Shown here: one piece after another, positions 1 through 64,000 of the stretch
Layout: every line of letters begins with the position of its first letter
How positions within the stretch are numbered: position 1 is the stretch's first letter
IMG/VR virus record: IMGVR_UViG_3300028388_003025
Span: 15,121 to 79,120 of that record
Origin: a virus
Reading direction: 5' to 3' (one strand)
Length of the DNA: 64,000 nucleotides
Notes under the pieces: generated by a model
What the model was told of the DNA's origin: nothing
Database searches by the model: none
Seen by the model: only the letters and a program-made list of their open reading frames with translations
Made by a program: the position numbers and the translations under genes

Positions 1-246
1 AATGCTGAACAGAAGATCTATGACCGCTTTGATCAAACAATTAACTATGTAAAAAAATGTCGCCGAAAGCAAGAGATTAACTCATATGAATCCCTAATGA
101 CATCAACTCCAATGTATAGCGCATATGAAGCCGTAGAGGCAGGGATAGACAGAGAGACTGCAGTCTATATCTTTATGAAGTATATGCACCCGTCATTAGC
201 CATGGTTACGCATAATAGTGTAAGTCAGGGATATCTTTCCACTTGA
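1..246 (+). CDS. 3' end of a hypothetical protein (truncated by window start)
   Basis: Frame 1 is open from base 1 (NAEQKIYDRFDQ...GYLST) to TGA at 244-246; same strand as all neighbours; not in the ORF track. Confidence 0.55.
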   Translation, partial: NAEQKIYDRFDQTINYVKKCRRKQEINSYESLMTSTPMYSAYEAVEAGIDRETAVYIFMKYMHPSLAMVTHNSVSQGYLST

Positions 247-272
247 ATTCAAAAACTCGTACATGCTAGAAT
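243..272 (+). promoter_or_regulatory. sigma70-type promoter (TTGAAT-18-TAGAAT, with extended -10 TG), leaderless start of the gene at 279
   Basis: TTGAAT 243-248, TG 264-265, TAGAAT 267-272, ATG at 279 (6-nt gap), no SD. Confidence 0.55.
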
Positions 273-278
273 GCACAC

Positions 279-818
279 ATGTTAAACCCTTGGTTAATAG
301 CACCATTAATTCTCGGCTACGGCACGGCGGCTGCATGGCTGCTGCGACTTTTTAAACCGACAACTAAACTGAATCACCTCGGCAATCTTTCAACAGGATT
401 TTCTGTAGCATTTGGCGAGGAGCTAATCTTTAGATATGGAATCATGCATTTATTTCTAATAAACTATATTGGCCTTGATCCAAACATTGCATTGATAACT
501 AGCGCGTCAATCTTCAGCATACTCCACTTTCTTGCAGGCATGTACCGCAATGGTATTGAATATGATACGGACATAGAATTTATCATGATAGCTATAGGAT
601 TGTTTCTATTAGGCTGTGTGACCGGTAAGTACTTCTTAACATCAGGCAATATAATAAATGGAATGATATTTCACGCAATGGCTATCTTTGCTGTACAAAC
701 GTTGACTGGCATCATGAACAATGAGGGTGCGGCTAACAAATGGATAATTGACAATGGTCATCAATTCATTCGCCTTCCATACGCTTGGGCGATAATGATT
801 CTTTTCCTAATCAAGTAA
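279..818 (+). CDS. CPBP/CAAX-family (Abi-like) intramembrane glutamic/metalloprotease
   Basis: Multiple hydrophobic helices; motifs EELIFR (EExxxR), FSILH (FxxxH), IFHAM (HxxxN-like, Asn not conserved). Confidence 0.8.
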   Translation: MLNPWLIAPLILGYGTAAAWLLRLFKPTTKLNHLGNLSTGFSVAFGEELIFRYGIMHLFLINYIGLDPNIALITSASIFSILHFLAGMYRNGIEYDTDIEFIMIAIGLFLLGCVTGKYFLTSGNIINGMIFHAMAIFAVQTLTGIMNNEGAANKWIIDNGHQFIRLPYAWAIMILFLIK

Positions 819-1166
819 ATGAGTATCAAAAAGATAACAAGAGAGTTATTAAAGGGCAAGAAGTGGCTACCAGTAACTTACTCAACAATATATGGAATGT
901 TAATACCAATTGCTAAGAAGCATGGCTACGCATTGGCATTGCATGGCTCTATGGTTCGAGACCTAGATCTTGTCGCAGTTCCTTGGACCGCGAAAGCAAG
1001 TAGTCATAGAAAGTTAATTGGATCAATAAAGAAAGCAATCGGATCGCCACAGACGATAAAGAATATATTAGACGATGTTGGCATCAAGCCACATGGCCGC
1101 AAGGCGTATACAATACTTAGTGGCGATAACACTTGGATTGACTTAAGCATCACATCCCTTATATAA
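819..1166 (+). CDS. Small Pol-beta-superfamily nucleotidyltransferase-like phage protein
   Basis: LALHGSMVRDLDLVAVPW (hGS..DxD) and a distal WIDLS third Asp. Confidence 0.6.
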   Translation: MSIKKITRELLKGKKWLPVTYSTIYGMLIPIAKKHGYALALHGSMVRDLDLVAVPWTAKASSHRKLIGSIKKAIGSPQTIKNILDDVGIKPHGRKAYTILSGDNTWIDLSITSLI

Positions 1167-1167
1167 T
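1138..1167 (+). promoter_or_regulatory. sigma70-type promoter TTGACT-18-TATAAT
   Basis: TTGACT 1138-1143, TATAAT 1162-1167, upstream of ORF 1228. Confidence 0.5.
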
Positions 1168-1183
1168 ATTCATGCTCGCAAGC

Positions 1184-1210
1184 ACGAACGAACGAAACGA
1201 ACGAAACGAA
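1184..1210 (+). repeat. Short tandem ACGA(A) repeat in the leader of ORF 1228
   Basis: acga acga acgaa acga acgaa acgaa read directly. Confidence 0.8.
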
Positions 1211-1227
1211 AGAAGGAAGTGATTTGA

Positions 1228-1650
1228 ATGAAGGATAAAACGTCTAAAGACGAGTTTGATTCCACGCTCAAGAAGGTAGCCAAGCAAACGTTTGATACCT
1301 CAGCAGTTTGGGAGATGCTCGCAGATCTCAAGTATTACGCAAAGGATATGTTAGAAGGCAAGGGCATGTCCTCGAAGAGTCCATTACTATTCAGTCTTAA
1401 TGTCATAAAGCCATCCAGGCGAGAGCTTGACAAGATTCTCATAGATGAGAATGGTAATTATCGCGAAACAATACGCGGAGAGCAGATAGCCTCTGTGTAT
1501 CATTACTTAGAGCACTCGGCAAGAGAATTCTCTAATTATGTACACAGCAAGGAAGAAGATGCAGAATATTTCTACACACATGTAATGTCATTCATATGGA
1601 GAGCCATGAATCGAATTGATGAGAATGTAGTGTTCTGCGCCGCATGTTAA
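1228..1650 (+). CDS. Hypothetical protein
   Basis: 140-aa ORF with purine-rich upstream (aggaagtga); no recognisable motif. Confidence 0.65.
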   Translation: MKDKTSKDEFDSTLKKVAKQTFDTSAVWEMLADLKYYAKDMLEGKGMSSKSPLLFSLNVIKPSRRELDKILIDENGNYRETIRGEQIASVYHYLEHSAREFSNYVHSKEEDAEYFYTHVMSFIWRAMNRIDENVVFCAAC

Positions 1651-1678
1651 TTAATTAGCCTGGTGTTTGCGAGCACCA

Positions 1679-1706
1679 TTGACAATTTAATTCATTAGTA
1701 TATAAT
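1679..1706 (+). promoter_or_regulatory. Consensus sigma70 promoter TTGACA-16-TATAAT driving the non-coding segment
   Basis: TTGACA 1679-1684, TATAAT 1701-1706; no substantial + strand ORF follows for ~380 nt. Confidence 0.7.
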
Positions 1707-1711
1707 ACATT

Positions 1712-2012
1712 CCGCAAAGTAAATGTTTGGTGGCCGAATAATGTGCTACGCAGGCATAAGGCACAGTTATTGATGGAGGTAACAATCCATTACCCAACGT
1801 CAAGTGATGAGGGAGAGGTAGCTGGTTCCCGCCCGTAGAAATCAACATGGACAGGACAGTCTTGCAAAATGATAACTACTGCGGAAGGGCGATAAGTTGA
1901 AAGACTAGGTTTAGGTGTTTGCTGGACTTGAGCAATTGTATTGTGGGAAGCCATGATACAGCCAGGCTTGAAAGGCGGCATGTAGATATTTCTTTCCCTA
2001 ACATTTACTTTG
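1712..2012 (+). ncRNA. Candidate ~300-nt structured non-coding RNA of unknown class
   Basis: Perfect 13-bp closing stem CAAAGTAAATGTT (1715-1727) / AACATTTACTTTG (2000-2012); internal hairpins at 1772-1791, 1811-1830, 1858-1906, 1919-1935 and 1937-1960; own promoter. Confidence 0.65.
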
Positions 2013-2056
2013 TTTCTTAATATTCATGCTACTATATATAGAGTGATTAATAATGC

Positions 2057-2085
2057 TTGACTCTATGACTTCTTTTGCATAAAAT
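2057..2085 (+). promoter_or_regulatory. sigma70 promoter TTGACT-17-TAAAAT, leaderless start of the packaging operon
   Basis: TTGACT 2057-2062, TAAAAT 2080-2085, ATG at 2092 (6-nt gap). Confidence 0.65.
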
Positions 2086-2091
2086 ATTCAT

Positions 2092-2394
2092 ATGGTTAAT
2101 CAAATAAATGAGACACCTCTACAACTAGTGTTAAGAACAGCAACTAACGCTATTGCAACTAAAGACAAGACCTTAATGCCGGAATGGGATGAGATCTTAG
2201 CAATTGAGTTAATGACTGCAGATAGCAGAATGGAAATGCCGATGGTCCTTGATTATGTTAACCGAGGCTTAATAGGCAGGTTCTTTAAAGCATTCTGTCC
2301 TACATTATTAGAATACGTATTAGAGAAGGCTGTTAGCATGTATGGCATGCAGCCGAAGGGAGAAGAGGATGCCAGTCCAGAAGAGAAAGAATAA
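2092..2394 (+). CDS. Hypothetical protein
   Basis: 100-aa ORF directly after a promoter; overlaps the next ORF. Confidence 0.7.
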   Translation: MVNQINETPLQLVLRTATNAIATKDKTLMPEWDEILAIELMTADSRMEMPMVLDYVNRGLIGRFFKAFCPTLLEYVLEKAVSMYGMQPKGEEDASPEEKE

Positions 2395-3079
2395 ATCAGT
2401 CGGCGATGGAGTCCGCGCAGAGTCAAGGCGTCAGCTATTGAGCTTAGCGCTGCATCTTGCAGGGAAGCGATTCGGACCTGACTTAAAGAGTTCATTAGCA
2501 GTTCACAAGTGTGGAATGAAATATTTTCTAGACAACGTTGCATTTCCATATGTAGTCTCTGCTTTATTGAAGGGAGACTTCCCTGACGACATGTTAAAGT
2601 ATTTAGTTGATCCTGTAGACCCTAACACTGGAACGCATATTATTGACAAGGTTCAAGAAGATGCGCGTATAGTTAAGGTTGATTCTACTACTGGCGAGGT
2701 ACAAGGTAGTGCAGAGCTAGACATGGCGATGGATACTGTCGAGACTGCAATGATAGATAGCGCATTAGAGTCTGACCTTAAAGATGTCACAGTTAATGAC
2801 ACTAAGCAAGATATTGATATGGTCGAGTCTGAAGAAGACTCTATTACTAAAATAGATGAGGATCTTTCAGAACAACTCGGACCACTTCCCGAACTGGAAG
2901 AAAAAGGGCAGGGGCTCCCCCCAGCATCTGCCCCTCCTCTCAAAGCTGAGGAGTATATTGAGGATGATGAAGAGATTGATAATGTATTAAACAATCTTGA
3001 TGTGTCGGGGATACCTGAGACACCTGAAGAAGCAGTCACCTCTACTTACAGCGTAGAGGAATTAAAAGGATTTGTCTAA
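2369..3079 (+). CDS. Hypothetical protein with an acidic, low-complexity C-terminal half (start probably ATG 2369 rather than 2342)
   Basis: ggagaagagg precedes ATG 2369; D/E-rich C-terminus; stop overlaps the next start (TAATG). Confidence 0.7.
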   Translation: MPVQKRKNKSVGDGVRAESRRQLLSLALHLAGKRFGPDLKSSLAVHKCGMKYFLDNVAFPYVVSALLKGDFPDDMLKYLVDPVDPNTGTHIIDKVQEDARIVKVDSTTGEVQGSAELDMAMDTVETAMIDSALESDLKDVTVNDTKQDIDMVESEEDSITKIDEDLSEQLGPLPELEEKGQGLPPASAPPLKAEEYIEDDEEIDNVLNNLDVSGIPETPEEAVTSTYSVEELKGFV

Positions 3080-4176
3080 TGACTCAGGGGGGCGCTAAAG
3101 ACAAACATACGGACTTAGCCAAGAAAGATGAGCTAGACCTAGCTGCATTGTTCGTTAGTAACAGAACAATTGCTGAAGGACCTTATGGATCTGCAAGAGG
3201 ATCCGATTGGCCTGACTATTGGTGGTATTCAGTTCTTTCATTAGAGAATTCTTTAGAGCGGAAGATATGTGGAGCTAGAATCACTAATGGCGATGTATGT
3301 TTAGAAGATCCTGGCGATAATGATAGATGTGCCGAACATGAGCACTTCACATTCCATGCACCTAATCCTGATGGAGCCTATTCCCTAGATGCTGCAAAGA
3401 ACTTCCTTATAAGTAGGATATCTCATTCCTTTGTAAAGAAATGCAGTAGCGCGTGCGTGATGATAGGCGAATGCCAGAATCCTCCTAAGGGAGAGCCATG
3501 CTTTAGAGAATTAGATGTTTACAACAATATAATACTGCATAAGCTTGCAGACAGTGTTAAGGTTGGCATACCGTTAACCTTTACTCAACTGATAGGATTA
3601 AGGCGATCAGCTATCAACGAGATCCAGATGTTGCGTAACGACGAGTTAATTGCAAGAGAAGGCACTACTGTTCGGCTAGAGAAACTAAAAGAGACAAGGT
3701 ATGGTACAGAGTCTGAAGAGACGTACATTGTTAATCCAGCCTTGATGGCTAACACATATTTAAACAAAGAGAACAAGGACTTGATGAGAGAGTCCCTAAT
3801 GACGTCGAAGGTACAACATGAGAGTAAGATCGCAGAGAAGAACGCAGAATCCAAGAAACTCAATGCTGCTTCTAAAGAAAAGGCTGCAGACATACTTGAA
3901 CATGTATTAAAGGAAGTTAATGACATGCCTGCGCAGATTCCAGGCGTTGGCTCGATGGATGAGGTATTAGCTGCGCATGCTAACTCGAATGCCAAGGTTA
4001 CCGACGATCATCTCAACGAAGAGAAGAAGACGATTGATATAGAGCCCGAGCAGAGTCCAGGCGAGTCGGTCGCTGTTGAAGGGCAGGTTGTAGTAGATGA
4101 AGACAACAACCCTTCTGTAATAGATGAAGAAGGAAACTTGAGACCATTGCCAGGCAGAGCGGAAGCGGAGATATAA
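3079..4176 (+). CDS. Probable terminase small subunit / Zn-finger DNA-binding protein
   Basis: ICGARITNGDVCLEDPGDNDRCAEH resembles the CGA..G..C......RC..H (HGGxSTG-like) Zn motif common in TerS; coiled-coil and acidic tail; two genes upstream of TerL. Confidence 0.5.
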   Translation: MTQGGAKDKHTDLAKKDELDLAALFVSNRTIAEGPYGSARGSDWPDYWWYSVLSLENSLERKICGARITNGDVCLEDPGDNDRCAEHEHFTFHAPNPDGAYSLDAAKNFLISRISHSFVKKCSSACVMIGECQNPPKGEPCFRELDVYNNIILHKLADSVKVGIPLTFTQLIGLRRSAINEIQMLRNDELIAREGTTVRLEKLKETRYGTESEETYIVNPALMANTYLNKENKDLMRESLMTSKVQHESKIAEKNAESKKLNAASKEKAADILEHVLKEVNDMPAQIPGVGSMDEVLAAHANSNAKVTDDHLNEEKKTIDIEPEQSPGESVAVEGQVVVDEDNNPSVIDEEGNLRPLPGRAEAEI

Positions 4177-4644
4177 GTGGCCGTGACAATTGCGATAACT
4201 GAGAATAGCAAGTATACAGTAGATACTGCATCATCTTCCGAGATTATGCCGCGACTCCGCCGTGACTCAGTATGTGTTGAGTGTCCGAGGAAATTCGAAT
4301 GCCTTATGGGTGAAAACCAAAAGGAACCTATAACGTTGCTAGGTGATAGCGAATGCTTCCACAGAATGGTAGCCGACAGGATTGCGTCGATCTATGATGC
4401 TGGCGAGACCATTATTTATAGTCTAGAGGTATCATTCGACAGGTTACTTAGCGATAAGCGCAAGGACAATGGATTGTCTGTATGTGTAAAGATCGTGAGC
4501 AGCAAAGACAAGCTTAACCTGTGCATTGAGGCAGTTTTCGGATATGACATCATTATAAGACAAGAACTCATGGATAAAGTAATTATGACTCATAACACGT
4601 TCGGCTATACCTCATCAGAGTTTGTAACTAAGGTAGAGCGCTAA
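4177..4644 (+). CDS. Hypothetical protein with CxxC-x5-C motif
   Basis: GTG start directly after the upstream stop; CVECPRKFEC; stop abuts the TerL ATG. Confidence 0.65.
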   Translation: MAVTIAITENSKYTVDTASSSEIMPRLRRDSVCVECPRKFECLMGENQKEPITLLGDSECFHRMVADRIASIYDAGETIIYSLEVSFDRLLSDKRKDNGLSVCVKIVSSKDKLNLCIEAVFGYDIIIRQELMDKVIMTHNTFGYTSSEFVTKVER

Positions 4645-6426
4645 ATGGTTTTAGAAGTAGACAATTATAAGCTAGAGTACGAGGGAAATAAACTTTATCT
4701 CCCTCTTACCGACTTATTAAAGAACGAACCTCACCAGACGGAGCCATATCATCCTCAAGGTATATATATAAGAAACAAGATGGTCAGGAAGATAACTGAC
4801 CGTACCGATCTTGACCAGGCGGGCAAAGATTCCCTATTAAGGAAGTTAGACAAGCGAGTATTTACATACGACCACTTCAGGACAGACACTGGCGAACGGA
4901 TGGAGCTTCGACCTTATCAGGTAGGGCTAGCAAATACATGGGCACCTAACATAGCGAACCAATCAAGTCGATCAGTAGGTAAATCAACTTTAATCGAAGT
5001 TGAGGCACTATGGGGCGCGGAAGTATTCCCGGGGTTCCAGACATTGATAGCAACTCAGGGTGAGTCGCAGCTATATCCTATTATGGAGCGTATTATATAT
5101 AGAATAAACAATGATCCATACTTAAAGTCTCAATTGGCAAAGAAGCCGGTACGTAATCCTAAGTATCACATAGTATTCAAGAACGGTCACCAGATATGGG
5201 GATCTATCGCTGGGCCAGACGGAACAAACTTTAACGGGCTTCATGTTCACAGGATATTGGTTGATGAATCGCAGATCATGACGAAGAAGGCATGGACTGA
5301 GTTATGGCGTTGTCGAAACATGGGATCGTTAACTTCAATTAGAATTATGGGCGTGCCTAACGGATTACGGGACAGAAAGTTCTTTGACCTTACTAACGAC
5401 CGCAAACATTGGGAGTGGTTTCATTTTACTCAGTGCATGTTACCTGAATCTAACTTCAATGAAGTAATTAGTGGTGCGAAGGAATATTCCGACATCGGCT
5501 ACCCTGACTTTAACAATCCTGATTTCCTTCAGCAGTTTCTTGGATTGCATGCGGTACCTAGTAGAACTGGTATTGATTTCGATGCATACCTTAAAACAAT
5601 AAAAGAATATGCTTTCTATCAGATCATTGATATACCTAGGTCAGTATTCCCAGAGATCATAACTGAAGACCCAGAACCGATTGCAAGATCGTTCATGGAC
5701 TTTGCTGGCGATCAGGTAAAGGAGATCGACCATTTTATTAAAGACGAAGGGGTTAGCAAGATATTTGCTGGGGCTGACCTTGGTTATGCATCCGACCCTA
5801 CAGAAGTAGTATTATTTTACGAAGACCCTGCTAATAACAATAAGTTAACTGCGATGTGTAGATTCCACTTCGAACGTATTGATTATCCAATCCAGTGTGC
5901 ATTACTAGAATTTTTATTCAATCGCTACCCGATAGTTCGAATGGGCATCGACCTTGGTAACAATGGTCTTGCTGTCCATCAATTCATGATGGCTAAGTCG
6001 TCAAAGTATTCCGAGCGGCTGCGAGGCTTCTTCGCCAACCAGAAGATACTAGTTGGGTACACTGCCGACGATCATGAACAGATAAGGCAGATGAAAGAGT
6101 TTACTACATCAAAGATAAACTCACTTTGCATATCTGATTCAATTACATACAAGCGAGACAAGTTCCGTACCGATCAATACTCTAATGTAGTATATAGAAT
6201 AACATCTGCAGGTAACACTGTATTTCCAAAGGGTAATGATCACATCCTTGATGCCGACAGGTGTATGGTAGCGGCATGGCACTTATATAGAGAACGCTTA
6301 GAAGAGGGTGGTGGTGAAGGAGCGCTTGATCAAAATTTCATTGCATCATTAAAGACGAAGTCACATTTATCTAACAATCCATCTGGAAGTAAGATTGCAG
6401 GTGTTGGGATATTGCCATCAGTTTAG
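4645..6426 (+). CDS. terL: Terminase large subunit
   Basis: LRPYQ adenine-binding motif, Walker A SRSVGKST, Walker B RILVDESQ, RNase H-like nuclease AGADLG...MGIDLG...DHILDA. Confidence 0.93.
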   Translation: MVLEVDNYKLEYEGNKLYLPLTDLLKNEPHQTEPYHPQGIYIRNKMVRKITDRTDLDQAGKDSLLRKLDKRVFTYDHFRTDTGERMELRPYQVGLANTWAPNIANQSSRSVGKSTLIEVEALWGAEVFPGFQTLIATQGESQLYPIMERIIYRINNDPYLKSQLAKKPVRNPKYHIVFKNGHQIWGSIAGPDGTNFNGLHVHRILVDESQIMTKKAWTELWRCRNMGSLTSIRIMGVPNGLRDRKFFDLTNDRKHWEWFHFTQCMLPESNFNEVISGAKEYSDIGYPDFNNPDFLQQFLGLHAVPSRTGIDFDAYLKTIKEYAFYQIIDIPRSVFPEIITEDPEPIARSFMDFAGDQVKEIDHFIKDEGVSKIFAGADLGYASDPTEVVLFYEDPANNNKLTAMCRFHFERIDYPIQCALLEFLFNRYPIVRMGIDLGNNGLAVHQFMMAKSSKYSERLRGFFANQKILVGYTADDHEQIRQMKEFTTSKINSLCISDSITYKRDKFRTDQYSNVVYRITSAGNTVFPKGNDHILDADRCMVAAWHLYRERLEEGGGEGALDQNFIASLKTKSHLSNNPSGSKIAGVGILPSV

Positions 6427-6427
6427 A

Positions 6428-6456
6428 TTGAATTGGTGATTGATTTATTATATGAT
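6428..6456 (+). promoter_or_regulatory. sigma70 promoter TTGAAT-17-TATGAT
   Basis: TTGAAT 6428-6433, TATGAT 6451-6456, SD gagggag before ATG 6471. Confidence 0.55.
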
Positions 6457-6470
6457 AGAGGGAGCGAAAA

Positions 6471-6677
6471 ATGAATAACAAGAAAATAAAGCAGAGGCCG
6501 GTAACGTCTCCGCCTCCAAAGGAGAATAAAATATTTTTAAGCAAGGCGCAAGCCGAACTTTTAAAATTCATGGAGGAAAAGCTTTATGGCAAGTTGACTC
6601 TAGTAATAGAGAAGGGCGAGCCGAAAAGAATATTGAACGCCGAGTATTCGATAAAACTAAGGAATAGTAGTATATAA
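6471..6677 (+). CDS. Small protein, DUF2292/YezD-like
   Basis: LLKFMEEKLYGKLTLVIEKGEPKRI fits the helix + YGxLxLxIxxGxP beta-hairpin pattern of DUF2292-like proteins; SD present. Confidence 0.55.
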   Translation: MNNKKIKQRPVTSPPPKENKIFLSKAQAELLKFMEEKLYGKLTLVIEKGEPKRILNAEYSIKLRNSSI

Positions 6678-6678
6678 T

Positions 6679-6843
6679 ATGGCACAACAAGAAGAGTTAG
6701 TATTTATTTCGGACAGGCAGCTTGGCCTATTAAAATTTATTGAAGCCTTCGATGCCGACAGTGGAGCTATCGAAATTAGTTTTGAGAATGGCGACCCAGT
6801 TATAATCTCTATGGCAGAGAAGGAAGAGAAGGTACTTAGTTAA
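6679..6843 (+). CDS. 54-aa small protein, paralogue of 6471..6677 (absent from ORF track)
   Basis: MAQQEELVFISDRQLGLLKFIEAFDADSGAIEISFENGDPVIISMAEKEEKVLS*; aligns with IFLSKAQAELLKFMEE...IEKGEP; its TAA overlaps the portal ATG. Confidence 0.7.
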   Translation: MAQQEELVFISDRQLGLLKFIEAFDADSGAIEISFENGDPVIISMAEKEEKVLS

Positions 6844-8516
6844 TGTTTGAAGAAATAAGAAAGACTTTCAAGCCTGGTGGTTTTAATAATTTTGGGAAGC
6901 CCACCAAGGCACCAAACCCTAGACTGCCATATAGCCAAGTAAACAAGAAGCCATCTTTACTGGATAAGATAAAGAAGGTAAGACCAAAAGAAGTTACTGA
7001 ACCTGATTATATAGTAGGCAAAGGCAAGATCAATGGCATAAGACCAAAGTCACATGCAACTGACCCTGGCCTTGATGCATTAAAACAAAAAGAGACATTA
7101 TACTTCCCAACCTTCGAAGATAGTATATACACATTAACAAAAGCGAAGGCAAAGCTTTATCGCTTCATGCGAGACACTATTCCTGATATTGATGCAGGTA
7201 TCTGGGCATGGACTAGAATTTGTGACACAAAAAGAAAATTAATTATAAATGGCGGGACTGACATTCAAAAGGCTAAGGCTCTTGAGATTGTCAACATGTT
7301 GGATGAACGTTTATATGAACATGACTTCGTTAAGGCATCTGGTTTTGATTTATTATCAGGCCGTGCATTCATGGATATGTTCACTACTGGATCATCAGCT
7401 GGTGAGGTATGGATTGGCAATGGTGGTAGACAAGTTAACAAATTCCTGACAGTACCACCTGAGAGTATAAGATTTAAAAGAAAGAACAGAGTTGAAGTTG
7501 AAGCGTACCAATATTGGGAGTCTTCAAACAAACTTGCGAAGTTAAATAAGAATACCTTCATATATATGCCACTCAATCTAGAGAGTGCAGAGCTTTATGG
7601 TAAATCAATGTTAACTTCTATTCCATTCGTTTCATTAATACAAAATCAATTAATGAGAGACATGTCTGCAGCAATGCACAATGCTGGCTACACAAAGTAT
7701 CACTATTCAATGACTCCACCTCCAAAGTTGGCTGGCGAGTCAAAGGACGCATACACACAAAGAATCTCTAGCCAGTTCAATGAATTCATTATGCAAATGA
7801 CTAAACTGAATCCAGAAGACAACATTGCTACTTATGACAACATAGACGTAAAGGTTCCTAGCGGAAGCGGTGGCGGTGGCGGCAGCGCAGTAGTCTGGTA
7901 TGATTCGTATAAAGCGGTAGAGGAACAGATCATATCTGGGTTAAAGCTTGCGCCATTCATGATTGGTAGAAACTATGACACCACCGGCGAATTTGGTACA
8001 GCACAGTATGATTTAATTTTAAGAAACGCAACTGCAGTTCAAAGAATAGTTGGAAACATGCTTGCCTGGTTAGCAAACTTAGAGCTAGCAATGAAAGGTT
8101 CTCCATGCCGAGTCCAGATTGAGTATGACAACACTCGTACGGTTGGTGCGCTGTTAGAATCACAAGCTGAGCTAATGAGAACAAAAGCTACTATAATAAA
8201 GCGTAATGAAGGAATCTTATCTCAGAAAGAAACTGCCGAGGAGTTAGGCTATGATCAATACGATCATGATGGACCTAACCCTAAATTTATGAACTCGCAA
8301 ATATCAGTTGACCAAGTGGGAGACACAATGCCTACTAATGGCCAGGCTTCGCTAGACAATATGTCTGAGCAAGAGATATTAAGATTAACTGATCGTGACA
8401 TATTGGATATGAATTTAGATGCAAAGACGATTCGTGAGATTAGACTATTCAAAAGAGATGAGGCTAGCAAAAAACATAGACACATCGAAGAGACTCACGA
8501 TATTGATTTTGGCTAA
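6843..8516 (+). CDS. Portal protein
   Basis: Lies between TerL and the protease; 557 aa; portal-like segments LYGKSMLTS, EQIISGLKLAPFMIG, GILSQKETAEELG. Confidence 0.85.
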   Translation: MFEEIRKTFKPGGFNNFGKPTKAPNPRLPYSQVNKKPSLLDKIKKVRPKEVTEPDYIVGKGKINGIRPKSHATDPGLDALKQKETLYFPTFEDSIYTLTKAKAKLYRFMRDTIPDIDAGIWAWTRICDTKRKLIINGGTDIQKAKALEIVNMLDERLYEHDFVKASGFDLLSGRAFMDMFTTGSSAGEVWIGNGGRQVNKFLTVPPESIRFKRKNRVEVEAYQYWESSNKLAKLNKNTFIYMPLNLESAELYGKSMLTSIPFVSLIQNQLMRDMSAAMHNAGYTKYHYSMTPPPKLAGESKDAYTQRISSQFNEFIMQMTKLNPEDNIATYDNIDVKVPSGSGGGGGSAVVWYDSYKAVEEQIISGLKLAPFMIGRNYDTTGEFGTAQYDLILRNATAVQRIVGNMLAWLANLELAMKGSPCRVQIEYDNTRTVGALLESQAELMRTKATIIKRNEGILSQKETAEELGYDQYDHDGPNPKFMNSQISVDQVGDTMPTNGQASLDNMSEQEILRLTDRDILDMNLDAKTIREIRLFKRDEASKKHRHIEETHDIDFG

Positions 8517-8599
8517 TTTGTTATGTTATACTTTAACATATCCGAGAAGAGCGAGCGGCCTTCCGAGATACCAAATATAAAAATGGAGGTCCGCGCTTA
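8503..8599 (+). promoter_or_regulatory. Head-operon promoter (TTGATT-18-TATACT, with extended -10 TG) and 5'UTR hairpin covering the SD
   Basis: TTGATT 8503-8508, TG 8524-8525, TATACT 8527-8532; GCGGCCTTCC 8555-8564 pairs 9/10 with GGAGGTCCGC 8585-8594. Confidence 0.6.
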
Positions 8600-11341
8600 A
8601 TGGATATTAAAAACATAACCGAGCTTGTTGCACAGCGCAATGACATTTCTCTTGATCAAAAGTTTAGACAGAAGGCAGACGAAGGTGACCTTTCACTAAT
8701 AAAACAATTCGCACTAGATCAGGAGATCACAACGGAAGATGTACATGTTCGTGCAATGTACTTATGTAACGACTTAGTCGATTACTACTTTACTAGATTT
8801 GACGAAGCAGACTTGGATGCGATAGCAGAAATGCTACCTGGCCAGTCAGTTATTGTTGGACACAAGAGAGAGATGGCACCTATTGCTAGATTTTATAAAG
8901 CAGAGAAGGTAGTTCGTACTGATAAGAAATTCATTAACGAAGAGACTGGCGAAGATGTTCGTTGGATCAAAGCTTACTTCTATTGGCCAACTGGTGTAGA
9001 AGGTTCTGAAGATATGAGAAAGAAAATTGATACAGGTGTATGGAAAGAGATTTCTATATCATGGTCATATAAAAGATGCGTATGTTCTATCTGTGGCAAA
9101 GACATGTTACAAGGAATGGCTGCACTATTTGCTGACGAAGATGAAGATGTTTGTAAGCACAGACTTGGAAAACAATACGAAGGCAAACTTTGCTACGGTA
9201 CTGTAAAAGATATTACAAAAGTATTGGAAGGATCTGTTGTATTTAAAGGCGGACAAAAATTTACTGAATTAGCTTTCGTAAGATCTGCTGATGGACAAGA
9301 AGTTAATATAGAAGATGCTGATCCTGAAGTAAGAGATCTAGCTAATGGTACAATGGAATTCTATAAACAAAGAATACTAGGCGCAAATCCTGATGGCGAA
9401 CCAGCAAAGAATGAATTCAGACATATGGCAAGAGCTTTAGAAGAAGCTAAAGTATCTAGCCCAGTATGGTACAACAAAGAAATGAAAAGATTCTTCTGCG
9501 CAGAGTCAGACAGAGATATTGTTTCTTCTATAGTAGAAGGCGCAAGATTTGTTGAAGGTGTTTCTGAAACACAGGACTTCATGCGTGGCGAGTCCGAGGG
9601 AATCGTATCCTGCTTGGCTGCTCCTGTGGATAAGCAGCCTGGCATCTATTTCAAACCAACTAAGCCTCATCGTAGATATGACGAGTCAAATGAATACTAC
9701 AAGGCCGACAGATTAAGAGAGCTAGTTGGCTCTTATATGTTGTCGCCAAAGTATGATGGTATTCGTCTTACTGTTCATAAATCTGAGAACGGCGAGATCA
9801 GAATGTTTACTATGGGTGGCATGGAAGTTGCTCGCAAATTCCCAGCCATAGTAGAGCAAGTTAGAGGTTTTGATCCAAAGACTTTAATCCTTGACGGTGA
9901 ATTAGTTAGAATTAATAAAAACAAAAGAACAACTCATGCAGATGTTTCTTCATATATAAACAATCCTAACTCAGACATTGATCACAGAACATTTACATTC
10001 AAAGCTTTTGATATGGTATATCTAAATGGTGAAGATGTTTCTGAGAAACCATTATCTGAAAGAGTTCATTTATTAAACTCTAATATTCAGACTACTGCAA
10101 ATGTTAATAGAGTAGCTAACATGACTGCTCAAAGCGGTGAAGAAGTTGTTAGCATGATTGACCAAGTATCTTCTAGAGAAGGTGCTGTGATAAAAAAATC
10201 CGACGCGGCTTACGCAGAGGCTCGAACTTGGTATAAATGGAAGCGTCAAGCAGAATTTACTGCAAGAGTTTCTAAAGTTAACAAGGTAGATTCTAGCAGA
10301 TTTACATATAATATTTCTGTACTAGACGAGAAGGATAATTTGGTTGAAGTTGGCAGGACTTATCAGACTGGTGTTGAGGCAGAAGAAGGCGACAATATCA
10401 GAATGTCAGTTGCTTACATTAAAAAGAATGAAGATGGCTCATTAATGATTTCTGAGCCTAACGTAGTTTGCAAAATGTTTGAATCAATCGAGCCAGATTC
10501 TATGATTACTATAGAAAGAATCATGGAAGAGTATGACGAAGATCGTCAAGGCAAGATGAAGAAATGCCCTAAGTGTGGGATTTCTGTTGCTGCAGATGCT
10601 AAGGTTTGTCCTAAGTGTGGATATAAATTCACTGAAGACACTGGTAAGACTGATAAGAAAACAGATGAGCCTAAGGAAGAATCAGATGATTCTAAATCTA
10701 TAGTTGATGACCCTAACAAAACAACTTATAGAATAGAACACCATTGGGATTCTGCAGAGCAATTCAGAATTCTTGAAATTAATAAAGAAGGAAGATATTT
10801 CAACGTCGTTATCCAAGGGGGGATCAACGACGATTTAAGCAAACGTTCAATGAAGCGTGTTGATTTACATGTTGACCTATCTATTGATGATAACAGAAAA
10901 ATCAAAACGAAAGAAAGACAGGACCTACCTGATAGAGCGTTTGCACTAGTATATATGAAGGATGGACAGAAGGTTCGTAAGCTTCCGTTACATAATAGCA
11001 AAGTTTCTTCTGGACATACCTGGACAGGCGAAGATGTTGAGAGAGCGCAGGTATCTTCTGCAGCTCAGTTGATCTCAAAGATTAAAGATGCACCAGATGC
11101 CAAGATAAGAATGGCTAAGAAGCATATCGATAAACATCTTGAAGCCTTGAATGAAGAAGGTATAGAAACGAAGAAGCGAGAAATATGTAATGGAGAAGCC
11201 AAGGTCGAGGTCTTGACAACCGGCGAGATCCGTGTAGAATTAATTAACACTAAACGTTCAGGCATTACAGAGAGATTTCTCCTGCAGCCTGTACGAATCA
11301 ATGGCAAAATTGATTACTACTACAAGGCTATCCAAAGCTAA
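8600..11341 (+). CDS. Prohead protease fused to ATP-dependent DNA ligase, a Zn ribbon and a C-terminal head-associated domain
   Basis: N-terminal LCNDLVD...VIVGH...KKIDTGVWKEISIS...CSICG...EGSVV protease pattern; ligase motifs I PKYDGIR, III LILDGEL, IIIa FKAFD, IV EGAVIK, V WYKWK, then an OB-fold-sized region; CPKCG-x8-CPKCG; LPDRAFA...RKLPLH. Confidence 0.88.
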   Translation: MDIKNITELVAQRNDISLDQKFRQKADEGDLSLIKQFALDQEITTEDVHVRAMYLCNDLVDYYFTRFDEADLDAIAEMLPGQSVIVGHKREMAPIARFYKAEKVVRTDKKFINEETGEDVRWIKAYFYWPTGVEGSEDMRKKIDTGVWKEISISWSYKRCVCSICGKDMLQGMAALFADEDEDVCKHRLGKQYEGKLCYGTVKDITKVLEGSVVFKGGQKFTELAFVRSADGQEVNIEDADPEVRDLANGTMEFYKQRILGANPDGEPAKNEFRHMARALEEAKVSSPVWYNKEMKRFFCAESDRDIVSSIVEGARFVEGVSETQDFMRGESEGIVSCLAAPVDKQPGIYFKPTKPHRRYDESNEYYKADRLRELVGSYMLSPKYDGIRLTVHKSENGEIRMFTMGGMEVARKFPAIVEQVRGFDPKTLILDGELVRINKNKRTTHADVSSYINNPNSDIDHRTFTFKAFDMVYLNGEDVSEKPLSERVHLLNSNIQTTANVNRVANMTAQSGEEVVSMIDQVSSREGAVIKKSDAAYAEARTWYKWKRQAEFTARVSKVNKVDSSRFTYNISVLDEKDNLVEVGRTYQTGVEAEEGDNIRMSVAYIKKNEDGSLMISEPNVVCKMFESIEPDSMITIERIMEEYDEDRQGKMKKCPKCGISVAADAKVCPKCGYKFTEDTGKTDKKTDEPKEESDDSKSIVDDPNKTTYRIEHHWDSAEQFRILEINKEGRYFNVVIQGGINDDLSKRSMKRVDLHVDLSIDDNRKIKTKERQDLPDRAFALVYMKDGQKVRKLPLHNSKVSSGHTWTGEDVERAQVSSAAQLISKIKDAPDAKIRMAKKHIDKHLEALNEEGIETKKREICNGEAKVEVLTTGEIRVELINTKRSGITERFLLQPVRINGKIDYYYKAIQS

Positions 11342-11371
11342 TATTAATATCCGTAAGAGAGGAGAATGTAA

Positions 11372-11995
11372 ATGAAAGAAGAAATGGAAAAGAGAATTAA
11401 CGAAGCAGAAGCTTTATCTGAATCATTGCTTGAAACTTCTGATAAAGAGTTTAAGCGTGAAGATGGCGAATTAGATATCGACATCGCAACAGAAAGAGTT
11501 GCTGAAGGTTCTAGAGTTATTGGAGAACTTGTTGAAGCTGTTCGCACATTGGACGCTGAGGCAGAAGAGGTTCGAAAAGAGCTTGAAGAATTAAAGCCTA
11601 AATCAGAGGCTGCTCAAGAATTGGTTCGTTCTGCACAGAATGAAACAAGAAGATTGTTGGGTGTTGTTGCTACTACAAGAAACGATGAGGATTCTAAAGC
11701 TAAGCTTGAAGATTTCAATAAGCGTGTTGAAGAAGGTAGCATTGAAGTATCTGAGGTTCTTGAACTTCAGAAGGCTGCTCGTGTTGAATATTATGACATG
11801 TTCCCACCTGCAGTAGTTACTCGTGCATTCAATCCTGATGCGTGTCCAGAATGTGGCACCGAAAGAGCTGACGGCATTGAAGAATGTAAAGAGTGTGGAT
11901 TGAAATTCGAAACTGAAGAGTCTGAAGAATCTAAAGCTGACAAAAAAGAGTCTGCTGAAAGATCTTTAAACATCGATAGTTTCAAAGTTAAATAA
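11372..11995 (+). CDS. Capsid scaffolding protein (acidic coiled coil) with Zn ribbon
   Basis: Between protease and capsid genes; E/K-rich helical; CPECG-x8-CKECG; SD aggag. Confidence 0.7.
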   Translation: MKEEMEKRINEAEALSESLLETSDKEFKREDGELDIDIATERVAEGSRVIGELVEAVRTLDAEAEEVRKELEELKPKSEAAQELVRSAQNETRRLLGVVATTRNDEDSKAKLEDFNKRVEEGSIEVSEVLELQKAARVEYYDMFPPAVVTRAFNPDACPECGTERADGIEECKECGLKFETEESEESKADKKESAERSLNIDSFKVK

Positions 11996-12009
11996 AGGAG
12001 GAAAACAAA

Positions 12010-12453
12010 ATGGTTGGAATTAATGAATTTGATTTAGATAAAGCACAAGCAGATCACGTTGCTTACTTTTGCGCTAATACTGGTTTGACAGCTGCAGACG
12101 TTGGTAAACCTGCTAAGCTTGAGGCAGTGACTGCTGCTGGGGTTACAAAGGGGCTTTTCAATATTGCTGGAGATGGCGAAGCTATCTACGGTAAAATCAC
12201 TGTTATCAACGTTCTTAAGAACGATTGGAACTCTGGATCTAATGCTAGCGTTGCAAACGATGGTATTACTGTTCAGAACAAAGGGTTTGCTACATTTGAA
12301 TATGATGCTACTGGAGTTGCCTTAGCTATTGGTGAAAGTATTGTTGGAGACGCTGCTGGTAAAGTGCAAGGCGCTGGAGCAGTTGGACCACATATCGTTC
12401 ACGAGATTGATACAAACAACGAAACTTGTGTCGTTGAATTAAACGCTGGATAA
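12010..12453 (+). CDS. Head decoration / capsid cement protein
   Basis: 147-aa G/A/V-rich beta protein immediately upstream of the MCP; SD aaggagg. Confidence 0.7.
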   Translation: MVGINEFDLDKAQADHVAYFCANTGLTAADVGKPAKLEAVTAAGVTKGLFNIAGDGEAIYGKITVINVLKNDWNSGSNASVANDGITVQNKGFATFEYDATGVALAIGESIVGDAAGKVQGAGAVGPHIVHEIDTNNETCVVELNAG

Positions 12454-12467
12454 AGGAGGAGAAACTA

Positions 12468-13550
12468 ATGAATACTAAATATTTGGAAAAGATTAAAGAA
12501 TACATCGGAGCAGATGCATTCGATCTAGAACTAGGTAAAGACATTTACTCTAGAATAGGTTCTGTAGACGAGGAGTCTGGCCGCATGGTTGGATCTCTTT
12601 CTGATGCTCTAGAAATCATGGATCCTTCGGCTCCTGATTCTAAAGTAGACGCTTTTGAAAGACAGTTAATGAAGAGAGGTCTTATCGTAGATGGACCTAA
12701 CGCTGTAACTGTTGAGCGTTTTTACTCAACTGAGGACAGTGCATTATTGTTCCCAGAGTATATCGACAGACAAGTTCGTATCGGTATGCAAAACTATGGT
12801 CGTATTGATGATATCGTTGCGACAAGAACAAGAATCGATTCTGATTCTTACAAAGCTATTAGATTGGACCTAGCTTCTCAGGCTGACCAATTTAAGCTTA
12901 AGCGTGTTGGTGAGGCTTCACCTTTCCCAACTGCTACATTATCATTGAGCTCTAGCGACATTCATATTTATAAGTTTGGTCTTGAGCTTCAGTCTTCTTA
13001 CGAGTCTATGAGACGTCGTAAAGTTAACACTCTTGATATTCACCTACAACAAATTGGTGCATACATGGCAGACTCTAAATTTTCTGCAGCAGTTGATGTT
13101 GCGGTTAATGGTGACGGTAACAGTAATCCAATCGATACTGTTAACACTTCTACAACTGGTGTTCTTACTTATGAAGACTTAGTTGACTTCTGGTTTTCTA
13201 TCACTCCATACGAGATGAACAAATGGTTAGCTCGTAAGGATGTATGTACAACTATCTTAACTCTACCTGAGTTTAAAGATCCAATGGCTGGATTCACTTT
13301 CCAAAAGACTGGTGAATTGGTTACTCCATTCGGTGTACAACTTGTTCCTGATTTCACTGACACTGTTGATGCCAACAAAATCATTGGTTACGACCAAAGA
13401 AACTTCATCGAAGAAGTTTATGAGCAAGACATGTTAACTGAATCAGAAAAAATCATCTCTCGTCAATTAGAGAAGATGGTAATGTCTGAAGTAGCTGGCT
13501 ACGCTAAATTGTTTAACGAAGCCGGTAAGATGTTAGACATCGCTTGGTAG
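12468..13550 (+). CDS. Major capsid protein (HK97 fold)
   Basis: 360 aa; LFPEYIDRQVR, KRVGEASPFP, IYKFGLELQSSYE, ESEKIISRQ segments typical of HK97-fold MCPs; strong SD; position. Confidence 0.9.
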   Translation: MNTKYLEKIKEYIGADAFDLELGKDIYSRIGSVDEESGRMVGSLSDALEIMDPSAPDSKVDAFERQLMKRGLIVDGPNAVTVERFYSTEDSALLFPEYIDRQVRIGMQNYGRIDDIVATRTRIDSDSYKAIRLDLASQADQFKLKRVGEASPFPTATLSLSSSDIHIYKFGLELQSSYESMRRRKVNTLDIHLQQIGAYMADSKFSAAVDVAVNGDGNSNPIDTVNTSTTGVLTYEDLVDFWFSITPYEMNKWLARKDVCTTILTLPEFKDPMAGFTFQKTGELVTPFGVQLVPDFTDTVDANKIIGYDQRNFIEEVYEQDMLTESEKIISRQLEKMVMSEVAGYAKLFNEAGKMLDIAW

Positions 13551-13579
13551 TCAGATACCTAGTTGATTAGATAACTCGT

Positions 13580-13603
13580 AGGGGGCCTGACTATGGGCCC
13601 CCT
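13580..13603 (+). terminator. GC-rich hairpin after the MCP gene (weak terminator or mRNA-stabilising stem)
   Basis: AGGGGGCC-tgactatg-GGCCCCCT; only a short U tract follows. Confidence 0.5.
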
Positions 13604-13621
13604 CTTAGTAAAGGAGGATTT

Positions 13622-13957
13622 ATGTCTGATATTAAAATTGTAAAAGGAAGAATAACAAAGCCTAATTGTCAATTGTGGGACAGAGCAGCCACTGGTGGTA
13701 GAAAGATCTACAACTATAACAGCGGAATCGTTGATGTTGAAATAACAAGAAATGTTATTAGCTGGGTTGAACAAGGCTTGATGGAGTTGGTGAAAGATGA
13801 TACTCCTGTGGTTAAAGAAGATGATGCTAAAGTTGTTGAAGAGCCAGTTAAGGAAGTTGTTTCTGAGCCTGTTGTTGAAGAAGGCGAAGAAAAGACCGAA
13901 GAGCCAGCACCAAAAAAAGCAAGTAAAAAGAAAAGCAAAAAGAAAAGTAGCGAGTAA
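13622..13957 (+). CDS. Small head-associated protein with a low-complexity E/V/K tail
   Basis: SD aaggagg; directly after the MCP gene. Confidence 0.65.
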   Translation: MSDIKIVKGRITKPNCQLWDRAATGGRKIYNYNSGIVDVEITRNVISWVEQGLMELVKDDTPVVKEDDAKVVEEPVKEVVSEPVVEEGEEKTEEPAPKKASKKKSKKKSSE

Positions 13958-13959
13958 CA

Positions 13960-14502
13960 ATGGAACTAGTTGCGTCTGAGCTTGAGATAAGAGAGAAGTC
14001 TCTTTACAAGGATTGGGGCTCAATTGATCCAATGCTTGTCATTAATGTATCTATGGAGGCACAGGATGTTATTTCTGTATACCTAGATACGCCATGGTCA
14101 GACAATTCAATTTCTGAGTTACGCGATAACAAACAAATTAAACTAGCACACGTCTTATTGGCGTGTGCTTATTTGTATAGAGACAAAGCTGTTGAGGCTA
14201 CTGAAGATAAAGTAACAGAAGAGGTTGGCCCTCTTTCTGAAACTGCAACTGACAGAAACCTTGACTTCTTAAAGTTATATGAAAGATGGGAGGCTATGGC
14301 ATGGAAACATCTCATGGCATATATAAATACTGACGAGCCTCCAGTTTCAAATCCTGATCTATTATCAAAGATGTTGCCAACATATATAGAGAGACACCCA
14401 AGAGCATATGCGGGAACTGTAAGCGGAGTAGCTTCAGGATCATCAATTGTGGGTAGAGATGCTCAAAGAGTAGTATCCGACGGCGACGTCAATATGGTAT
14501 AA
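13960..14502 (+). CDS. Probable head-tail adaptor (gp15/gp6-like)
   Basis: Helical IKLAHVLLACAYLY followed by EEVGPLSET beta-hairpin, typical of adaptors; synteny. Confidence 0.6.
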   Translation: MELVASELEIREKSLYKDWGSIDPMLVINVSMEAQDVISVYLDTPWSDNSISELRDNKQIKLAHVLLACAYLYRDKAVEATEDKVTEEVGPLSETATDRNLDFLKLYERWEAMAWKHLMAYINTDEPPVSNPDLLSKMLPTYIERHPRAYAGTVSGVASGSSIVGRDAQRVVSDGDVNMV

Positions 14503-14509
14503 TCTATCC

Positions 14510-15238
14510 ATGTCTGGATGGGATACAGCACAAAAATATAAATTTGATGATTACATATTTGATCAGCGGATGCGTGTGTCTATTTTAAAGACTGATCCGA
14601 CAAGCAATGGCGCAACAACTATTGAGGTTCATCTTGGATTTAAAAGCAAAGACAAGAATGCTGTAATGGCCTCTTACGAAAAGGCTAGGCAAATGTTTTT
14701 CAAAACAGGATTAAAGTCTGGAAAGTTTTATTACAAATCAGATACTGAATATATTAATGTAAACATAATAGAGAAGGAAGAGATCCTTCATCCTAAGGGC
14801 AAATCGTATTATGTAAGATTAAAGATGGCTACAGAAGATGATCAAAACATTAAAGAGATAGAACATAAAGAAGAGATTATAACCATAACTTCATCCAATA
14901 ATACCCATATATTTAAAACAGTTTCAGATATAACAAACTGGCTACCATTCAAAATGGAGCTAGACATACAGAATAATATGAGCTACATAGAGATTTATCT
15001 TAACGGAAAAGGTCTAGGGTTTGAGTACAGCTTATTGGCTGGAGACATAGTAAAGATAGATACATCAATAGGAGAGTATTCTGTATACAGGGGTGGAAGC
15101 TTAATTGCAAAGAGAAGATATGATGGCGATAACTTAATGATAGTTCAAAACACAAATGAATTTAGCTTTGGCTCAAGCATTACCGATGCAGATACTGACC
15201 TATTCAATCTTAAGATAGATGTTGAGGAGAAAATATGA
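14510..15238 (+). CDS. Virion structural protein resembling distal-tail (Dit/Sipho_tail)-type proteins
   Basis: C-terminal LLAGDIVKIDTS...SVYRGG...IVQNTNEFSF pattern; preceded by TGgTATAAT (14495-14503) 6 nt before the ATG. Confidence 0.5.
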   Translation: MSGWDTAQKYKFDDYIFDQRMRVSILKTDPTSNGATTIEVHLGFKSKDKNAVMASYEKARQMFFKTGLKSGKFYYKSDTEYINVNIIEKEEILHPKGKSYYVRLKMATEDDQNIKEIEHKEEIITITSSNNTHIFKTVSDITNWLPFKMELDIQNNMSYIEIYLNGKGLGFEYSLLAGDIVKIDTSIGEYSVYRGGSLIAKRRYDGDNLMIVQNTNEFSFGSSITDADTDLFNLKIDVEEKI

Positions 15239-15909
15239 TACATGAAATTATTGACCGCTGGACTTCATACTTCCAATCAAGAAGAGAACTAAAATCTTAT
15301 ACAATAAATTATGACTCAGTAAATGTTGGTGCAGTATCATCAAATGGATACAATGTAATCTTTGTTCCTTTTGCAAAAACAAATAAGCAAATGCCAGAGA
15401 GTGAAGGTAGGTATCCATCTTACGATATAGTTGTTAGAGTTATTGCATCTGGATCGAGCGAAGAAGATGCAAGTAGGCGTGCAGAAAGACTTGCTACAAA
15501 GCTAGAGGCTTTGTTCATGGCCAATAGAAAACTCTTTGATAGATCAAAGATATTTAAAGGCAATGCATATTATTTAAACAACACTGATGTGATCGGCAAC
15601 GCATATCCAGAAGATGTTCGAGGCATTACGGAGGGAAGGTCTGGAACTCTTCAAAAAGAAGTTGACCTATTTGTGCGCTGTTATAGGGATGAATACTTGA
15701 ATTCAATACCAGGTGAGAGACCGGTCAAAGCTCCTGGCGATCCTGACGTGCCAGTAGACAAAGATGAATATCTTGGATGGTATATGCCAGAAGATCAATC
15801 CCTTTACTATAGCGGCCTTGACCCATCAAAGATAAAAGTCTCATTCAGCAAAGAGAATGAACTAGCAATGGTATTTGATTTAGATACAGGATTGATTGAA
15901 AGTAATTAG
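15235..15909 (+). CDS. Probable tail terminator / tail completion protein
   Basis: Immediately upstream of the sheath gene; YDIVVRVIA...AERLATKLEALF alpha/beta pattern; ATGA overlap. Confidence 0.55.
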   Translation: MIHEIIDRWTSYFQSRRELKSYTINYDSVNVGAVSSNGYNVIFVPFAKTNKQMPESEGRYPSYDIVVRVIASGSSEEDASRRAERLATKLEALFMANRKLFDRSKIFKGNAYYLNNTDVIGNAYPEDVRGITEGRSGTLQKEVDLFVRCYRDEYLNSIPGERPVKAPGDPDVPVDKDEYLGWYMPEDQSLYYSGLDPSKIKVSFSKENELAMVFDLDTGLIESN

Positions 15910-16009
15910 TTGCATTTTGATTTTCAATGATTTATAATATTATTAATTCAAAGAGGACAGGGATACCGCCCTTTGAGAAATCAAAGTAATTTGAGAGGGT
16001 GGTATACAG
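15910..16009 (+). promoter_or_regulatory. Tail-operon promoter (TTGCAT-17-TATAAT) and 5'UTR hairpin covering the SD
   Basis: TTGCAT 15910-15915, TATAAT 15933-15938; ATACCGCCCTTT 15963-15974 pairs 12/12 (two G-U) with AGAGGGTGGTAT 15994-16005. Confidence 0.7.
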
Positions 16010-18115
16010 ATGACAACTAGAATAATTCCTGGAGTATATTACGAAGAGATAGAAGATAACGTAGTATCGATTAACCAGTTGCCTTCAGGCGTTGTTGGTA
16101 TTGTTGGAACAGCAGACAAAGGTCCGCTTAATACTCCAACAAGAATAACTTCATGGGAGCAATTTATCCAAGTATTTGGAGGCTGGAGAGACGAGCTAAC
16201 TGGGCCTGCGTCTTATCTTTCTGTTCGTAGACAGGGTGTTGAAGAAATCTATTTTTCAAGAATAGCTGGCTCAACAAAAGCAAAAGCAGCACAAGACTTC
16301 AATCAGGCAGGATCGGTAAAAGCTACTTACACGCTTCCGACTCGTGCTGGTGGAGCAGGCGTTGAATCAACGTTGACACTACAAGATGATGGAGCTACTG
16401 ATCTTATAACTATAACAGCTATAGAGGCTGGCGTTAGTGAAGACAGTATTCAAATCACAATCACAGACGGAACATCAGTTGGCTATAGCAACGTATCAAT
16501 TGCTAAGACTGGATTCAATACAGAAACATATTCAAACGTAAGAGTTAAGACTGGCGACAGCAGAGACCTTACAGCACTTATTAATAATAACTCAAAATTA
16601 GTTACAGCCGTAGCGCTTGCCGATGATGAAACACTAGCTAACATAGCAGCTACACCACTTGCTGGTGGCGCCGATTCTGGTTTGGATTCAATTAGCATTA
16701 CTGCAAAACAAGCGGGCACAGAAGGAAACAGCATTACTGTTAAAGTTGATCATGGAGATACTGCTGGAAGAGTTAATGTATTGATCACTGATGGTACTAC
16801 TTCAGAGCTTTTTGAAGACGTTTATCTTGACGGTGTTGGAAATAGAAACTTAGTTGCAATAATAAATGCAACATCATCTCTTGTAACTGCAGAGCAAATT
16901 GCTACTACAGGCACAGGGCCAGATAACAATCCTCACACACAAGTGGCTACAGCTCTTGTTGGTGGAACAGCAGCAACTGTTGCATTCACTTTAACAGCTG
17001 CAGAATATGGTAAGTATGGCGATTCGCTGAAGGTTTCAATAACTGCAGCAATCTCTGGTGGATATAATATAATACTTGTTGATGCTACTACAAACGCTGT
17101 ATTGGAAACATATACCAATGTACCGTTCGCAGATGTTGTTACTACAATAAATGCATCTTCTGAATATGTTGTTGCAACTGCAGGAACATTAGCGGCACTT
17201 GAAGAAGTTGATAGCGTTTATCTTGCAGCTGGAGACAACGGCGCAACTACTGTTGATTCTGATTATATTGGAACTGTAGATGCTAACGGAAACCGAACGG
17301 GGCTATATGCACTATCAGGAGTTGATGTAATAACTATGCAGGTTGCAGCACAGCAATCTTCTACAGCAATTAACCAAGCCAATGTTTCAATATGTGAATC
17401 AGAGGGTGACAGAACTGCTATCATCTCTCTACCTAAAGATTCAACTCTTGCAGAGGTTAAGACTAAGGCAGCATTGACTGATTCTAAAATCACTCAACAA
17501 GCATGGCCATGGAAAGTTGCTACACATCCAGTTACTGGTGAAGATCTAGTTCTTGCACCTGCTGAATTTTTAGCTGGAACACTATGTGCAAATAAAGTTA
17601 ATTCATCTCCAAGCAACAAAGCAATACTTTGGGCTTATAGAGATTACAAAGAATTTGGTCCTAACTCTAATGAGATGGCTGAGCTAATACAAGCAAGAGT
17701 AGTTCCTTCCGCAAGAAAGAAATCTACACTTGATCCTACTGGAAGATTTGTATGGATGTCTGGACTTACAACAACGTCTTCTGTCCATAACAAAGACAAA
17801 CAGATTTCTGTTATCAGACCATTCTTAAACATTGTTGAAGGAATCGTAGAAGGTCTTGACCCATACGTTTCTGAAAACAATACACCATACTTGAGAGCAG
17901 CTGTTAGATATTCATCTAAGAGATATTTAGAGGGATATGTTAAGAGCGGAACTTTATCTAGCTATTCTCTTAAGTGTGACGCAAGCAACAATACAGAAGA
18001 AGATTCTCGTAACGGTTATCTGTATGTTGATATTGATTTATATTTTACTTATCCAGCAGACTTTATAACTCTTAGAGTTAAAAGAGACCCTGCCGGAAAT
18101 ATTGAAGCAGCATAA
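16010..18115 (+). CDS. Contractile tail sheath protein
   Basis: PGVYYEE...GIVGTADKGPLNTPTRITSWEQFIQVFG N-terminus; CDASNNT...GYLYVDI...PADFI C-terminus. Confidence 0.95.
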   Translation: MTTRIIPGVYYEEIEDNVVSINQLPSGVVGIVGTADKGPLNTPTRITSWEQFIQVFGGWRDELTGPASYLSVRRQGVEEIYFSRIAGSTKAKAAQDFNQAGSVKATYTLPTRAGGAGVESTLTLQDDGATDLITITAIEAGVSEDSIQITITDGTSVGYSNVSIAKTGFNTETYSNVRVKTGDSRDLTALINNNSKLVTAVALADDETLANIAATPLAGGADSGLDSISITAKQAGTEGNSITVKVDHGDTAGRVNVLITDGTTSELFEDVYLDGVGNRNLVAIINATSSLVTAEQIATTGTGPDNNPHTQVATALVGGTAATVAFTLTAAEYGKYGDSLKVSITAAISGGYNIILVDATTNAVLETYTNVPFADVVTTINASSEYVVATAGTLAALEEVDSVYLAAGDNGATTVDSDYIGTVDANGNRTGLYALSGVDVITMQVAAQQSSTAINQANVSICESEGDRTAIISLPKDSTLAEVKTKAALTDSKITQQAWPWKVATHPVTGEDLVLAPAEFLAGTLCANKVNSSPSNKAILWAYRDYKEFGPNSNEMAELIQARVVPSARKKSTLDPTGRFVWMSGLTTTSSVHNKDKQISVIRPFLNIVEGIVEGLDPYVSENNTPYLRAAVRYSSKRYLEGYVKSGTLSSYSLKCDASNNTEEDSRNGYLYVDIDLYFTYPADFITLRVKRDPAGNIEAA

Positions 18116-18127
18116 GGAGGTTAGAAA

Positions 18128-18844
18128 ATGGGTTACAACTTTTCTAGGGAAGCACAGTTAAGGGAATTAGACAGATTAAAAGCCCCTCTAGTTGGTAAGG
18201 ATGTCGTAATTGAGATTCACGTACCGACAGACGCTGCTGGAAATCCATCCACAACTGGTGGAACTACAATGATTTACAAGGGACAGTATACAGACGTTAG
18301 TAGATATACCAACTCTCGTATTGTTGAATATGTTGAGACTGGGTATTCTACTCCGCTTAACATTGCAACAAACTATAGTTTTGGTGGAACGCTTGCTAAG
18401 GGTGACGTTGATGATGTTTTATCTCAAATAGCATTTGGTACTACAAAATTAACAAGATCTGGTGGACGTTTATTTAATAGTCCTGGCGATGCAGGAAACG
18501 ATGTTCCTCCAACAGAAACTATTCTTGATGGTGATAGACCATATCTTACAAACGCTACTGCGTATGACAACTGGCAAAGATCTTCACAGTCAGCAATGAC
18601 TATCAATCCTTATATCTTAAAGATATTTAAGGCTTATACTGGTAGTGCAGGTGAAGATACTGTAAGGTCTGGAACCCCATCTGGCGGAGAGTCAATTGAT
18701 TTCTCTAAAGATTATGGTAGGGTTCATATCTATGAAGAAGTAGTATTCTCAAACTTCAGAGCAGTTTCAAATGCTGGATCAGACATATCAACTCACGTAG
18801 TTGATTGGTATGCATCTGGTTGGGAAATACAAGAACTAGCTTAA
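18128..18844 (+). CDS. Tail tube protein
   Basis: Directly after the sheath gene; SD aaggagg; beta-rich. Confidence 0.7.
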   Translation: MGYNFSREAQLRELDRLKAPLVGKDVVIEIHVPTDAAGNPSTTGGTTMIYKGQYTDVSRYTNSRIVEYVETGYSTPLNIATNYSFGGTLAKGDVDDVLSQIAFGTTKLTRSGGRLFNSPGDAGNDVPPTETILDGDRPYLTNATAYDNWQRSSQSAMTINPYILKIFKAYTGSAGEDTVRSGTPSGGESIDFSKDYGRVHIYEEVVFSNFRAVSNAGSDISTHVVDWYASGWEIQELA

Positions 18845-18850
18845 TAACAT

Positions 18851-18898
18851 ACCCGGCAAGCCTCTTGATAATGCTCAAATGTGCCGGGTTTTGTTTTG
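18851..18898 (+). terminator. Intrinsic terminator-like hairpin with a large loop (possibly a skipping-rope-like RNA motif)
   Basis: ACCCGGCA-agcctcttgataatgctcaaatg-TGCCGGGT followed by TTTGTTTT. Confidence 0.65.
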
Positions 18899-18925
18899 TC
18901 AACACATGACTATTTTATTCAACGC

Positions 18926-18954
18926 TTGCGTTACTGAATAATTAATTATATAAT
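18926..18954 (+). promoter_or_regulatory. sigma70 promoter TTGCGT-17-TATAAT
   Basis: TTGCGT 18926-18931, TATAAT 18949-18954, upstream of the chaperone gene. Confidence 0.6.
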
Positions 18955-18987
18955 TCATTCATATTAAAATACATGGAGGAATTACTT

Positions 18988-19335
18988 ATGGCAGAAGAAA
19001 AGAAGACAGCAAAGAATCCGGTTATAGAATTACCAATAAGCAAGAAGAAGATAGAGCTACGAATAGCAACTGGTAAGGACGAGGTCAAGGCTAACAATGT
19101 TAAGCCTATAAAGGCTGGCGATCCAGAATCTTATGTTGCAAATAGACGTGCCTTGCTTTGCTCTACTGTTGTATCTGTTGATGGTGAAGCTGTTGCTTTT
19201 GTTTCTGATAATCTTGACGAGTTACCGCTTAGAGATAGAGGCGTTCTAGAAACTGCATACCAAGCAATCAATGAAGTAACTGAGCAAGACGAATCTGCAG
19301 TTAAAGAGGTAGTTAACCCTTTTTTCGGAAAGTAG
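18988..19335 (+). CDS. Tail assembly chaperone (gpG-like; start probably ATG 18988)
   Basis: SD ggagga 7 nt before ATG 18988; between tube and tape measure genes; IELPIS...LRIATGKDE...LDELPLRDR pattern; ends at a slippery site. Confidence 0.8.
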   Translation: MAEEKKTAKNPVIELPISKKKIELRIATGKDEVKANNVKPIKAGDPESYVANRRALLCSTVVSVDGEAVAFVSDNLDELPLRDRGVLETAYQAINEVTEQDESAVKEVVNPFFGK

Positions 19336-19778
19336 TCGTAATCGGGGATGTCGCTGGTTTCGGCTTAAGTGAAATACTAGACCAAAGTTTAAAAACAATA
19401 GAGAGCTTATACATAGCTTCTGTTGACTATGGTAATCTTGAAGGCAAAGGTCAACAACAAGAAGCTGAGCAATCTCCTGAGAATGTCATAGACGAAGCAA
19501 TCCTTGCTGGTGATATAGTAAAGATAAAAGACGGCGATCCTGATGTTGAAAAAGAAATAAAGAAATGCATCGATAGTTATGAGAATTTAGGAATAGAAGT
19601 TGATCAAAAGATGCGCGAAGAAATATCTAAGAAGTTTTACTATAGATCATCTAACCCAGATGCCAACATGATAGTAGGAACAAGCATGACTCTTGCAGAA
19701 CTTAAGTCACAAACTCCTGTTATAGATAATAAGGAGAACTTTGAAGCAGGTAAAGCACAGGTTCAAGCACATAATTAA
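19320..19778 (+). CDS. -1 frameshift extension of the tail chaperone (gpGT-like); not in ORF track
   Basis: AAC CCT TTT TTC at 19315-19326 contains C CCT TTT / T TTT TTC; the -1 frame is open for 152 codons (FFRKVVVIGDVAGFGLSEILDQ...QAHN*) to TAA 19776-19778. Confidence 0.85.
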   Translation, partial: FFRKVVVIGDVAGFGLSEILDQSLKTIESLYIASVDYGNLEGKGQQQEAEQSPENVIDEAILAGDIVKIKDGDPDVEKEIKKCIDSYENLGIEVDQKMREEISKKFYYRSSNPDANMIVGTSMTLAELKSQTPVIDNKENFEAGKAQVQAHN

Positions 19779-19793
19779 TGCTATAATTAACCC

Positions 19794-22700
19794 ATGGCTT
19801 TTGATAATATCGATGAACTTCAGTTACGCCTGCAACAACTTGAGGGCAAGATATATGGCGGCACAAGTGGCGAAGACATATTAGATCTTTTTGAAGAGAA
19901 GGAAGAACTTGAAGGAAAGCTAGCGCGTGCAAAGTCTTTTATCTCAAATACGACTGACTCTGATTATCCAAATCTATATTTAGAAAATACTATATACGAT
20001 CAAAACAAAGCAAATCTGCAGAAGATGATCTCACAGCAGGAGACAGAACTAATTCATGCTGATAATTCTTTTAAGTCAGAATCATATAAAGAATTTTTAA
20101 GAAAAGATATTTCCACAAAAAAGAAAACTATAGACAAGATGATGGGCAAGAGCGTTCCACTAACAAAAGAGTTTAGTAATTTTTATGGCGAAGACATTTC
20201 TATAAAAAATAAAACACATTCATTAATAGATACGCACGGAATAGGCAGGGCCTATCAAAGGTTTCTTAAAGATATGGAAACTGGAAAGGTCTCAAAAATA
20301 GATTCTGCTACTGGGATTGCATATGATAAAAACATGCTAACTCCTGCAGACATATTTAAAGATGCAAGATCTGCGCTTGCTGGAGCTGTAACTAACATGT
20401 CTGGCAAGAATGATGACATTGTCCCAATAATAATGGCTAGATCAAATGCATTTGATTTAGCAACTATAACAGAGGCTTTTACTGACCCGTATTCTAAGCA
20501 ATCAAGAATGGTCGACATGATAAGAGATGGTAGCGTGAAGCTAGCTGGCGATCCAATATTAGTTAACAAGTTATCTTTATACAACGCAAACAAGCTTGAA
20601 AGGCTTAATGATACTGAGATAGAGTTCTTCAGAATGATGGAAGGGAATAGGTTGAAGTTTACTCCTATCGGAGCCAGGGCTGCAATGTTTCCTGAAGGCA
20701 GAGCAACATATGTCAAGAATAGAATAACAAAAGGGAAAAATATATCAGCAATAGGATTGTCTAGACTAAGGGGGTTAGACAGCGCTGCATCATTTTCTGG
20801 CGCGTCAAATATAATCGACGAGTCGGTGACAGCCTATAACGAAGTATTTAAATACATTGCAAATAATTTCTTTGGCAACGTTGGCGCAAAGGTTGAAAGA
20901 GTTGATAGGCTTTTTGACGAAATATTTTATGGCAATCCAGAAGATGGGGCAAAAAGATTAACGAAGTTTATATCCAGAGAAAGCATTGCCCAGCCAATAA
21001 GAGAGAAGATAATTGAATCAATATATGGATACAAGCCATCTAAGAGACAAATAAGGGCTGAATATAAAAGCATATCAGAGGCTGTAATATCCTGGGTTAG
21101 AGGAGAAAGAGTATTTCCAAATACAAAAACTATAGGGACAGGATCTGAGCCAGGCAAGCAGTATATAACTGGAGATTTCAGGACAGTAATGTCTAGGTCA
21201 GCAATGAGAAAGAAAGCTACACAGAAGTTTATACCTACAGGTCACGACATGAGAGCGTTTATTAGCGCTAGAGAGTCGCAGCTTATAGAGAAAAAATTCC
21301 TGCTAAAAGAAGATAAGTGGAGTTTGTGGACTGGAATATTTACTAAAGATACTGACGAGATAAAAGAGGTTACTCAAAAGATATTAAAAGAAGAACCATA
21401 TGCTGCTCTTGGTGGTGGATTCAAATCGGCAAATAGAACTATAAACGAAATAATAAGAGCTTCATTCATGGCGGAGTCATCGCTAGACATTGACGAAGCT
21501 AGGGATATATTCCTTGCCAGCAGAGCTGCAAACTACTCTCAAGATAGTAAGAAGTTCGCTTCATATGCAAGAAGAACAAGAAGCATGGGATACGATGATT
21601 TCGTTTCTATGTCAGAAAGATTTAGAACATATAGAGGTCGCGGGGATTCATTAAGAAATTTACAAAGACTAACCCTTCAAGGCTTTAGAAATATGAATTC
21701 ATTAGAGTCTTCTGCTAAATCATATGGTTATGATGCGCTTATAAGTAGAATAGCAAAAAGTTTAGATAGAGATTTAATATTAAAGACAACAGAGTCAGAC
21801 GTAGGAATGGATATACTTGATAGTGTGAAAGGTATAAACCTTAGACAAGCTGCAGTTGAGCTGCTTTATGATCAACTGTCAGCATCTGGAGTGTCATTAA
21901 AGAATGTTAAGTCAAAGAGGGCAGAGCTTTCAAAGACAACATTGCACGGCATGATAAACCCACTACTGCTTAGAGACAGGGGAACGAATAGATTTGCTGG
22001 AAGAATGTTGTTCGATATTCCTGACAGGGCCGCAGGGCAGGTTGGTGATTTTGCTTCTGAATATTTAAAGATATTTAAAAACAACCCTGGATTATTTTCA
22101 TCAATGATGGATGTGTCTGGCTTAAACTTAATGGCGCAGCCAATGAACAAGGCTGGCGGTTTTACAAAACAGAATATAAACATGCAGCTTAACGATGCTA
22201 AGGATTTTATTTCAAAGTTTATTGATCCATCATCTGGTAAGGCTAGGCAAAATATGACGTCTAGAGACAAGGTTATGTATCGTATGTTCATAGGCCAAAG
22301 TGGATCACAAATGATTGAAGACATAGATAAATATAAGCAAAGCCTTTCTGAGGCAAGGCCAGCAATAAATGATATTGTGGCAAATGCAAATAGAAATAAT
22401 AAGCTAAAAAGAATAATGACAAATCTATCTTCAATCGATAAGGCTGATCTAAACAGGATAGATTCGACATATTCTGAAATGGTTGACAACATGAAGCTTC
22501 AGGTATCACTGCTTGGTGGCGACCCGAATTCAAAAGAGTATTCAGATTTTATAGTTGATGAATCTGCGCGGGCATTAAACAGAATAGTAATGGGTTCTAA
22601 CATGGACAATATATTTACTGCCAAGCTAAAGATGGTGCTTGATGAAAACGATTTAAAGGTTGGCAATAGGCTTGACGTTAGACGAAACACATATAGCAAT

Positions 22701-25700
22701 CTTAGGGATAAAAGGCTAATAGGTTTTGACTTAGAAACACACGGAACAAAATATTCTCAGGGCGACGTTTACCAATTTGGAGCTACAGTAAGAAGAAAGG
22801 GAAAGACTACTAACTTTGCCGTAACATTGCCATTCACGTTTAAGGAAGGCGGGAAGAGTTCTGCACTTGTTGGGGCATACACTGGAACACAAGGGCCATC
22901 AAAGAAAGATCTTAGAAGATTAAGATCATTAAACAAATATATATCTGGACTTGATCCAGATCTAGCTGGAACATATTTTGCAGCTTACAATGCAGAGTTC
23001 GACTTAAAGAAGCTAGACTCCTGGATAAATGCTGTCGAGGGTTCTGCAGATGGACTTACTGCTGACCCATACTATCAAGAGTTAAAGAAGTTTCAGAAGT
23101 TTGTTGGCAGAGCCACTAGAAGAGGGAAGACAATCGATGTATTTGATGTTGTAAAAAATGTCAGCATAAATGACAAGTCATTTAGGACGTCTACTTCTCT
23201 ATCGCAAACAAAGGTAGCGTCAATGCTTGGCATAATGTTCTCTAATGCTCATGACGCTGGTGCAGACACGAAGGCAATGATAGATGTTTTACTTGAGCTA
23301 GAAAAGAAACATGGGAACTTGTTTTCATATGGTGCACATAAGGGGAATAGATTTGTTGGCTCGGTAGAAGCTGGGGCAGGCTTCCTAGGAACAATGACAA
23401 AGATGTATGACATTGCAGATGAAGTTGCTAAGAGGCATGGGTCAAGCAATTACGAAAGAAGGCAATTCATAAAGATGATTGAAAAATCAGCTAGGTCAAC
23501 AATGACAAAAGCTGTAAGGATTGTGTCAGAGAAGTCTATGTTCGAGCACGGCAGAGGCGCCAATGTTGGCGACAGCGTGATGGATATGACCAAGGCCAGA
23601 AGGGTAGAGGTTGCACCAGAATCTGTTGGCGCAATAAAGGAAATGCTTATTGATATAGCGAGTATAGACAATAAAGATTCCTTTAGAGCTCTATTAGACA
23701 GGGGCTTCAATAGTGGGGTTAACAAGCTTTATCAAAAGGCGTACCAACTGGTAGAGGGTGATAGAGAAGTTGTTAGCCTAATGAAGTATCTGCCTACTAG
23801 AAGAACAAAAACAAGTAGCAGTCAAGTAATACAAGAAGTGGTTAAGAGGATAAGATCTGGAGCATTAACCAACACAAGGCAAATAAAGGGTGCAATGCCT
23901 AGGATTATATTTGATCTATACCTTGAAAGCATAAAGCCAAAGAAGGAATTAAGGGCGACACAGTCATTTATAAAAGGTTCATACACAGTAATGAAAGGTA
24001 TTGGCAACTCAATAATGCGACGCGGAATCCCGACAGACGCAGAGGTGGCAGAGAATGTCAGAGCCCTTAGGGCCAATAAGGCTTACTCATATATATATAA
24101 AACTGCTGGAGATATAGAAGACAGGCTAATGGCTGCTTCAAGAAAGTATATAGAACCAATAACAGAAACAATAATGAAGCCTATCAATTTCTTTGCTGAT
24201 AAGGAGTATGAAAGATTCGTTTCCTCTAAAGGATTTGGGAAGATAGACGATTTACTATCAGCATCTGGAAGCGCTGATGATATGCAGAAAGTTTTAGAAC
24301 ATAGAGCTAGACTACATAGGAACGCTTTTAAATACAAACATATAAACACTGCATTCAAGGGAGTGAAGAGTGGACTTGGTAAAGTTGGTAGAGTGATTGG
24401 GCTTGGTGGAAAGCTAGGATTAAATATTCTAGACGCATACCAATTTGCAGATTCTGTATCAATGTTGTTTGGAAAGTCTGTGCACTTAAAGGGAATGCGC
24501 CCTGTACTTATAGATTCTAAAGAGGCGGCTAGACATGCCGTTATGTCTGGTGCGTATGAAAGCGAAAAAGACTTTAATGCACAGAGAATATATGGAGCAT
24601 TTTGGACAGCAAAAGGAATAAAGATGGGCGGCACAGGCGTTAACATATTCCTAAGAGGAGCAGGCAAAGGTTTAGCCAAGGGAGCCCTAAAAGGTCTTGG
24701 TAAAAAAACAATATCAAAATTCGGTATAGGTGCTGGGCTTGCTATGATACCAGTCGTAGGCCCATTTTTAGCTGGTGCATATGGTATTGCAATGGGAATA
24801 TCAATGGCTATAGACATTGTTGGCCTTGGCCAAATGTTCATGGGTGGCCAAGGCTTTTCTACTCTAGATATATTTAGGACAGCTACAGCATATAAGTATG
24901 ATTCACTAGGTCGAGAGTACACAACTAGGGAGTGGTCTCTCTGGGCAAAGATGCGTGGTCACACTGCGCCTGGATATGCCGACGACTCTTCAAGCGGTAT
25001 AAAGCTGCTTGGTGCAGCAGCAGCAATAGCTGCATTCAATGCTCATGGATCAATGCGTACACATAATGTCTCTGATATAGAAGACTTAATGGGTGCTACA
25101 GCAAAAAGAGCATTGATAAAAGACCAGTCAAGCGCACTGCTTAATAGCCTAGAACAAGTTTTCAAAGGGGGAGTCGAAACAAAAGACAAGAAAGCTTTTA
25201 GGTCAATGTTAATTGATACACAGCGTCGCCTAAAGAAAGAGGTAGCAACAGGATTAATACCTGAATTTGAAGGTACCTCAATAAGGCGTCAGTTAGTTAA
25301 AATAAACAGGATGCATAAAGCTGGGTATGAAGGGGGCACAGTTAGCGCTGAGCTAGTAAGAACACTTGCCGATGCTAAATATTACATGATGTTCGATAAA
25401 TACAGAGGCATGAGCATCAAGCAGCGAGACTCGTTGAGACAAGTAATGTTCTCTGAAGATCTAAAGCCTTATCTAAACGAATATAAGCATGCATTGTCAA
25501 TGTCTGTTAACTATCTAACATCAGGAAGTGAAGGAAAGATAGCAGATATATTTAAAGATAATAATATGCTTGGCGAAGTAGCCTCAATTATTGGCAAGCG
25601 TGGAGACAAGAGAATAGATTCTAGTTCGTATGAACATATGGTAGATCTAGTTAAGTCTCAGTTAAAGGCAAAGACTGATAAGTTACAGAGAGTTCAAAAC

Positions 25701-28700
25701 TTAGCAACTCAAGGCAATGTTGGCTATGAGGCAAACTTACTGAGAAAGGCATACATAAGTTCTGGGTTTTATAAGTCAGATGCAGTTAAGCAATTAAAAG
25801 GAACTATAAACCTTTATGATATGACTGGCGAGTTTGGCAATCCAGGAGAATTTAAACGCTTTGTTAGTCAGTATAAAAACGTTAAGACTGCAGGGAAATG
25901 GCTTGCAACTAGTCTGTGGTTCACTCCAGTAGATAAGCTTGCTGAAGCATATTATATTGGATCGCTACCTGAAGAAGACAGAGATGAAAGGCAGAGAGCC
26001 GCTGCTGCAAAGATAATGACGTTTGGCCCACTACAGGGATTCAATGTTCTAACTGCTGGGGCAAATAAGAATTCAAGCATTCAGACTGTAATGATGAATA
26101 TGGATGCTGTTGAGGGTGTAAAGAATCCATTAGTTGGCATAATGATGTCATTTTACTTTGGCCAAAATAATGACATATATTCAAAGAGCTCAAGATATAA
26201 GTCAGGGCCATTCAAGGATGGAGGAATGCTTAGTGGGATTAAGTTAGCTACTGCAGAGGCGCTTAATACAGCAGCAACAACTACGCTTGTTGTTAAGGGT
26301 GCGGAAGTTGCTGGTGACTTTCATACTTCTAAACTATCAAAGCTAGACAATCCTACTGTATTGCTTTCATACCACAAGAACCGTATGCACTCATTTTATT
26401 CTGAAGGAAGCAATGTTAAGAAATTGAGATCACAGATAATAAAACTAAAACAATCAATCGTTGAAGGAAAGGTTGATGGAGGAGAATCTAAGAAGATAAT
26501 TAAATATTATGACAAGATGATAGCTGACTTAGATAATTTAGATTATTCAAAATTCAAGAAAGCAATTGATAAAGACTTTGCACAGATGACTGATATGATA
26601 AAGACTAGGTATAAGGATGCGAATGAACATATATTAACAAGCACTTTCAAAGAGAACATGGATGATAGTACGAAGTATATGTCGTCTTTCTATAAGTCAT
26701 TTACAATTAGAACAAGACCAGAGGGCATGCCATCTACTACCGCTACAATAATGACACAAACTATTATGAAAGGCTTAGGCCTTTCGCCTAGAGATAATCA
26801 AGCAATTAATGCTGCATTCAATTTAGGCAGCATGGCATATATGGCGCTAGCATCTGCGACAATAGCTAATGCTAATTATGGATACGACACGTATGCTACG
26901 AATGCTTATATAGATGGATTAAAAGCCTTGCATTATATGGAAGAAAATATTGCTGGAGATATAGCAAATATTCCTCTTGCAAACTTGCCAATGAATTTAA
27001 GAAAGTCACTAGGCTCATTTTTAGATGAGAGAACCAGAGAGCTTAATAAAAGCAGAACAGGAAAATTGTTAAGGCTACCTGGAATTAATAAGTCACAAAT
27101 GTTCTGGCAGGACGTAATGGGCCTTGGTCTATCAAGGGGCAATAAGAAACTTACAACAATGCAAGCTGCAACTAGAGCTGGTTATACTAGAGAGCAGGTT
27201 TTAAAAATGATCGCCCAGTATAGATCAGAAGCTCTAATGTCTCCGACCAAGAAGGTTTTATCGTATTCTGCAGAGGAAGGTAAGTTGTCTAAGCTTGGCA
27301 TTGACAATAAGATGAGGAAAAAGTTAGGCCTTGATGAATATACTTTGGATAAGATGGAAAAGCTTGCGCAGTCAGGATTGATTTCAGATCCAGGAACCTT
27401 TGTTAATAAGCGCGCATTGTTTTCATTACAGAAGAAGAAAGTCCACGGAAGCCTAACCTTCGCTGAAAAGAAATTGTATAGGGAACTAGTTGGTGCGTAT
27501 ACTGGCGGAGTAAGACAATATGAAGGTTATGAGAAGTTGTTTTACAAGCCAAGATATGGACTAGAAATGTTTGCAAAAGAGATTGAAATAAATAGCATAT
27601 ACTCAAATGCAGTTAACCCAAGCGGAAGTCTAGACTTTGCTTCGCTTCTTCAGGACGCAAGCATTAAAGAGCAACAGACATTTATGAATACAAATATGTG
27701 GACGCCGCTTCAAGATGACAATACTTCGCTTGCAGTTGAAGGCCACAAAAACTTTGTTGTTTTGTCATCACTTGCATTGTCTCGTGATCCAGACTTTAGA
27801 AAAAGATTTGAGAATATATCAAAGAAATACAACGTGGTAACTGGAACAACTGGCAAGGGTGGAATGAGAGACGCAATAAACATAGCCTCTTTCCTAATGC
27901 ATAAGAAAGGCGATTATAAGGGAGCTGCAGATATATCAGACAGGTTCTGGTTTGGAGATGCGAATAGAGCCGTTGAAGAAGCTAGGATGTTTAATCTTGG
28001 CAGTGAATACCACGACCTATGGAAGTCACAAATGAATGACGCAGAAGCTATGCGTAAGACATTATCTGATTCTGAGTTCTATGATTTTATGGTTGAGTCA
28101 TCTACATATATTGCATCTAAAGATAAAGCGCTAGCAAATTTCTTCGTTGGTTCAGATGACAAAATGCTTAAAGAGGTTAAGCGCCGAATGTTCTTTAAGT
28201 TCGGTGAAGACAAGAAGTCAATGAGGATAATGGAAGACCCAGTAACTGGCAAGGTAATATTTAAACCAGGCGGACGAAAGACGAGAAAGAGATTCGTATT
28301 CGATAGGCGTAGAAATATATTTAAAAACTATAGCTACTCAAGCGGGTTTAATGGCGCTGGGTTTAAGCCAGATAGCTATCATAACAAGATGGTTCAGGCA
28401 TACCTCAAGATAGATGAGAACTTGCTGTATACTGCACAATCATATGTTATAAGCCTAGATAAGGACGATGTAGTTCCGAAAGAAATGAAAAATGCGCACA
28501 TCGTAATCGAGCAGGGCAACGCAGAACACTCTCTTGCCTTTAATCCGGAAACAAATGAATGGCATGTTCAGGTAAGAAATATAGACCCACAACTAAACTA
28601 TGAAGAAAAGAACAGGTTCTTTACTCGCCACAACTATAAAAAACAGCTTACTGCTGAAGCGAAAACTCTTGTATCTATGAAGACAGATTTACAGGAGCTT

Positions 28701-29090
28701 TCTAAAGCGGTATCTCGTGGGTCAGTAAATGAAGAAGGTGAATTTGAATACGTTCCAGGCAAGTCTCCTCTATCTAAAGATAAGGGGCATGCAGCAAAGA
28801 TGCAGCGAGTATTTAACAGATTAAAGACAGAGGCCAAATACGTAAGAGATGATAATAGCAGACGAACAGAAATGGAGAATAGCCAAGCTGCTGTGAAATT
28901 AATGATAGAAAAATTGAGACAAATTGGAGGAATAAACAAGGAATCAAAGAAGCTAAAAAAGATGGCTAATAAATATTGGCTAGATTTTATGTCTTTTGAT
29001 TACTATTCTAAAGACAGCTTAGAACAACTTATAACGACAGACATATCAGAAATAAGCTATAATAGTCTTAACAAGGTGGTTGTATATTAA
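19794..29090 (+). CDS. Tape-measure-position protein (3098 aa) with an internal DEDDh 3'-5' exonuclease domain
   Basis: Follows the G/GT chaperone; long, helical, K/A/S-rich, with a Gly-rich hydrophobic segment (~24600-24860); exonuclease motifs IGFDLETHG, AYNAEFD, AHDAGAD at ~22716-23300. Confidence 0.8.
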   Translation: MAFDNIDELQLRLQQLEGKIYGGTSGEDILDLFEEKEELEGKLARAKSFISNTTDSDYPNLYLENTIYDQNKANLQKMISQQETELIHADNSFKSESYKEFLRKDISTKKKTIDKMMGKSVPLTKEFSNFYGEDISIKNKTHSLIDTHGIGRAYQRFLKDMETGKVSKIDSATGIAYDKNMLTPADIFKDARSALAGAVTNMSGKNDDIVPIIMARSNAFDLATITEAFTDPYSKQSRMVDMIRDGSVKLAGDPILVNKLSLYNANKLERLNDTEIEFFRMMEGNRLKFTPIGARAAMFPEGRATYVKNRITKGKNISAIGLSRLRGLDSAASFSGASNIIDESVTAYNEVFKYIANNFFGNVGAKVERVDRLFDEIFYGNPEDGAKRLTKFISRESIAQPIREKIIESIYGYKPSKRQIRAEYKSISEAVISWVRGERVFPNTKTIGTGSEPGKQYITGDFRTVMSRSAMRKKATQKFIPTGHDMRAFISARESQLIEKKFLLKEDKWSLWTGIFTKDTDEIKEVTQKILKEEPYAALGGGFKSANRTINEIIRASFMAESSLDIDEARDIFLASRAANYSQDSKKFASYARRTRSMGYDDFVSMSERFRTYRGRGDSLRNLQRLTLQGFRNMNSLESSAKSYGYDALISRIAKSLDRDLILKTTESDVGMDILDSVKGINLRQAAVELLYDQLSASGVSLKNVKSKRAELSKTTLHGMINPLLLRDRGTNRFAGRMLFDIPDRAAGQVGDFASEYLKIFKNNPGLFSSMMDVSGLNLMAQPMNKAGGFTKQNINMQLNDAKDFISKFIDPSSGKARQNMTSRDKVMYRMFIGQSGSQMIEDIDKYKQSLSEARPAINDIVANANRNNKLKRIMTNLSSIDKADLNRIDSTYSEMVDNMKLQVSLLGGDPNSKEYSDFIVDESARALNRIVMGSNMDNIFTAKLKMVLDENDLKVGNRLDVRRNTYSNLRDKRLIGFDLETHGTKYSQGDVYQFGATVRRKGKTTNFAVTLPFTFKEGGKSSALVGAYTGTQGPSKKDLRRLRSLNKYISGLDPDLAGTYFAAYNAEFDLKKLDSWINAVEGSADGLTADPYYQELKKFQKFVGRATRRGKTIDVFDVVKNVSINDKSFRTSTSLSQTKVASMLGIMFSNAHDAGADTKAMIDVLLELEKKHGNLFSYGAHKGNRFVGSVEAGAGFLGTMTKMYDIADEVAKRHGSSNYERRQFIKMIEKSARSTMTKAVRIVSEKSMFEHGRGANVGDSVMDMTKARRVEVAPESVGAIKEMLIDIASIDNKDSFRALLDRGFNSGVNKLYQKAYQLVEGDREVVSLMKYLPTRRTKTSSSQVIQEVVKRIRSGALTNTRQIKGAMPRIIFDLYLESIKPKKELRATQSFIKGSYTVMKGIGNSIMRRGIPTDAEVAENVRALRANKAYSYIYKTAGDIEDRLMAASRKYIEPITETIMKPINFFADKEYERFVSSKGFGKIDDLLSASGSADDMQKVLEHRARLHRNAFKYKHINTAFKGVKSGLGKVGRVIGLGGKLGLNILDAYQFADSVSMLFGKSVHLKGMRPVLIDSKEAARHAVMSGAYESEKDFNAQRIYGAFWTAKGIKMGGTGVNIFLRGAGKGLAKGALKGLGKKTISKFGIGAGLAMIPVVGPFLAGAYGIAMGISMAIDIVGLGQMFMGGQGFSTLDIFRTATAYKYDSLGREYTTREWSLWAKMRGHTAPGYADDSSSGIKLLGAAAAIAAFNAHGSMRTHNVSDIEDLMGATAKRALIKDQSSALLNSLEQVFKGGVETKDKKAFRSMLIDTQRRLKKEVATGLIPEFEGTSIRRQLVKINRMHKAGYEGGTVSAELVRTLADAKYYMMFDKYRGMSIKQRDSLRQVMFSEDLKPYLNEYKHALSMSVNYLTSGSEGKIADIFKDNNMLGEVASIIGKRGDKRIDSSSYEHMVDLVKSQLKAKTDKLQRVQNLATQGNVGYEANLLRKAYISSGFYKSDAVKQLKGTINLYDMTGEFGNPGEFKRFVSQYKNVKTAGKWLATSLWFTPVDKLAEAYYIGSLPEEDRDERQRAAAAKIMTFGPLQGFNVLTAGANKNSSIQTVMMNMDAVEGVKNPLVGIMMSFYFGQNNDIYSKSSRYKSGPFKDGGMLSGIKLATAEALNTAATTTLVVKGAEVAGDFHTSKLSKLDNPTVLLSYHKNRMHSFYSEGSNVKKLRSQIIKLKQSIVEGKVDGGESKKIIKYYDKMIADLDNLDYSKFKKAIDKDFAQMTDMIKTRYKDANEHILTSTFKENMDDSTKYMSSFYKSFTIRTRPEGMPSTTATIMTQTIMKGLGLSPRDNQAINAAFNLGSMAYMALASATIANANYGYDTYATNAYIDGLKALHYMEENIAGDIANIPLANLPMNLRKSLGSFLDERTRELNKSRTGKLLRLPGINKSQMFWQDVMGLGLSRGNKKLTTMQAATRAGYTREQVLKMIAQYRSEALMSPTKKVLSYSAEEGKLSKLGIDNKMRKKLGLDEYTLDKMEKLAQSGLISDPGTFVNKRALFSLQKKKVHGSLTFAEKKLYRELVGAYTGGVRQYEGYEKLFYKPRYGLEMFAKEIEINSIYSNAVNPSGSLDFASLLQDASIKEQQTFMNTNMWTPLQDDNTSLAVEGHKNFVVLSSLALSRDPDFRKRFENISKKYNVVTGTTGKGGMRDAINIASFLMHKKGDYKGAADISDRFWFGDANRAVEEARMFNLGSEYHDLWKSQMNDAEAMRKTLSDSEFYDFMVESSTYIASKDKALANFFVGSDDKMLKEVKRRMFFKFGEDKKSMRIMEDPVTGKVIFKPGGRKTRKRFVFDRRRNIFKNYSYSSGFNGAGFKPDSYHNKMVQAYLKIDENLLYTAQSYVISLDKDDVVPKEMKNAHIVIEQGNAEHSLAFNPETNEWHVQVRNIDPQLNYEEKNRFFTRHNYKKQLTAEAKTLVSMKTDLQELSKAVSRGSVNEEGEFEYVPGKSPLSKDKGHAAKMQRVFNRLKTEAKYVRDDNSRRTEMENSQAAVKLMIEKLRQIGGINKESKKLKKMANKYWLDFMSFDYYSKDSLEQLITTDISEISYNSLNKVVVY

Positions 29091-30145
29091 TGCCAATTAG
29101 CTACGATGATTATATGAGTAAGATAGAGACTTCTGGCAGTAAGTTCACAACAGGCTCTGCATATTCTTTTTCTGTTACAGGATCAGGGTACTCGTCTGTA
29201 TATGCATCTAACAATGCAAGTAAACAGAATTTATCTGCATCGAATGTTTCAAAGAAGATAGGTGTGGGCCCTGAGGGCATATCCCACCTAGGAAATGCTA
29301 GTGCATTTGGCAAGTTCAAAAGAACAAGTATAGAAAGAAAGTATCAGGCAGATACAGAATATTATATAAGGAAAGACTATACGAAAGCCGTAACAACAAT
29401 GCAGACCTATTCCGATTATGGTTCTGGGCCATTAGGGAAAGCAAATAGGAATATATTTGATATGGGTGAGCTTACCTATTCAAGAACAAGTACCCGCAGG
29501 ACATATGACACAGCTTCTTCTAAGCTTCCAAACCACATGAACCCAACTGCTCTTGATGACACTTCGTTTCAGTATGGTGTTACTGGATCTACATTTGCAA
29601 AGATAAATACATCAAATCCATATAAATCAATGTCTGTTCTCTACAGCATGCAATTGATCAATACGGATACCAAACAGGTAGATTCGGATCTAGTCAATAA
29701 GTATTTCAGTTCTGCTACAAAGGATCCAACTGTATTTTCTAACGCTGTAAAAACGTTTAATCAAATAGAAAAGAAAACTCGTGCCTTGCGAAAGTCTGGA
29801 GAGCTACCAAAGGGAGATGGCGGGACGGCAACATTAGGTGCAGATGCAACAGAAGATGGTGTGTCTTTCTATTACTTAGATAAAGATGGCAAAAAGCTAG
29901 AGGTTGCAACAATGCCAAACGTCTCGCCAGAGGATGCTGAAATAATAAGCATGGTTAAGGCTGGCGCACTTGCTGGCTCTATCGATAATGGTTCCAAGAC
30001 TTCAAATCCATACTATAGGCTTTTGACTTCTGGAAGTATAGACGCCAAGAAATTGGACATAGTAATGAAGCACGGCTTCCTTTCTAACGCAATGAACATT
30101 TCTGATGCATCGTTTGCATCAATTAACAAGATATTTGTGATATAA
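29090..30145 (+). CDS. Hypothetical virion protein (S/T/K-rich)
   Basis: TAATG coupling to the TMP stop; within the tail module. Confidence 0.65.
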   Translation: MPISYDDYMSKIETSGSKFTTGSAYSFSVTGSGYSSVYASNNASKQNLSASNVSKKIGVGPEGISHLGNASAFGKFKRTSIERKYQADTEYYIRKDYTKAVTTMQTYSDYGSGPLGKANRNIFDMGELTYSRTSTRRTYDTASSKLPNHMNPTALDDTSFQYGVTGSTFAKINTSNPYKSMSVLYSMQLINTDTKQVDSDLVNKYFSSATKDPTVFSNAVKTFNQIEKKTRALRKSGELPKGDGGTATLGADATEDGVSFYYLDKDGKKLEVATMPNVSPEDAEIISMVKAGALAGSIDNGSKTSNPYYRLLTSGSIDAKKLDIVMKHGFLSNAMNISDASFASINKIFVI

Positions 30146-30152
30146 TTATTCC

Positions 30153-31154
30153 ATGGCATTTGTAGTAAATAAGATAGATTACACACAGGCTAGGGATAAT
30201 CTCAAGCAAGTAAAGCTTTTTGGCAATCCTATAGATATAGGCCCAGGAAATCAAAAGTGGCTTGACGAAGCTGCAAAGAAAAACTCTAAGGTAAATCAGT
30301 TATCATCTATATTATTAGGAAAAGAAAAAGATGCAGTAGTTCTCGAAGAGTATACTGGCAATAAAGATAATGGCAGATACTTTGTATTTGTTGAATATAA
30401 AGATTGGCAGAACCAACAACGAAGAGGCATCACTGGTGATGGCAACATGATATTGTCTACCATGAGTGAAATAGAATTTACAGACTCTCAGGTTCTACCA
30501 GATGTAAATGTTCCTGGCATGGGTGCAATAACAATGAACATGGGGCCTAATGCTAAGTATATAAACTTTAAAGGTATGTTTATGTTTGACAGGCCAGAAG
30601 AGTCTGTCGCTTGGCTGGAAGAAAGAAAAGATTCTGGGGCCGTATTTAAATTTCATTACAAGAATTGGCATAGATATGCAATGATTGCCAGATTAAATTT
30701 TAAAGCTGGCAAAAATCATGAGCATATATCTTATGAGATAGGGTTAAAGTTCCTCTCGTTCGATCAGGAAGATGTAGTTAATATTGTAAAAGATTCATCT
30801 AAGAGAACTAGGCTATCAGAGTTTGCTATGTCTGAAGTCTCAGGAAGATTATTATTAGCATATGCCGACGCTGCAGCTTCTGTTACTGGCCTTAATGATA
30901 AGGTTGATGAGTTCAGTGCATTTCTAGAAAATGCTGAAAAGAATTTCGGCTTCATATCATCAGTAATATCTGGTGCAAGTAACTCAATGAATGTTTTATT
31001 GCAGAACAATGTCTTAACAAAGGCAGCAAAAGAAACAAAAAGAGTGCTAGGCAATGCTACTGCAGATTTAACTAAAAGCCTTAATGCTGCTGGTAATTTT
31101 AATAAAACTATTGACAATGCTGTTTCAGATATAAAATCTAAACTAGGATTCTAG
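30153..31154 (+). CDS. Probable tail-tube initiator / baseplate protein (gpU-like)
   Basis: VNVPGMGAITMNMGP..YINFKGMF...LEERKDSG..FKF pattern; position after the TMP. Confidence 0.55.
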   Translation: MAFVVNKIDYTQARDNLKQVKLFGNPIDIGPGNQKWLDEAAKKNSKVNQLSSILLGKEKDAVVLEEYTGNKDNGRYFVFVEYKDWQNQQRRGITGDGNMILSTMSEIEFTDSQVLPDVNVPGMGAITMNMGPNAKYINFKGMFMFDRPEESVAWLEERKDSGAVFKFHYKNWHRYAMIARLNFKAGKNHEHISYEIGLKFLSFDQEDVVNIVKDSSKRTRLSEFAMSEVSGRLLLAYADAAASVTGLNDKVDEFSAFLENAEKNFGFISSVISGASNSMNVLLQNNVLTKAAKETKRVLGNATADLTKSLNAAGNFNKTIDNAVSDIKSKLGF

Positions 31155-31163
31155 GAGACATTA

Positions 31164-33098
31164 ATGACTACTGATCTTGTAAATAATTACAACGCAGCTT
31201 CTGACTTCTTGCAGAATGCAGAAACTATCTTAGGATCAAATCTATTATCTCAGGTAGTTATAAACAGGCTGAATGGAGTTATAAAAGATCAAGACAAGGC
31301 TGATTATTTTAATGCAATTAAGTCTGGACTATCAAGTGTTCAGGAAGAGTTAACACTCGTAGACACTGGTGAGTTTTCTAGCTTTACACAATCAGAGAAA
31401 CTATCACCGCCTGGTGCATTGTATGGCAATGAGGATGAAGTAGTTTCTCCAGGTGTTGCTGAACAAGCTTCGTTCAGCGTAATGCATCCAAATGTTCTCG
31501 ATTACGATATACCAGTAGCTGGCTCAACACCAAAGCCTGGGTATTTAATGTTCTACATAGGACAAGACACAAGTCACTCACACTTAATGGCATGTCAAGG
31601 CTTGGCTCCGCAATCTTTTACAAAGCACGTAAACGTCCTTTCAGTTCCAAATATAGGCGAGAGCAATGAATTTGAAACCTCTCCACAACAGATAGCCTAT
31701 CCATTTGTTATGAAATATAGTAACTCTGTTGATCCACTTGAATATAAATATTTAATATTTTATGCGTCAGAGAATCAAAACATAGACGGGACACTGGATA
31801 GCACTTGTGATATACGTGTAGTGAAGTGGACAGGAGAAATAAACCCTGACACAGGAGACTTTACATATAACGGAAATAGCACTATAGACGCGGTGTCTAT
31901 AGATGTTGATGGTAATAAAGTATTTTCTAGTGGTGATTTAGTATTAGAGCATACAGCTGAGGTGCCTAGCCTTTATGCTCCATACGCAGAGTATGAAGAA
32001 TCTACAGGCATTGTACACATATGGTACACAGGTCTCGATGCACAATCTGCAACGTCTGCAATCTATTATACTCAAACTACTATAGCTAACTTAACAGCTG
32101 GCACGCCATCATTAGTTGCATTGTCTCCAGTACCATTCATTTCATTGCAAAGAGGAAGTGATGGATTGATTGCTGCAAATGAATCCATCTTTAGAAAAGA
32201 CGGGTCGACATTATCATTAGGCAATCATTGTATAGCATTTAAGGGAAAGCTTTTAGCTAGAGGATCAAGGCAGTATAGGCATTGCTGGCTGAGTGTTGAA
32301 GCATTTTCTGAGGCTGGCGATTCAGAGTACATATGTCTACATGCAATAACGCCAACAGAAGTAATTACAGAGAGTTACAATCCTAGCCCACAAATACATA
32401 GTATAGTTGGCGACAAAGACGATTTCTCTTCAGCAATATCTAGATGTTATGCTCCTGCAGTCTACTCTGTTAATGGTGAAGATACTTTTTATACTTGGTG
32501 GACGTCTGGTTCAGAATCTAAAAGCTTTATAGCATTTGCTGGAAACAAAACACTAGCATCTAAGTATTGGGCAGAGACACCTGCGTCTGTTGTGTTCAAT
32601 GAAATGCAAGGTCAAGAGGCGGCTAGAGCATTGGTTGACTCATCTAATGAAGGTCAGACAAATAACTTTTATGTATTTAAGGCTGGAGAGTCAAGCGCTG
32701 AAGTGCCGATGAACATACCGGAATTTCCGATAAGCTTAACTGTACCTGAGGATATTTATAATTTTGATATAGACAAATCCATTAAGATGACAACACAGGC
32801 ATCAATCGATGCTAAGGAGCCTATTGACAGCTCCATAAGTTCTAGCAAGTTTGATAGCTATACTGGCAGAAGCCAACAAAGAAAAGACGTCTACTTAGAG
32901 GGCTATTATGTTTGTAAGCCTGGCGACACACTTGATAGGATAGCCTCTTTGTATTATAAAGACTATATAAAGGATGACATCCCATTCGGAGTTATACAAT
33001 ACGCCGGAATGATTTCAAGCGTTAATGGCGACATAGATGACATAGACATAACTCCAGGACTTAAGCTTAACATACCAGATCCAAGAGAGTTGAAATGA
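31164..33098 (+). CDS. Baseplate protein with a central beta-propeller-like region and a C-terminal LysM (gpX-like) domain
   Basis: YYVCKPGDTLDRIASLYY...NG...ITPGLKLNIP is LysM-like; blade-like repeats AYPFVM..YLIFY, YAPYAE..HIWYTG, YAPAVY..YTWWTSG. Confidence 0.7.
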   Translation: MTTDLVNNYNAASDFLQNAETILGSNLLSQVVINRLNGVIKDQDKADYFNAIKSGLSSVQEELTLVDTGEFSSFTQSEKLSPPGALYGNEDEVVSPGVAEQASFSVMHPNVLDYDIPVAGSTPKPGYLMFYIGQDTSHSHLMACQGLAPQSFTKHVNVLSVPNIGESNEFETSPQQIAYPFVMKYSNSVDPLEYKYLIFYASENQNIDGTLDSTCDIRVVKWTGEINPDTGDFTYNGNSTIDAVSIDVDGNKVFSSGDLVLEHTAEVPSLYAPYAEYEESTGIVHIWYTGLDAQSATSAIYYTQTTIANLTAGTPSLVALSPVPFISLQRGSDGLIAANESIFRKDGSTLSLGNHCIAFKGKLLARGSRQYRHCWLSVEAFSEAGDSEYICLHAITPTEVITESYNPSPQIHSIVGDKDDFSSAISRCYAPAVYSVNGEDTFYTWWTSGSESKSFIAFAGNKTLASKYWAETPASVVFNEMQGQEAARALVDSSNEGQTNNFYVFKAGESSAEVPMNIPEFPISLTVPEDIYNFDIDKSIKMTTQASIDAKEPIDSSISSSKFDSYTGRSQQRKDVYLEGYYVCKPGDTLDRIASLYYKDYIKDDIPFGVIQYAGMISSVNGDIDDIDITPGLKLNIPDPRELK

Positions 33099-35062
33099 TT
33101 GAGAATTACATAGAAGATATAAGAAAAGGACTTAATCCACTTGTCTTTGTCAAGATATCCAAGTCAGGAATTGATTATACTCAAGATAATGATGGAGATA
33201 TAGATACTGTAGAGAAGATAACTATCTCAGACTTATTTGATTCGACTAAAAAGAATATAAAGTTTTCTGAAATAATAGACAGGGCCCAAGAAAAGGCTTC
33301 TTTACTTCCAAAGAAAACCAGCGTTAAACAGCTAGACAAATATATAATAGGAGATTTGCCAGGGCATCCAGGTAAGCACGTCTCTATCGCAGAGACTGAA
33401 GAATATTTAGAGCTAAATAATATATTCTCACTAAAGGTAGAGAATAATCAAGAATCAATGGCGGATACATTTAGGTTTTCTATTCCTTTATCATCAATGT
33501 ATTTTGACTCAAAAAATGCATCAAAGATATTTACATATATTAAAAAGCTAGTATCAACGCTTCAAACAAAGGAAGAGATAGATAGCAGATCAATCAACCA
33601 ACAGTATACACATCTCAATAAAATGAAAAGCTCTGGTAGATATGTTGAAATATATTATGGATATAAGGAACAGATCCCAGACGGAGAAGAAGTTCATGAT
33701 GTCTACGACCAGCACTTTAGCAGGTTCGTTGGGTGTGTTGACTTTTGTTCTGTAAATGAAATATATAATATAATTAGTTTTTCTGGCAGAGATCTAGTTG
33801 GGCTAATGATGGATATAAAGTCTTCTGTAGACTTTTCTCAAAGCCTAAAGAATGTGTCATCTGTAGTAAGAACAAGCGTAATGAAAAACACAGGCTTAGT
33901 CCTGCTTGAAAATACTTATACTGACTGCATGATTAAAGGCACAAAAAAAGAAAGAGTTAAAGACTCAATACTTACAACCCAAGGCCAGATAACTAGCTTC
34001 TTAAAATCAGTTAGCACTACTGGAGAGAGATACGAAGAAGAAACAGGAAACATATTTGAAATAGCTGAAAAAGTTTTTGATCCAGAAAAGGCTGGGGATT
34101 CAAATCAAAAAGAAATAAACAGGTATGCGCAAGCAGCGAAAGCCTTTCATAACTCATACGGAAATGAAGCTATAAATTTTTGGGATATATTACAATTTGC
34201 AGCGACAATAACAAACCATGTTGTATATCTAATACCAGGAACAAATATAATATATTTTGGAATACCTGACTACTCACTATCAAAGGGTTCTATAAATTTG
34301 CCAAGCAGAGATACCAATACTGGTGCAATATCTAATGGCAAAGAAGTCAATACACTTCAATTTAGATATAGTATGCCTGTGTCAAAACATTCAAAGAAGA
34401 TATTGGTTGCAACATCATCATCTAATGCTGGAGGATATTATTCTTATGTCATATGCCCTAAAGAGATATTGGGAACAGGCGGAACTGTGTCTTCATTTGT
34501 TAGCGACCTAAAGGCAAAGCTTAATGCTTTTGCAGCTAAAGATTCTAATGTAAATAAATCATCTCTTGCTACAGATTTGATGTACAGAGTAAAGACCAAG
34601 GATGGCTTTCAAGACTATTCAATAATATTTGCGGCTACTGGCAGTAACTTTGGAGATGCTAAAGACTTGTTTAGGTTCTCTTCCATAGTTGCATACAAAA
34701 GATTATTGGTTGATACAGTAAAAATAAATGCCATGGTTATTGGTGATGGCACGATTAATACAAGTTATGCGTCTACTATAAAAAATGCTTCAATTCTTGA
34801 GAGAATATTTAATTATAATGATACAACACTTGTTAATGATACTGAATATAATGGTGTAAAGTTTAAAGTGGCAGAAGCAACGCATGAATATACTTCAGAA
34901 AAAGGATTCTTCACAAATCTATTATTGGAAAAATCTTTCCTTGAAGATATGAGAAGCACATCTACAGGGTTAGATAATGGAATTTATTGTATAGAGCTTC
35001 AGTTAGACCAGGAAACAGTTGCTGGCCTTAGTCAAGATAAAGGAAGCAGGATATATAACTAA
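33095..35062 (+). CDS. Baseplate hub protein (gpD/gp27/gp44-like)
   Basis: ADTFRFSI, VEIYYGY, FVGCVD, ISFSGRD, WDILQ..A, EATHEYTSEKGFFTNL patterns; position before the spike gene. Confidence 0.8.
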   Translation: MIENYIEDIRKGLNPLVFVKISKSGIDYTQDNDGDIDTVEKITISDLFDSTKKNIKFSEIIDRAQEKASLLPKKTSVKQLDKYIIGDLPGHPGKHVSIAETEEYLELNNIFSLKVENNQESMADTFRFSIPLSSMYFDSKNASKIFTYIKKLVSTLQTKEEIDSRSINQQYTHLNKMKSSGRYVEIYYGYKEQIPDGEEVHDVYDQHFSRFVGCVDFCSVNEIYNIISFSGRDLVGLMMDIKSSVDFSQSLKNVSSVVRTSVMKNTGLVLLENTYTDCMIKGTKKERVKDSILTTQGQITSFLKSVSTTGERYEEETGNIFEIAEKVFDPEKAGDSNQKEINRYAQAAKAFHNSYGNEAINFWDILQFAATITNHVVYLIPGTNIIYFGIPDYSLSKGSINLPSRDTNTGAISNGKEVNTLQFRYSMPVSKHSKKILVATSSSNAGGYYSYVICPKEILGTGGTVSSFVSDLKAKLNAFAAKDSNVNKSSLATDLMYRVKTKDGFQDYSIIFAATGSNFGDAKDLFRFSSIVAYKRLLVDTVKINAMVIGDGTINTSYASTIKNASILERIFNYNDTTLVNDTEYNGVKFKVAEATHEYTSEKGFFTNLLLEKSFLEDMRSTSTGLDNGIYCIELQLDQETVAGLSQDKGSRIYN

Positions 35063-35940
35063 TGCAAGGATATACTTACGAAGGTGCAATATCAGACCTA
35101 ACTGCAATGGACTCAATGCCAGGGACTTATACTCGTCGCGGAGATGTTCAAGGCAAAGTCCATAGTATTGCAAAGAACGCTACAACAAGCATCAGAGCCT
35201 TCAAGGGCTTTGTGGTTAGCGATAGGCCTTACACAAACTCTGATGGTATTGCATTAATGAAGGTAAGGAATCCCAGGTCGCTAACAATAGAATGTAAGTT
35301 ATCTACACCTATAGGCGGTAGAGATAGAGTAAGGGACTACACTCCTACAAAGGGAGATGTTGTTTACTGTATTCACTGCATGGATGATGACTATCCAATT
35401 ATTTTCGCATTTCCTAATGGACACTCAGGTAATAGGCAGTGGGCAAGACTTGAGCCTGGCGAAGAGCGTGATGTTTACAGAAATAAAACATATATGTGGC
35501 ATAAGATAAATGGTAGTTGCAACTTTAATATTCGTAATAATTATTTATTAGAAGTTGCCAATGACTTTAAATCTATAATCAAAAACAATTACACACTTGA
35601 AGTTAAAGATACTATCAATATATCTTCAGTAGATAGGACCTGGATATACGCAGGCTCATTCCTTAATCTTAAATCAGCTAAGAATGTTAATATAAGATCA
35701 GAGTGGTCTTCTATAAATATGCGTGCAGCTAAAAACTTTTGGGCCCAGATAGATGGAAAAGTTGAGCTGAAATGTGCTAATATACTACTAGGGGCTAGTG
35801 AAGGACATGAGTTGGCGCTTAAAGGAACGACAGCGCAGCTTGAGTTTAATACTCATACGCATATAGGTAATTTAGGTTTTCCTACTGCACCACCAACTGT
35901 CCCAATGAATGCGTTAGCATCGGAGGTAAAAGTTGTATAG
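35062..35940 (+). CDS. Baseplate central spike (gpV/gp5-like)
   Basis: OB-fold YTPTKGDVV, beta-helix-like repeats, C-terminal FNTHTH (HxH metal-binding tip). Confidence 0.85.
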   Translation: MQGYTYEGAISDLTAMDSMPGTYTRRGDVQGKVHSIAKNATTSIRAFKGFVVSDRPYTNSDGIALMKVRNPRSLTIECKLSTPIGGRDRVRDYTPTKGDVVYCIHCMDDDYPIIFAFPNGHSGNRQWARLEPGEERDVYRNKTYMWHKINGSCNFNIRNNYLLEVANDFKSIIKNNYTLEVKDTINISSVDRTWIYAGSFLNLKSAKNVNIRSEWSSINMRAAKNFWAQIDGKVELKCANILLGASEGHELALKGTTAQLEFNTHTHIGNLGFPTAPPTVPMNALASEVKVV

Positions 35941-36346
35941 TGTCCCTAATGATATAATGCTTGACACAGAAACGAACGAACTTACGTTTAATGCTCGTGG
36001 CGATCTAATGACAGCAGCTGACCTCGTTGGTGAAGATAATAAGATAAATGCAAGCGTTAAGCAATGGGTTAGAAATAGAATTTTACTTGATTACTTAAAT
36101 GGACACCCAGAGCTTGAGAGTTTAAATAACTATGTAAGCGAATTAAATACAGACAATCTAGAGGTCTCAACGCTTTCTACTATAAATAAGTATATAGAAA
36201 CTGCGCTTCTTGAGAATGAGTTCATAGAATCTGTATCAGTATCAACATCTCAAGATAAGGAAGACTTATCTTTGATATTAAATATAGATTATGTTGTATA
36301 TGCGTCAGCATCTACTGATAGTTTACAAGCAATTTGGGAGGTTTAG
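35933..36346 (+). CDS. Baseplate wedge/sheath initiator (gpW/gp25-like)
   Basis: Between spike and baseplate J; IETALLENEFIESVSV...LNIDY pattern. Confidence 0.7.
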   Translation: MYSVPNDIMLDTETNELTFNARGDLMTAADLVGEDNKINASVKQWVRNRILLDYLNGHPELESLNNYVSELNTDNLEVSTLSTINKYIETALLENEFIESVSVSTSQDKEDLSLILNIDYVVYASASTDSLQAIWEV

Positions 36347-36347
36347 G

Positions 36348-37451
36348 ATGGGATTTTTACCAATAGGGCTGGAGCTTTTAACTTATGACCAGATAGTCAA
36401 CGATATAGTTGATGTATTTGATGCAGAGGACAAACATGCTACAGACGCAAGAACAATAGGATCAGTTCAAAGAACATATATAGAAGCTATAGCGTTACAA
36501 ATATTTAAGATACATAACAGACAAAGAAAATTAATGTCTCGTCCACACTGGGCATCGGCATCTGGTAAAGATCTAGATGATTTAGCTGCAGGATATGGGC
36601 TCACAAGGGAAGATGCATCAAAATCTTCTGGTCCATTAACCTTCTATAGAAGCACAGCAACACAGCCAATCCTAATTCCTGCAGGAACAAGGGTAGTTAG
36701 ACCAGCCTCTGGTAGCGTTGAGGAGCTTGGATACTATACATTGTCAGACGTATATCTAGGCATTGGCGTAGCGTCTCAAACAGTTGATGTCGAGGCGGAG
36801 TCTACAGGAGAAGTTGGAAACACTGGCATAAGAACAATTACACAAACTAGCGTAGCGGGAATCACTGGCGCTTATAACCCATCTGAATATACTAATGGCA
36901 GAGACATAGAAAGTGATGATGAGTTAAGAAGAAGATTATCATTGCTGTTTGCATCAATGCAGAAAGCAACTATTGATGCAATTAAATTCGCTGCATTCTC
37001 AGTGGCTGGAGTTGACTCTGTTGTTATATCAGAGAATGATCCATACCCTGGATATATAAAAGTATATACTTCAGACGAGAACGGTATTCAAACGCTGAGC
37101 ACAAAGCTTGCCGTTGAGGATGCTATAGAGGAATATAAAGCTGCAGGCATTACTGTTGTTGTAGACAAGCCTCAAATAAGATATGAAGCAATAACTGTTC
37201 AGGTCAATATAGTAGATCCAACATTATATGTAGATGTAAAAGACGAACTTGAACTATCTCTAACTAATTGGCTTAATCAGTTTGCCATGGGAGAAGCATT
37301 GTTAATATCAGAGATAATTGCAAAACTTCATGAGAGTTCAAATGTTTATAATGTTGAGTCAGTAGTTGCACCAGCGACAGACATAGAGCCATTAAACAAT
37401 CAAATAATAAGGCCATCTTCAATTAATGTGGAGATAACAAATGCCGCTTAA
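36348..37451 (+). CDS. Baseplate J-like wedge protein (start probably ATG 36348)
   Basis: ASGKDLDDLA..YGLTR, IPAGTRV, GEVGN, GRDIESDDELRRR; SD gggagg before 36348. Confidence 0.92.
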   Translation: MGFLPIGLELLTYDQIVNDIVDVFDAEDKHATDARTIGSVQRTYIEAIALQIFKIHNRQRKLMSRPHWASASGKDLDDLAAGYGLTREDASKSSGPLTFYRSTATQPILIPAGTRVVRPASGSVEELGYYTLSDVYLGIGVASQTVDVEAESTGEVGNTGIRTITQTSVAGITGAYNPSEYTNGRDIESDDELRRRLSLLFASMQKATIDAIKFAAFSVAGVDSVVISENDPYPGYIKVYTSDENGIQTLSTKLAVEDAIEEYKAAGITVVVDKPQIRYEAITVQVNIVDPTLYVDVKDELELSLTNWLNQFAMGEALLISEIIAKLHESSNVYNVESVVAPATDIEPLNNQIIRPSSINVEITNAA

Positions 37452-38565
37452 TAAGTTTCTAGAGTCAACAGTAAAAGTAGACAAGACTACTGCGCTGAAG
37501 GTTCTGGAATCATTGCCAGAGCCAATGCAACCTACGTTATTAAAGAATGGCGCTGGTATACTAGAGAGTCCTACATACTTATTTCTCCACAAGCTTTTCA
37601 AAGACTATGTGGATAAGTTTAATCAAGAATATAATGAGATGTATAACGGGCTGACGCTTAAGACTGCCTATGGGTTTTGGTTAAAGATGTATGGAGCTTC
37701 TGTAAACATTGCACCTATATCTGGAGAGACTATAGAGAATCAATATACCTCAGACGAGACTGTTGTAGTAGAAGTTGATGAAATAGTTAAGGTTGTTTTA
37801 GGGCATTCAGCTGGAGGAGCTGAGCTTCATTATTATAAAAGACTTAATACTCAGCTTCCGTTAACAGACTTATCAACAATTGATTTCACTTCTTTAGACT
37901 GGCAAGATGTAACTACATATGATGAACCAGAGGCTACATTTAAAGCAAGAATAATAAATGAAATATTTAAAAACAAGGTATCAAATATTGCAATCAAGGA
38001 TGCACTGCAACCTTTTTCCTCTACTGAGGTTTTTGTTCTTGATAAGCTAGGAGCTTCGGCATCTTCAAGCATTGGAATACAAACAATACCGTCCGAACTC
38101 CCATTCCTTTCTTATGACGAACAAGAGATATACACTTCACTATCTTCAGATATTGATTCATCAGTGCTTACAATCCAGCTTGATGACACTTCGTTCTTCC
38201 CAGACTCTGGCGTGATACAGATCGGTCAGGAGTATATGTTATATAGTTCAAAGGATTCTAGTAATATATACGTAGAAGAAAGAGGATATGCAGAAACTTC
38301 TGCAGCTCCTCACTATGCAACAAATAGAGTTTACTATGCTACTAGATTTTTTAATATGTTTCTCGATGCCTTTAATGTTTTAGGTGGCCTAACGACAGAC
38401 GCTGATGGAAATCCTGCTGTAAGCGGTGCCTTTGAGTTTGATATATATATCACACCATATCCCAATACTGACAATACAATAAAGACAATTACTAATATCG
38501 TCAACTCTTTTAAAGCATCTGGAACTAAGTTCAATCTTAAAATCGGGTTGCCCTATAGTGGCTAG
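37441..38565 (+). CDS. Baseplate wedge protein (gpI/gp48-like) with insertions
   Basis: TAYGFWLKMYG, EATFKARI, IVNSFKASGTKF; follows baseplate J. Confidence 0.7.
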   Translation: MPLNKFLESTVKVDKTTALKVLESLPEPMQPTLLKNGAGILESPTYLFLHKLFKDYVDKFNQEYNEMYNGLTLKTAYGFWLKMYGASVNIAPISGETIENQYTSDETVVVEVDEIVKVVLGHSAGGAELHYYKRLNTQLPLTDLSTIDFTSLDWQDVTTYDEPEATFKARIINEIFKNKVSNIAIKDALQPFSSTEVFVLDKLGASASSSIGIQTIPSELPFLSYDEQEIYTSLSSDIDSSVLTIQLDDTSFFPDSGVIQIGQEYMLYSSKDSSNIYVEERGYAETSAAPHYATNRVYYATRFFNMFLDAFNVLGGLTTDADGNPAVSGAFEFDIYITPYPNTDNTIKTITNIVNSFKASGTKFNLKIGLPYSG

Positions 38566-38583
38566 AAAGGTTATAATTAGAAT

Positions 38584-39042
38584 ATGCCAGGCTCATTAAT
38601 TACAGTTCGTGAATACACAGAAAACGACACAGAGATGTCCATCTTTGACTTCGGTTATATAGCTCAAGATCAGATAGGATTCTCTAAGCGATTAGTAATA
38701 TATAACAACTACGATGCGCTTGCTAACGTTGGTGACGCACTAGCTGTTAATATATGTGCCTATGACGATGAAGACAAGAACGCTGCAACAGAGCCAATAG
38801 TTGGTAAATGGATAGAAGCTAGACAAGTTGAATACAATGGCGTAGCTCTTGATGATCAGCCTTGGACTCCGATAGGCGGATCAAATAAGCTTCTGCTTCC
38901 TTATAACTCAGCGAAGATAAATGGATCTGACGGAGAGCGTGGATCAAGCACTATTATAGAACTGAGGATGAATATTCCTCACGACATTACAATATATGGC
39001 GAATACAAACCGTATATATGCCTAGAATATGAGGAAGCTTAA
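38584..39042 (+). CDS. Hypothetical virion protein
   Basis: Beta-rich 152 aa; TTGCCC-18-TATAAT promoter with ATG 6 nt after the -10 box. Confidence 0.65.
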   Translation: MPGSLITVREYTENDTEMSIFDFGYIAQDQIGFSKRLVIYNNYDALANVGDALAVNICAYDDEDKNAATEPIVGKWIEARQVEYNGVALDDQPWTPIGGSNKLLLPYNSAKINGSDGERGSSTIIELRMNIPHDITIYGEYKPYICLEYEEA

Positions 39043-42000
39043 TGGTAAAAGGTAAACAAGTATACTCAGCTGGTGAGCTATATACAACGTCAGCAGTAAA
39101 TCAAGAACAATTAGATAGAGAGATTGGAGATAGCAATCTAATATCAGACCTTATAACCAAGGGCAAGGTAATAATTGGAGACACAGGCTTAAAGGGAGTT
39201 GCTGGATCTTCAGAATTTTCTATAAACCCAGGCACGGCATATGCATTGCAGAGTAATGATATTGTAAGGCGTATAGCCCTTGAATCTTTTATTGAATACG
39301 AGCCTCAAATGTCTGTTGATAAGAACACAGTTGTTGTGGATCACAAGATAAAACCTGGCGGCACAGTGAGAGTTTACAAAGCTTTCGCAGCAAACAGATT
39401 CATCGAGATGGAATCAGTTGGCGAAGGCGATGGGACTATCGCTCAATTTGATTTACAATATGTTTCCGATGGCGACGATGCTGATCCTAATTTTGTATAT
39501 ATAAACGAGAACGCTATCGATCCTTCTAAGTGGTTCTTTACAACTGGATCTAATGGTCAGTCTCAAAAAGCAATTAAATTTAATCAAACAACTTCAGAGA
39601 TAGAAACAGATAACGCTCAGGCAGATTGGAACCTGACAGGGCTTATATTAAAACTATCTCTCTTTAATCCAGCAACACTCAGCTTTATAAACGTAGATGT
39701 TAACTTTGTTGGCGCGAATCCGCTTGCAACTAATGATGTTGTTGCGCAAATTCAATCAGCAATAAACAATGCTGGCATGAATCCTTATTATCAAGCGACG
39801 ACAAGCGCAAGTAAGATAAGTATATCAAGTATAAATACAGGCTTTGACAAGAGAATTAAAATAATTTCAAGCGGTAGCACAGCAATAGGCGTTGGGCTTC
39901 TAGAATACAGTGGAGCAAATTTAGACACAGAGGTTGCTGGCTCTGGTGAGGTTACATTATATGATAGGGTTTATTGTTCTTACACTAGATATTATAAGGA
40001 TTATTATGGAAGCTTTAGCTTAACCGACTATAAAACAATAACGCTTAATGATGATCTAACTAGTGAAGAGGATCAGAATGAATCAATTCCAGTTATCGTA
40101 GAATATGAGCCAGACCTTACATATTATTATGGTGGTGATGAATACTCAATAGCAGCTCTGCCATCTAGTGGTAATAGCCGATATGATTTAGTATACATCG
40201 AGTTTAAAGAAGATAAAAAATACCATGAACAATTCTTTTTCAATACTGATACATTAGCACCAGAAAGAAAAACATCTCTATCTAGAAATGTATATAGTTA
40301 TGAGATTAAAGTTTTATCAGCAGCAGAGGCCGCTACGAATCCTCCGCATGTTGATATTGACGATTTATTAAATTCATCAACTGGTGTTAGTCCATATGCC
40401 ATACCACTATTTGAGGTTCTAGTAACTGATGCTGGCGCTGTTTCTATAGAGAATAACATTATAGGTTCGGTTACTGGCACTCAGGACGTAAACTATTTAA
40501 GACTATCTGACTATAGGTTCTATAATTCAAACCTAGATAATTTTAGACGAAGAGAAATTGATGTTCCAATAAAAGAACAATGGACAGTCACTACAGGCAA
40601 TTCAACTCAGATATTAAACTTTGACGAAGAGTATGGATATTGCATAGCAGATGATTATGTTACAGTTGCTGACCAGAACCCTAGTGGAGATCTTGTATAT
40701 AGAGATGCAGCTGGAGCTCCTGCGGCAGAAGATATTGATAACTTAATATTCGCAAAGATAACAACAGCAACTCCTGGTTCCGAAGAAGTCACGTTCTATC
40801 GTGGCGATCCAAATGGAACTCTCGGTGTTGACTATAATGTATTCACAACAGCTTCAAATGAAGACTGGATTCTTAACTACTATATAAGATCAACGATAGA
40901 AAGAATGCCTGTTGATATTTTAAAAACACTATCAACAAACGGAATGGCAATAGATTCTGGCGCATTAACTGAAACAGCTAAGAACTTAAGAAAGCTTAGG
41001 GTAGACTTTAATACTGTAATGAACGGCAAGCTTACCTATATTAAGAGTTTGCAAGAAATAAAATGGACAGCAACCAGATTCTTATTTAGAGACATAGATG
41101 GTTCTTCTGTCAATACTCTAACAGCCAGTGCGGCCAATGTTGCAATAGCTGACGGAGAATATGCTTATGTTATATTTGACAGAACTGGCGCCACTGTATT
41201 AAATGATGAAGTAAAAGTGGACTCAAACCCTTGGGCCCTACATCCTGATTATGAAAACGATTTAATAATTCTTGGCGTAAGAGATGGGCAAGACTTCTTT
41301 TATGCAAATGATTCTAATAGTGGTACTGGCGGTGGCGGAGAGTGGGTTGAAGAAGTCAATGCTCCAGCCACAATGACTGGTTCAAATCAGCTAGTTATAC
41401 CAGACGCAGACGACGTTGCTGATTCTATATATTCTATTGGAAGGTTTGTCAGAATTGAAACAGTTGAAGGACTGGGTGCTGAAAATTATTACTATGCTCA
41501 AATATCTGCAGTAGCTAGTGCTCCACCAAACTTCACAATAGATATAGAGAATGTTCAAGATAAAGATGGAACATCACAAACAATTACTAGCGGAGCTACA
41601 ATATTATCTTTTAAATATGTTGCCATGCAGATGAAATATATGGGAATAAACAATGATGTCAACCCACAGAACAAAGCCTTGCTAGATCACGTAAGTGACT
41701 TTTCAATTCACAATTCTTTTAAATATGTATTTAACACAGAGAATCTTTCATCACAAATTGGTGTAGGGGGATCCGGATTATCCTTTACAATGACTTCTGA
41801 TGGAGAGACAGACTCTATAGTTGTATATCATAATGGTGTTTTACTTGATCCTGCAAGTGAGTATACTGTTAATTCAACAAACTCTTTTACAATTATTGGC
41901 AACGTTGATCCTGATGATAGCGTTTTCGTATCATATGCACTGCTAGGTCAGGAGCAAGGATTCGTGTTTAATGAAGACTTGGGCGTTCAAGGCATAGGAA

Positions 42001-42836
42001 GCGTGTTCACAACAGCACAAGAATTCGTTCCATCATCTATAATGGTATTTAGGAATGGCGGTTATTTAACCTTAGGTAGTACTCCAAATGGATATACTGT
42101 AACAGATTCAAATGAAATAACATTAGGCAGTGCTTTGACTGCTGGAGAAACTCTTGTTGTGCACTATGATATAGCTGGAGGAGATACGAACTTTGTCATA
42201 TTCAATGAGAACGTTTCTAGTCAAGCACCAGGATCTACATTCTCTTTAGTCAACGCGTTTTTTCCAGACTCATTAATGGTCATAAGAAACGGGCAGGTAC
42301 TAACACAAGGAATAGACCCAGGAGACTTTACGGTTTCTGGAACAAGAACATTTACCCTCAATACTCCAGCAGAAAGCTGGGAATCTATAGTCGTTACATA
42401 CAATAGACAATGGACTACAGTTGCTGCACTTATAGATTTAACAGATGTAAATCTAGAAAGCCCTGCAGAAGGAGATGTTCTTACATATAATGCAACTTCT
42501 GAGAAGTGGGAAAATACAGTTCAAAAAGAATATATTACGCTTAAGGCAATGGTTCCTTCAGTAAGTTCTTATCTAGACATAGCATCTATTCCTTGGGACG
42601 GAACTATAACTGGAGTAAAAATCAAGTGTGACCAAGGTACTGCAAACTTAACTGCTAGTCTATATAAAAATGGCGCCAGCTTAGTCGCTGGACCGACAGC
42701 ATTATTAAATAATAACTGGACAGATCCAGGCCCATTGGCAAACACGTCTGTTGTAATAGGGGATACACTTAACTTAGATGTTTCTTCTTACACAACAGGA
42801 ACAGTGTTACTTATTGAGGTTGAAATAACCCGATAA
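39042..42836 (+). CDS. Large tail fibre / baseplate attachment protein
   Basis: INPGTAY and RYDLVYI baseplate-attachment-like motifs; three ~75-aa repeats (VYHNGVLL, VFRNGGYL, VIRNGQVL); DLTDVNLESPAEGDVLTYNATSEKWEN fibre motif. Confidence 0.75.
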   Translation: MVKGKQVYSAGELYTTSAVNQEQLDREIGDSNLISDLITKGKVIIGDTGLKGVAGSSEFSINPGTAYALQSNDIVRRIALESFIEYEPQMSVDKNTVVVDHKIKPGGTVRVYKAFAANRFIEMESVGEGDGTIAQFDLQYVSDGDDADPNFVYINENAIDPSKWFFTTGSNGQSQKAIKFNQTTSEIETDNAQADWNLTGLILKLSLFNPATLSFINVDVNFVGANPLATNDVVAQIQSAINNAGMNPYYQATTSASKISISSINTGFDKRIKIISSGSTAIGVGLLEYSGANLDTEVAGSGEVTLYDRVYCSYTRYYKDYYGSFSLTDYKTITLNDDLTSEEDQNESIPVIVEYEPDLTYYYGGDEYSIAALPSSGNSRYDLVYIEFKEDKKYHEQFFFNTDTLAPERKTSLSRNVYSYEIKVLSAAEAATNPPHVDIDDLLNSSTGVSPYAIPLFEVLVTDAGAVSIENNIIGSVTGTQDVNYLRLSDYRFYNSNLDNFRRREIDVPIKEQWTVTTGNSTQILNFDEEYGYCIADDYVTVADQNPSGDLVYRDAAGAPAAEDIDNLIFAKITTATPGSEEVTFYRGDPNGTLGVDYNVFTTASNEDWILNYYIRSTIERMPVDILKTLSTNGMAIDSGALTETAKNLRKLRVDFNTVMNGKLTYIKSLQEIKWTATRFLFRDIDGSSVNTLTASAANVAIADGEYAYVIFDRTGATVLNDEVKVDSNPWALHPDYENDLIILGVRDGQDFFYANDSNSGTGGGGEWVEEVNAPATMTGSNQLVIPDADDVADSIYSIGRFVRIETVEGLGAENYYYAQISAVASAPPNFTIDIENVQDKDGTSQTITSGATILSFKYVAMQMKYMGINNDVNPQNKALLDHVSDFSIHNSFKYVFNTENLSSQIGVGGSGLSFTMTSDGETDSIVVYHNGVLLDPASEYTVNSTNSFTIIGNVDPDDSVFVSYALLGQEQGFVFNEDLGVQGIGSVFTTAQEFVPSSIMVFRNGGYLTLGSTPNGYTVTDSNEITLGSALTAGETLVVHYDIAGGDTNFVIFNENVSSQAPGSTFSLVNAFFPDSLMVIRNGQVLTQGIDPGDFTVSGTRTFTLNTPAESWESIVVTYNRQWTTVAALIDLTDVNLESPAEGDVLTYNATSEKWENTVQKEYITLKAMVPSVSSYLDIASIPWDGTITGVKIKCDQGTANLTASLYKNGASLVAGPTALLNNNWTDPGPLANTSVVIGDTLNLDVSSYTTGTVLLIEVEITR

Positions 42837-42840
42837 GCTC

Positions 42841-42849
42841 TGATATAAT
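42841..42849 (+). promoter_or_regulatory. Extended -10 promoter TGaTATAAT at the head of the poly-Ser/radical-SAM operon
   Basis: TGATATAAT 42841-42849; SD aaggag before ATG 42868. Confidence 0.6.
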
Positions 42850-42867
42850 TTAAGTAAGGAGAAAATT

Positions 42868-43071
42868 ATGACAAGAGAAGGTTTAAGAGAAGTACAAGTA
42901 GCATTCTATTGGGGCGCTAAAACTGCAGCAGAAATAACTACAATAGAAGGATCGGGTGATGCAGCTGCTGGAGACCTTGTTTACAATAGCGACGACTCTT
43001 CCCTTCTTGTTTTCAATAGTACGTCTGGAACATTTGTAGCTCCATATGCCGAATGGTTCCCTGGTTCATAG
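42868..43071 (+). CDS. Small hypothetical protein (fibre-like GDLVYNSD motif)
   Basis: SD aaggag; AAGDLVYNSDDSSLLVFN resembles short trimeric fibre segments. Confidence 0.65.
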   Translation: MTREGLREVQVAFYWGAKTAAEITTIEGSGDAAAGDLVYNSDDSSLLVFNSTSGTFVAPYAEWFPGS

Positions 43072-43090
43072 TAAAATCTTGGAGGATTAA

Positions 43091-43693
43091 ATGAGTAATT
43101 TTGATATAAAAGAGATACAAGACAAACTTGATCTAGACTTTAAAAGTTTTGATAAAGGCAATGCCCCACAAGATGTTTTGTTTAACTATAAAGGTGAAAG
43201 CACAGAGAATAAGATAGAACTTTTCAAGCTTCTATTAACTCATGGCGCTGTCTTAAACAGCTCAATGCTTTCAAATCTTTGGTTTTTAATTAGATCTGGA
43301 GCAGACTTGTCAGATGATTTCTTTAAGTTAGATGCCGTATGGTTCAATGATCTTGAAGAATTTCTTGATATAAAAATAGAATTGAAAAAAGAAATAGATA
43401 TATTCACAAGAGAACTTGTTAAGTATTACCTTGCAGTTATGGCCTCTGCTTCATATGAAATGGAAGGCTCTGACGAAGGAGCCGAAGGAATTCCTTATAC
43501 ATTCCAAAGAGTATTGCTAAGCACTGACTTATTTTCTTTATCAAATTTAGTATACAAGGTTGATTTAAATACAAAAGATTTACCAATAGTTTCAGGCTCT
43601 GTAAAAATATTGAGTGCACTTGTTGGTAAAGCTAAATTTATAATGAGCTTTGCTGAAGATGTATTAAACAAATCTGTAGAGGTAGATAGGTAA
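43091..43693 (+). CDS. Hypothetical helical protein, coupled to poly-Ser protein A
   Basis: SD ggagg; TAATG overlap with 43693. Confidence 0.75.
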   Translation: MSNFDIKEIQDKLDLDFKSFDKGNAPQDVLFNYKGESTENKIELFKLLLTHGAVLNSSMLSNLWFLIRSGADLSDDFFKLDAVWFNDLEEFLDIKIELKKEIDIFTRELVKYYLAVMASASYEMEGSDEGAEGIPYTFQRVLLSTDLFSLSNLVYKVDLNTKDLPIVSGSVKILSALVGKAKFIMSFAEDVLNKSVEVDR

Positions 43694-44286
43694 TGGCGCC
43701 AACTATATCATATCAAGCAGTAATAGATGCAGTCTTGGCAGACATAGAAGCTAAGTGTTCTAATGTTGGAACAGACACTGTTCCTGCAGCTGCTAAAAGC
43801 GCTGTATATTATTCTGAGTCCGGAACCTATGATCTTGGTGGAGCTTTTGAATTAGGCGCGGGGATCAATTCTGTCCCTACAATTTTAAACCTAGTTGCCG
43901 CAGCTACTGTTCAAACACAGCTTGATGCGTTTTTATTACTACATGGCATGGACAGTGCTAGTGGCAAGATGACATCCAAGTTCTTTTTTAGACTAATAAG
44001 TTTATTGGCATGCTTTTATTCTGCAAGAGTAGTACATGCAACATATGCTGCAGGTCAAAGTCTTGTTATATATAACTCAGGCGCTGTAACTTATAATACT
44101 CCAGTTGTCACTGATGATCAGAACCTTGTAACAATTACAGATATAAACGATTTAATAACAAACTTTAAAGATAATTATTCTAATGTTGACAACATTGCAA
44201 ACCTAGGCTATTACACTTCTGCTACTAGCAGCAGTTCTAGCAGTTCTTCGTCGAACTTTATTGCCTATTTTAATTTAAATGGATAA
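43693..44286 (+). CDS. Poly-serine protein A (candidate precursor/substrate)
   Basis: 9 consecutive Ser codons at 44227-44253, then NFIAYFNLNG*; paralogue of 44300..44995. Confidence 0.85.
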   Translation: MAPTISYQAVIDAVLADIEAKCSNVGTDTVPAAAKSAVYYSESGTYDLGGAFELGAGINSVPTILNLVAAATVQTQLDAFLLLHGMDSASGKMTSKFFFRLISLLACFYSARVVHATYAAGQSLVIYNSGAVTYNTPVVTDDQNLVTITDINDLITNFKDNYSNVDNIANLGYYTSATSSSSSSSSSNFIAYFNLNG

Positions 44287-44299
44287 GGAGTATATATAA

Positions 44300-44995
44300 A
44301 TGTTTCCAAACTTGAAGACCTACGGACAACTATATGACGAAGGATTGGCTTATGTAAAAAGCATCTGCAAAAATATAGACAGCTACGATGTGTCTGTTCC
44401 AGACTCCTTGAAACACGGAGCAATATTAACGAGAACTGCTCCACATAACTTGATTGACCCAGCCGTTGCAGCAACCCCAGCCCAGGTAGATTTAACACAG
44501 ACTGCTATTGCCGCAACATCAACAGCAACAGTAGACTCTCAATACCAGGCATACTTCAATGCAAATGGTTTTACTACTGCATCATCTACGTACGCAAACA
44601 CTAAAGCAATCGTTAATTACATTTCACTTCTTAGTGCGTTTATAACTGCAAGATGCGTCACTGTAAAGAATCCAGAAGCTCCAGCAGAAGCTGAGGTTAT
44701 GTATGACGATGGAGCTGTAACATATCCAACAACTGTAGAAAACAAATATAGTATTGATTACATACAAGAAGAAGATTTTGATGCTCTTTACTCTACGTTC
44801 TTTGACTCAATGTCCAGCACTTTGAAGGTTCAGTTCGTAAGCTCTGCAGCAGCACTTAGCTCATCTTCATCCAGTTCGTCATCATCTAGTTCGTCAAGCT
44901 CATCTAGCTCATCATCGTCTAGTTCTTCTAGCTCATCATCATCTAGCAGTAGCTCTAGCTGTTTGTTTGTAGCGTATTTCAACCTTAATGGATGA
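44300..44995 (+). CDS. Poly-serine protein B (candidate precursor/substrate)
   Basis: 34 consecutive Ser codons at 44858-44959, then CLFVAYFNLNG*; SD aaggag; ATGA overlap with the first radical SAM gene. Confidence 0.85.
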   Translation: MFPNLKTYGQLYDEGLAYVKSICKNIDSYDVSVPDSLKHGAILTRTAPHNLIDPAVAATPAQVDLTQTAIAATSTATVDSQYQAYFNANGFTTASSTYANTKAIVNYISLLSAFITARCVTVKNPEAPAEAEVMYDDGAVTYPTTVENKYSIDYIQEEDFDALYSTFFDSMSSTLKVQFVSSAAALSSSSSSSSSSSSSSSSSSSSSSSSSSSSSSSSSSCLFVAYFNLNG

Positions 44996-45909
44996 GCTCC
45001 TATTTAAAGATTTTACAGTTTCTCTTATGGGAGAACTGTAGTAACGGGTGCGAATTTTGTCTGTTTAAAGATGGCAATTTTTACAATGAAGAAGAAAAAA
45101 TATCCTCTATAGACAATGCTATTTCTATAATAAAGAAAAAAGAAACTATTGATAAGTATGACGGCGTCGGACTGATAGGCGGCGAGGTCCTTGAAAGACA
45201 AACTCCAGACGTTGAGTCTAAGTGGTTTGAATTAATAGACTATATAAATAGTAGCGAATATAAAACAGTGTGGCTAGCAACCAGCTTATTGTATAAAGAT
45301 AATTCTTTACTGCATGAAACAATAAACAGGCTTAAAGATGTACACATATATCTATGTACAAGCTTTGATGTTGAAGGTAGATTCAATGAGATTAAAAAAG
45401 AAAATTGGCATAAGAATATAGCATCAATTGATTACGATAATGTCACGATCCACACATCAATTATATTAAATGATTCACTTATTGATGCATTTAATAATCA
45501 TAAGCGCCTTTTAGATAACGTACCAAACTTTAGCTTTATTGCCCCGCAATTAAATGCTACAGAACATTGGGGAAAAGATCTTAAAGACTATAATAGCCTT
45601 TTGAGAGAGCTACATAACACATATCACCCCGGCTTCTTTATAAAGAACAGGTCAGTTTTGTTAAAATTTGTTAGAGAATTTTTTATGCATTATGGTAAGA
45701 ATATACTTAAACATTCAATTGAGATTAAAACGCATAGTTATGATACAATAATACCAAGCAGATTTTCTGAAGACTATTATAAAGACAAGTGGTTGTCTTC
45801 AAGCAAGTTTAACCTTGGCTGTGGCCACGAGAATTATTCTAAATTTTATTTAGACTCAGACAAATGTGTGTTTTGTGATATTGAGGAGGTTCTTAATTGC
45901 TTAGAGTAG
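44992..45909 (+). CDS. Radical SAM protein, CGH-x12-CxxC family paralogue 1
   Basis: LWENCSNGCEFC, LIGGE, TSFDVEGRF, CGHENYSKFYLDSDKCVFCD. Confidence 0.9.
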   Translation: MSSYLKILQFLLWENCSNGCEFCLFKDGNFYNEEEKISSIDNAISIIKKKETIDKYDGVGLIGGEVLERQTPDVESKWFELIDYINSSEYKTVWLATSLLYKDNSLLHETINRLKDVHIYLCTSFDVEGRFNEIKKENWHKNIASIDYDNVTIHTSIILNDSLIDAFNNHKRLLDNVPNFSFIAPQLNATEHWGKDLKDYNSLLRELHNTYHPGFFIKNRSVLLKFVREFFMHYGKNILKHSIEIKTHSYDTIIPSRFSEDYYKDKWLSSSKFNLGCGHENYSKFYLDSDKCVFCDIEEVLNCLE

Positions 45910-47474
45910 AATTAAATAAAGACGAAGAGTCTGTAATTAATTGCTACCAAATGTATCATGACGCTATAACAACAATACTAAGGCCAGACGGAGAAGTTAT
46001 ATCTATAGAAGAAGAGAGGCTTGTAAGAACTAGACATGCTTTAAGAGATGTGGCCAACCCTAACAAACCCTTTTTAGACTCTGAGATACTATGTAAAAGA
46101 GTCTTCCACAATGATAATGATGGCTATTTAAAAGAAGTATATGCTAACGAGTATGATCACCATATAGCTCATGCATATGGAGCATTAACACAAAGCGGTA
46201 TGTGGGATCAGGCTGCAATATTGGTTGTAGATGGTTGGGGTAAGGACATCAACACAGAAGAGTTTAATAGTATAGCAATATTCTCTGCAAATAATGGTGA
46301 GATAGAAACAAAAAGAGTCTATGATATAGCTTATTCTATAGGCGTCATGTATTCATACTCAAGCGAAATGGTATTCAAGCATGAGTTTACAGAAGGAAAG
46401 TTTATGGGACTGGCCACGCATGGCGATGCAAAGTCTGTGCCAAGGCTTTATACTATTGACGAAAGTACTGGAGATATATCTTATTACAGTGAGGCATACC
46501 CAATAAAAGAAGAACACAAAGTCCACAACAATGGCTGGAATACTCACTTATTGAACTGGATCTATAATGAGGTATATCCTCTTTGCAATAGCGATGCAGA
46601 TTTCGCAGCAACAATCCAAAAAGAATTTGAGCTAATTATGTTTGAACTTGTTAAGTATATTAAGAATACTGTAGGTGGTGACCGCTTAATAATAAGTGGA
46701 GGCTGTGGTCTTAACTGTACGTTTAATGGCAAGTTGCTGGCAGCTAATATATTTAAAGATGTCTACATCCCACCTATGTGTACAGATCAAGGAAGTTCTA
46801 TAGGTGTTTTATCTGCATATAAAAAGCAGAATATAAACAAGACACTTAAATATAATACTATAATCCATCCATTGCCGGATGATATTAAAGAAGTAGATAT
46901 GGAGTGGGTGGCTAACATGCTCAAGTCTGGCAAGATAGTTGCATGGTTTGAAGGTGGCTCTGAATATGGGCCAAGAGCATTATGCCATAGAAGCTTGCTT
47001 GCTGTCCCTAACAAGAAAGATGTAGCAGACAAGGTTAACAGAATAAAAAACAGGGAGTTGTGGAGGCCGTTAGCTCCCGTAGTTCTTGATACAGAGTTTG
47101 AAAAGATGTTTGATTGTAAGCCTGGCGTGCTACACGAATTCATGCTTTCAACAGAGACTGTCAGTGAAGATTATAGAGAAAAGGTGCCGGCAGTTCTTGC
47201 TAAAGACAATACTACAAGGCCACAAATACTCTTTAATGATTTAGACAATTCTGTATTGTATTCTATTATGAAGTCATTTGACTTGCCTGTGTTACTTAAC
47301 ACATCCTTTAATGACAGAGGAGAGGCAATATGTGAGTCTCCAGGGGATGCTATAAGGTTTGTAAACAAAAGAGATAAAGAAGATGTGGTGCTTATATTCT
47401 GTGACGGTAATAAGATTTATAACTATGCTAGAATGTCTAAACCACTATTCAATGGAGATACTGATGGCAAGTAG
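45897..47474 (+). CDS. Carbamoyltransferase (NodU/CmcH/TobZ family)
   Basis: EEERL, HHIAHA, VVDGWG, EGKFMGLA, GGCGLN, EYGPRALCHRSLLA, IKNRELWRPLAP, LLNTSFN. Confidence 0.95.
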   Translation: MLRVELNKDEESVINCYQMYHDAITTILRPDGEVISIEEERLVRTRHALRDVANPNKPFLDSEILCKRVFHNDNDGYLKEVYANEYDHHIAHAYGALTQSGMWDQAAILVVDGWGKDINTEEFNSIAIFSANNGEIETKRVYDIAYSIGVMYSYSSEMVFKHEFTEGKFMGLATHGDAKSVPRLYTIDESTGDISYYSEAYPIKEEHKVHNNGWNTHLLNWIYNEVYPLCNSDADFAATIQKEFELIMFELVKYIKNTVGGDRLIISGGCGLNCTFNGKLLAANIFKDVYIPPMCTDQGSSIGVLSAYKKQNINKTLKYNTIIHPLPDDIKEVDMEWVANMLKSGKIVAWFEGGSEYGPRALCHRSLLAVPNKKDVADKVNRIKNRELWRPLAPVVLDTEFEKMFDCKPGVLHEFMLSTETVSEDYREKVPAVLAKDNTTRPQILFNDLDNSVLYSIMKSFDLPVLLNTSFNDRGEAICESPGDAIRFVNKRDKEDVVLIFCDGNKIYNYARMSKPLFNGDTDGK

Positions 47475-48420
47475 CGAAGATAAAAGTTGTAGACCTTTAG
47501 GTATTCAAGTATGGAATGATTGCTCAAATAATTGTAGCTTCTGTGTACAGAAGCACTTTATAAAAGAAGTAACGCCACTTCACAAGAAGAAGCGATCAAT
47601 AGGCCTAGCAATGTCTCAGGTTCTAAACAACGATATAATAAAAGAATATCAAGGAGTCATGCTTATAGGTGGCGAGATATTTGGAGGCCAATTAAAAGGC
47701 CTTTATTCTGACTGGTTTGATCTGCTTGAGGCCTTCAATACTGCAGGATTAAAGCATGTAATACTACAAACAGGCCTCATGTATGAAGATGTTTCAGATC
47801 TTATCGAGTCCTTGGCCATAGTTAAAGATATAGAACAGGTAGTTATATCGACTTCATATGATACGCTAGGCAGATTCTCCAAGAAAACTAAAGACATTTG
47901 GGACAAGAATTTGTTGCTACTAGAGAAGCTAAAGAAGAAGTATAAGTTTCAGATCAATGTTTCTGTAATAATGACCCAAGCATTCATTGATGAGTATCTA
48001 GCTGGGAACTTTGTACACCCTAAAGGGGCTGACAGAGTTAGCTTATGCATCCCTCATATGTTTTCTGACCACCGTGATGCTCTTGATAATCCAGATCAAT
48101 ACTCGGACAAACTAAGAGATAGTGAATGTGAATACTCTGACAGGTTTTTGCCATTAAGGGATATTGATAAGCTTGCAGAGTTTGCTCACAAGTTCTCTGC
48201 CCAGTATGGATATGGAGGACTTGGCAGCTTTATAGAGTCAGCACAAGATATAATTCCATCATTTACACAAGACAATGATGTAGAACCTACCGACTTCATG
48301 CCTCGTAGTAGATGTGGGCACCTATTGATAGCACAATGTTATTCTGACAGCAACGAGTGCCTTGCTTGTGATCTTGAAAAACTAATACCAAATATAAAGG
48401 AGTTGGCAAAGAATGGATAA
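47464..48420 (+). CDS. Radical SAM protein, paralogue 2 (start probably ATG 47464)
   Basis: VWNDCSNNCSFC, LIGGE, TSYDTLGRF, CGHLLIAQCYSDSNECLACD; SD ggag before 47464. Confidence 0.9.
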   Translation: MASSEDKSCRPLGIQVWNDCSNNCSFCVQKHFIKEVTPLHKKKRSIGLAMSQVLNNDIIKEYQGVMLIGGEIFGGQLKGLYSDWFDLLEAFNTAGLKHVILQTGLMYEDVSDLIESLAIVKDIEQVVISTSYDTLGRFSKKTKDIWDKNLLLLEKLKKKYKFQINVSVIMTQAFIDEYLAGNFVHPKGADRVSLCIPHMFSDHRDALDNPDQYSDKLRDSECEYSDRFLPLRDIDKLAEFAHKFSAQYGYGGLGSFIESAQDIIPSFTQDNDVEPTDFMPRSRCGHLLIAQCYSDSNECLACDLEKLIPNIKELAKNG

Positions 48421-49216
48421 GTCTTATTGCGCACACCTAGATTCAAACTCTATGTTTGTTCGCTTCAAGGAGAATAGTTCTGACTTAATCTTTAGCTGTT
48501 GTAGTAACAGGGCTACAGATAACTTTGGCGATAAAGAATGTACTATCTCTTGTGATAACAGATCTGAAAATATAGATATGAAAAACGTATTAGGCATAGG
48601 TGCATACGGCAAATGTAATATACAGTGCAGGTATTGCAACTCTTCTCAGGTAGAGGTTAGTAGCGACTATTATGATATACTTGAAAAGAATATATTAGAG
48701 CGACTAGACCTTTCAAAAGTAGAGAAAATGTTCTGCGGTAGTGGAGAGCTTTTCTGTGACGAAGGTTTGCAGTCCTTATACAAGAAGATATTAGCAATAA
48801 ATCCAAACATTAAGGTTGTTATAGAAACAAATGGCATAGCATGGGACGAGAGTATTTTAGATAATATAGGTATGACAAGCTGTATTGATTCCATTCAGCT
48901 TCATTGTCCAGCATATGATGATGAATCATATAAAAAAATAACAGGGTTTAAAGGAGGTTATTCGCTATTTAAGGAAAAGGCAAAAGATATTTTTGATTTT
49001 TCTAATAGATATGGAATAGAAGACAGTGTAATAATTAATATACTGTTGACCCAGGATCTTAATGCTATAAAATATATTAAGACTATATTGGAAGACTTTA
49101 AAGATTTAAAAATTGGTGTAGCTTCTGTCTTTGGCTATGGTAGCCTAAGCAAGAGAGAACAACAAAGCTTGGCTGCAAGATTTGACGCACCTAATATTGA
49201 GTTTTTATTTTATTAA
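48413..49216 (+). CDS. Radical SAM protein with an N-terminal Cys-rich (SPASM/twitch-like) segment
   Basis: YCAHL...FSCCS...ECTISC before GKCNIQCRYC; GSGELF; ETNG. Confidence 0.8.
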   Translation: MDKSYCAHLDSNSMFVRFKENSSDLIFSCCSNRATDNFGDKECTISCDNRSENIDMKNVLGIGAYGKCNIQCRYCNSSQVEVSSDYYDILEKNILERLDLSKVEKMFCGSGELFCDEGLQSLYKKILAINPNIKVVIETNGIAWDESILDNIGMTSCIDSIQLHCPAYDDESYKKITGFKGGYSLFKEKAKDIFDFSNRYGIEDSVIINILLTQDLNAIKYIKTILEDFKDLKIGVASVFGYGSLSKREQQSLAARFDAPNIEFLFY

Positions 49217-49230
49217 TAGGAGGAAGAAAG

Positions 49231-49974
49231 ATGAATGATGCAGAATTATTAGATTTTTTTAAACAGAAATATGCAGGTCATGACTATAATGAGCAGGTGT
49301 TTACAGATAACATAAACCTATTCTCACTTGCTGACGATGAGATTGTTATAAACTTTTGTGGTTGTGAATACAGAGGATGCAACTTTTGTACACACTCTAA
49401 GGATAATGGGCTTAACTATATCCCTATCGAAAAGCTTAAACAAATAATACTAGGCTTGAACATACCTTCAATTGGCCTTTCTGGTAGTAACTTAAATAGT
49501 TATCCAGACCTGGTTGAGCTATATGATTGGCTTGAAGAGAACAATATTACAATCACAAAGATAAGAGGACTTACTCCTGCCGGGCAAGTTGCTAGAGATA
49601 TACTAGACAAGGCATCATTACTTGGTCCAGACGCAGTGGCTATAAGAATAATGGCGGGATCTGACAGAATGCTAGAGGCTATGGGTGCTAATTTTACAGT
49701 TCAAGATATTGAAACTGCTATATCCCTAGCATCAAGTGCGGGCAACAAGGTTTCATTACATGTATTATGTGGATATCCTGGTGATGCTCAAGATAATATT
49801 GATGGTATTAACTCTTTAATTCAATATAATAATTGTCAGGTATGTCTTTGCAGGTTTAACCCACCAGAATGGTTTGAAGGTTCAGCTATGGACGAGCAAG
49901 AAATGCTTGATCTGTATAAAGACTTTAAAGAAATAGATAATTTGTATGGAGAAAATACAAAGTATTGGGTGTGA
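49231..49974 (+). CDS. Radical SAM protein with a MiaB/class-B-like core and Cx4Cx2C motif
   Basis: GCEYRGCNFC, GLSGSNL, AGSDRMLEAMG, LCGYPGD; no obvious B12-binding or TRAM domain. Confidence 0.75.
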   Translation: MNDAELLDFFKQKYAGHDYNEQVFTDNINLFSLADDEIVINFCGCEYRGCNFCTHSKDNGLNYIPIEKLKQIILGLNIPSIGLSGSNLNSYPDLVELYDWLEENNITITKIRGLTPAGQVARDILDKASLLGPDAVAIRIMAGSDRMLEAMGANFTVQDIETAISLASSAGNKVSLHVLCGYPGDAQDNIDGINSLIQYNNCQVCLCRFNPPEWFEGSAMDEQEMLDLYKDFKEIDNLYGENTKYWV

Positions 49975-49978
49975 ATAC

Positions 49979-50905
49979 ATGAAGCTTCCTATAAAGAACT
50001 TTAAAGAGTTTATCCCCAAGCACGAAGAGTATATAAGAAGTAGTATTATATTCTTTCCAGACTGTGATTTTAATTGCAAGTTCTGCATATACAGAAATTG
50101 CCACGACATGACTACTATTGAAGATAGAGAGGTCATACTAAAGAAGGCTATAAAGCTTGTGTCTGATCCAAAGCTTAAGCCAACACCAATACTATCCTTG
50201 GTTGGTGGCGAATTCTTCGGAACCAAACTTAAAGGTCTTGAAGATTTGTGGCTAGAACTAATGACTGTTTGTTACAACTCTGGCTTTGAATTGATACAAG
50301 TACAGACCTCGTTGATGTTTAAAGAGATGCCATTGTTAGATAAGACAGCAGAAATACTCAAAGAAAAGTTGTCGGTCGCTACATCATATAATGAAGAGGG
50401 AAGATTTTCCAATACAAGGAAAAGCAATTGGAGAAAACATCTTGACCACTATAAATCTATAGGGGCTAACGTGTATATAATATATACTCTTAGCCAAAAC
50501 TTTATAGACAAATTATATAATCATGAAGTTTCTTTTGAGCCAGATACTGATAGGCTATTTAGATTGCCTACAATACCGTATGGTGAAGACTGTATTTATA
50601 ATAACTCTGATGAATATTATGAATATGTTAAAAGAAATATAGATAAATATCCTGAGAACTTTTTTATATCAGACAGGGAGAAGCTTATAAGCGTTATAAA
50701 AGAGTATGACGAGATGACTCCAAGAGCATTCTTTGCAAGCATATATTTTGAACGTTCATTTATATTGCACAAATATCCTGATATATATTACAATCATGTG
50801 TTTAATGAGTGTGGACACTCAATACTTGGTATGAACTATTTCAACGAAGAGCATGATTGTATATTATGCGACATTGAAGAAGCTTTTAAAGAGGAGGTTG
50901 AGTAA
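49979..50905 (+). CDS. Radical SAM protein, paralogue 3 (start 49979 or 49946)
   Basis: FFPDCDFNCKFC, LVGGE, TSYNEEGRF, CGHSILGMNYFNEEHDCILCD. Confidence 0.88.
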   Translation: MKLPIKNFKEFIPKHEEYIRSSIIFFPDCDFNCKFCIYRNCHDMTTIEDREVILKKAIKLVSDPKLKPTPILSLVGGEFFGTKLKGLEDLWLELMTVCYNSGFELIQVQTSLMFKEMPLLDKTAEILKEKLSVATSYNEEGRFSNTRKSNWRKHLDHYKSIGANVYIIYTLSQNFIDKLYNHEVSFEPDTDRLFRLPTIPYGEDCIYNNSDEYYEYVKRNIDKYPENFFISDREKLISVIKEYDEMTPRAFFASIYFERSFILHKYPDIYYNHVFNECGHSILGMNYFNEEHDCILCDIEEAFKEEVE

Positions 50906-51820
50906 ATGAGCATGATTCAGTACGGTCTATTCCCTAACTGTTCTAATAGATGTAAGTTTTGTCTTATAAAAGAAAGAGAATTCTTTTCTATGGATCAAGT
51001 AATTAGTGAGCTTGATAAAGTTATAAAGAATATTGATTATATTGATTGGGAAAATAAGTTTGACGCTGGAATATCTCTGCTCGGTGGAGAGATATATTAC
51101 ATAACAGATGAGAAATATAGACAAAAGTTTCTTGAACTTATAGATACTATAATAGAAAAGATATTAAAAGTATCTAAGAATCCTAATGTCAGATTTTCTA
51201 CTGTAACTAATGGGATATATAATCCAGAAAACCTTCTGTTTCCAGCAATAGACAAGATTGCTGATGCTGTCGGAATTAGCAAGGTAGATGTTAACTTTAG
51301 CTATGATCTTAAATACAGATATTCTAGTGAGGAAGATAGGCTACTTGTCCTAGAAAACATAAACAAGTTCCATGAAAGATACAACTATATTACAGGAGTT
51401 CAAATGGTATTGACGCAACACTTAATTGAAAAGGTTAAGGCTGGAGAGTTTGATGTAAATGATTTTGAGAAAGACGTTATCCCAGGAAATTGGCTTGCAT
51501 TGTTGTACCCGCACACAGTAAGGACTGGCGAAGCTCTTGGCGATTTTAATTTCAATAGAAAAGATTTCATTTGGTTTTATAATTATTTAAGAGAGGCGAA
51601 CCCAAGATTGTTCAGAGCCTTCACTAACTCAACAAAGAATAGTGGAAAGTTTAAACACACCGGCTTATTCTTCAAGGGAACGTCAGGAGGTTTTGATCAA
51701 CCGCCTGTCTTGTCTGACGGCAAAGAGTTGATAAACCCCAAGTGCGGCCACTCAATAATATACCAGTGTTACTCAGACTCTGACAAATGTGTCTTGTGTG
51801 ACATAGAATCGATCAGTTAA
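50906..51820 (+). CDS. Radical SAM protein, paralogue 4
   Basis: LFPNCSNRCKFC, LLGGE, FSYDLKYRY, CGHSIIYQCYSDSDKCVLCD; SD ggagg. Confidence 0.9.
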   Translation: MSMIQYGLFPNCSNRCKFCLIKEREFFSMDQVISELDKVIKNIDYIDWENKFDAGISLLGGEIYYITDEKYRQKFLELIDTIIEKILKVSKNPNVRFSTVTNGIYNPENLLFPAIDKIADAVGISKVDVNFSYDLKYRYSSEEDRLLVLENINKFHERYNYITGVQMVLTQHLIEKVKAGEFDVNDFEKDVIPGNWLALLYPHTVRTGEALGDFNFNRKDFIWFYNYLREANPRLFRAFTNSTKNSGKFKHTGLFFKGTSGGFDQPPVLSDGKELINPKCGHSIIYQCYSDSDKCVLCDIESIS

Positions 51821-51823
51821 TAT

Positions 51824-52648
51824 ATGAATTGCTTTAACATAAAGCTAGGCGATCAGCAACTAGAGAGCGGTCCAATAGCGATAATAAATATGATACTCGT
51901 TTGGATGAGGCTTGCTAGCGAATTCAAAGCAACCATTAGTGTTGATCTTAGCCAGTATGAAGCTTATTATAAATGCAGTATATTAGAAAGATATTTTCTT
52001 CCAATGCTAAATAGCGATATAGATACTGGAGTGGACTTTAGCTTAGTTCATTCAATATATCCTTTTGGCTTGCTTGACTCAATAAATGGAGACAAGGATT
52101 TCTTGCGATCTATTTCTGAAATACAGAAAAGAAATCTTGTCTTTAATAATACATGTATTAAAAGAATTGATTCTGACTTAATTCATTTTAACAAGCTCAA
52201 AAAAGAAGGGGCTTCTATTATGGGGGCTCTCGTTAGAGGTACTGACTACCTTAGTATAACTGGGAAGAATGTTCCAAAATGGCCAGACAATAAACGCATA
52301 ATAAAGTATTGTGAAAAGATAATGAATGACAATCAACATACACACTTGTTTCTTGCTACAGAAGATAGTGATGTATATGCAGCGTTTAAGGATAAGTTTG
52401 GAGAACTATTGATAGATATAGACCAGCCAAGGTTCTCTAGAAAAGACTTTGTATTGCCTGGGCAACTTAATAAAAAGCTTTATGATAACAATATGCTTAT
52501 GGCAGATAAGTACATTAGCTCTTTATATGCCCTTAGTGAATGCGACTCTTTTGTTGGCACGCCGACTAGCGGATCAATATTTGTTAGTATACTAAAACAA
52601 GACTTTAAATTCTTTAATATATTCTATAAGGGAGCTGGCAATGATTAG
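51824..52648 (+). CDS. Fucosyltransferase-like (NodZ/O-FucT-type GT-B) glycosyltransferase 1
   Basis: GALVRGTDY, LFLATED, LSECDSFVGTPTSGS match the three conserved fucosyltransferase-family motifs. Confidence 0.8.
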   Translation: MNCFNIKLGDQQLESGPIAIINMILVWMRLASEFKATISVDLSQYEAYYKCSILERYFLPMLNSDIDTGVDFSLVHSIYPFGLLDSINGDKDFLRSISEIQKRNLVFNNTCIKRIDSDLIHFNKLKKEGASIMGALVRGTDYLSITGKNVPKWPDNKRIIKYCEKIMNDNQHTHLFLATEDSDVYAAFKDKFGELLIDIDQPRFSRKDFVLPGQLNKKLYDNNMLMADKYISSLYALSECDSFVGTPTSGSIFVSILKQDFKFFNIFYKGAGND

Positions 52649-53507
52649 TAAATATACTAGAGTTTGTTATAACAATGGCGCACAAGGCATAGGCGGCTTA
52701 TTTCTGATAGGCCTAAAAGGAATCTACAGCAATGTAGACTCGTCCACGCCAGTCATAGATATGTCAGAATCTGCATATTATTGTGAGCAATTTGATAATC
52801 CAAATATCTGGGAGAACTATTTTAAACAGGTTGATATAAGCTTAAATGAACTCAAAGAACTTGCTCAAGATAATGTAACTGTAGTTAATGAATCTTTTTC
52901 TGAGCCCTATATAAAAAGGTTTACATCTAAAGCGTATGATTATTTAAAAGACACTTATGAAAAATATGTTAGCTTTACTGATGATATAGAGAAAGAGTTT
53001 TCCGAAAGCTTACAAGCTATCGCTGGAAAGAAATGCCTGGCAGTGTGTGGCAGAGGTACGGATTATTTATATGCAAATCCTGAAAGACACGCAATAATGC
53101 CAGAACCATACTTCTTACTCGAAGAGGCTGAAAGATTTGTTAATGAGCATGGATATACTCATGTGTTCTTAACAACAGAAGATCAGCATATATTTGATAT
53201 GTTTAAGTCAAAGTTTAATGAGAAATTAATAGCAGTTGATATGCATCGTGTTACAAGACTAGAGGTTCTCAAGGCAGGAACGATATGCAATATACCTATG
53301 GATATGGTAGCCTTTACTAAAGCGTATCTTAAGTCTATATTCTTAATGTCTAGATGTGATGGCTTTATTGGCGGAAGCAATGGCTCAGCCTTAGCTTCTA
53401 TAGTAATGAGAGGCAACAAAGAATTTGGCGACTTGAATATATACTATCTTGGCAATATAAGAAACTATAGAAAGTACAATATATATACTGGAGAGGGTGA
53501 TAACTAA
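52641..53507 (+). CDS. Fucosyltransferase-like glycosyltransferase 2
   Basis: GIGGLF, NIWENYFKQ, AVCGRGTDY, VFLTTED, MSRCDGFIGGSNGS. Confidence 0.82.
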   Translation: MISKYTRVCYNNGAQGIGGLFLIGLKGIYSNVDSSTPVIDMSESAYYCEQFDNPNIWENYFKQVDISLNELKELAQDNVTVVNESFSEPYIKRFTSKAYDYLKDTYEKYVSFTDDIEKEFSESLQAIAGKKCLAVCGRGTDYLYANPERHAIMPEPYFLLEEAERFVNEHGYTHVFLTTEDQHIFDMFKSKFNEKLIAVDMHRVTRLEVLKAGTICNIPMDMVAFTKAYLKSIFLMSRCDGFIGGSNGSALASIVMRGNKEFGDLNIYYLGNIRNYRKYNIYTGEGDN

Positions 53508-54568
53508 TGAGATATGCAGATCCTGATAAAATAAAATCATATCAAACAGAGTTATGGCAAGAGTGTAACAACCTTTGTGCCTATTGTTATCTTGGGCAAG
53601 AGAATAGAAAAACTCCAGATTCTGTAAAAGAAGAGTCACTAAGAATATTTCTTAAGAAGTTAGACAGCTTTGATTTCGAAAACTACAACAACATATCATT
53701 TATTGGCGGGGAGTTCTTTCAAGGACAATTATCTACACCAGAAATAAAAAGGTTATTCATGGAGATAATGAACAAAGTTCATTGCTTTATGAAAGAGGGC
53801 AAGTTAAGATCTGTATGGATAACAGCAACTCTAACCATAGGTGATCAGCCAGAACTTTACGAGGTTATAGAGATGTTTAAAGATATTGAAATTGATCCAG
53901 AAGATAGACAGAAAGGCTTGTGGATATGTACAAGCTATGATGTTATTGGCAGATTTCATTCAGATAAAATGCTAGAGACCTGGCAAACACATATGCTTAA
54001 AATGCATAATGACTATCCTTTTGTTAAGCTAAACACTACCATTATAGTTATGGGCAAGTTGTGCGATATGTATCTAGACAACAAGTTCTCATTTAGAGAG
54101 TTTATCGACAAATACAATACAGCTATATTCTTAAAGCAACCAGGATCTGGCACCCTTAATGACGAGAGGGAGAGGGATGTATCTAATCCTAAAGACCTAG
54201 AGCGACTTAAGAAAGTGATAATGGAAGAGCGAGTCCCAGGGATGTTCCCTAAGAGGAAGCTGTTCTTAAAGTTCTTAACTAAGTTTGCAAAAGAAGAGCC
54301 TGAGTTGTACGATAGATTATACAACATAGAATACAGAGCTGACGTGTTAGTCAGAAACTTTAATAGCATTGACCGTCTTGATAAATCTTTTGAGAGAGAT
54401 AAACATGCTGTAATAGAAGACCAGGCATCTACCTGTATTAATGACTGTGGGCATATAATAGAATATGCTGCATATATTGATTGTGATAACTGTGCCATAT
54501 GTGATAGGAACGAAGTCTGGGAGGCGGTTCATGGCGCACATCACAAACTATTTGGAATAAAGGAGTAG
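53507..54568 (+). CDS. Radical SAM protein, paralogue 5
   Basis: LWQECNNLCAYC, FIGGE, TSYDVIGRF, CGHIIEYAAYIDCDNCAICD. Confidence 0.9.
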   Translation: MRYADPDKIKSYQTELWQECNNLCAYCYLGQENRKTPDSVKEESLRIFLKKLDSFDFENYNNISFIGGEFFQGQLSTPEIKRLFMEIMNKVHCFMKEGKLRSVWITATLTIGDQPELYEVIEMFKDIEIDPEDRQKGLWICTSYDVIGRFHSDKMLETWQTHMLKMHNDYPFVKLNTTIIVMGKLCDMYLDNKFSFREFIDKYNTAIFLKQPGSGTLNDERERDVSNPKDLERLKKVIMEERVPGMFPKRKLFLKFLTKFAKEEPELYDRLYNIEYRADVLVRNFNSIDRLDKSFERDKHAVIEDQASTCINDCGHIIEYAAYIDCDNCAICDRNEVWEAVHGAHHKLFGIKE

Positions 54569-54577
54569 GAGGACATC

Positions 54578-55474
54578 ATGAGTAATAGCTACGAACATCC
54601 AATGTACGAGTTCCTTGTGTGGAATGATTGTGGAAACAATTGTAGATTCTGCTGGCAAAAGCATTTTAATGACAAGACAAAGATGCTTGAGTCAGAAGCA
54701 GACAAAACAAAATCTTTACAAGAAGTTTTTAGAATGATTAATGATCCTGAGTTCTTTGAGGCAGGTTCTGACATATTACTTTGCGGTGGTGAGATATTTG
54801 ATAATCTAAATTACAATCTAGACCTTGCCTTGCAGGATATTATAAGACTTATAGTTGATAAGATTAAGAAGAAGGAGATTAGATATTTCTATATGAATAC
54901 TAATTTGATATACAAAGACCTGACAGACTTGTCAGTTGTATTGCAATATCTTGCTACAAATGATGTACTTGGCAACTTTATATTCACAACATCATATGAT
55001 ATTTATGGCAGGTATAAGGATAAAGAAGCTGAGACATTGTTCCTAAGGAACCTTAAAGTAATCAAGGCAAGCTTTCCTAACATAAACATAGCTGTAAACA
55101 TGATAATGACTAAGCAATTATGTAGCGAAATACTAGATAATGGCTTTTCTATAAAAGAATTCTCTGACTTCTATCAAGTAAAGGTGAACACCATCCCGTA
55201 CATAACCCTACATGAAGATATGCAGCCTACAAAGAACGAGGTATTTAAGGCTCTCTTAAAGATAGACAAAGAACTTCCTGGTTATTTTAAGCACTATACA
55301 GAAAACTTTGATTTAGATCAGAAGAAAATACTGCTTGAGTATATAAAAGATATTGGATACCAGGAGTGTACATCGGAATACGATGATTGTGGCCACAACA
55401 CTAACTTTAAGAAGGCATTTTCTGATGGTTCTTGCTATATCTGTAACTGTAAAAATTTACTTGAATCTATGTAA
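54578..55474 (+). CDS. Radical SAM protein, paralogue 6
   Basis: VWNDCGNNCRFC, LCGGE, TSYDIYGRY, CGHNTNFKKAFSDGSCYICN; SD aggagg. Confidence 0.9.
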   Translation: MSNSYEHPMYEFLVWNDCGNNCRFCWQKHFNDKTKMLESEADKTKSLQEVFRMINDPEFFEAGSDILLCGGEIFDNLNYNLDLALQDIIRLIVDKIKKKEIRYFYMNTNLIYKDLTDLSVVLQYLATNDVLGNFIFTTSYDIYGRYKDKEAETLFLRNLKVIKASFPNINIAVNMIMTKQLCSEILDNGFSIKEFSDFYQVKVNTIPYITLHEDMQPTKNEVFKALLKIDKELPGYFKHYTENFDLDQKKILLEYIKDIGYQECTSEYDDCGHNTNFKKAFSDGSCYICNCKNLLESM

Positions 55475-55478
55475 AACG

Positions 55479-55487
55479 TGATATAAT
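55479..55487 (+). promoter_or_regulatory. Extended -10 promoter TGaTATAAT, leaderless start of 55494
   Basis: TG 55479-55480, TATAAT 55482-55487, ATG 55494. Confidence 0.6.
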
Positions 55488-55493
55488 TATCAC

Positions 55494-55940
55494 ATGCGCG
55501 TTACTATTTACGGCGATGGGGTAATAGAGTTTCGGCTCAACAAAGACATATACTTCCTGGAAAAGGTCATAAAAGCTAGGCTTAAAACTGGCGACTACAT
55601 AATAGAAGATATAATCAGCCCTGTAAGGCTAGAGTCTGCTGCTAGTAACCAGAAAGAACTATGCACCATGCACGACTTTGGGTGGAGCGCTATATGTAAA
55701 CATGACTATGTAATGGACTTAGCTCCTATACATCTAAGCCCAGCAGGATCAAAGAAGAAGACAGACCACAAGGTATTGATAAATTTCAGAGATAAAGATT
55801 CCAATATAAGAATATATAATCTGATCAGAGATGAAATGGAGAAGGCTGGATACTTGCGCATAACCATTACTGATGACAGGCACGGCCCATCTGTTGCTGA
55901 CAAGCTATTATCTTGCTTTAAAAAAGACAATGAAGCTTGA
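55494..55940 (+). CDS. Hypothetical protein
   Basis: 148-aa ORF after a promoter. Confidence 0.7.
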   Translation: MRVTIYGDGVIEFRLNKDIYFLEKVIKARLKTGDYIIEDIISPVRLESAASNQKELCTMHDFGWSAICKHDYVMDLAPIHLSPAGSKKKTDHKVLINFRDKDSNIRIYNLIRDEMEKAGYLRITITDDRHGPSVADKLLSCFKKDNEA

Positions 55941-56136
55941 TGAAGAAACATACTTCTCTATATTAATCATTATAATAATGCTTAGCCTTGCTGTGCATAG
56001 CGTAGCTTTACACTATTTCTTAAAACAAAAGACTCAGACTATTGATGGCCAGCTAAGATACATTAAAAATATGCGTAATACTAATGTTAATAAGTATTAT
56101 GGAGCAGTGTGGAATAGAATAGAATCAGACAACTAA
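55930..56136 (+). CDS. Small single-pass membrane protein (lysis accessory?); start probably ATG 55930
   Basis: YFSILIIIIMLSLAVHSVALHYFL hydrophobic helix; next to holin/endolysin. Confidence 0.5.
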   Translation: MKLDEETYFSILIIIIMLSLAVHSVALHYFLKQKTQTIDGQLRYIKNMRNTNVNKYYGAVWNRIESDN

Positions 56137-56177
56137 CTGTGCTATAATTTTATTATCAAAAATTTGGAGGAATTATT

Positions 56178-56597
56178 ATGGAAGTTTTAGATTTAGCAAG
56201 AGAGTTCTTAGTATCAAACCCGCTATCAGGTAACCCATGGCAGATATTGGTAAAGCTGGTGTCATGGACATTTATTTCAGCATTCCTATACTGGGTAGCT
56301 GACAAGTTTCTTAATGGTGTCCTAGAGAAAAATGGTGGCGTATATAAAGTTGCAGTATCAAAAGCAAAACTTGGAGTGACAATGTTTGCTGGACTATTTT
56401 TCAAATATGTTATAAACCCATTCATTGCTTTTGTTGAAAGAATTGACGACGAAGGCATCGACAAGATAAAAGAAAAACTACCTAAGTCTGGAGAAAAAAT
56501 ACAAGATGATGTTATTTCTTTGGTTGATGAGATAGTTGTAATGTTTGAGGGTACTGTAAAAAAGTTGAAGAAACTAAAGAAGGACATATCGGACTAA
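56178..56597 (+). CDS. Putative holin
   Basis: Two hydrophobic helices and a charged C-terminus; SD ggagg; TGcTATAAT at 56140-56148; coupled to the endolysin gene. Confidence 0.55.
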   Translation: MEVLDLAREFLVSNPLSGNPWQILVKLVSWTFISAFLYWVADKFLNGVLEKNGGVYKVAVSKAKLGVTMFAGLFFKYVINPFIAFVERIDDEGIDKIKEKLPKSGEKIQDDVISLVDEIVVMFEGTVKKLKKLKKDISD

Positions 56598-57061
56598 TGT
56601 TTAATGACGAAAGAGTAACTGAAAACTTTAAGTCTATAGAATATTTTAAAAAGCAAGACGACTTTGTTAAAAAAATACACGACAAGGGCCGTCCTTTAAG
56701 ATGGTACATAGATAAAGAGCTTGCTCATAGAAACCAGGCAATCAGAGATATACTTAATAGGGCATATAAAAATCCTGTATATGTCAGCATAACCTCTGGG
56801 GCAAGGACTGCAGAATATAATCAGCAACTTAAAGACAGGGGCTATAACGCTAGTGATGTTTCTCAACATATGTTTCAGAGAGCAACAGATATACAGGCTT
56901 ATTACTTTAATGACAATGGAGATAAAGTATTTATACCATCTGCAGACATAATTGAAATACTTAAGAATAACTTTAAGTATGGAGCTTATGGTGCCGTTAA
57001 TGAGTACACTGTACATCACGATACAAGAAATGCAGACGGCTGGGTTGAAATAAAATATTAG
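56597..57061 (+). CDS. Endolysin, Peptidase M15A-type Zn peptidase
   Basis: ITSGART..YN, SQHMFQRATD (H-x6-D), VHHDTR. Confidence 0.85.
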   Translation: MFNDERVTENFKSIEYFKKQDDFVKKIHDKGRPLRWYIDKELAHRNQAIRDILNRAYKNPVYVSITSGARTAEYNQQLKDRGYNASDVSQHMFQRATDIQAYYFNDNGDKVFIPSADIIEILKNNFKYGAYGAVNEYTVHHDTRNADGWVEIKY

Positions 57062-57069
57062 GGATTTAA

Positions 57070-58149
57070 ATGGCTAGCAATGTTGATTTATATATAGGTA
57101 GACAGTCAGATGCCAATGCTAGAGGAACTTACTTAATCTCTGGCGGTCAAGCCTCTGATGTATTATCTGATCTTTTGATAGACAGGGTTCAAGCTTCTTC
57201 ATATATGCTAGATGAAGAATATTATGTATATTCTGGCGGATCAGACATAGCTGTAGGTCCCAATATTTCTAACGGCATTGTTTATCTTGACGCAACAGGA
57301 CTTGTAATCACAGATGACGCATCATCTATTCCTGATTATGCAATATTTCTTGCAACATTTGACTCTGACGGATCAAGGATAACAAGGTTCAGTCCTTTGT
57401 TTGGTTCTGAAGAATTAGACATATCAGAACTTATTGAAGACACTACATGCTTTGTATTCCCTGGAACAAGTATAATATCTGTATCGACAGACCCAGGAGG
57501 ACTTGATGTTTCATGGGCAGGAGACCTAGAAGTAACTCTTGCAAATTCTAATGCTGGAGCAGCAACTAAGAATATAGTAGAGGCTGCTAATGCAGTTATA
57601 GATAATGGAGAGATAGTTTATGTTTCTGTTAATAGAGCTGTAGATTCTCAAGTAATTACCCCAAACATAATTGATCTTGCTTCTGCAGACTTATCACAGA
57701 ATGATGTTATACTTTTTTATAATCTTAATGGCGTTATCTATGCTCCGAGAATCCCTGGGTTTCAACCAGCAGATGATGGTTATATTTATAATCCTGCAAA
57801 TATTAATGGAGCTACATATATAACTTATGATAATGCTACTTCAGAAATGTCTGCAGTCACTGTGCAACAAGCAATTGATGAGCTTGATACAAGGATTGAA
57901 GAGCTTCCAATCTTCTTTGCAGAAGAAGAAGTTCAACCAACTGCCACTAATACTCCTGGTAATACAACCTTCATACCAGCAAACATTGGTCAAGTTGAAA
58001 TATTTGTTAACGGCATACGTATGATAAACGGAGCGACAAGAGATTTTACTGTCGACGTAAGCGGAGTAGTAACATGGAACGATGTTAATGCTGGCTTCGA
58101 TTTAGAGACTACTGATAAAGTCTTTTACAAATATGTTAAGCAGGCCTAG
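57070..58149 (+). CDS. Tail fibre/baseplate-associated protein
   Basis: Shares a segment with 39042..42836 (ANAVIDNGEIVYVSVNR vs ANVAIADGEYAYVIFDR); ITYDNATSEMSAVTVQQAIDEL fibre motif; IFVNGIRM..DFT module. Confidence 0.7.
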   Translation: MASNVDLYIGRQSDANARGTYLISGGQASDVLSDLLIDRVQASSYMLDEEYYVYSGGSDIAVGPNISNGIVYLDATGLVITDDASSIPDYAIFLATFDSDGSRITRFSPLFGSEELDISELIEDTTCFVFPGTSIISVSTDPGGLDVSWAGDLEVTLANSNAGAATKNIVEAANAVIDNGEIVYVSVNRAVDSQVITPNIIDLASADLSQNDVILFYNLNGVIYAPRIPGFQPADDGYIYNPANINGATYITYDNATSEMSAVTVQQAIDELDTRIEELPIFFAEEEVQPTATNTPGNTTFIPANIGQVEIFVNGIRMINGATRDFTVDVSGVVTWNDVNAGFDLETTDKVFYKYVKQA

Positions 58150-58152
58150 AGT

Positions 58153-58704
58153 ATGCCTAAAAGATTCACCGTATACAAAGATAAGATACAGAGATATGAA
58201 GGTCTTGAAGATACTTTCACAATCGGCAGCGTTGTATACAATAATATATTCCTAGAGCCGATTGGATCGGACAGAGATGTTATAATTAGCGATGATGTAA
58301 ATGCATTGGCGACAATACTTTATGTTACAAATATAGGTACAATTCATTCGTTGATAGTAAAGGTTCATTCTGGAGCACTTGTAGGAACTATCCCACCTGG
58401 CGGAACTGCTATACTTTATCATAAGGGCGACGACAATTGGGCTATAATAAAGTCAATCGACGCTATTGCCAATCCAAACTTCTTGTCAGAGCTTGTTATC
58501 ACAACAAAAGATCAGAATGTTTATACGCTCGTCAATACTCCATCTGATCCAACCAAAACACATGTATATATAAATGGCCAGAGATTAATTTATACAGATG
58601 ATTATACCGTGTCTTCGAATCAGCTAACTCTTTATCCAGATTCTATAGGATTTAACATTGAAGATGGGTATAGACTTATTGTAGAATGGTTAATACAAAC
58701 TTAA
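58153..58704 (+). CDS. Fibre-associated beta protein
   Basis: C-terminal VYINGQRL..DDYT module shared with neighbouring genes. Confidence 0.7.
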   Translation: MPKRFTVYKDKIQRYEGLEDTFTIGSVVYNNIFLEPIGSDRDVIISDDVNALATILYVTNIGTIHSLIVKVHSGALVGTIPPGGTAILYHKGDDNWAIIKSIDAIANPNFLSELVITTKDQNVYTLVNTPSDPTKTHVYINGQRLIYTDDYTVSSNQLTLYPDSIGFNIEDGYRLIVEWLIQT

Positions 58705-58713
58705 AGGACTATT

Positions 58714-59109
58714 ATGCTAATACCGTCTAAACAACTTAAATATGATTTCAATAAAATACCAGACTGGGAAACAGCAACTCTATACAAGGTTGGATATGCT
58801 GTGTTTTATAACAATGCTATCTTTATATGTACTGAAGAACATACATCTGGTGCAACTCTTGACTATGCAAAGTTCGCAACATCAATAGAGATAATGACAG
58901 AAGATGTCTTCTCTTTAATATTAGGAACTAATGACTATACATTATCAGGGACGCCAATAAGGCCTAATGATTCACTTGTGTTTATAAATGGCCAGAAGCT
59001 GAAATACAATACAGACTATACAATAAGCGCTGATGTATTAACACTTATACCAGCAGCTCTTGGCTATGTGCCAAGCGATAGTTTGTCAATGAGTGTACAT
59101 TGGTCATAG
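58714..59109 (+). CDS. Small virion protein with a CBM5/12-like carbohydrate-binding module
   Basis: WETATLYKVGYAVFYNNAIFICTEEHTSG (W...Y..G..V.Y....C...HTS), plus a VFINGQKL..DYT module. Confidence 0.7.
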   Translation: MLIPSKQLKYDFNKIPDWETATLYKVGYAVFYNNAIFICTEEHTSGATLDYAKFATSIEIMTEDVFSLILGTNDYTLSGTPIRPNDSLVFINGQKLKYNTDYTISADVLTLIPAALGYVPSDSLSMSVHWS

Positions 59110-59152
59110 ATATATAGTATAATTAAAACAACAATATCGGAGGGAACATATT

Positions 59153-60166
59153 ATGGTTAGAATAGCTGACGAACAAGTCAATCACCTGGAAGGAATAGTT
59201 TTAAAAGTAGACAATTATACACCGCCATCGGCAGGGGCTGGGTTTTCGGAAGCGGCTCTAACTACCGCTATAAACGCAGTGTTAACACCTATAGAAGATG
59301 GTCTCGGATCAAACCTTGCAGATACATTTGCTGGTAACGACTCAACACCAGGGCTTGCTTGTCCATTAGAAAAACTTTGTGAAGTAAGAGACAATGCTTC
59401 TCAAGACCCACGCAATGATGATGTCACAAATTCAGAGATACATTGTTTAATCTCTAGAAAATATACATCACATTCATTTGTTACAGTGACTGGTATTGAT
59501 ATTGACTTTGTTTCTCAAGCATCTCCAGCTGATGCAATTAATAATTATATTAGTTTTGATAATACGACTGGCGAAATATCTTATTCATCTGACGGTGGAT
59601 CAACATATGGAGCAGCGGTAGACATAAGCACGGCAGCAGTTAATGATGTTTTTAAACTTAATGATAATGGTAGTACGTCTTATGTTGTTATAAGAGTAAA
59701 TGGAGCAGCATTGCCAGTAGCAATAGTTGATGAAGTATTCACAGTAGCTGATGATAACTATGCACTCGGATTCTTTAGTTGGTCTGCAGGCGCATATATA
59801 CCAGTGTTTAATAATAACTTAGCAGCAATTGATTTTGGAATCCCTGTTATCTGTAGGTGGGAAGCAAAGAAGCCTTCTTATAATCTAGACATAATGTCAG
59901 GCAAATTTCTTGATGTTGTTTCTGCAGGTGCAGAAAAATATTATGTAGAGAAGCTAACTCCATCAGCGCTAAACACAATCCCAGATCTTGCATACGAACC
60001 AAGTGTTCCAGCAAGAACTAGCCTTGAAGTTAATGGTGTTGATTTAGTTTATGGAGCTGGCGATGGATTTACAATTGCAACAAAAGCAGTTACTGTTTAC
60101 CCTTCTAATCTTGGTTATAACATTCAAACTTCTTTCGACGTTGTTGCAAAATACTTTAGAGTTTAG
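59153..60166 (+). CDS. Fibre-associated structural protein
   Basis: SD ggagg; TATAAT 59118-59123 upstream; C-terminal LEVNGVDL..GFT module. Confidence 0.7.
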   Translation: MVRIADEQVNHLEGIVLKVDNYTPPSAGAGFSEAALTTAINAVLTPIEDGLGSNLADTFAGNDSTPGLACPLEKLCEVRDNASQDPRNDDVTNSEIHCLISRKYTSHSFVTVTGIDIDFVSQASPADAINNYISFDNTTGEISYSSDGGSTYGAAVDISTAAVNDVFKLNDNGSTSYVVIRVNGAALPVAIVDEVFTVADDNYALGFFSWSAGAYIPVFNNNLAAIDFGIPVICRWEAKKPSYNLDIMSGKFLDVVSAGAEKYYVEKLTPSALNTIPDLAYEPSVPARTSLEVNGVDLVYGAGDGFTIATKAVTVYPSNLGYNIQTSFDVVAKYFRV

Positions 60167-60175
60167 TGAGGCATT

Positions 60176-63154
60176 ATGGTTTTAGATGGGTCACAGCTTA
60201 ATTTAAGAGTAGCCGACATAGCTTCTGCTGAAGCGCTAGGTGGAGCAATTCACCAAATGATATATGTTGATGTTACAGAAACTATGTATAGATACGTAGT
60301 ATCAGGCGCAGCGTTAACTCCAGACAGTAAATATATATTAAACACACTTGATGCTGGAGACACAAGACTTGTTGGAGTTTCTGGCAAGTATGCTCTTGAG
60401 CCTAAAGAACTATTAAAGCTTGATACAACTTATGTTGTTAGTGGCACAGAAGCATTAGGTCAATCGTTTTGGAATGCTGACAAGCATTGTATGTCTACAG
60501 TCTATGAGTTTGGCGCAGTTTATGATCACGGCTTTGAGCTATACAAGTTCGGAACTGATGAAGGGAATAATTTTCCTGAAGGATCTCCGGTTTCATCTAA
60601 GGGCGTTGTCGGAAACAAGGTTGCGTTTGAGCTAACAGATGCATCAAGCACATCAACTAATCACCATAAATATATAGGATTAATAACAACAGCTCCTGAT
60701 TCTGGAAACAGATTTGTAACCAGAGAAGGTGATGTTAACGGCATTGATACTACAGGTGCAACTCTTTCTTTTGGCGGCGCAGAGTCATGGAATGAAGGGG
60801 ATATACTATATGTAGATCCTGTTAATCCTGGCTATATGACAAATGTAATGCCTGATGCTCCTAATAATGTAATACACGTAGGTGAAATAACAATAGGACA
60901 TGCTACTGAGGGTCAGATTGCTCTACTAAGAAGCGTTCACGAGAGACTCACTGAGCTTGCAGATGTAAACGGAACAGCTCTCACATATACTGGACAGTTT
61001 CCAATCTGGGATCAGACGAACGGTTTCTTTGATTTCACACACGACTTCTTGCAAAAAGGAGATGGTACTGGCCTACCTAATCAGTCAGACACAGTTATAA
61101 CATATAATGAAACTACCCGAGTTCTTAGCATTAACCCTGTTGGGGCTAGCTTTGACTACTATATTAAAGGCAAGAAATATACATCGACGGGCCTCGACTT
61201 CGCCGCGCATGCAGCAGTTACTGGTGGATATTTTCTCTATATTGATTCAAACAATAATCCACAAGTATCAACAACTCCATGGACTATTATCGGAAATGAA
61301 GTTCCAGTTGCTTATGTGTATTATAATTCTGTTCTTGGAGAAGCATTTGTTTTTAATGAAAGACATATGTCTACAAGAAACTTAGAAGCTCACCTTGAAT
61401 TTCATGAAGCTATAGGAACACGTTACGTTTCTGGCCTAGCCGCAAGCGCTTACAACCTTAGCCCCGTGACCCCAGTAGATGCAGATAACCAATTTAGCAT
61501 TGCTTTTGGAGAAACAAGAGATGAGGATATTCCTAATGATATAGCTGGAGTAGCAGCTGCTGGTCCATACTATATATTCTATAGATCAGGAGCAAGCGGA
61601 GACTGGACCTGGGTTACTAGCACAGTCCCTTTCCCTGTTGGCACATATGTTCAATATAACGAAGATACAGGAGCAACATGGCAATTAACAGACATGGCTG
61701 CAAACAAATATATAAATGTATATGTTATAGCCATTCAAGAAATTAATGGTGCTAAACAAACAGCAGTAATCATTGATCAAAATCAGCATGATAATTTAAC
61801 AGAAGCTCAAGGATCTTCCTTTACAGAAGATATAAGTACAGGAACGTTTCCTTTTCAAGAGATTGCTCTAATCCATAAGTTCACGCTAAGAACTAGTGCA
61901 GCATATACAAGTACTGGTAAATGTAGGGTTGAAGCATATGAGGACTTAAGAGGAACAACAGCTAGACAGATAGTTTCAGGTGGCGCATCTTCTCAGCATA
62001 ATTCATTAGCGGGCCTACAGCTTGCAGGGCTGGGCGTTACTTACGGGCACATAAATGATCAAGCACAAATAATAGCAGGGGTTAAGACCTTTAGTAGTTT
62101 TGCTATAACACCAAGCTCTGCACCAACTACAGATTATCAGGTAGCTAATAAAAAATATGTTGATGACAATATAAGTGGGCCTATTATTTCTGATGCTACA
62201 TTAGCAGGTGCAGGAACAGTGGCAAGTCCATTAGGCATTGATTTATCAAATGCAAATAGCTGGACAGGGCTGCAAACGCTTACATCTCCATCTGCCGGAA
62301 ATACAGACAGGACAGTGTTGGCAATAAATGGTATCGTTAATGAACCTACGACTAATCCTTTTGCATTATCAATAGATTACTCTGTAACAGATGTAGATAG
62401 TACGAGAGATTTTGGAAAAATATCTTTTAAAACTAATGATACTTCTGAAAATATAAATACAGAGTTTTCAATTTCAACTTATAACAACTCGTCTTTATCA
62501 GAGAAATTCGTTATTGAGCCTAATGGAACAATAATATCTAAGGTTACAGGTTATGAGAATTTAGTAACCTCTGATAATGATATACCAAACAAGAAATATG
62601 TAGATGATAATGCAACAAGTCCAGCTGGAAGCAACATGGAAGTTCAATATAATAATAGCGGTTCATTTGGAGCTAGTAGTGGGTTTAAGTATAATGCTAT
62701 GGCAGAGGGAATAGAGCTATCTGGTGGAGCACCAACATTTTCTTTAACAGATGCTTCTACAACAACTGCTCAATTTTTCATGGACGGGTTAGGAAATCTA
62801 GCACTAAATCAATTCTTAACAACACCAAGTTCTGCACCTACAACTGATTATCAAGTAGCTAACAAGAAATATGTAGATGACAATGGTGGAGTTGCTACAG
62901 ACAGCTTTAGCGTTAAAGCATCTGGTGGAGATGAAGCATGGAGTGGTTCAGGGCCATATACAGCAACAAGAACAGCGGCAGAGCATGGTATTGGTCAAAC
63001 ACCAGCCTATGCTTTATTGATAAAATGTTATGAGAGTGATGGCTCTACGGGGTATGATGAAGTTATTCCCAGCAATATTAATATTAATGCTAGTGGTGAT
63101 GTAGAAATTACAATGCCTACTAATAATGACTTATACGTCTATATCTCAGGGTAA
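60176..63154 (+). CDS. Tail fibre / receptor-binding protein
   Basis: T/G/S-rich beta protein; repeated (V/P)ANKKYVDD-type fibre motifs; SPAGSNMEVQYNNSGSFGASS fibre motif. Confidence 0.8.
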   Translation: MVLDGSQLNLRVADIASAEALGGAIHQMIYVDVTETMYRYVVSGAALTPDSKYILNTLDAGDTRLVGVSGKYALEPKELLKLDTTYVVSGTEALGQSFWNADKHCMSTVYEFGAVYDHGFELYKFGTDEGNNFPEGSPVSSKGVVGNKVAFELTDASSTSTNHHKYIGLITTAPDSGNRFVTREGDVNGIDTTGATLSFGGAESWNEGDILYVDPVNPGYMTNVMPDAPNNVIHVGEITIGHATEGQIALLRSVHERLTELADVNGTALTYTGQFPIWDQTNGFFDFTHDFLQKGDGTGLPNQSDTVITYNETTRVLSINPVGASFDYYIKGKKYTSTGLDFAAHAAVTGGYFLYIDSNNNPQVSTTPWTIIGNEVPVAYVYYNSVLGEAFVFNERHMSTRNLEAHLEFHEAIGTRYVSGLAASAYNLSPVTPVDADNQFSIAFGETRDEDIPNDIAGVAAAGPYYIFYRSGASGDWTWVTSTVPFPVGTYVQYNEDTGATWQLTDMAANKYINVYVIAIQEINGAKQTAVIIDQNQHDNLTEAQGSSFTEDISTGTFPFQEIALIHKFTLRTSAAYTSTGKCRVEAYEDLRGTTARQIVSGGASSQHNSLAGLQLAGLGVTYGHINDQAQIIAGVKTFSSFAITPSSAPTTDYQVANKKYVDDNISGPIISDATLAGAGTVASPLGIDLSNANSWTGLQTLTSPSAGNTDRTVLAINGIVNEPTTNPFALSIDYSVTDVDSTRDFGKISFKTNDTSENINTEFSISTYNNSSLSEKFVIEPNGTIISKVTGYENLVTSDNDIPNKKYVDDNATSPAGSNMEVQYNNSGSFGASSGFKYNAMAEGIELSGGAPTFSLTDASTTTAQFFMDGLGNLALNQFLTTPSSAPTTDYQVANKKYVDDNGGVATDSFSVKASGGDEAWSGSGPYTATRTAAEHGIGQTPAYALLIKCYESDGSTGYDEVIPSNININASGDVEITMPTNNDLYVYISG
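62108..62884 (+). repeat. Internal repeat TPSSAPTTDYQVANKKYVDDN (62108-62170 and 62822-62884) plus a partial copy near 62578-62610
   Basis: Identical peptides with many synonymous differences. Confidence 0.85.
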
Positions 63155-63157
63155 ATA

Positions 63158-64000
63158 ATGTCAGTTTATAGCACAGACGGAACAATAGCCAACTCACAAT
63201 TAAAACAAGACATCACGAAAAAAATGGTTATTTGGAACAAGCTTGGTTCGCAGACTGAAGTTGAGAATAGTGAAATAGGTTCAAGTCCAGTAATCACAAG
63301 AGCAGATATTACCTATAGTACAGGTAAGTTTGATTGGAATGAAAATATTTTTGGAGTGGAAAAAGGTTGTTTGGAGTTTTGGTGGAAACCTAACTATGAG
63401 ATGACCAATGTTAATAGATATGCCTTATTTGATGGGAGTAATAATTTTGATGGAGGTTCGACTTCAAGAACTCTTTTATGGTGGTATGGTGACGACCCTA
63501 GTGGAGGAACTCTTATAATTCAAAGGGTTGGAGCACCACCAGATAGTGATTTTGAGGCTTTGCCTGGGGTAACTTTTACAAGTAGTCAATGGTATCATGT
63601 GGCATATGTATGGGACAATTCAGGGACATCAACAATTGATAATTCTGGTGATACGGTTAGAGTTTATTTTGATGGAGTTTCTGTCTTTTCTGCAAGCTCA
63701 ATTTATTCACCGACAAATAGGTCTTTGAGATTAGGCGGATGGATAAACACAGGAGCAAACGCTGAGAGGGCAAACGCCTATTTTGACAATCTAAAAATAT
63801 ATAACTATGCTAAAACAAATTTTAGCGATAGGTTTACAGAATACCCTCAAAAAATAAACGGCACAAATGTTTCAACTACTCCTTATAAACAGCTAATATT
63901 GTGGAACAAGCTTGGTTCGCAGACTGAAGTTGAGAATAGTGAAATAGGTTCAAGTCCAGTAATCACAAGAGCAGATATTACCTATAGTACAGGTAAGTTT
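63158..64000 (+). CDS. LamG/concanavalin-A-like tandem-domain virion protein (runs off window; not in ORF track)
   Basis: ATG 63158, frame open to the window end; GCLEFWWKP, QWYHVAYVWD, RVYFDG, LRLGG, AYFDNLKIYN. Confidence 0.85.
   Translation, partial: MSVYSTDGTIANSQLKQDITKKMVIWNKLGSQTEVENSEIGSSPVITRADITYSTGKFDWNENIFGVEKGCLEFWWKPNYEMTNVNRYALFDGSNNFDGGSTSRTLLWWYGDDPSGGTLIIQRVGAPPDSDFEALPGVTFTSSQWYHVAYVWDNSGTSTIDNSGDTVRVYFDGVSVFSASSIYSPTNRSLRLGGWINTGANAERANAYFDNLKIYNYAKTNFSDRFTEYPQKINGTNVSTTPYKQLILWNKLGSQTEVENSEIGSSPVITRADITYSTGKF
63233..64000 (+). repeat. Exact in-frame direct repeat of at least 99 bp (63233-63331 and 63902-64000)
   Basis: tggaacaagcttggttcgcag...acaggtaagttt identical in both copies, 669 bp apart. 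Confidence 0.92.

What the first reader, a model, noticed from the sequence alone, without database searches (positions are those of the whole stretch)
42841..55474. Candidate undescribed phage protein-hypermodification (RiPP-like) system: poly-Ser proteins + 8 radical SAM enzymes + carbamoyltransferase + 2 glycosyltransferases in one operon
Seen: 15 tightly coupled genes lie between a promoter at 42841 and the next clear promoter at 55479, inserted between the tail-fibre and lysis genes. Two paralogous ~200-230-aa proteins ending in (Ser)n-(x)x-F(I/V)AYFNLNG are followed directly (ATGA overlap) by eight radical SAM genes, a NodU/CmcH carbamoyltransferase and two fucosyltransferase-like GTs. 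Established: this precursor-then-tailoring-enzyme layout is how RiPP clusters are built. Radical SAM enzymes epimerise, crosslink or oxidise Ser/Cys (e.g. proteusin epimerases, anaerobic sulfatase maturases). NodU/CmcH enzymes carbamoylate hydroxyls, and O-fucosyltransferases act on Ser/Thr. Inference: the Ser tracts are the substrate for iterative radical chemistry, glycosylation and carbamoylation. The product could be a decorated virion appendage (receptor binding or shielding) or a released bioactive peptide. No dedicated transporter or peptidase is visible in the operon, which favours a virion-bound product.
Basis: partly seen in the sequence, partly recalled or inferred. Interest (0 to 1): 0.95.

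Follow-up and report, generated by a model that had tools for sequence, protein, structure and literature searches.

The report
Phage serine-tailed proteins with radical-SAM array
An uncultured gut or rumen phage carries a 15-gene operon in which two proteins ending in a run of serines sit beside eight radical-SAM enzymes, a carbamoyl-transferase and two sugar-transferase-like proteins; the core of this set recurs in dozens of related phages and matches no described system, so it is probably an unknown way of chemically rebuilding a phage protein's tail.

Summary
Window 42868-55474 has 15 co-oriented, tightly packed genes:
- a 67-aa ORF and a 200-aa "helper";
- two paralogous proteins, each with a folded N-domain, a poly-Ser tract (9 and 34 Ser + 1 Cys, scrambled codons) and an F(I/V)AYFNLNG end;
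- six paralogous radical-SAM (rSAM) enzymes of a phage-restricted family (Cx3Cx2C, GGE, C-terminal CGH...Cx2C) and two ordinary rSAMs;
- a TobZ/NodU-type O-carbamoyltransferase and two paralogous proteins with fucosyltransferase-like look-alikes.

I examined 38 other contigs fetched through two rSAM subfamilies. Of these, 32 carry helper plus a Ser/Cys-tailed protein in the same cluster and one has tailed-protein homologues elsewhere in its bin. Three are cut at a contig end, one has a lone rSAM, and one is a sister array beside Cys-tailed proteins with tail-fibre-type heads.

Tracts in 76 distinct tailed proteins are 86% Ser and 14% Cys, with almost nothing else. Three are Cys-free, so thioether crosslinking cannot be the shared chemistry.

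The N-domain fold, helper and rSAM family have no solved or named relative. Carbamoyl- and sugar-handling genes are lineage-specific add-ons. The chemistry and a virion location remain inferred.

This scan has already noted the same module on other DNA (at least 21 genomes). I found no publication on it.

The parts
42820..42849 (+). Promoter-like site (TTGAAA-18-TATAAT with TG extension; holds TGATATAAT at 42841-42849)
   Evidence: Best sigma-70-like match in 42000-56500, 11 of 12. The motif count in the window is not above chance.
42868..43071 (+). 67-aa ORF, first gene of the operon. Not seen in other modules; weakly like a tail-fibre Mtd_N head.
   Evidence: No Pfam or PHROG hit. Only the window has it. 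Pairwise E 0.019 to an Mtd_N protein of L069, in register.
43091..43693 (+). Helper protein (200 aa), a conserved core member of unknown fold and role
   Evidence: Homologues stand beside the tailed protein in the related loci that carry one. No Pfam, PHROG or PDB-sequence hit.
43693..44286 (+). Ser-tailed protein 1 (197 aa): N-domain, 9-Ser tract (44227-44253, no Cys), cap NFIAYFNLNG
   Evidence: It has the shortest and one of three Cys-free tracts among 76 family members.
44300..44995 (+). Ser-tailed protein 2 (231 aa): N-domain, 34 Ser + 1 Cys (44858-44962), cap LFVAYFNLNG
   Evidence: AF2 model pLDDT 78.3, pTM 0.68, with no fold match.
44992..45909 (+). CGH-type radical SAM A, a lineage-specific long-branch paralogue
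   Evidence: Cx3Cx2C, GGE, CGH..Cx2C. Tree. Four further relatives among the top 150 family representatives.
45897..47474 (+). O-carbamoyltransferase (NodU/CmcH/TobZ type), accessory
   Evidence: Pfam Carbam_trans_N and _C above cut-off. phrog_1601 3.6e-84. TobZ 1.4e-46.
47383..48420 (+). CGH-type radical SAM B, lineage-specific. The true start is probably downstream of 47383, because the ORF overlaps the previous gene by 92 nt.
   Evidence: It is its own only match among the top 150 representatives.
48413..49216 (+). Ordinary radical SAM (no CGH end), accessory
   Evidence: Pfam Radical_SAM 52.3 bits. Only weak named hits: QueE-like 3e-7 and PDB 6y1x 1.5e-3.
49231..49974 (+). Ordinary radical SAM with Cx4Cx2C, accessory
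   Evidence: Pfam Radical_SAM 42.3 bits. Sequence read. Weak B12-rSAM/MiaB-like hits over the C-terminal half.
49946..50905 (+). CGH-type radical SAM C, lineage-specific and very divergent
   Evidence: (end branch 2.72).
50906..51820 (+). CGH-type radical SAM D, an orthologue of conserved subfamily D
   Evidence: 45-62% identical orthologues in 13 IMG/VR loci and 9 MAG loci. Clade support 100.
51824..52648 (+). Fucosyltransferase-like protein 1 (putative glycosyltransferase), accessory
   Evidence: Paralogue of the next gene, 31% identity, E 4e-21. No Pfam or NCBIfam hit.
52641..53507 (+). Fucosyltransferase-like protein 2 (putative glycosyltransferase), accessory
   Evidence: Some atlas neighbour clusters hold NodZ/FUT8/O-FucT in 10-19% of members, with TM 0.69-0.75 for those rows. 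This is a lead only.
53507..54568 (+). CGH-type radical SAM E, an orthologue of conserved subfamily E
   Evidence: Tree. 33-47% identical orthologues on most of 30 IMG/VR loci. E is the most diverse subfamily, with 78 of the top 150 representatives.
54578..55474 (+). CGH-type radical SAM F, an orthologue of conserved subfamily F (one per locus in the loci of the tree)
   Evidence: Clade support 100.
55479..55487 (+). Second TGATATAAT (extended -10-like) motif, just after the operon's last stop codon
   Evidence: The count is not statistically above chance.

Best explanation
This is one member of an undescribed, phage-restricted protein-modification module.

SUBSTRATES (inferred). The two paralogous Ser-tailed proteins each have a folded ~175-aa N-domain of unmatched fold, a nearly pure Ser (elsewhere Ser/Cys) tract, and a near-invariant hydrophobic end, F-[IV]-[AG]-Y-x-x-[LI].

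RADICAL STEP (inferred). The six CGH-type radical-SAM enzymes each reductively cleave SAM and abstract hydrogen atoms along the tract. The conserved end and/or the helper protein would serve as the docking element. Three of the six are orthologues of the conserved subfamilies D, E and F, and three are specific to this phage.

CONSTRAINTS ON THE CHEMISTRY.
- Ser and Cys are interchangeable in the tract, while Thr, Gly and Ala are excluded. The chemistry therefore needs an unsubstituted CH2-OH or CH2-SH side chain.
- Some tracts have no Cys, so the chemistry cannot depend on sulfur.
- The most economical candidates are C-beta oxidation to formylglycine (as anaerobic sulfatase maturases do on either Ser or Cys) and C-alpha epimerisation.

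ADDED STEPS IN THIS PHAGE (inferred). The pathway is extended by a TobZ/NodU-type O-carbamoyltransferase, two fucosyltransferase-like proteins and two ordinary rSAMs. These probably add and tailor sugars and carbamoyl groups on the same tail.

FATE OF THE PRODUCT (inferred). It probably stays attached to the folded protein and works with the tail or tail-fibre apparatus of phages that live in anoxic guts.

SHOWN VERSUS INFERRED. Shown: the gene content, the family relationships and the conserved co-occurrence. Inferred: that the tract is the substrate, the type of chemistry, and the virion location.
For: CO-OCCURRENCE.
- Through subfamily D: all 13 IMG/VR loci, on 12 contigs, have helper + tailed protein + 4-8 family rSAMs.
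- 9 MAG contigs: 6 have the tailed protein in range. One has helper + two tailed-protein homologues 5 kb beyond the fetched edge of the same contig. One has homologues on other contigs of its bin. One is cut.
- Through subfamily E: 17 new contigs, of which 13 have the module, 2 are cut, 1 has a lone rSAM and 1 is a sister array.

SELECTION ON THE TAIL.
- Codons in the tracts are scrambled.
- In 76 distinct tails, length is 9-37 (median 23.5) and composition is 85.8% Ser, 13.8% Cys, 0.2% Asn, 0.2% Thr.
- The end is FIAY, FIGY or FVAY in 59 of 76.
- Five near-identical phage contigs keep an identical tail.

DEDICATED ENZYMES.
- An rSAM profile finds 941 representatives among 1.84 billion proteins. 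The top 150 all fall into the subfamilies seen in these modules.
- Atlas neighbours are 86-100% viral.
- Subfamilies D and F are separate, well-supported clades (support 100) and E is a clade with support 92. Each recurs across the loci in the tree, which argues for non-redundant roles.

SISTER ARRAY. It is homologous (hhalign 99.1%, E 4.5e-19). It sits beside two small proteins with Cys-rich C-tails and Pfam Mtd_N tail-fibre heads (46.8 and 29.2 bits against a 26.3 cut-off).

ACCESSORY ENZYMES. Carbamoyltransferase. In larger modules the rSAMs are interleaved with DegT aminotransferases, GT2 transferases and GDP-mannose 4,6-dehydratase.

HABITAT. Titles of the MAG contigs name rumen and gut samples, which fits oxygen-sensitive enzymes.
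Against: - There is no biochemical evidence of any kind. Adjacency does not prove an enzyme-substrate relation.
- The six CGH-type rSAMs score below Pfam's Radical_SAM cut-off. They have no significant solved relative by sequence (best E 0.073), so nothing about their reaction can be transferred by homology.
- One contig has a family rSAM with no tailed protein within 10 kb upstream or 7 kb downstream (L061).
- Why 3-10 diverged paralogues would be needed for a homopolymer is unexplained.
- The virion location rests on neighbourhood only. The upstream 'tail fibre' has no family hit, and in at least one locus the upstream neighbour is a helicase.
- The N-domain has no structural match that would mark it as a virion protein.
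Confidence: 0.55

Rival explanations
1. Glycan-centred reading. The Ser/Cys tract is mainly an O-/S-glycosylation acceptor that forms a mucin-like brush on a phage protein. The rSAMs tailor the attached sugars by dehydrogenation, deoxygenation or epimerisation, as BtrN or DesII do on small-molecule sugars, rather than acting on the amino acids. Carbamoylation then falls on a sugar hydroxyl, as in TobZ or NodU.
For: - The nearest solved relatives of the carbamoyltransferase (TobZ, the novobiocin enzyme, GdmN) all act on small-molecule hydroxyls, sugar hydroxyls in the first two.
- The window has two fucosyltransferase-like proteins.
- In L017 and L029 the family rSAMs are interleaved with DegT sugar aminotransferases, GT2 transferases and GDP-mannose 4,6-dehydratase.
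- From my own knowledge: GT2 enzymes of glycocin pathways glycosylate both Ser and Cys, which would also explain why the two residues are interchangeable.
Against: - Most modules have the full rSAM set, helper and tailed protein but no homologue of the glycosyltransferases or sugar-nucleotide genes used as queries within +/-10 kb. Other glycosyltransferase families were not searched for.
- The conserved core is rSAM + helper + tail. The sugar genes vary by lineage.
Confidence: 0.2
2. The tailed proteins are not the substrate. The rSAM array modifies something else (phage DNA bases, a nucleotide, a lipid or a small molecule). The tailed protein and helper are then structural or scaffolding partners, with the poly-Ser tract acting as a flexible linker and the hydrophobic end as an anchor.
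For: - Phage rSAMs are known in DNA hypermodification (M6 gp53; PMC8989533).
- A lone family rSAM exists without a tailed protein nearby (L061).
- Some family members are fused to MiaB-like or AAA ATPase modules.
Against: - No thymidylate-synthase-like gene or aGPT-Pplase3 is present in the 79-kb record. The record is only 72% complete, and the aGPT control rang in no control genome.
- A linker would tolerate Thr, Gly, Ala, Asn or Pro, but the tract is 99.6% Ser + Cys.
- Co-occurrence with the tail is close to obligatory.
Confidence: 0.12
3. True RiPP. The modified tail is cleaved off and released as a bioactive peptide, for example against competing bacteria or for host takeover. The N-domain would act as a very long leader.
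For: The gene order is precursor followed by tailoring enzymes, and the modified region is C-terminal as in RiPP cores. Long, folded leaders are known in proteusins (my own knowledge).
Against: - No peptidase, exporter or RRE is present in this operon. I did not look for them in the related modules.
- The N-domain is conserved, confidently modelled and exists as tail-less paralogues next to tailed ones. That fits a working protein, not a disposable leader.
- The operon stands between baseplate-region and lysis genes.
Confidence: 0.08

Closest known systems
CrpA/CrpC of Methanococcus voltae (rSAM-SPASM enzyme installing ranthionine thioethers on a Cys-rich protein; PMC13692751)
   Same: An rSAM enzyme modifies a genetically adjacent, full-size protein with a low-complexity Cys-rich region rather than a short peptide.
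   Different: - CrpC is a single enzyme with a full SPASM domain (three [4Fe-4S] clusters) and a predicted RRE.
- Here there are 6 paralogues with only a CGH...Cx2C end, no detected SPASM or RRE, and a separate helper.
- The tract is Ser-dominated, and three family members have no Cys at all, so thioethers cannot be the common product.
- The host here is a phage.
Sactipeptide/ranthipeptide maturases (SkfB, CteB, PapB) with Cys-rich precursor peptides
   Same: The layout is an rSAM next to a Cys/Ser-rich C-terminal core. There are weak N-terminal similarities: NCBIfam PapB E 0.001-0.011 and SkfB E 0.26 in the PDB search. Some structural neighbours of the rSAM carry SPASM.
   Different: None of those scores is significant. 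There is no SPASM motif, leader peptide, protease or exporter. The substrate is a homopolymer on a folded protein.
Anaerobic sulfatase-maturing enzymes (AtsB, anSME), which oxidise Ser or Cys to formylglycine (own knowledge)
   Same: This is the only well-known rSAM chemistry that accepts Ser and Cys interchangeably on a protein. That matches the composition rule of the tract.
   Different: anSMEs have a SPASM domain with two auxiliary clusters and act on one residue in a C/S-x-P-x-R motif. Neither feature is present here.
rSAM peptide epimerases (PoyD of proteusins; YydG/EpeE with YydF), named closest by earlier agents of this scan
   Same: They perform iterative radical chemistry along a ribosomal chain. 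Proteusins also have long, folded leaders (own knowledge).
   Different: I could not confirm any closeness. A profile search of PDB sequences does not list YydG at E <= 1, and I folded no rSAM model.
Mycobacteriophage virion glycosylation (Freeman et al. 2023, Cell Host Microbe 31:1216; the reference is seen in PMC11256854, but the paper is not held, so its content is from my own knowledge)
   Same: Phage-encoded glycosyltransferases decorate extensions of virion proteins.
   Different: That system has no rSAM enzymes, no homopolymeric tract, no conserved hydrophobic end and no carbamoylation.
TobZ / NodU / CmcH O-carbamoyltransferases
   Same: Gene 45897-47474 is a member. Both Pfam domains are above cut-off and TobZ scores 1.4e-46.
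   Different: The solved and named relatives listed act on small molecules. A protein-bound Ser or glycan acceptor would be new.

Membership tests
Radical SAM superfamily | Cx3Cx2C cluster-binding triad near the N-terminus | tested here: met
   Invariant in all six CGH-type paralogues and present in 48413-49216. Gene 49231-49974 has Cx4Cx2C instead (sequence).
Radical SAM superfamily | SAM-binding GGE motif | tested here: met
   G60 G61 E62 are invariant in alignment A1.
Radical SAM superfamily | Pfam PF04055 score above the gathering cut-off (29.5 bits) | tested here: inconclusive
   Met for the two ordinary rSAMs (52.3 and 42.3 bits). The six CGH-type proteins score 16.8-29.3 bits, all below the cut-off.
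SPASM/Twitch rSAM maturases | C-terminal Cys-rich auxiliary-cluster motif (Cx2Cx5Cx3C plus flanking Cys) or a PF13186 hit | tested here: not met
   Only C-G-H-x12-C-x2-C is invariant, giving 3 Cys + 1 His. No SPASM Pfam hit. Structural neighbours at TM 0.74-0.75 do carry SPASM. The homologous sister array L069 has Cx2Cx5Cx3C. The CGH end may therefore be a reduced relative.
RiPP biosynthetic cluster | Short precursor with leader and core, an RRE or other leader-binding domain, and a leader peptidase and/or exporter | tested here: not met
   The precursor is 197-231 aa with a confidently modelled domain and has tail-less paralogues. No RRE, peptidase or transporter family is found in the 15 genes.
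Anaerobic sulfatase-maturing enzyme system | Target motif C/S-x-P-x-R in the substrate and a SPASM domain in the enzyme | tested here: not met
   Neither is present. The resemblance is only in accepting both Ser and Cys.
YydG/EpeE epipeptide epimerases | Detectable sequence or fold relationship to YydG | tested here: inconclusive
   Not listed at E <= 1 in the profile search of PDB sequences. No rSAM model was folded, so folds were not compared.
NodU/CmcH/TobZ O-carbamoyltransferases | Carbam_trans_N (Kae1-like) plus Carbam_trans_C (YrdC-like) domains | tested here: met
   92.7 and 149.8 bits against cut-offs of 24 and 27. phrog_1601 3.6e-84. TobZ 1.4e-46.
GT23/GT65-type fucosyltransferases (NodZ, FUT8, O-FucT) | Family HMM hit or clear fold match | tested here: inconclusive
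   No Pfam or NCBIfam hit. Some atlas neighbour clusters carry NodZ/FUT8/O-FucT in only 10-19% of members, TM 0.69-0.75 for those rows.
Phage thymidine hypermodification pathway (PMC8989533) | dUMP hydroxymethylase (thymidylate-synthase-like) and aGPT-Pplase in the genome | tested here: not met
   No PF00303 and no PF18746 match in the 79-kb record. Caveats: the record is 72% complete, and the PF18746 control rang in no control genome.
Undescribed phage Ser/Cys-tail + CGH-rSAM module (seen by this scan on other DNA) | Helper + tailed protein with an F-I-[AG]-Y-type end + rSAM subfamilies D, E and F in one cluster | tested here: met
Undescribed phage Ser/Cys-tail + CGH-rSAM module (seen by this scan on other DNA) | Fourth conserved rSAM subfamily lacking the CGH end, and the recurrent ~330-aa protein (alignment A7) | tested here: not met
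   Neither is in the window or elsewhere in the 79-kb record. The window instead has three lineage-specific CGH paralogues.

The most novel reading that the evidence does not exclude
An array of dedicated, phage-only radical-SAM enzymes converts a ribosomally made Ser (or Ser/Cys) homopolymer into a chemically new polymer. Candidates are poly-formylglycine, alternating D/L-serine, or an ether/thioether ladder. In this phage the polymer would then be glycosylated and O-carbamoylated. The result would be a non-proteinaceous appendage on a tail-associated protein, used by anaerobic gut phages for host recognition or shielding. This would be a new class of post-translational polymer chemistry and the first radical-SAM-built virion component.
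Probability: 0.3. Interest if true: 0.92.

Novelty: new variant of a known kind. Interest (0 to 1): 0.8.

Why it matters
If the tract is the substrate, this is an unexplored enzyme family: about 940 representatives at 50% clustering, with atlas neighbours almost all viral. It would perform iterative radical chemistry on a homopolymeric protein tail, a substrate type with no precedent among RiPPs or protein modifications. It would add a new post-translational chemistry and a new class of phage-encoded virion or host-interaction modification in gut and rumen ecosystems. It would also supply compact rSAM enzymes (about 300 aa) with a simple genetically encoded substrate for enzymology.

This window is a useful member for three reasons. 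Its tails are almost Cys-free, which excludes sulfur-dependent chemistry. It sits in a smaller genome, roughly 110 kb by extrapolation from a 79-kb record estimated 72% complete. It couples the core to carbamoylation and putative glycosylation, which give predictable mass shifts.

Tried and rejected
SEARCHES THAT FOUND NOTHING
- GenBank phage collection: no match for the operon DNA, for Ser-tailed protein 1 or for rSAM D.
- Ser-tailed protein 1 alone in the 5.8-billion-protein index found only itself. A profile was needed.
- First AF2 model from 5 sequences was too poor (pLDDT 56.8). The second, from 39 sequences, was usable.
- PDB-sequence profile searches: rSAM family best E 0.073; helper no hit; recurrent 330-aa protein no hit.
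- Literature searches for radical SAM with polyserine, jumbo phage or phage-encoded RiPP found no description of this module.
- No thymidylate-synthase-like or aGPT-Pplase3 gene in the own record.

JOBS WITHOUT A USABLE ANSWER
- Complex prediction of helper with Ser-tailed protein 2: no verdict, score 0.01. This is not evidence either way.
- The look-up of sequencing runs: none was listed and no RNA holder was listed.
Ser-tailed protein 2 as a single query found no relative.
- Reverse test by a DNA pattern for the FIGYMKL end. The first pattern was too degenerate. The second omitted the residue before F and found nothing. The third found only two contigs already known to carry the module.

IDEAS CONSIDERED AND REJECTED
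- The poly-Ser tract is a slipped trinucleotide repeat or a phase-variable tract. Rejected because the codons are mixed and the tail is identical across five near-identical contigs.
- Thioether (sactionine/ranthionine/lanthionine) crosslinking is the shared chemistry. Rejected because three tracts have no Cys.

Full report
WHAT IS IN THE SEQUENCE

The window is bases 15121-79120 of a 79,120-base IMG/VR virus record estimated 72% complete.

Between 42868 and 55474 lie 15 + strand ORFs with gaps of at most 19 nt or overlaps. In order they are:
- a 67-aa ORF;
- a 200-aa protein that I call the helper;
- two paralogous proteins of 197 and 231 aa (28% identity, E 9e-7), ending in S9-N-FIAYFNLNG and S34-C-L-FVAYFNLNG;
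- 11 enzyme genes.

The second tailed gene overlaps the first rSAM gene by ATGA. The Ser tracts use 4 and 6 different Ser codons. They are therefore selected as protein and are not slipped repeats.

TGATATAAT stands at 42841 and at 55479. The first lies in the best sigma-70-like site of the region. Four copies per window is not above chance, so the promoter claim is plausible but not demonstrated.

Upstream is a baseplate wedge gene (phrog_6, 3.6e-58), followed by a 1264-aa ORF with no family hit. Downstream is an M15-type endolysin.

THE ENZYMES

Six proteins (44992, 47383, 49946, 50906, 53507, 54578) are paralogues at 19-28% identity. They share an invariant Cx3Cx2C, GGE, a Ser and an Arg in a TSYD..GRF-like motif, and a C-terminal C-G-H-x12-C-x2-C. 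Their Pfam Radical_SAM scores are all below the cut-off. NCBIfam gives only weak, scattered hits. A profile search of all PDB sequences gives nothing better than E 0.073.

Two further genes are ordinary rSAMs above the Pfam cut-off: 48413-49216, and 49231-49974, which has Cx4Cx2C.

Gene 45897-47474 is a clear NodU/CmcH/TobZ-type O-carbamoyltransferase.

Genes 51824-52648 and 52641-53507 are paralogues of each other (E 4e-21) and have no family hit. Some protein-atlas neighbour clusters of the second carry NodZ/FUT8/O-FucT domains in 10-19% of members, at TM 0.69-0.75 for those rows. 'Fucosyltransferase-like' is therefore a reasonable lead and not a finding.

No peptidase or transporter family is present.

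IS THE LINK BETWEEN TAIL AND rSAMs REAL?

I fetched loci through two different rSAM subfamilies.

Subfamily D, IMG/VR: 13 loci on 12 contigs. All have a helper homologue, one or two tailed proteins and 4-8 family rSAMs.

Subfamily D, species-representative genomes: 9 contigs in rumen or gut MAG bins. The bins have mutually inconsistent taxonomy, and four of the contigs are 245-283 kb, so at least those are probably mis-binned phage.
- 6 have the tailed protein in range.
- L029 has helper plus two tailed-protein homologues, at least one of which carries the Ser/Cys tail, 5 kb beyond the fetched edge on the same contig.
- L031's bin has homologues on other small contigs.
- L025 is cut at the contig end.

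Subfamily E, IMG/VR: 17 further contigs.
- 13 have tail plus helper.
- 2 are cut at the contig end.
- L061 has a lone rSAM and no tail within 10 kb upstream or 7 kb downstream.
- L069 is a distant sister array.

So the link is close to obligatory. There is one possible exception, on a 26-kb fragment.

Several contigs are near-identical to one another, so the number of independent lineages is nearer 20 than 38. I did not count lineages formally.

THE TAIL FAMILY

A profile of five tailed proteins finds 24 or more further members in the 5.8-billion-protein index.

Over 76 distinct tailed proteins:
- tract length is 9-37, median 23.5;
- composition is 85.8% Ser, 13.8% Cys, 0.2% Asn, 0.2% Thr;
- the following four residues are FIAY (37), FIGY (16), FVAY (6) or close variants.

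The pattern used to collect these tails tolerated only Ser and Cys plus isolated Asn, Thr or Ala, so the composition figures are partly built into the selection.

The window holds the shortest tract and one of the longest. Its tracts are nearly Cys-free, and three family members have no Cys at all.

Thr, Gly and Ala are excluded while Ser and Cys interchange. This points to chemistry that needs an unsubstituted CH2-XH side chain but not sulfur. Thioether crosslinks are thus ruled out as the common product. Epimerisation and formylglycine-type oxidation remain the simplest candidates. This step is inference.

The N-domain models well with 39 sequences (pLDDT 78.3, pTM 0.68; an alpha/beta arrangement). 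It matches nothing in the PDB or in viral predicted structures.

Tail-less paralogues of the N-domain often sit directly after a tailed one. This argues that the domain is a working protein, perhaps a hetero-oligomer, and not a disposable leader.

THE rSAM FAMILY

The six-paralogue profile finds 941 representatives at E <= 1e-3, of which 267 are at E <= 1e-30, among 1.84 billion cluster representatives. The top 150 all fall into the subfamilies seen in these modules: E 78, F 31, no-CGH 19, D 8, a fifth group 7, and the window's A 5, B 1 and C 1.

A quick maximum-likelihood tree separates conserved subfamilies D and F (support 100), no-CGH (95) and E (92).

The window has one member each of D, E and F. 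It has no member of the no-CGH subfamily. It also has three long-branch paralogues of its own. The tree was the quick version because the careful search did not finish, and the placement of the three long branches is unreliable.

Some family members are fused to an AAA ATPase, to an ordinary rSAM, or to a MiaB-like UPF0004 + rSAM module.

Atlas neighbours of rSAM D are 86-100% viral. At TM 0.74-0.75 they include phage clusters that carry SPASM.

A SISTER ARRAY

Locus L069 holds about ten rSAM paralogues that are homologous to subfamily E over the core (hhalign 99.1%, E 4.5e-19, 217 columns). They end in Cx2Cx5Cx3C, the SPASM-type motif.

On the opposite strand next to them are two small proteins. 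Their N-termini are Pfam Mtd_N, a tail-fibre head domain (46.8 and 29.2 bits against a 26.3 cut-off). Their C-termini are Cys-rich.

This is a single locus, but it supports two readings. The CGH end may be a reduced SPASM relative. Arrays of this enzyme lineage go together with low-complexity C-tails on tail-fibre-type proteins.

ACCESSORY GENES

The carbamoyltransferase recurs in L017, L026, L029, L051 and L059. The fucosyltransferase-like pair and the two ordinary rSAMs are unique to the window.

In L017 and L029 the family rSAMs are interleaved with DegT sugar aminotransferases, GT2 transferases and a GDP-mannose 4,6-dehydratase.

Many other modules instead carry a ~330-aa protein with no Pfam or PDB hit. 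The window lacks it.

Glycan-type tailoring is thus a recurrent but optional extension of a core that consists of helper, tail and rSAMs. This is why I rank the glycan-centred reading as a rival rather than as the main explanation.

COMPARISON WITH THE KNOWN

The nearest concept is CrpA/CrpC, in which an rSAM acts on an adjacent Cys-rich protein (PMC13692751). Other comparisons are the sactipeptide and ranthipeptide maturases, anSME, and the proteusin and epipeptide epimerases.

Every membership test that I could run for these families failed or was inconclusive. There is no SPASM motif, RRE, leader, peptidase or exporter, no C/S-x-P-x-R target, and no significant similarity to any solved rSAM.

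Earlier agents of this scan named YydG/EpeE as closest. I could not confirm that, and I folded no rSAM model.

The DNA-hypermodification rival (PMC8989533) finds no support in the record. The record is incomplete, however.

I found no paper describing the module.

STATUS WITHIN THE SCAN

Earlier notes record the same module on other DNA in at least 21 genomes. They also record the codon scrambling on this window.

My independent tests agree with them on recurrence, on the helper, and on the four conserved rSAM subfamilies.

New here:
- the Cys-free tails and what they exclude;
- the composition statistics;
- the three lineage-specific paralogues;
- the absence of the no-CGH subfamily and of the 330-aa protein;
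- the occurrence in a phage that is probably well under 200 kb;
- the Mtd_N-headed sister array.

VERDICT

This is an undescribed variant of rSAM-based protein maturation. There is a fair chance that the chemistry is entirely new.

Noticed in passing
L069 (IMGVR_UViG_3300045988_176429) 935-18906: Sister array of about ten rSAM paralogues that end in Cx2Cx5Cx3C. They are homologous to subfamily E (hhalign 99.1%). Beside them are two small proteins (1426-1779 and 935-1420, - strand) with Pfam Mtd_N tail-fibre heads and Cys-rich C-tails.
   Followed up: partly
L012 6572-7168; L016 6544-7266; L021 5894-6595; L023 9421-9975; L024 5104-5676 and others: Tail-less paralogues of the Ser-tail protein's N-domain sit directly after a tailed copy in many modules. 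This suggests a tailed/untailed pair. In the window both copies are tailed.
   Followed up: partly
L009 8081-9088; L012 8994-9983; L026 7919-9992 and others (alignment A7): A recurrent ~330-aa protein lies inside many modules, sometimes duplicated. It has no Pfam or PDB-sequence hit and is absent from the window.
   Followed up: partly
window 42868-43071: The 67-aa first gene of the operon aligns weakly (pairwise E 0.019), but in register, with the Mtd_N head of an L069 protein. It may be a minimal tail-fibre-head-like protein. It is not found in the other modules.
   Followed up: partly
L061 (IMGVR_UViG_3300031998_000642) 9995-10939: A lone subfamily-E rSAM with an intact CGH...Cx2C end, and no tailed protein or helper within 10 kb upstream or 7 kb downstream. 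The contig is a 26-kb fragment. This is the only candidate exception to the co-occurrence.
   Followed up: partly
P0009, P0036, P0079; L017 19491-20936; L030 9750-11972 and 14990-17074: Some family rSAMs are fused to other modules: an AAA ATPase, an ordinary rSAM, or a MiaB-like UPF0004 + rSAM module. L030 has 694- and 740-aa fused forms.
   Followed up: partly
L023-L031 (MAG contigs): Contigs carrying the module, four of them 245-283 kb, are binned into MAGs labelled Succinivibrionaceae, Muribaculaceae, Bacilli, Melainabacteria, Erysipelotrichaceae and Oribacterium. The taxonomy is inconsistent, so these are probably mis-binned phage genomes and say nothing about the host.
   Followed up: no
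window 19794-29090: A single 3098-aa ORF stands upstream of the baseplate region. It was not examined.
   Followed up: no
window 58714-59109: A 131-aa ORF downstream of the lysis genes has a sub-threshold CBM_5_12 carbohydrate-binding hit (22.3 bits against a 26.2 cut-off).
   Followed up: no

Follow-up and report, generated by a model that had tools for sequence, protein, structure and literature searches.

Radical-SAM enzymes are well known to mature peptides, but nearly all cases concern short peptides and one or two enzymes, in bacteria. The anaerobic sulfatase-maturing enzymes (anSME/AtsB) are also radical-SAM enzymes; they act on Ser as well as on Cys, converting a single residue to formylglycine by oxidation at C-beta. 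Serial action of different radical-SAM enzymes is typical of cofactor pathways (PqqE, MftC), in which the chemistry takes place on Glu and Tyr of PqqA for PQQ and on the C-terminal Val-Tyr of MftA for mycofactocin. Long, nearly pure Ser runs occur as linkers in secreted glycoside hydrolases of Cellvibrio and Teredinibacter, where they connect one folded domain to another and no radical-SAM genes lie beside them. In Bacillus subtilis the substrate of the peptide epimerase YydG/EpeE, the epipeptide YydF/EpeX, is encoded next to its enzyme (PDB 8ai1-8ai6). In Methanococcus voltae, thioether crosslinks are introduced into a Cys-rich protein in the CrpA/CrpC system, and N-terminal protein domains aid substrate engagement (PMC13692751). 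In the HXS antiphage system, finally, the His-Xaa-Ser repeats of HxsA are matured by the radical-SAM enzymes HxsB and HxsC together with the small protein HxsD (PMC13128918).

A gene cassette within a 64,000-nucleotide stretch of viral DNA (the window) was compared with these systems. It lies directly 3' of baseplate genes and a gene for a 1264-aa fibre-like protein and encodes two proteins with Ser tails, A and B, a partner protein H and a series of radical-SAM enzymes (Table 1). Our literature search found no description of these genes or of the system.

Table 1. Coordinates of the cassette features in the window
Feature	Position	Strand	Description
Candidate promoter	42820..42849	+	TTGAAA-18-TATAAT with extended -10 TG; 11/12 matches; sigma-70-like, best of the region
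H	43091..43693	+	Helical partner protein, 200 aa; predicted all-helical
A	43693..44286	+	197 aa; alpha/beta N-domain (residues 1 to ~178), tail, cap
A, tract	44227..44253	+	9 Ser, no Cys
A, C-terminal cap	44254..44283	+	NFIAYFNLNG
B	44300..44995	+	231 aa; paralog of A
B, tract	44858..44959	+	34 Ser, all six Ser codons used; longest tract seen in the family
B, C-terminal cap	44960..44992	+	CLFVAYFNLNG
r1	44992..45909	+	Radical-SAM paralog; CSNGCEFC, GGE, C-terminal CGH...CxxC
Carbamoyltransferase	45897..47474	+	NodU/CmcH-type; PF16861 7e-44, PF02543 4e-26; phrog_1601 match
r2	47383..48420	+	Radical-SAM paralog of r1
r3	48413..49216	+	Radical-SAM, different subfamily; PF04055, 52 bits
r4	49231..49974	+	Radical-SAM, different subfamily; PF04055, 42 bits; Cx4CxxC
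r5	49946..50905	+	Radical-SAM paralog of r1
r6	50906..51820	+	Most conserved radical-SAM orthogroup; 42-62% identity to a gene in every complete locus
x7 + x8	51824..53507	+	Two paralogs, 274 and 288 aa; no CxxxCxxC, no family match
r9	53507..54568	+	Conserved radical-SAM orthogroup
r10	54578..55474	+	Conserved radical-SAM orthogroup; in all complete loci but L014

The CxxxCxxC cluster motif and the GGE of the radical SAM superfamily were found in eight ORFs of the window (r1-r6, r9 and r10), GGE and the three Cys being invariant in the alignment. PF04055 exceeded its cut-off in r3 and r4 but not in the other radical-SAM ORFs, which scored lower, and phrog_1802 was matched by r2, r6, r9 and r10. 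The paralogs share a C-terminal motif, CGH-x(12-13)-CxxC, and no SPASM/twitch domain was detected in the cassette enzymes with Pfam or NCBIfam. A RiPP recognition element (PqqD-like) gave no match in Pfam or NCBIfam either, and the fold search with the H model returned nothing above Z 4.7. The x7 and x8 proteins were considered as glycosyltransferases and this was rejected, as neither a family match nor a PDB sequence match was obtained.

The best solved relative of the radical-SAM paralog profile is YydG (E 5.5e-7), which resembles the cassette in having a gene-encoded substrate next door and whose epimerisation would suit a pure Ser tail. The match is however confined to the N-terminal half, the radical-SAM core (positions 1-176 in a profile of 310), and does not reach full length. 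In place of a short YydF-like peptide served by one enzyme, the substrate candidates here are two folded proteins, 197 and 231 aa long, which end in a homopolymeric tail and are accompanied by 3-8 paralogs carrying CGH...CxxC. The likeness to anSME/AtsB lies in the interchange of Ser and Cys, and such an activity would explain the Ser/Cys mix of the tracts together with the exclusion of Thr. Unlike anSME/AtsB, the cassette enzymes have no SPASM match, the (C/S)-x-(P/A)-x-R motif is absent from tails that hold no Pro or Arg, and 10-30 tract residues stand here where anSME modifies one.

As with CrpA, a full-size protein is encoded beside a radical-SAM enzyme gene, but CrpC is described as having a SPASM domain, three clusters, an RRE and Cys-dependent chemistry (PMC13692751), while the tails of A and B hold no Cys and one Cys, respectively. 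The Cys donor of the sactipeptides and ranthipeptides (SCIFF, PapB, CrpC) is thus lacking in A and nearly so in B, and the PapB model scored 15-18 bits against a cut-off of 340. Since A's tail is devoid of Cys, a thioether crosslink from a tail cysteine cannot be the common reaction of the family. The HXS system is similar in that at least two radical-SAM enzymes, together with a small protein, mature a repeat-bearing protein effector in phage-host conflict; it is however bacterial and built on HxS repeats, whereas the cassette is phage-encoded and its poly-Ser/Cys tails contain no His. With the HxsB and HxsC models only r3 matched, faintly, at 17-19 bits against cut-offs of 268-370.

The full-length alignment of A with B (28% identity, BLASTP E 9e-7) marks the two as true paralogs. 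The original prediction had described two ORFs with runs of 9 and 34 Ser, the use of all six codons, diverged but alignable N-terminal domains and an identical C-terminal AYFNLNG, and all of this was borne out by ORF and codon counts and by the alignment, the motifs it had quoted included. The 34-Ser run is written with 11 TCA, 8 TCT, 7 AGC, 4 AGT, 3 TCG and 1 TCC, which is close to Ser codon usage in the other genes of the phage. Triplet slippage, already doubted in that prediction, was rejected because of the mixed codons and because Tandem Repeats Finder detected an imperfect 33-nt period (2.2 copies, 84% match) and a 24-nt period; B's tract probably grew as blocks of 8-11 codons were duplicated. 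Four of the seven AYFNLNG codons differ between the genes, all synonymously (GCC/GCG, TTT/TTC, AAT/AAC, TTA/CTT), so it is selection at the protein level, not a recent copying event, that explains the shared tip. Seven consecutive identities at a 28% background would be expected by chance at about 1e-4 (0.28^7). An antisense ORF at 44830-44982 (50 aa, rich in Asp, Glu and Leu) was rejected, as it is merely what one frame of the reverse-complemented mixed Ser codons encodes, and members of the family do not conserve their choice of Ser codons.

The stop codon of H overlaps the start of A (TAATG) and that of B the start of r1 (ATGA), and translational coupling is predicted at both junctions in the window; an AAGGAG lies ~10 nt upstream of the B start. 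AlphaFold2 gave an A model with pLDDT 85 and pTM 0.78 from 95 sequences, in which the tail drops to pLDDT 57-65, and an all-helical H model with pLDDT 89 and pTM 0.84. Neither model had a match above Z 4.7, the best score for H, in Foldseek searches of PDB and BFVD or in the wide VIA-align search, a null result that is no sign of new folds. A, B and H had no family match in Pfam, PHROGs or NCBIfam even at an E-value of 5; profile search of PDB sequences yielded low-complexity noise alone, and the ESM Atlas no usable match.

A profile of the A/B N-domain retrieved 167 cluster representatives at E < 1e-3 (A itself scores 6e-85), which share the motif ITY...CxN with an Asn24 that is invariant in the alignments. 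About half of the family follows a three-part plan of a ~170-aa folded domain, a Ser/Cys tract and a cap; 77 complete and 3 cut tails were counted among 150 representatives. In tailed relatives the tract spans 7-31 residues, almost purely Ser and Cys with a median of 3 Cys, and is encoded by scrambled Ser codons throughout the whole family. Across 106 unique tails from proteins that share only ~25-35% identity in the N-domain, Ser and Cys together make up at least 97% at positions -2 to -12 ahead of the cap, Cys is concentrated at -7 (34% vs 5-9% at adjoining positions), and there is practically no Thr, Gly, Ala or Asn. This pattern indicates a constraint on the tail that is stronger than, and different from, that on a linker. 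The cap, x-F-I-A-Y-M-x-I/L, is the most conserved part of the tailed proteins, with F in 59, I/V in 74, A/G in 57 and an aromatic residue in 65 of 77 tails at successive positions. It is followed by 0 to 4 extra residues, on which ground PDZ-type recognition of a free C-terminus was rejected. A and B carry the N-domain, the Ser/Cys tract, the cap and the H and radical-SAM neighbours that characterise the family, in which the window is an unusual Cys-poor case. The folded domain, Ser core and C-terminal tag of the original prediction thus hold as a plan across the family, with the amendments that the core is really Ser/Cys and that AYFNLNG is a local variant of the cap; gene order makes a reading as leader, core and follower plausible.

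Gene linkage was assessed in 24 loci, namely 23 outside loci from ~16 distinct phages and the window. Radical-SAM genes adjoin the tailed protein in all 24, in line with the rSAM link of the original prediction, with 3-8 paralogous radical-SAM genes in each. The usual order is H, a tailed N-domain protein, most often a second N-domain protein and then the radical-SAM genes; H was found in 22 of 23 outside loci, the exception (L023) being a short 8.3-kb contig. Placement of the substrate gene beside its maturase is general in radical-SAM RiPPs, and the ATGA overlap suggests that in the window the putative substrate gene is also co-transcribed with it. Two N-domain genes stand side by side in 20 of the 24 loci, usually one tailed and one bare, which supports the idea of a pair and fits, but does not prove, the proposed hetero-oligomer. 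Tail-less homologues within cassettes, named beforehand as an observation that would speak against the prediction, do occur, each with a tailed neighbour, and do not refute the reading. Cassette genes are the only genes shared between the window and the outside loci, and whole cassettes are duplicated inside single phages (L004, L017, L022); the cassette therefore appears to move as a unit. A putative substrate, a dedicated partner and up to eight radical-SAM enzymes would thus make up one mobile unit that recurs in many unrelated large phages.

As the family is always found beside several radical-SAM enzymes, the tail is probably their chemical target. Going beyond the observed architecture, paralogy, family and strict gene linkage, we infer with some reserve that A and B are likely substrates of a self-contained phage protein-modification cassette whose radical-SAM enzymes act on the Ser (or Ser/Cys) tail. 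The folded N-domain would present the disordered C-terminal tail to the co-encoded paralogs, probably assisted by H and by the paired second N-domain protein, and the hydrophobic cap (here F-I/V-A-Y-F-N-L) would hold the tail in register while the enzymes act on Ser, elsewhere Ser/Cys, residues by hydrogen abstraction. Candidate chemistries that fit a pure Ser tail are C-alpha epimerisation and C-beta oxidation, and the reaction would probably be one that nobody has described. Against tail modification stand the 3-8 distinct paralogs, which are hard to explain for a homopolymeric tail, the absence of a detected RiPP recognition element or SPASM domain, and the limitation of the YydG match to the generic radical-SAM half.

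The linkage would also be expected if the enzymes made something else that the tailed protein carries or binds. In a scaffold or carrier model, which we regard as unlikely, the chemistry takes place on the conserved cap, for instance on its near-invariant aromatic residue, and the tract is a tether by which the C-terminus reaches the active sites of several radical-SAM enzymes in turn, the product being kept or released. Conservation of the cap, which A and B share although they are only 28% identical overall, would suit such a model, as would several radical-SAM enzymes in series. A tether however needs neither the at least 97% Ser/Cys purity nor an accumulation of Cys a set number of residues before the cap; the extra residues after the cap leave the free C-terminus unfixed, and the cassette holds no peptidase gene by which a product could be freed.

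It is likewise improbable that A and B are virion or tail-fibre accessories in which poly-Ser is an unmodified spacer, the cap is a beta-strand anchor into another protein and the radical-SAM genes are mere neighbours with another job, such as nucleotide, sugar or DNA modification. The position of the window's cassette directly after structural genes is in line with this, as are ORFs matching tail-fibre PHROGs immediately upstream in L003 and L007, the low-confidence prediction of the tail, the weak viperin-like matches of the window's radical-SAM genes and the pure poly-Ser linkers of Cellvibrio-type glycoside hydrolases. The latter nevertheless join two folded domains, whereas only ~8-10 residues of cap follow the phage tract, which in the wider family is interspersed with Cys. 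It is not linker-like for an exposed segment to contain Cys, to leave out Gly, Thr and Asn and to favour particular positions for its Cys, and radical-SAM linkage is kept across otherwise unrelated phage backbones, with whole cassettes duplicated together. That the Ser hydroxyls carry carbamoyl groups or sugars, which the radical-SAM enzymes tailor in place of the peptide, is very unlikely, for although a bona fide carbamoyltransferase lies between r1 and r2 and Ser and Cys are both nucleophiles, that gene is an accessory found only in L017 and L020 among the 23 outside loci and searches of the window's cassette revealed no glycosyltransferase.

Returning to modification of the tail by the radical-SAM enzymes, a bolder version can be put forward tentatively, although it is less likely than not: a multi-enzyme radical pathway may convert the poly-Ser/Cys tail, one residue at a time, into a novel post-translational polymer such as poly-D/L-Ser or poly-formylglycine, the tail being borne by a folded protein that serves in the virion or late in infection. 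If true, protein hypermodification of this class would be without a described counterpart, and many uncultured large phages would carry it as a mobile cassette. Any modification of the tail would mean enzymology of a new kind, on a substrate that could hardly be simpler, and a new route by which phages build a protein of unusual chemistry. The window restricts which chemistries can be considered, since its tails are almost Cys-free, yet the conserved r6, r9 and r10 orthologs are kept.

A word-based homology search with A found A itself alone, IMG/VR scans with the single proteins A, B, P0035 and P0086 found no relatives, and GenBank phages had no match by DNA or by tblastn with B, r1, P0004 or r6. 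The alignments of tail-less family members were too diverged for profile scanning. The candidate promoter overlies the end of the fibre-like gene, upstream of the cassette, in a region whose promoter-like sites are not above chance overall. Two caps from the same phage resemble each other more closely than caps from different phages do, with identity in the window and near-identity in L021, L007 and L004, as expected if the same partner reads both proteins.

Proteins A and B are encoded by neighbouring genes directly downstream of the structural module of the window, and each consists of a folded N-domain, a serine tract and a C-terminal cap. The original prediction had described the two as paralogs with serine runs of 9 and 34 residues and a shared terminal AYFNLNG, and this was borne out: the runs lie within the respective genes, the proteins align over their full length (28% identity, E 9e-7) and AYFNLNG terminates both. 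Four of its seven codons differ between the genes, each synonymously, which argues for selection on the peptide. All six serine codons occur in the 34-residue run, in proportions close to those of the other genes of the phage. That this run is no triplet microsatellite, as had also been proposed, was upheld by Tandem Repeats Finder, which reported imperfect periods of 33 and 24 nt (84% match); the tract was probably lengthened through duplication of blocks of 8–11 codons. The tail (tract plus cap) contains no Cys in A and one in B.

Positions in the window of the features discussed
Feature	Position	Strand	Description
913-aa ORF	8600-11341		between portal and head genes
3098-aa ORF	19794-29090		between sheath/tube region and baseplate genes
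Fibre-like ORF	ends at 42836		1264 aa
Promoter-like site	42820-42849		11/12 matches, extended -10
67-aa ORF	42868-43071		between fibre-like gene and H
H	43091-43693	+	ORF, helical partner protein
A	43693-44286	+	ORF, 197 aa
Ser run of A	44227-44253		9 residues
B	44300-44995	+	ORF, 231 aa
Ser run of B	44858-44959		34 residues
r3, r4	48413-49974		radical-SAM ORFs
x7, x8	51824-53507		paralogs inside radical-SAM array
154-aa ORF	56597-57061		shortly 3' of cassette

Downstream of B, eight ORFs carry the radical-SAM signature CxxxCxxC (or Cx4CxxC), and a NodU/CmcH-type carbamoyltransferase and the paralogs x7 and x8 are also encoded there. The stop codon of H overlaps the start of A (TAATG), that of B overlaps the start of the first radical-SAM gene, r1 (ATGA), and AAGGAG precedes the start of B; H, A, B, r1 and the genes that follow are therefore arranged as a single compact operon. 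The best promoter-like site of the region lies upstream of H and is a candidate only, as such sites are not more frequent in the region than expected by chance. Just 3' of it is the 67-aa ORF, which has no family match.

Word-based and close-relative searches returned no relatives. With a profile built from the N-domains of A and B, exhaustive searching by HMMER returned 167 cluster representatives at E < 1e-3, 28 of them below 1e-10. Among the best 150 of these 167, 77 (and 3 truncated members) carry a tail, defined by a tract of 7–31 residues with a Ser/Cys content of at least 85%; in these tailed members the median tract is 21 residues long with 3 Cys, and the cap that follows, usually of 8 residues, has the consensus x-F-I-A-Y-M-x-I/L. 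AYFNLNG varies on a subfamily form of the cap, (F/Y)IAYFNL-x, which P0002, P0005, P0017, P0027 and P0032 also have. The tract of A is near the short end of the range and that of B the longest seen; only 3 of the 77 tails, that of A among them, are free of Cys. In 106 unique tails aligned from the cap, Ser or Cys accounted for at least 97% at positions -2 to -12, and Cys peaked at position -7 (34% vs 5–9% at neighbouring positions). As N-domain identity among members is only ~25–35%, the tail and cap are the most constrained parts, and the tract would appear to be read in register with the cap. The family is large, and literature searches found no description of it.

Gene order was compared between the window and 23 outside loci, of which 20 came from an IMG/VR scan with the family alignment (contigs of 38–287 kb) and 3 were obtained by scanning species-representative genomes, where they lie in MAGs that carry the labels Bacilli and Succinivibrionaceae; the latter may represent phage sequence that was binned together with bacterial contigs. 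Because several loci are almost copies of each other, the set comprises roughly 16 distinct phages. Every locus begins with H (except L023, an 8.3-kb contig that lacks it), followed by a tailed N-domain protein, in 20 of 24 loci a second N-domain protein, and 3–8 radical-SAM genes, which in the outside loci belong to the same family as r1, r2, r5, r6, r9 and r10. Orthologs of r6 (42–62% identity) were found in every complete locus, of r9 (~32–47%) in all loci and of r10 (~35–45%) in all except L014; among outside loci only L017 and L020 have the carbamoyltransferase. No homologues of the non-cassette genes of the window were found in the other loci, and the whole cassette is present twice in L004, L017 and L022, which indicates that it moves and duplicates as a unit. 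A tail-fibre-PHROG ORF lies just upstream in L003 and L007, like the fibre-like ORF of the window; other flanks differ. A second block of 4–7 further radical-SAM genes, most of them outside the r1/r6/r9/r10 family, adjoins the cassette in L008, L012, L015 and L022–L024, on the opposite strand in all of these but L015.

Most pairs have a second N-domain protein without a tail; it is tailed in the window, L007, L016, L017, L020 and L021. Tail-less cluster representatives match best to such bare second-position paralogs, and within the examined loci every bare copy has a tailed neighbour. In a maximum-likelihood tree of the N-domain, first-position tailed proteins fall mostly apart from second-position bare ones, with exceptions in L007 and L021, where second-position proteins bear tails; A and B group together with moderate support (83/83) on long branches.

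The six paralogous radical-SAM proteins share CxNxCxFC, GGE, TSYDxxGRF and a C-terminal CGH-x(12-13)-CxxCD, the last of which may form an auxiliary, possibly reduced, metal site; it is missing from a single paralog of each cassette in L002, L007 and L017. The best solved relative of their profile is the peptide epimerase YydG (E 5.5e-7, N-terminal half only), followed by viperin, PylB and NifB, all at E > 0.01. NCBIfam matches of the radical-SAM proteins of the window are all far below cut-offs, and phrog_1802 is matched at ~1e-10 to 1e-12. Genuine radical-SAM proteins of other subfamilies are encoded by r3 and r4 (PF04055, 52 and 42 bits), neither of which has a counterpart in the other loci; r4 carries Cx4CxxC and weakly resembles B12-binding radical-SAM methyltransferases. 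The paralogs x7 and x8 (31% identity over ~145 C-terminal residues) lack CxxxCxxC; Pfam, PHROG and PDB sequence searches gave no matches for them, and none of the 23 other loci holds a homologue.

The best-supported reading of these comparisons of sequence and gene order is that A and B would be substrates of the radical-SAM array. Caps resemble one another more closely inside a phage than across phages, which favours this reading, as do the extreme Ser/Cys purity with its positional Cys signal, strict linkage, whole-cassette co-duplication and translational coupling. One rival places the chemistry on the cap, with the Ser/Cys tract as a tether. In a second, A and B would be virion proteins whose tail serves only as linker and anchor, the neighbouring enzymes being unrelated. 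In a third, the serine hydroxyls would carry O-linked groups. As to the reaction on such substrates, a thioether crosslink from tail Cys is excluded as the common core reaction because the tails of A and B are Cys-poor while r6, r9 and r10 orthologs are kept. By analogy, YydG-like epimerisation at C-alpha and anSME-like oxidation at C-beta would both be compatible, and the latter would explain the equivalence of Ser and Cys and the exclusion of Thr.

Full-text literature searches found no paper describing the cassette, and no GenBank phage was found with A-like, r1-like or r6-like genes. The nearest published analogues are two cases of radical-SAM maturation of a full-size protein, CrpA/CrpC (PMC13692751) and the HXS defence effector (PMC13128918); at the enzyme level the analogues are YydG and the anSMEs. 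The cassette differs from all four in defining features.

AlphaFold2 with 95 family sequences gave a confident alpha/beta model for the A N-domain (pLDDT 85, pTM 0.78) and a low-confidence tail (pLDDT 57–65); H was modelled as all-helical (pLDDT 89). Neither model had a convincing fold match in PDB or BFVD (best Z 4.6 and 4.7, respectively), and searches of Pfam, PHROG and PDB sequences gave no match for A or H either.

The IMG/VR record holding the window is 79 kb long and an estimated 72% complete (CheckV); GC content in the window is ~37% and all long ORFs are on the + strand. PHROG matches outline a myovirus structural module of terminase (weak), portal, major head protein, tail sheath and baseplate wedge, in a region that also includes the 3098-aa and fibre-like ORFs. 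The former is in tape-measure position and very long for a ~110-kb phage. The 913-aa ORF matches phrog_16951 over residues 25–221 and, over residues 372–562, a PHROG of ATP-dependent DNA ligase; it seems to be an uncommon fusion within the head module. The 154-aa ORF, with weak peptidase M15 and DUF5715 matches, is probably an endolysin, which would place the cassette between the tail-fibre and lysis genes.

Follow-up and report, generated by a model that had tools for sequence, protein, structure and literature searches.

The window, 64,000 nt of DNA from an uncultured gut or rumen phage, contained a block of plus-strand genes that includes several radical SAM (rSAM) genes. The features of this block were as follows.

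43091-43693, +, helper protein of 200 aa, with homologues in 35 loci that always adjoin tailed proteins
43693-44286, +, candidate substrate 1, a tailed-family member and paralogue of the 44300 product: folded domain of ~170 aa, 9 Ser, cap NFIAYFNLNG
44300-44995, +, candidate substrate 2: folded domain of ~185 aa, 34 Ser and 1 Cys, cap LFVAYFNLNG
44992-45909, +, family rSAM, lineage-specific copy (A-like), full CGH-x12-CxxCD (alignment, family HMM)
45897-47474, +, carbamoyltransferase (NodU/CmcH-type), optional accessory (Carbam_trans_C 7e-44, Carbam_trans_N 4e-26)
47464-48420, +, family rSAM, lineage-specific copy (A-like), full motif with an additional Cys within the spacer
48413-49216, +, small rSAM unrelated to the family, canonical Radical_SAM domain (PF04055, 52 bits), window-specific
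49231-49974, +, short rSAM, kin of MiaB/RimO-like rSAMs in other cassettes (PF04055, 42 bits)
49979-50905, +, family rSAM, most divergent copy (C-like), CGH-x13-CxxCD
50906-51820, +, family rSAM, type B, fifth Cys always present; orthologue in locus L002 at 62% identity
51824-52648, +, paralogue A of a pair, 274 aa, no family found, 31% identical to the 52641-53507 product
52641-53507, +, paralogue B of the pair, 288 aa, orphan, no family found
53507-54568, +, family rSAM, type A, C-terminal motif present; orthologue in L002 at 47% identity
54578-55474, +, family rSAM, type C, CxxCN, extra conserved mid-protein Cys; orthologue in L002 at 45% identity

Just upstream in the window lay a gene for a baseplate wedge protein and another, fibre-like, of 1264 aa. 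The span 44992-55474 had been read from the sequence as six paralogous rSAM genes; the six were found, but five further genes inside the span fell outside the subfamily. Among these, the carbamoyltransferase was present in 7 loci only, and the 49231-49974 product was linked by phmmer to L003:13227-14537 and others, which are methylthiotransferase-like proteins that also occur fused to family rSAMs. Weak QueE- and NrdG-like matches were obtained for the 48413-49216 product.

Alignment of the six family ORFs with MAFFT showed invariant columns at C16, C20, C23, G63-G64-E65, S124, R130, C277-G278-H279, C292 and C295 (44992-ORF numbering). As the sequence-only reading had reported, all four shared motifs were seen in every ORF: W/F-x-x-C-x3-C-x2-C near the N-terminus, h-GGE, (T/F)S(Y/F)(D/N)xxxR(F/Y) and a C-terminal CGH-CxxC. 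The CGH-CxxC spacer was 12 residues (13 in the 49979 ORF), D directly followed CxxC (N in the 54578 ORF), and 9-21 residues separated the end of the motif from the stop. The CxxxCxxC and the GGE SAM-binding motif, invariant in 6/6, place the ORFs in the radical SAM superfamily, which is marked by these motifs on a partial TIM barrel. The family HMM matched every ORF, with E-values from 9e-45 to 5e-104, so the sharing of motifs was not due to chance. Against PF04055 the six scored 16.8-29.3 bits (E 1e-6 to 8e-3), below the gathering score of 29.5, and they are therefore divergent rSAM members that automatic annotation would miss. The high divergence claimed for the copies was also borne out, the other five ORFs sharing 22-32% pairwise identity with the 44992 ORF. 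The first cluster Cys stood at residue 12-29 in all six, which leaves no room for an N-terminal RRE, as had been argued; no fused PqqD-like RRE was found in the six ORFs, where the C-terminal motif was the final element.

The wider family comprised 943 clusters at 50% identity, of which 270 had E<1e-30, and its enzymes were compact (about 300 aa). No Pfam, NCBIfam or PHROG model reached its cut-off on the family, and no name beyond 'hypothetical protein' was seen among the best 120 of the 1302 homologues listed, in agreement with the proposal of a distinct, uncharacterised family. The family is large, unnamed and apparently phage-borne.

Clear orthologues elsewhere were found for only three of the six ORFs (50906, type B; 53507, type A; 54578, type C), with 45-62% identity between orthologues versus at most 31% between these paralogues. 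Type A orthologues were present in 28 loci and type C orthologues in 26 loci (clade support 1.0), while type B was the search query and by design has an orthologue in every locus examined. Type B always carried a fifth Cys, and the conserved mid-protein Cys of type C was likewise present in the 53507 ORF. Judged by sequence, the 44992, 47464 and 49979 ORFs are lineage-specific divergent copies. The proposed six-fold expansion held as regards multiple paralogues; a more apt description is a conserved tool-kit of several paralogues to which three local copies were added. The three conserved orthologous types argue for non-redundant roles of the paralogues, which, as had been suggested, may divide the tract positions among them or assemble into a complex.

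The tailed proteins, 41 in number, were roughly 200 aa long and ended in a tract of 8-36 residues followed by a conserved cap, ΦFIAY(M/F)x(I/L). The tract was ~88% Ser and the remainder was almost all Cys, at ~10%; most tracts had some Cys, and that of candidate substrate 1 had none. An AF2 model of candidate substrate 2 (pLDDT 78.9) showed a disordered tract and gave no fold match, and the helper had no Pfam or PDB match.

The helper, a tailed protein and the rSAM set recurred together at 34 of the 38 additional distinct loci from phages or MAGs (27/28 viral, 7/10 MAG); since these loci come from related phages, they do not count as wholly independent co-occurrences. The recurrence ties the rSAMs to the Ser tract much more strongly than the sequence-only reading could have shown. 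The cassettes were made up of the helper, one to four Ser/Cys-tailed proteins and three to eight family rSAMs of at least three orthologous types; gene order was variable, with duplications, and some family rSAMs occurred as gene fusions with an accessory protein of the cassette or with MiaB/RimO-like rSAMs. No protease or exporter was present in the cassettes, and no published description of the cassette was found. On gene content, the six-rSAM set of the window is a local variant of this conserved cassette. The tailed proteins are proposed as the rSAM substrates from synteny alone.

The consensus C-terminal knuckle was 19-20 residues long, CGH-x3-(Y/F)-x2-Y-x-D-S-D-x-CxxC-D, and was present in 120 of 150 family representatives; about a fifth of the wider family had no C-terminal motif at all. 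Among the locus ORFs, 111 had both motif halves, 27 had neither and 1 had one half, so the motif is kept or lost as a unit. The seven-Cys SPASM motif (CX9-15GX4C ... CX2CX5CX3C ... C) was absent from the six ORFs, which had only C-x-H ... CxxC, and no Pfam SPASM match was obtained at E<=1; the motif is much shorter than a SPASM domain, as had been stated. In the confident model, DSSP assignment showed that the motif formed a knuckle and a helix N-terminus. The all-or-none occurrence of the motif, this modelled geometry and a weak Pfam match to zf-C2HC_3 suggest that CGH/CxxC may be a putative Cys3His metal site (Zn or Fe-S). A twitch domain is a truncated SPASM domain that holds one auxiliary cluster beside the active site. 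The location of the CGH/CxxC motif corresponded to that of the SPASM domain in relatives: anSME aligned over model residues 1-304, and the SPASM domain of gp062, a distant relative described below, occupied this position.

The same site could instead be a purely structural zinc finger which stabilises a truncated C-terminus and has no redox or substrate role. We lean against this explanation while regarding it as quite plausible. Treble-clef Zn sites typically place Cys2-His-Cys on a knuckle and the N-terminus of a helix, the weak Pfam match is to a zinc-finger model, and a conserved branch of the family does without the motif. However, conservation around the ligands extends to Y, D, S, D and the D that follows CxxC, residues for which a bare Zn site has no use; type B has its additional fifth Cys in every case; and the motif takes the place of the gp062 SPASM domain.

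The best explanation of these observations, to which we assign a probability of about 0.65 as a whole, is that the six ORFs encode functional enzymes of an uncharacterised rSAM clade on phage or phage-like contigs, paralogues whose divergence is ancient, that together they form the enzyme set of a cassette within a tail/baseplate module, and that the knuckle replaces the SPASM/twitch domain of related enzymes.

Profile searches of the PDB gave YydG/EpeE as the best match (E 5e-9, core only, SYD motif included), followed by viperin (8e-4). The AF2 model of the type B rSAM (50906 ORF, pLDDT 94.8) aligned to many rSAM structures with Z 12-15.7. The anaerobic sulfatase maturase anSMEcpe (PDB 4k36-4k39) ranked first (Z 15.7, rmsd about 4, 268-271 residues aligned), followed by ChlB, SkfB, viperin, SuiB and CteB (Z 14.3-14.7), and EpeE was lower (Z 12.3-12.8). 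The fold ranking was nearly tied (anSME Z 15.7 vs viperin 14.5), and the sequence (EpeE) and fold (anSME) similarities suggest different chemistries. By sequence and model comparison, the nearest relatives are peptide- and protein-modifying rSAMs; clustering with QueE or nucleotide-modifying rSAMs, named earlier as an outcome that would contradict the proposal, did not occur. NCBIfam searches of the six ORFs gave no QueE match, 12-20 bits for viperin (cut-off 180) and 12-22 bits for NrdG (cut-off 126).

The cassette most likely rebuilds the Ser/Cys tail chemically, by a putative pathway not previously described. The favoured chemistry, still rather unlikely when taken singly, is an anSME/BtrN-like Cβ oxidation that would convert Ser or Cys to formylglycine-type carbonyls. 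It would explain a tract that tolerates only Ser and Cys. Like the family, anSMEcpe lacks an RRE, and it targets a protein Ser or Cys, the same two residues that compose the phage tract. Unlike the family, anSMEcpe has a complete SPASM domain that binds two auxiliary [4Fe-4S] clusters, works alone and modifies a single site per sulfatase. No sequence-level match to the family was seen; the six ORFs had no NCBIfam match to TIGR03942 at E<=1, and the likeness is at the fold level only. anSME requires two auxiliary clusters, and the family has at most one small site, with about 20% of members having none. Iterative modification by PoyD and by anSME takes a single enzyme, which leaves unexplained why the phage would need four or more paralogues.

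Alternatively, the enzymes could be YydG/EpeE-like Cα epimerases that convert L-Ser/L-Cys of the tract to D-residues, perhaps in a fixed pattern, giving protease resistance or a new fold. EpeE of Bacillus subtilis (PDB 8ai1-8ai6, ~320 aa) was by sequence well above other rSAMs, and like the family it has no RRE, CxxxCxxC at the extreme N-terminus, GGE, the SYD motif and one auxiliary site (putative here) in a reduced C-terminal domain. It is also described as compact and leader-independent, with a single auxiliary cluster (PMC13012085). The mid-protein Cys of type C and the 53507 ORF could donate H. However, EpeE ranked below anSME, SkfB and CteB by fold, its four-Cys 'T-SPASM' [4Fe-4S] cluster is not conserved here, and no counterpart of its H-donor Cys223, which lies opposite SAM, is conserved across the whole family. 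The NCBIfam YydG model (TIGR04078, members expected above 300 bits) had no match at E<=0.001 across the 79-kb genome. EpeE works singly and its target is a short peptide that is secreted, as opposed to four to eight enzymes and a folded phage protein. Epimerisation leaves both the Ser/Cys-only tract and the four or more enzyme types unexplained. It is judged unlikely.

Thioether, ether or C-C cross-links of the sactipeptide, ranthipeptide or CrpC style would give the tract the form of a rigid ladder. CteB, SkfB and SuiB stood near the top of the fold ranking (Z 14.3-14.6), PapB and SkfB gave weak NCBIfam matches, and most tracts contain Cys. CrpC, which modifies a full-size Cys-rich protein (CrpA) encoded alongside it in Methanococcus voltae, is a precedent for an rSAM that cross-links a whole protein (PMC13692751). 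Unlike the family, CrpC has an RRE and a SPASM domain with three clusters; the links that it makes are ranthionines (PMC13692751). The low Cys share of the tract, the Cys-free tract of the 43693-44286 product and the lack of a SPASM domain all argue against cross-linking, which is also improbable.

The explanation that the rSAMs act on a small molecule such as a nucleotide or a sugar (a glycan attached later to the tract, or a viperin-like nucleotide product) rather than on the protein backbone is very doubtful. Viperin-like enzymes were near in fold (Z 14.2-14.5) with weak NCBIfam matches, and a carbamoyltransferase of sugar-tailoring type is present. Yet this gene is limited to the 7 loci, and neither a glycosyltransferase nor a nucleotide enzyme could be recognised in the core cassettes. 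The constant partners of the rSAMs are the tailed protein and the helper, and the relative that matches them best in sequence acts on a peptide.

In the mechanism proposed for the rebuilding of the tail, the N-terminal CxxxCxxC [4Fe-4S] cluster would cleave SAM, and the resulting 5'-deoxyadenosyl radical would take H from the Ser/Cys tract residues, or from the cap, of the co-encoded protein. The helper and the cap would present the tailed protein, standing in for a fused RRE and a leader peptide. The Cys3His knuckle, with the conserved Tyr, Asp and Ser, would close the active site, and a small auxiliary Fe-S cluster bound there, or else Zn, may accept the second electron or position the chain. 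The conserved paralogue types may perform different steps or act in different registers. The modified product would remain attached to the folded protein, because the cassettes are without a protease or exporter.

A broader reading, held tentatively and at a little under even odds, is a novel form of protein hypermodification encoded by the virus, in which four or more dedicated rSAMs turn the genetically encoded poly-Ser/Cys tail of a folded tail-module protein into a non-proteinogenic polymer and the knuckle is a novel minimal SPASM-derived Fe-S module. The polymer could be an aldehyde run, D-residues or a cross-linked ladder, and the phage would use the modified tail in the virion or during infection. 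rSAM maturases are normally studied on short secreted bacterial peptides. Here, a very large family (hundreds of clusters), found in phages of the gut and rumen and missed by automatic annotation, is linked to a candidate substrate that is repetitive and genetically simple, a folded protein adjoining tail-fibre genes. Were the tail modified as proposed, this would represent a new post-translational chemistry for poly-Ser and a new minimal auxiliary-cluster module. The system is small (one substrate, one helper and four enzymes) and within reach of co-expression.

Modification of the tail would also offer apparently the first functional explanation for the unexplained multi-rSAM clusters of cultured jumbo phages. 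Pseudomonas phage pPa_SNUABM_DT01, Aeromonas phage 332-Vera and Campylobacter phage CP220 carry six to twelve rSAM genes per phage, which was called highly unusual, and in the first two these genes adjoin tail-fibre genes (PMC8541153, PMC12390700, PMC2853527). No helper or tailed-protein homologues were detectable among the neighbours of the cultured jumbo-phage rSAMs, which, unlike the family, keep canonical SPASM motifs. The distant relative gp062 of the cultured jumbo phage pPa_SNUABM_DT01 (hhalign 99%, E 3.6e-18) shares the core including TSYDxxGRF, whereas it ends in a canonical SPASM CX2CX5CX3C. Adjoining gp062 is a 178-aa protein with a Cys-rich C-terminal repeat, (CHTS)x3. In the window, a second open ATG was present upstream of the 47464 ORF (at 47383) and of the 49979 ORF (at 49946).

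The window came from a 79-kb IMG/VR viral contig with an estimated completeness of 72%; its long ORFs, named here by their start coordinates, all lay on the + strand and together formed a structural module. The genes around the radical SAM (rSAM) region included the following.

36291-37451, + strand: baseplate wedge gene (PHROG 6, E 4e-58)
39042-42836, + strand: fibre-like gene of 1264 aa, directly upstream of the rSAM region
Downstream of the rSAM region, + strand: M15-type peptidase

Six ORFs (44992, 47464, 49979, 50906, 53507 and 54578) belonged to one family of compact rSAMs of about 300 aa. Five further genes lay in the same span (44992-55474), namely a carbamoyltransferase, two unrelated rSAMs (48413 and 49231) and two paralogues of no known family. 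The adjacent paralogues at 51824-53507 were 31% identical to each other, shared the motif RGTDY...(A/T)TED and had no homologues beyond their own contig in a word-indexed search; nothing in this analysis supported their assignment as glycosyltransferases.

The six family ORFs could be aligned end to end, with 22-32% identity to the first (44992). Every shared motif that the sequence-only reading had listed, from the N-terminal cluster to the C-terminal CGH-x12/13-CxxC(D/N) knuckle, was found in 6/6 by alignment and motif scan. Invariant columns were C16, C20, C23, GGE63-65, S124, R130, C277-G-H279, C292 and C295. The first cluster Cys was residue 12-29, the knuckle spacer was 12 residues long (13 in ORF 49979), and the knuckle ended 9-21 residues from the stop. 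A chance origin or decay to pseudogenes was rejected, given the intact frames and invariant motifs. Database models described the family poorly: Pfam Radical_SAM gave 16.8-29.3 bits, all below the 29.5 cut-off; NCBIfam gave weak, scattered matches, with scores far under the cut-offs for QueE, NrdG or viperin, and these identities were rejected; in PHROGs the match, to the unnamed rSAM family phrog_1802, was partial. Megablast/tblastn against cultured phages gave no match for either this region of the window or the type B enzyme (50906), and no related loci were found with ORF 47464 as the query.

Genomic context provided the strongest result of the analysis. With the type B subfamily as the query, 28 IMG/VR loci were obtained, mostly on contigs of 125-313 kb, together with 10 loci in MAG bins; one viral locus (L023) was on the same contig as L001, so 38 distinct further loci were counted. 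In ORF-level HMM and phmmer searches, a shared cassette recurred in 27 of the 28 viral and 7 of the 10 MAG loci. It consisted of a helper (homologue of window 43091-43693), one to four tailed proteins (homologues of 43693-44286 and 44300-44995) and three to eight family rSAMs. At the C-terminus of the tailed proteins, 8-36 residues formed a tract in which Ser accounted for about 88% and Cys for nearly all of the rest; a cap, ΦFIAY(M/F)x(I/L), came next and ended 0-3 residues short of the stop.

Clustering divided the family rSAMs into three types. Type B was present in every locus by construction, being the search query; type C was found in 26 loci (clade support 1.0) and type A in 28, one type A sub-branch being without the knuckle. 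The commonest order was helper, tailed protein (the candidate substrate), C, A without knuckle, B, A. In the window, ORFs 50906, 53507 and 54578 were the B, A and C orthologues, while 44992, 47464 and 49979 were extra copies specific to this lineage. The orthologues shared 45-62% identity with those of other phages versus at most 31% among themselves, which bears out the proposal that the duplications are old and retained. The six members noted in the window were all confirmed, and what was called a six-fold expansion is one local version of a conserved tool-kit, comprising the three orthologues and three lineage-specific copies. The largest array observed, in locus L036, held eight family rSAMs and two carbamoyltransferases within 21 kb.

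The MAG bins originated in samples of rumen, rabbit and chicken and were assigned to several phyla. Most probably, the contigs concerned belong to jumbo phages and were wrongly placed in bacterial bins. In the MAG loci (L030-L039), the cassette contigs reached 283 kb and had been binned as Succinivibrionaceae, Muribaculaceae, Bacilli, Melainabacteria and Oribacterium.

A profile of the six ORFs matched 943 clusters (50% identity) at E≤1e-3 among 1.8 billion representatives; 270 of them scored below 1e-30, and the majority were full-length matches of 280-350 aa. A second search returned 1302 homologues, the best 120 of which were all called "hypothetical protein" or had no better name. Of the 150 best representatives, 120 carried the signature CGH-x3-(Y/F)-x2-Y-x-D-S-(D/N)-x-CxxC-D. 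Among 142 family ORFs of the 28 loci, 111 had both halves of the motif, 27 had neither and one had a single half; thus, the four putative ligand residues are kept or lost together. Neighbouring positions (Y, D, S, D and the D following CxxC) were likewise conserved, and type B always had a fifth Cys in the spacer. According to DSSP on the model of ORF 50906, C280 and H282 lie on a loop preceding a short strand, and C295 and C298 at the N-terminus of the final helix; this predicted knuckle-plus-helix layout could accommodate a small metal site. An additional Cys in the helix following the sixth strand (TKQLC) was conserved in at least 90% of type C members, including 54578-55474, and was also found in ORF 53507; it could act as an H-atom donor.

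The AF2 model of ORF 50906 (pLDDT 94.8, pTM 0.91) gave generic rSAM matches in Foldseek (TM about 0.5). VIA ranked anSMEcpe at the top (Z 15.7, 268-271 residues aligned over model residues 1-304), followed by ChlB, SkfB, viperin, SuiB and CteB (Z 14.3-14.7) and EpeE (12.3-12.8). As these scores were nearly tied, they were read as a neighbourhood, not a specific enzyme, and the modelled fold would place the family near the SPASM/twitch-type peptide maturases. By sequence, the best PDB match of a 126-sequence profile was the peptide epimerase YydG/EpeE (E 5e-9, core residues 2-179), whose alignment shared the SYD motif, and the second was viperin (8e-4); the curated YydG model had no match anywhere on the 79-kb contig.

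The six enzymes thus combined full rSAM catalytic motifs, a modelled rSAM fold and peptide-maturase neighbours, and in its genomic setting the family was invariably partnered by Ser/Cys-tailed proteins. We infer that the family rSAMs would abstract H from the Ser/Cys tract or the cap, that the helper and cap may stand in for an RRE and leader, that the knuckle may serve as an auxiliary site in the lid of the active site, and that the paralogue types would be non-redundant. The favoured chemistry, held tentatively at a probability of about 0.3, is anSME/BtrN-like Cβ oxidation, because Ser and Cys are exactly what anSME oxidises and an electron outlet is needed near the substrate. Epimerisation of the tract and its cross-linking were each judged somewhat less likely; neither explains a requirement for four or more enzyme types. 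Cross-linking of a whole protein by an rSAM has a recent precedent in CrpC/CrpA (PMC13692751). Cβ oxidation likewise gives no reason for that number.

The N-domain of the tailed proteins was modelled with moderate confidence (pLDDT 78.9) and the tract was disordered. The fold had no match in the PDB (Foldseek) or BFVD and no structural relative in a wide VIA search (best Z 4.5), and a PDB profile search gave low-complexity matches only. Across the loci, 22 ORFs (for example L003:9421-9975) were N-domain paralogues without the tract and cap, usually adjoining a tailed copy. The helper had no match in Pfam or PDB searches; its assignment to DUF7829 (Atlas feature score 0.90) was discounted for too few features in common.

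Accessory genes varied among the cassettes. The carbamoyltransferase was present in 7 loci. An accessory family of about 330 aa (alignment A5; L003:18142-19155 and 23 homologues in 20 loci) was absent from the window, and the 52641-53507 paralogue, an orphan in the word-indexed search, showed no relationship to it. The family's invariant residues were H, Y, D, Y, T, H, G and R, and it shared the motif VxDDVHG...GTxHAL; a PLP-enzyme identity, suggested by eye, was dropped for want of a Pfam or PDB match. Long family members in the databases were N-terminal fusions to an accessory protein or to a MiaB/RimO-like rSAM. The former, of 281 aa, was free-standing in some cassettes (L003:10918-11763) and fused to the rSAM N-terminus in P0026, P0035, P0040, P0046, P0064, P0070 and P0082. 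The latter, of methylthiotransferase type, occurred in some cassettes (L021:10958-14178; L003:13227-14537), was fused to family rSAMs in P0036, P0077 and P0133, and had a short relative in window ORF 49231. These MiaB/RimO-like partners hint at a sulfur-insertion step. The cassettes contained no protease or exporter among their members, so the product probably remains attached to the protein rather than being freed as a RiPP.

A full-text literature search found no description of a cassette of Ser-tailed proteins and rSAMs. Eight rSAM genes within a structural cluster of Aeromonas phage 332-Vera were termed "highly unusual" (PMC12390700), and Campylobacter phage CP220 has eleven (PMC2853527); the papers on these phages and on Pseudomonas phage pPa_SNUABM_DT01 remarked on rSAM numbers and assigned a function in none (PMC8541153, PMC12390700, PMC2853527).

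When another family member was compared by tblastn with 50,697 cultured phage records, one weak match was obtained, to the jumbo phage pPa_SNUABM_DT01 (MW735835). Six annotated rSAM genes lay in its cluster (L040:5445-14427), gp062 and five more; two 2OG-Fe(II) oxygenases and a cupin were also present, beside tail-fibre-like genes. An adjoining 178-aa protein ended in about three CHTS repeats (CHTSCHTSCHS). By hhalign, the window tailed proteins and helper had no homology to the neighbouring proteins of this phage. With its canonical SPASM enzymes, gp066 being anSME/SPASM-like, the cluster seems to be an analogous system that lends itself to experiment. The gp062 protein matched the family core, including TSYDxxGRF (hhalign 99%, E 3.6e-18), and its C-terminus was a canonical SPASM CX2CX5CX3C, which suggests that the CGH/CxxC knuckle arose by reduction of a SPASM domain.
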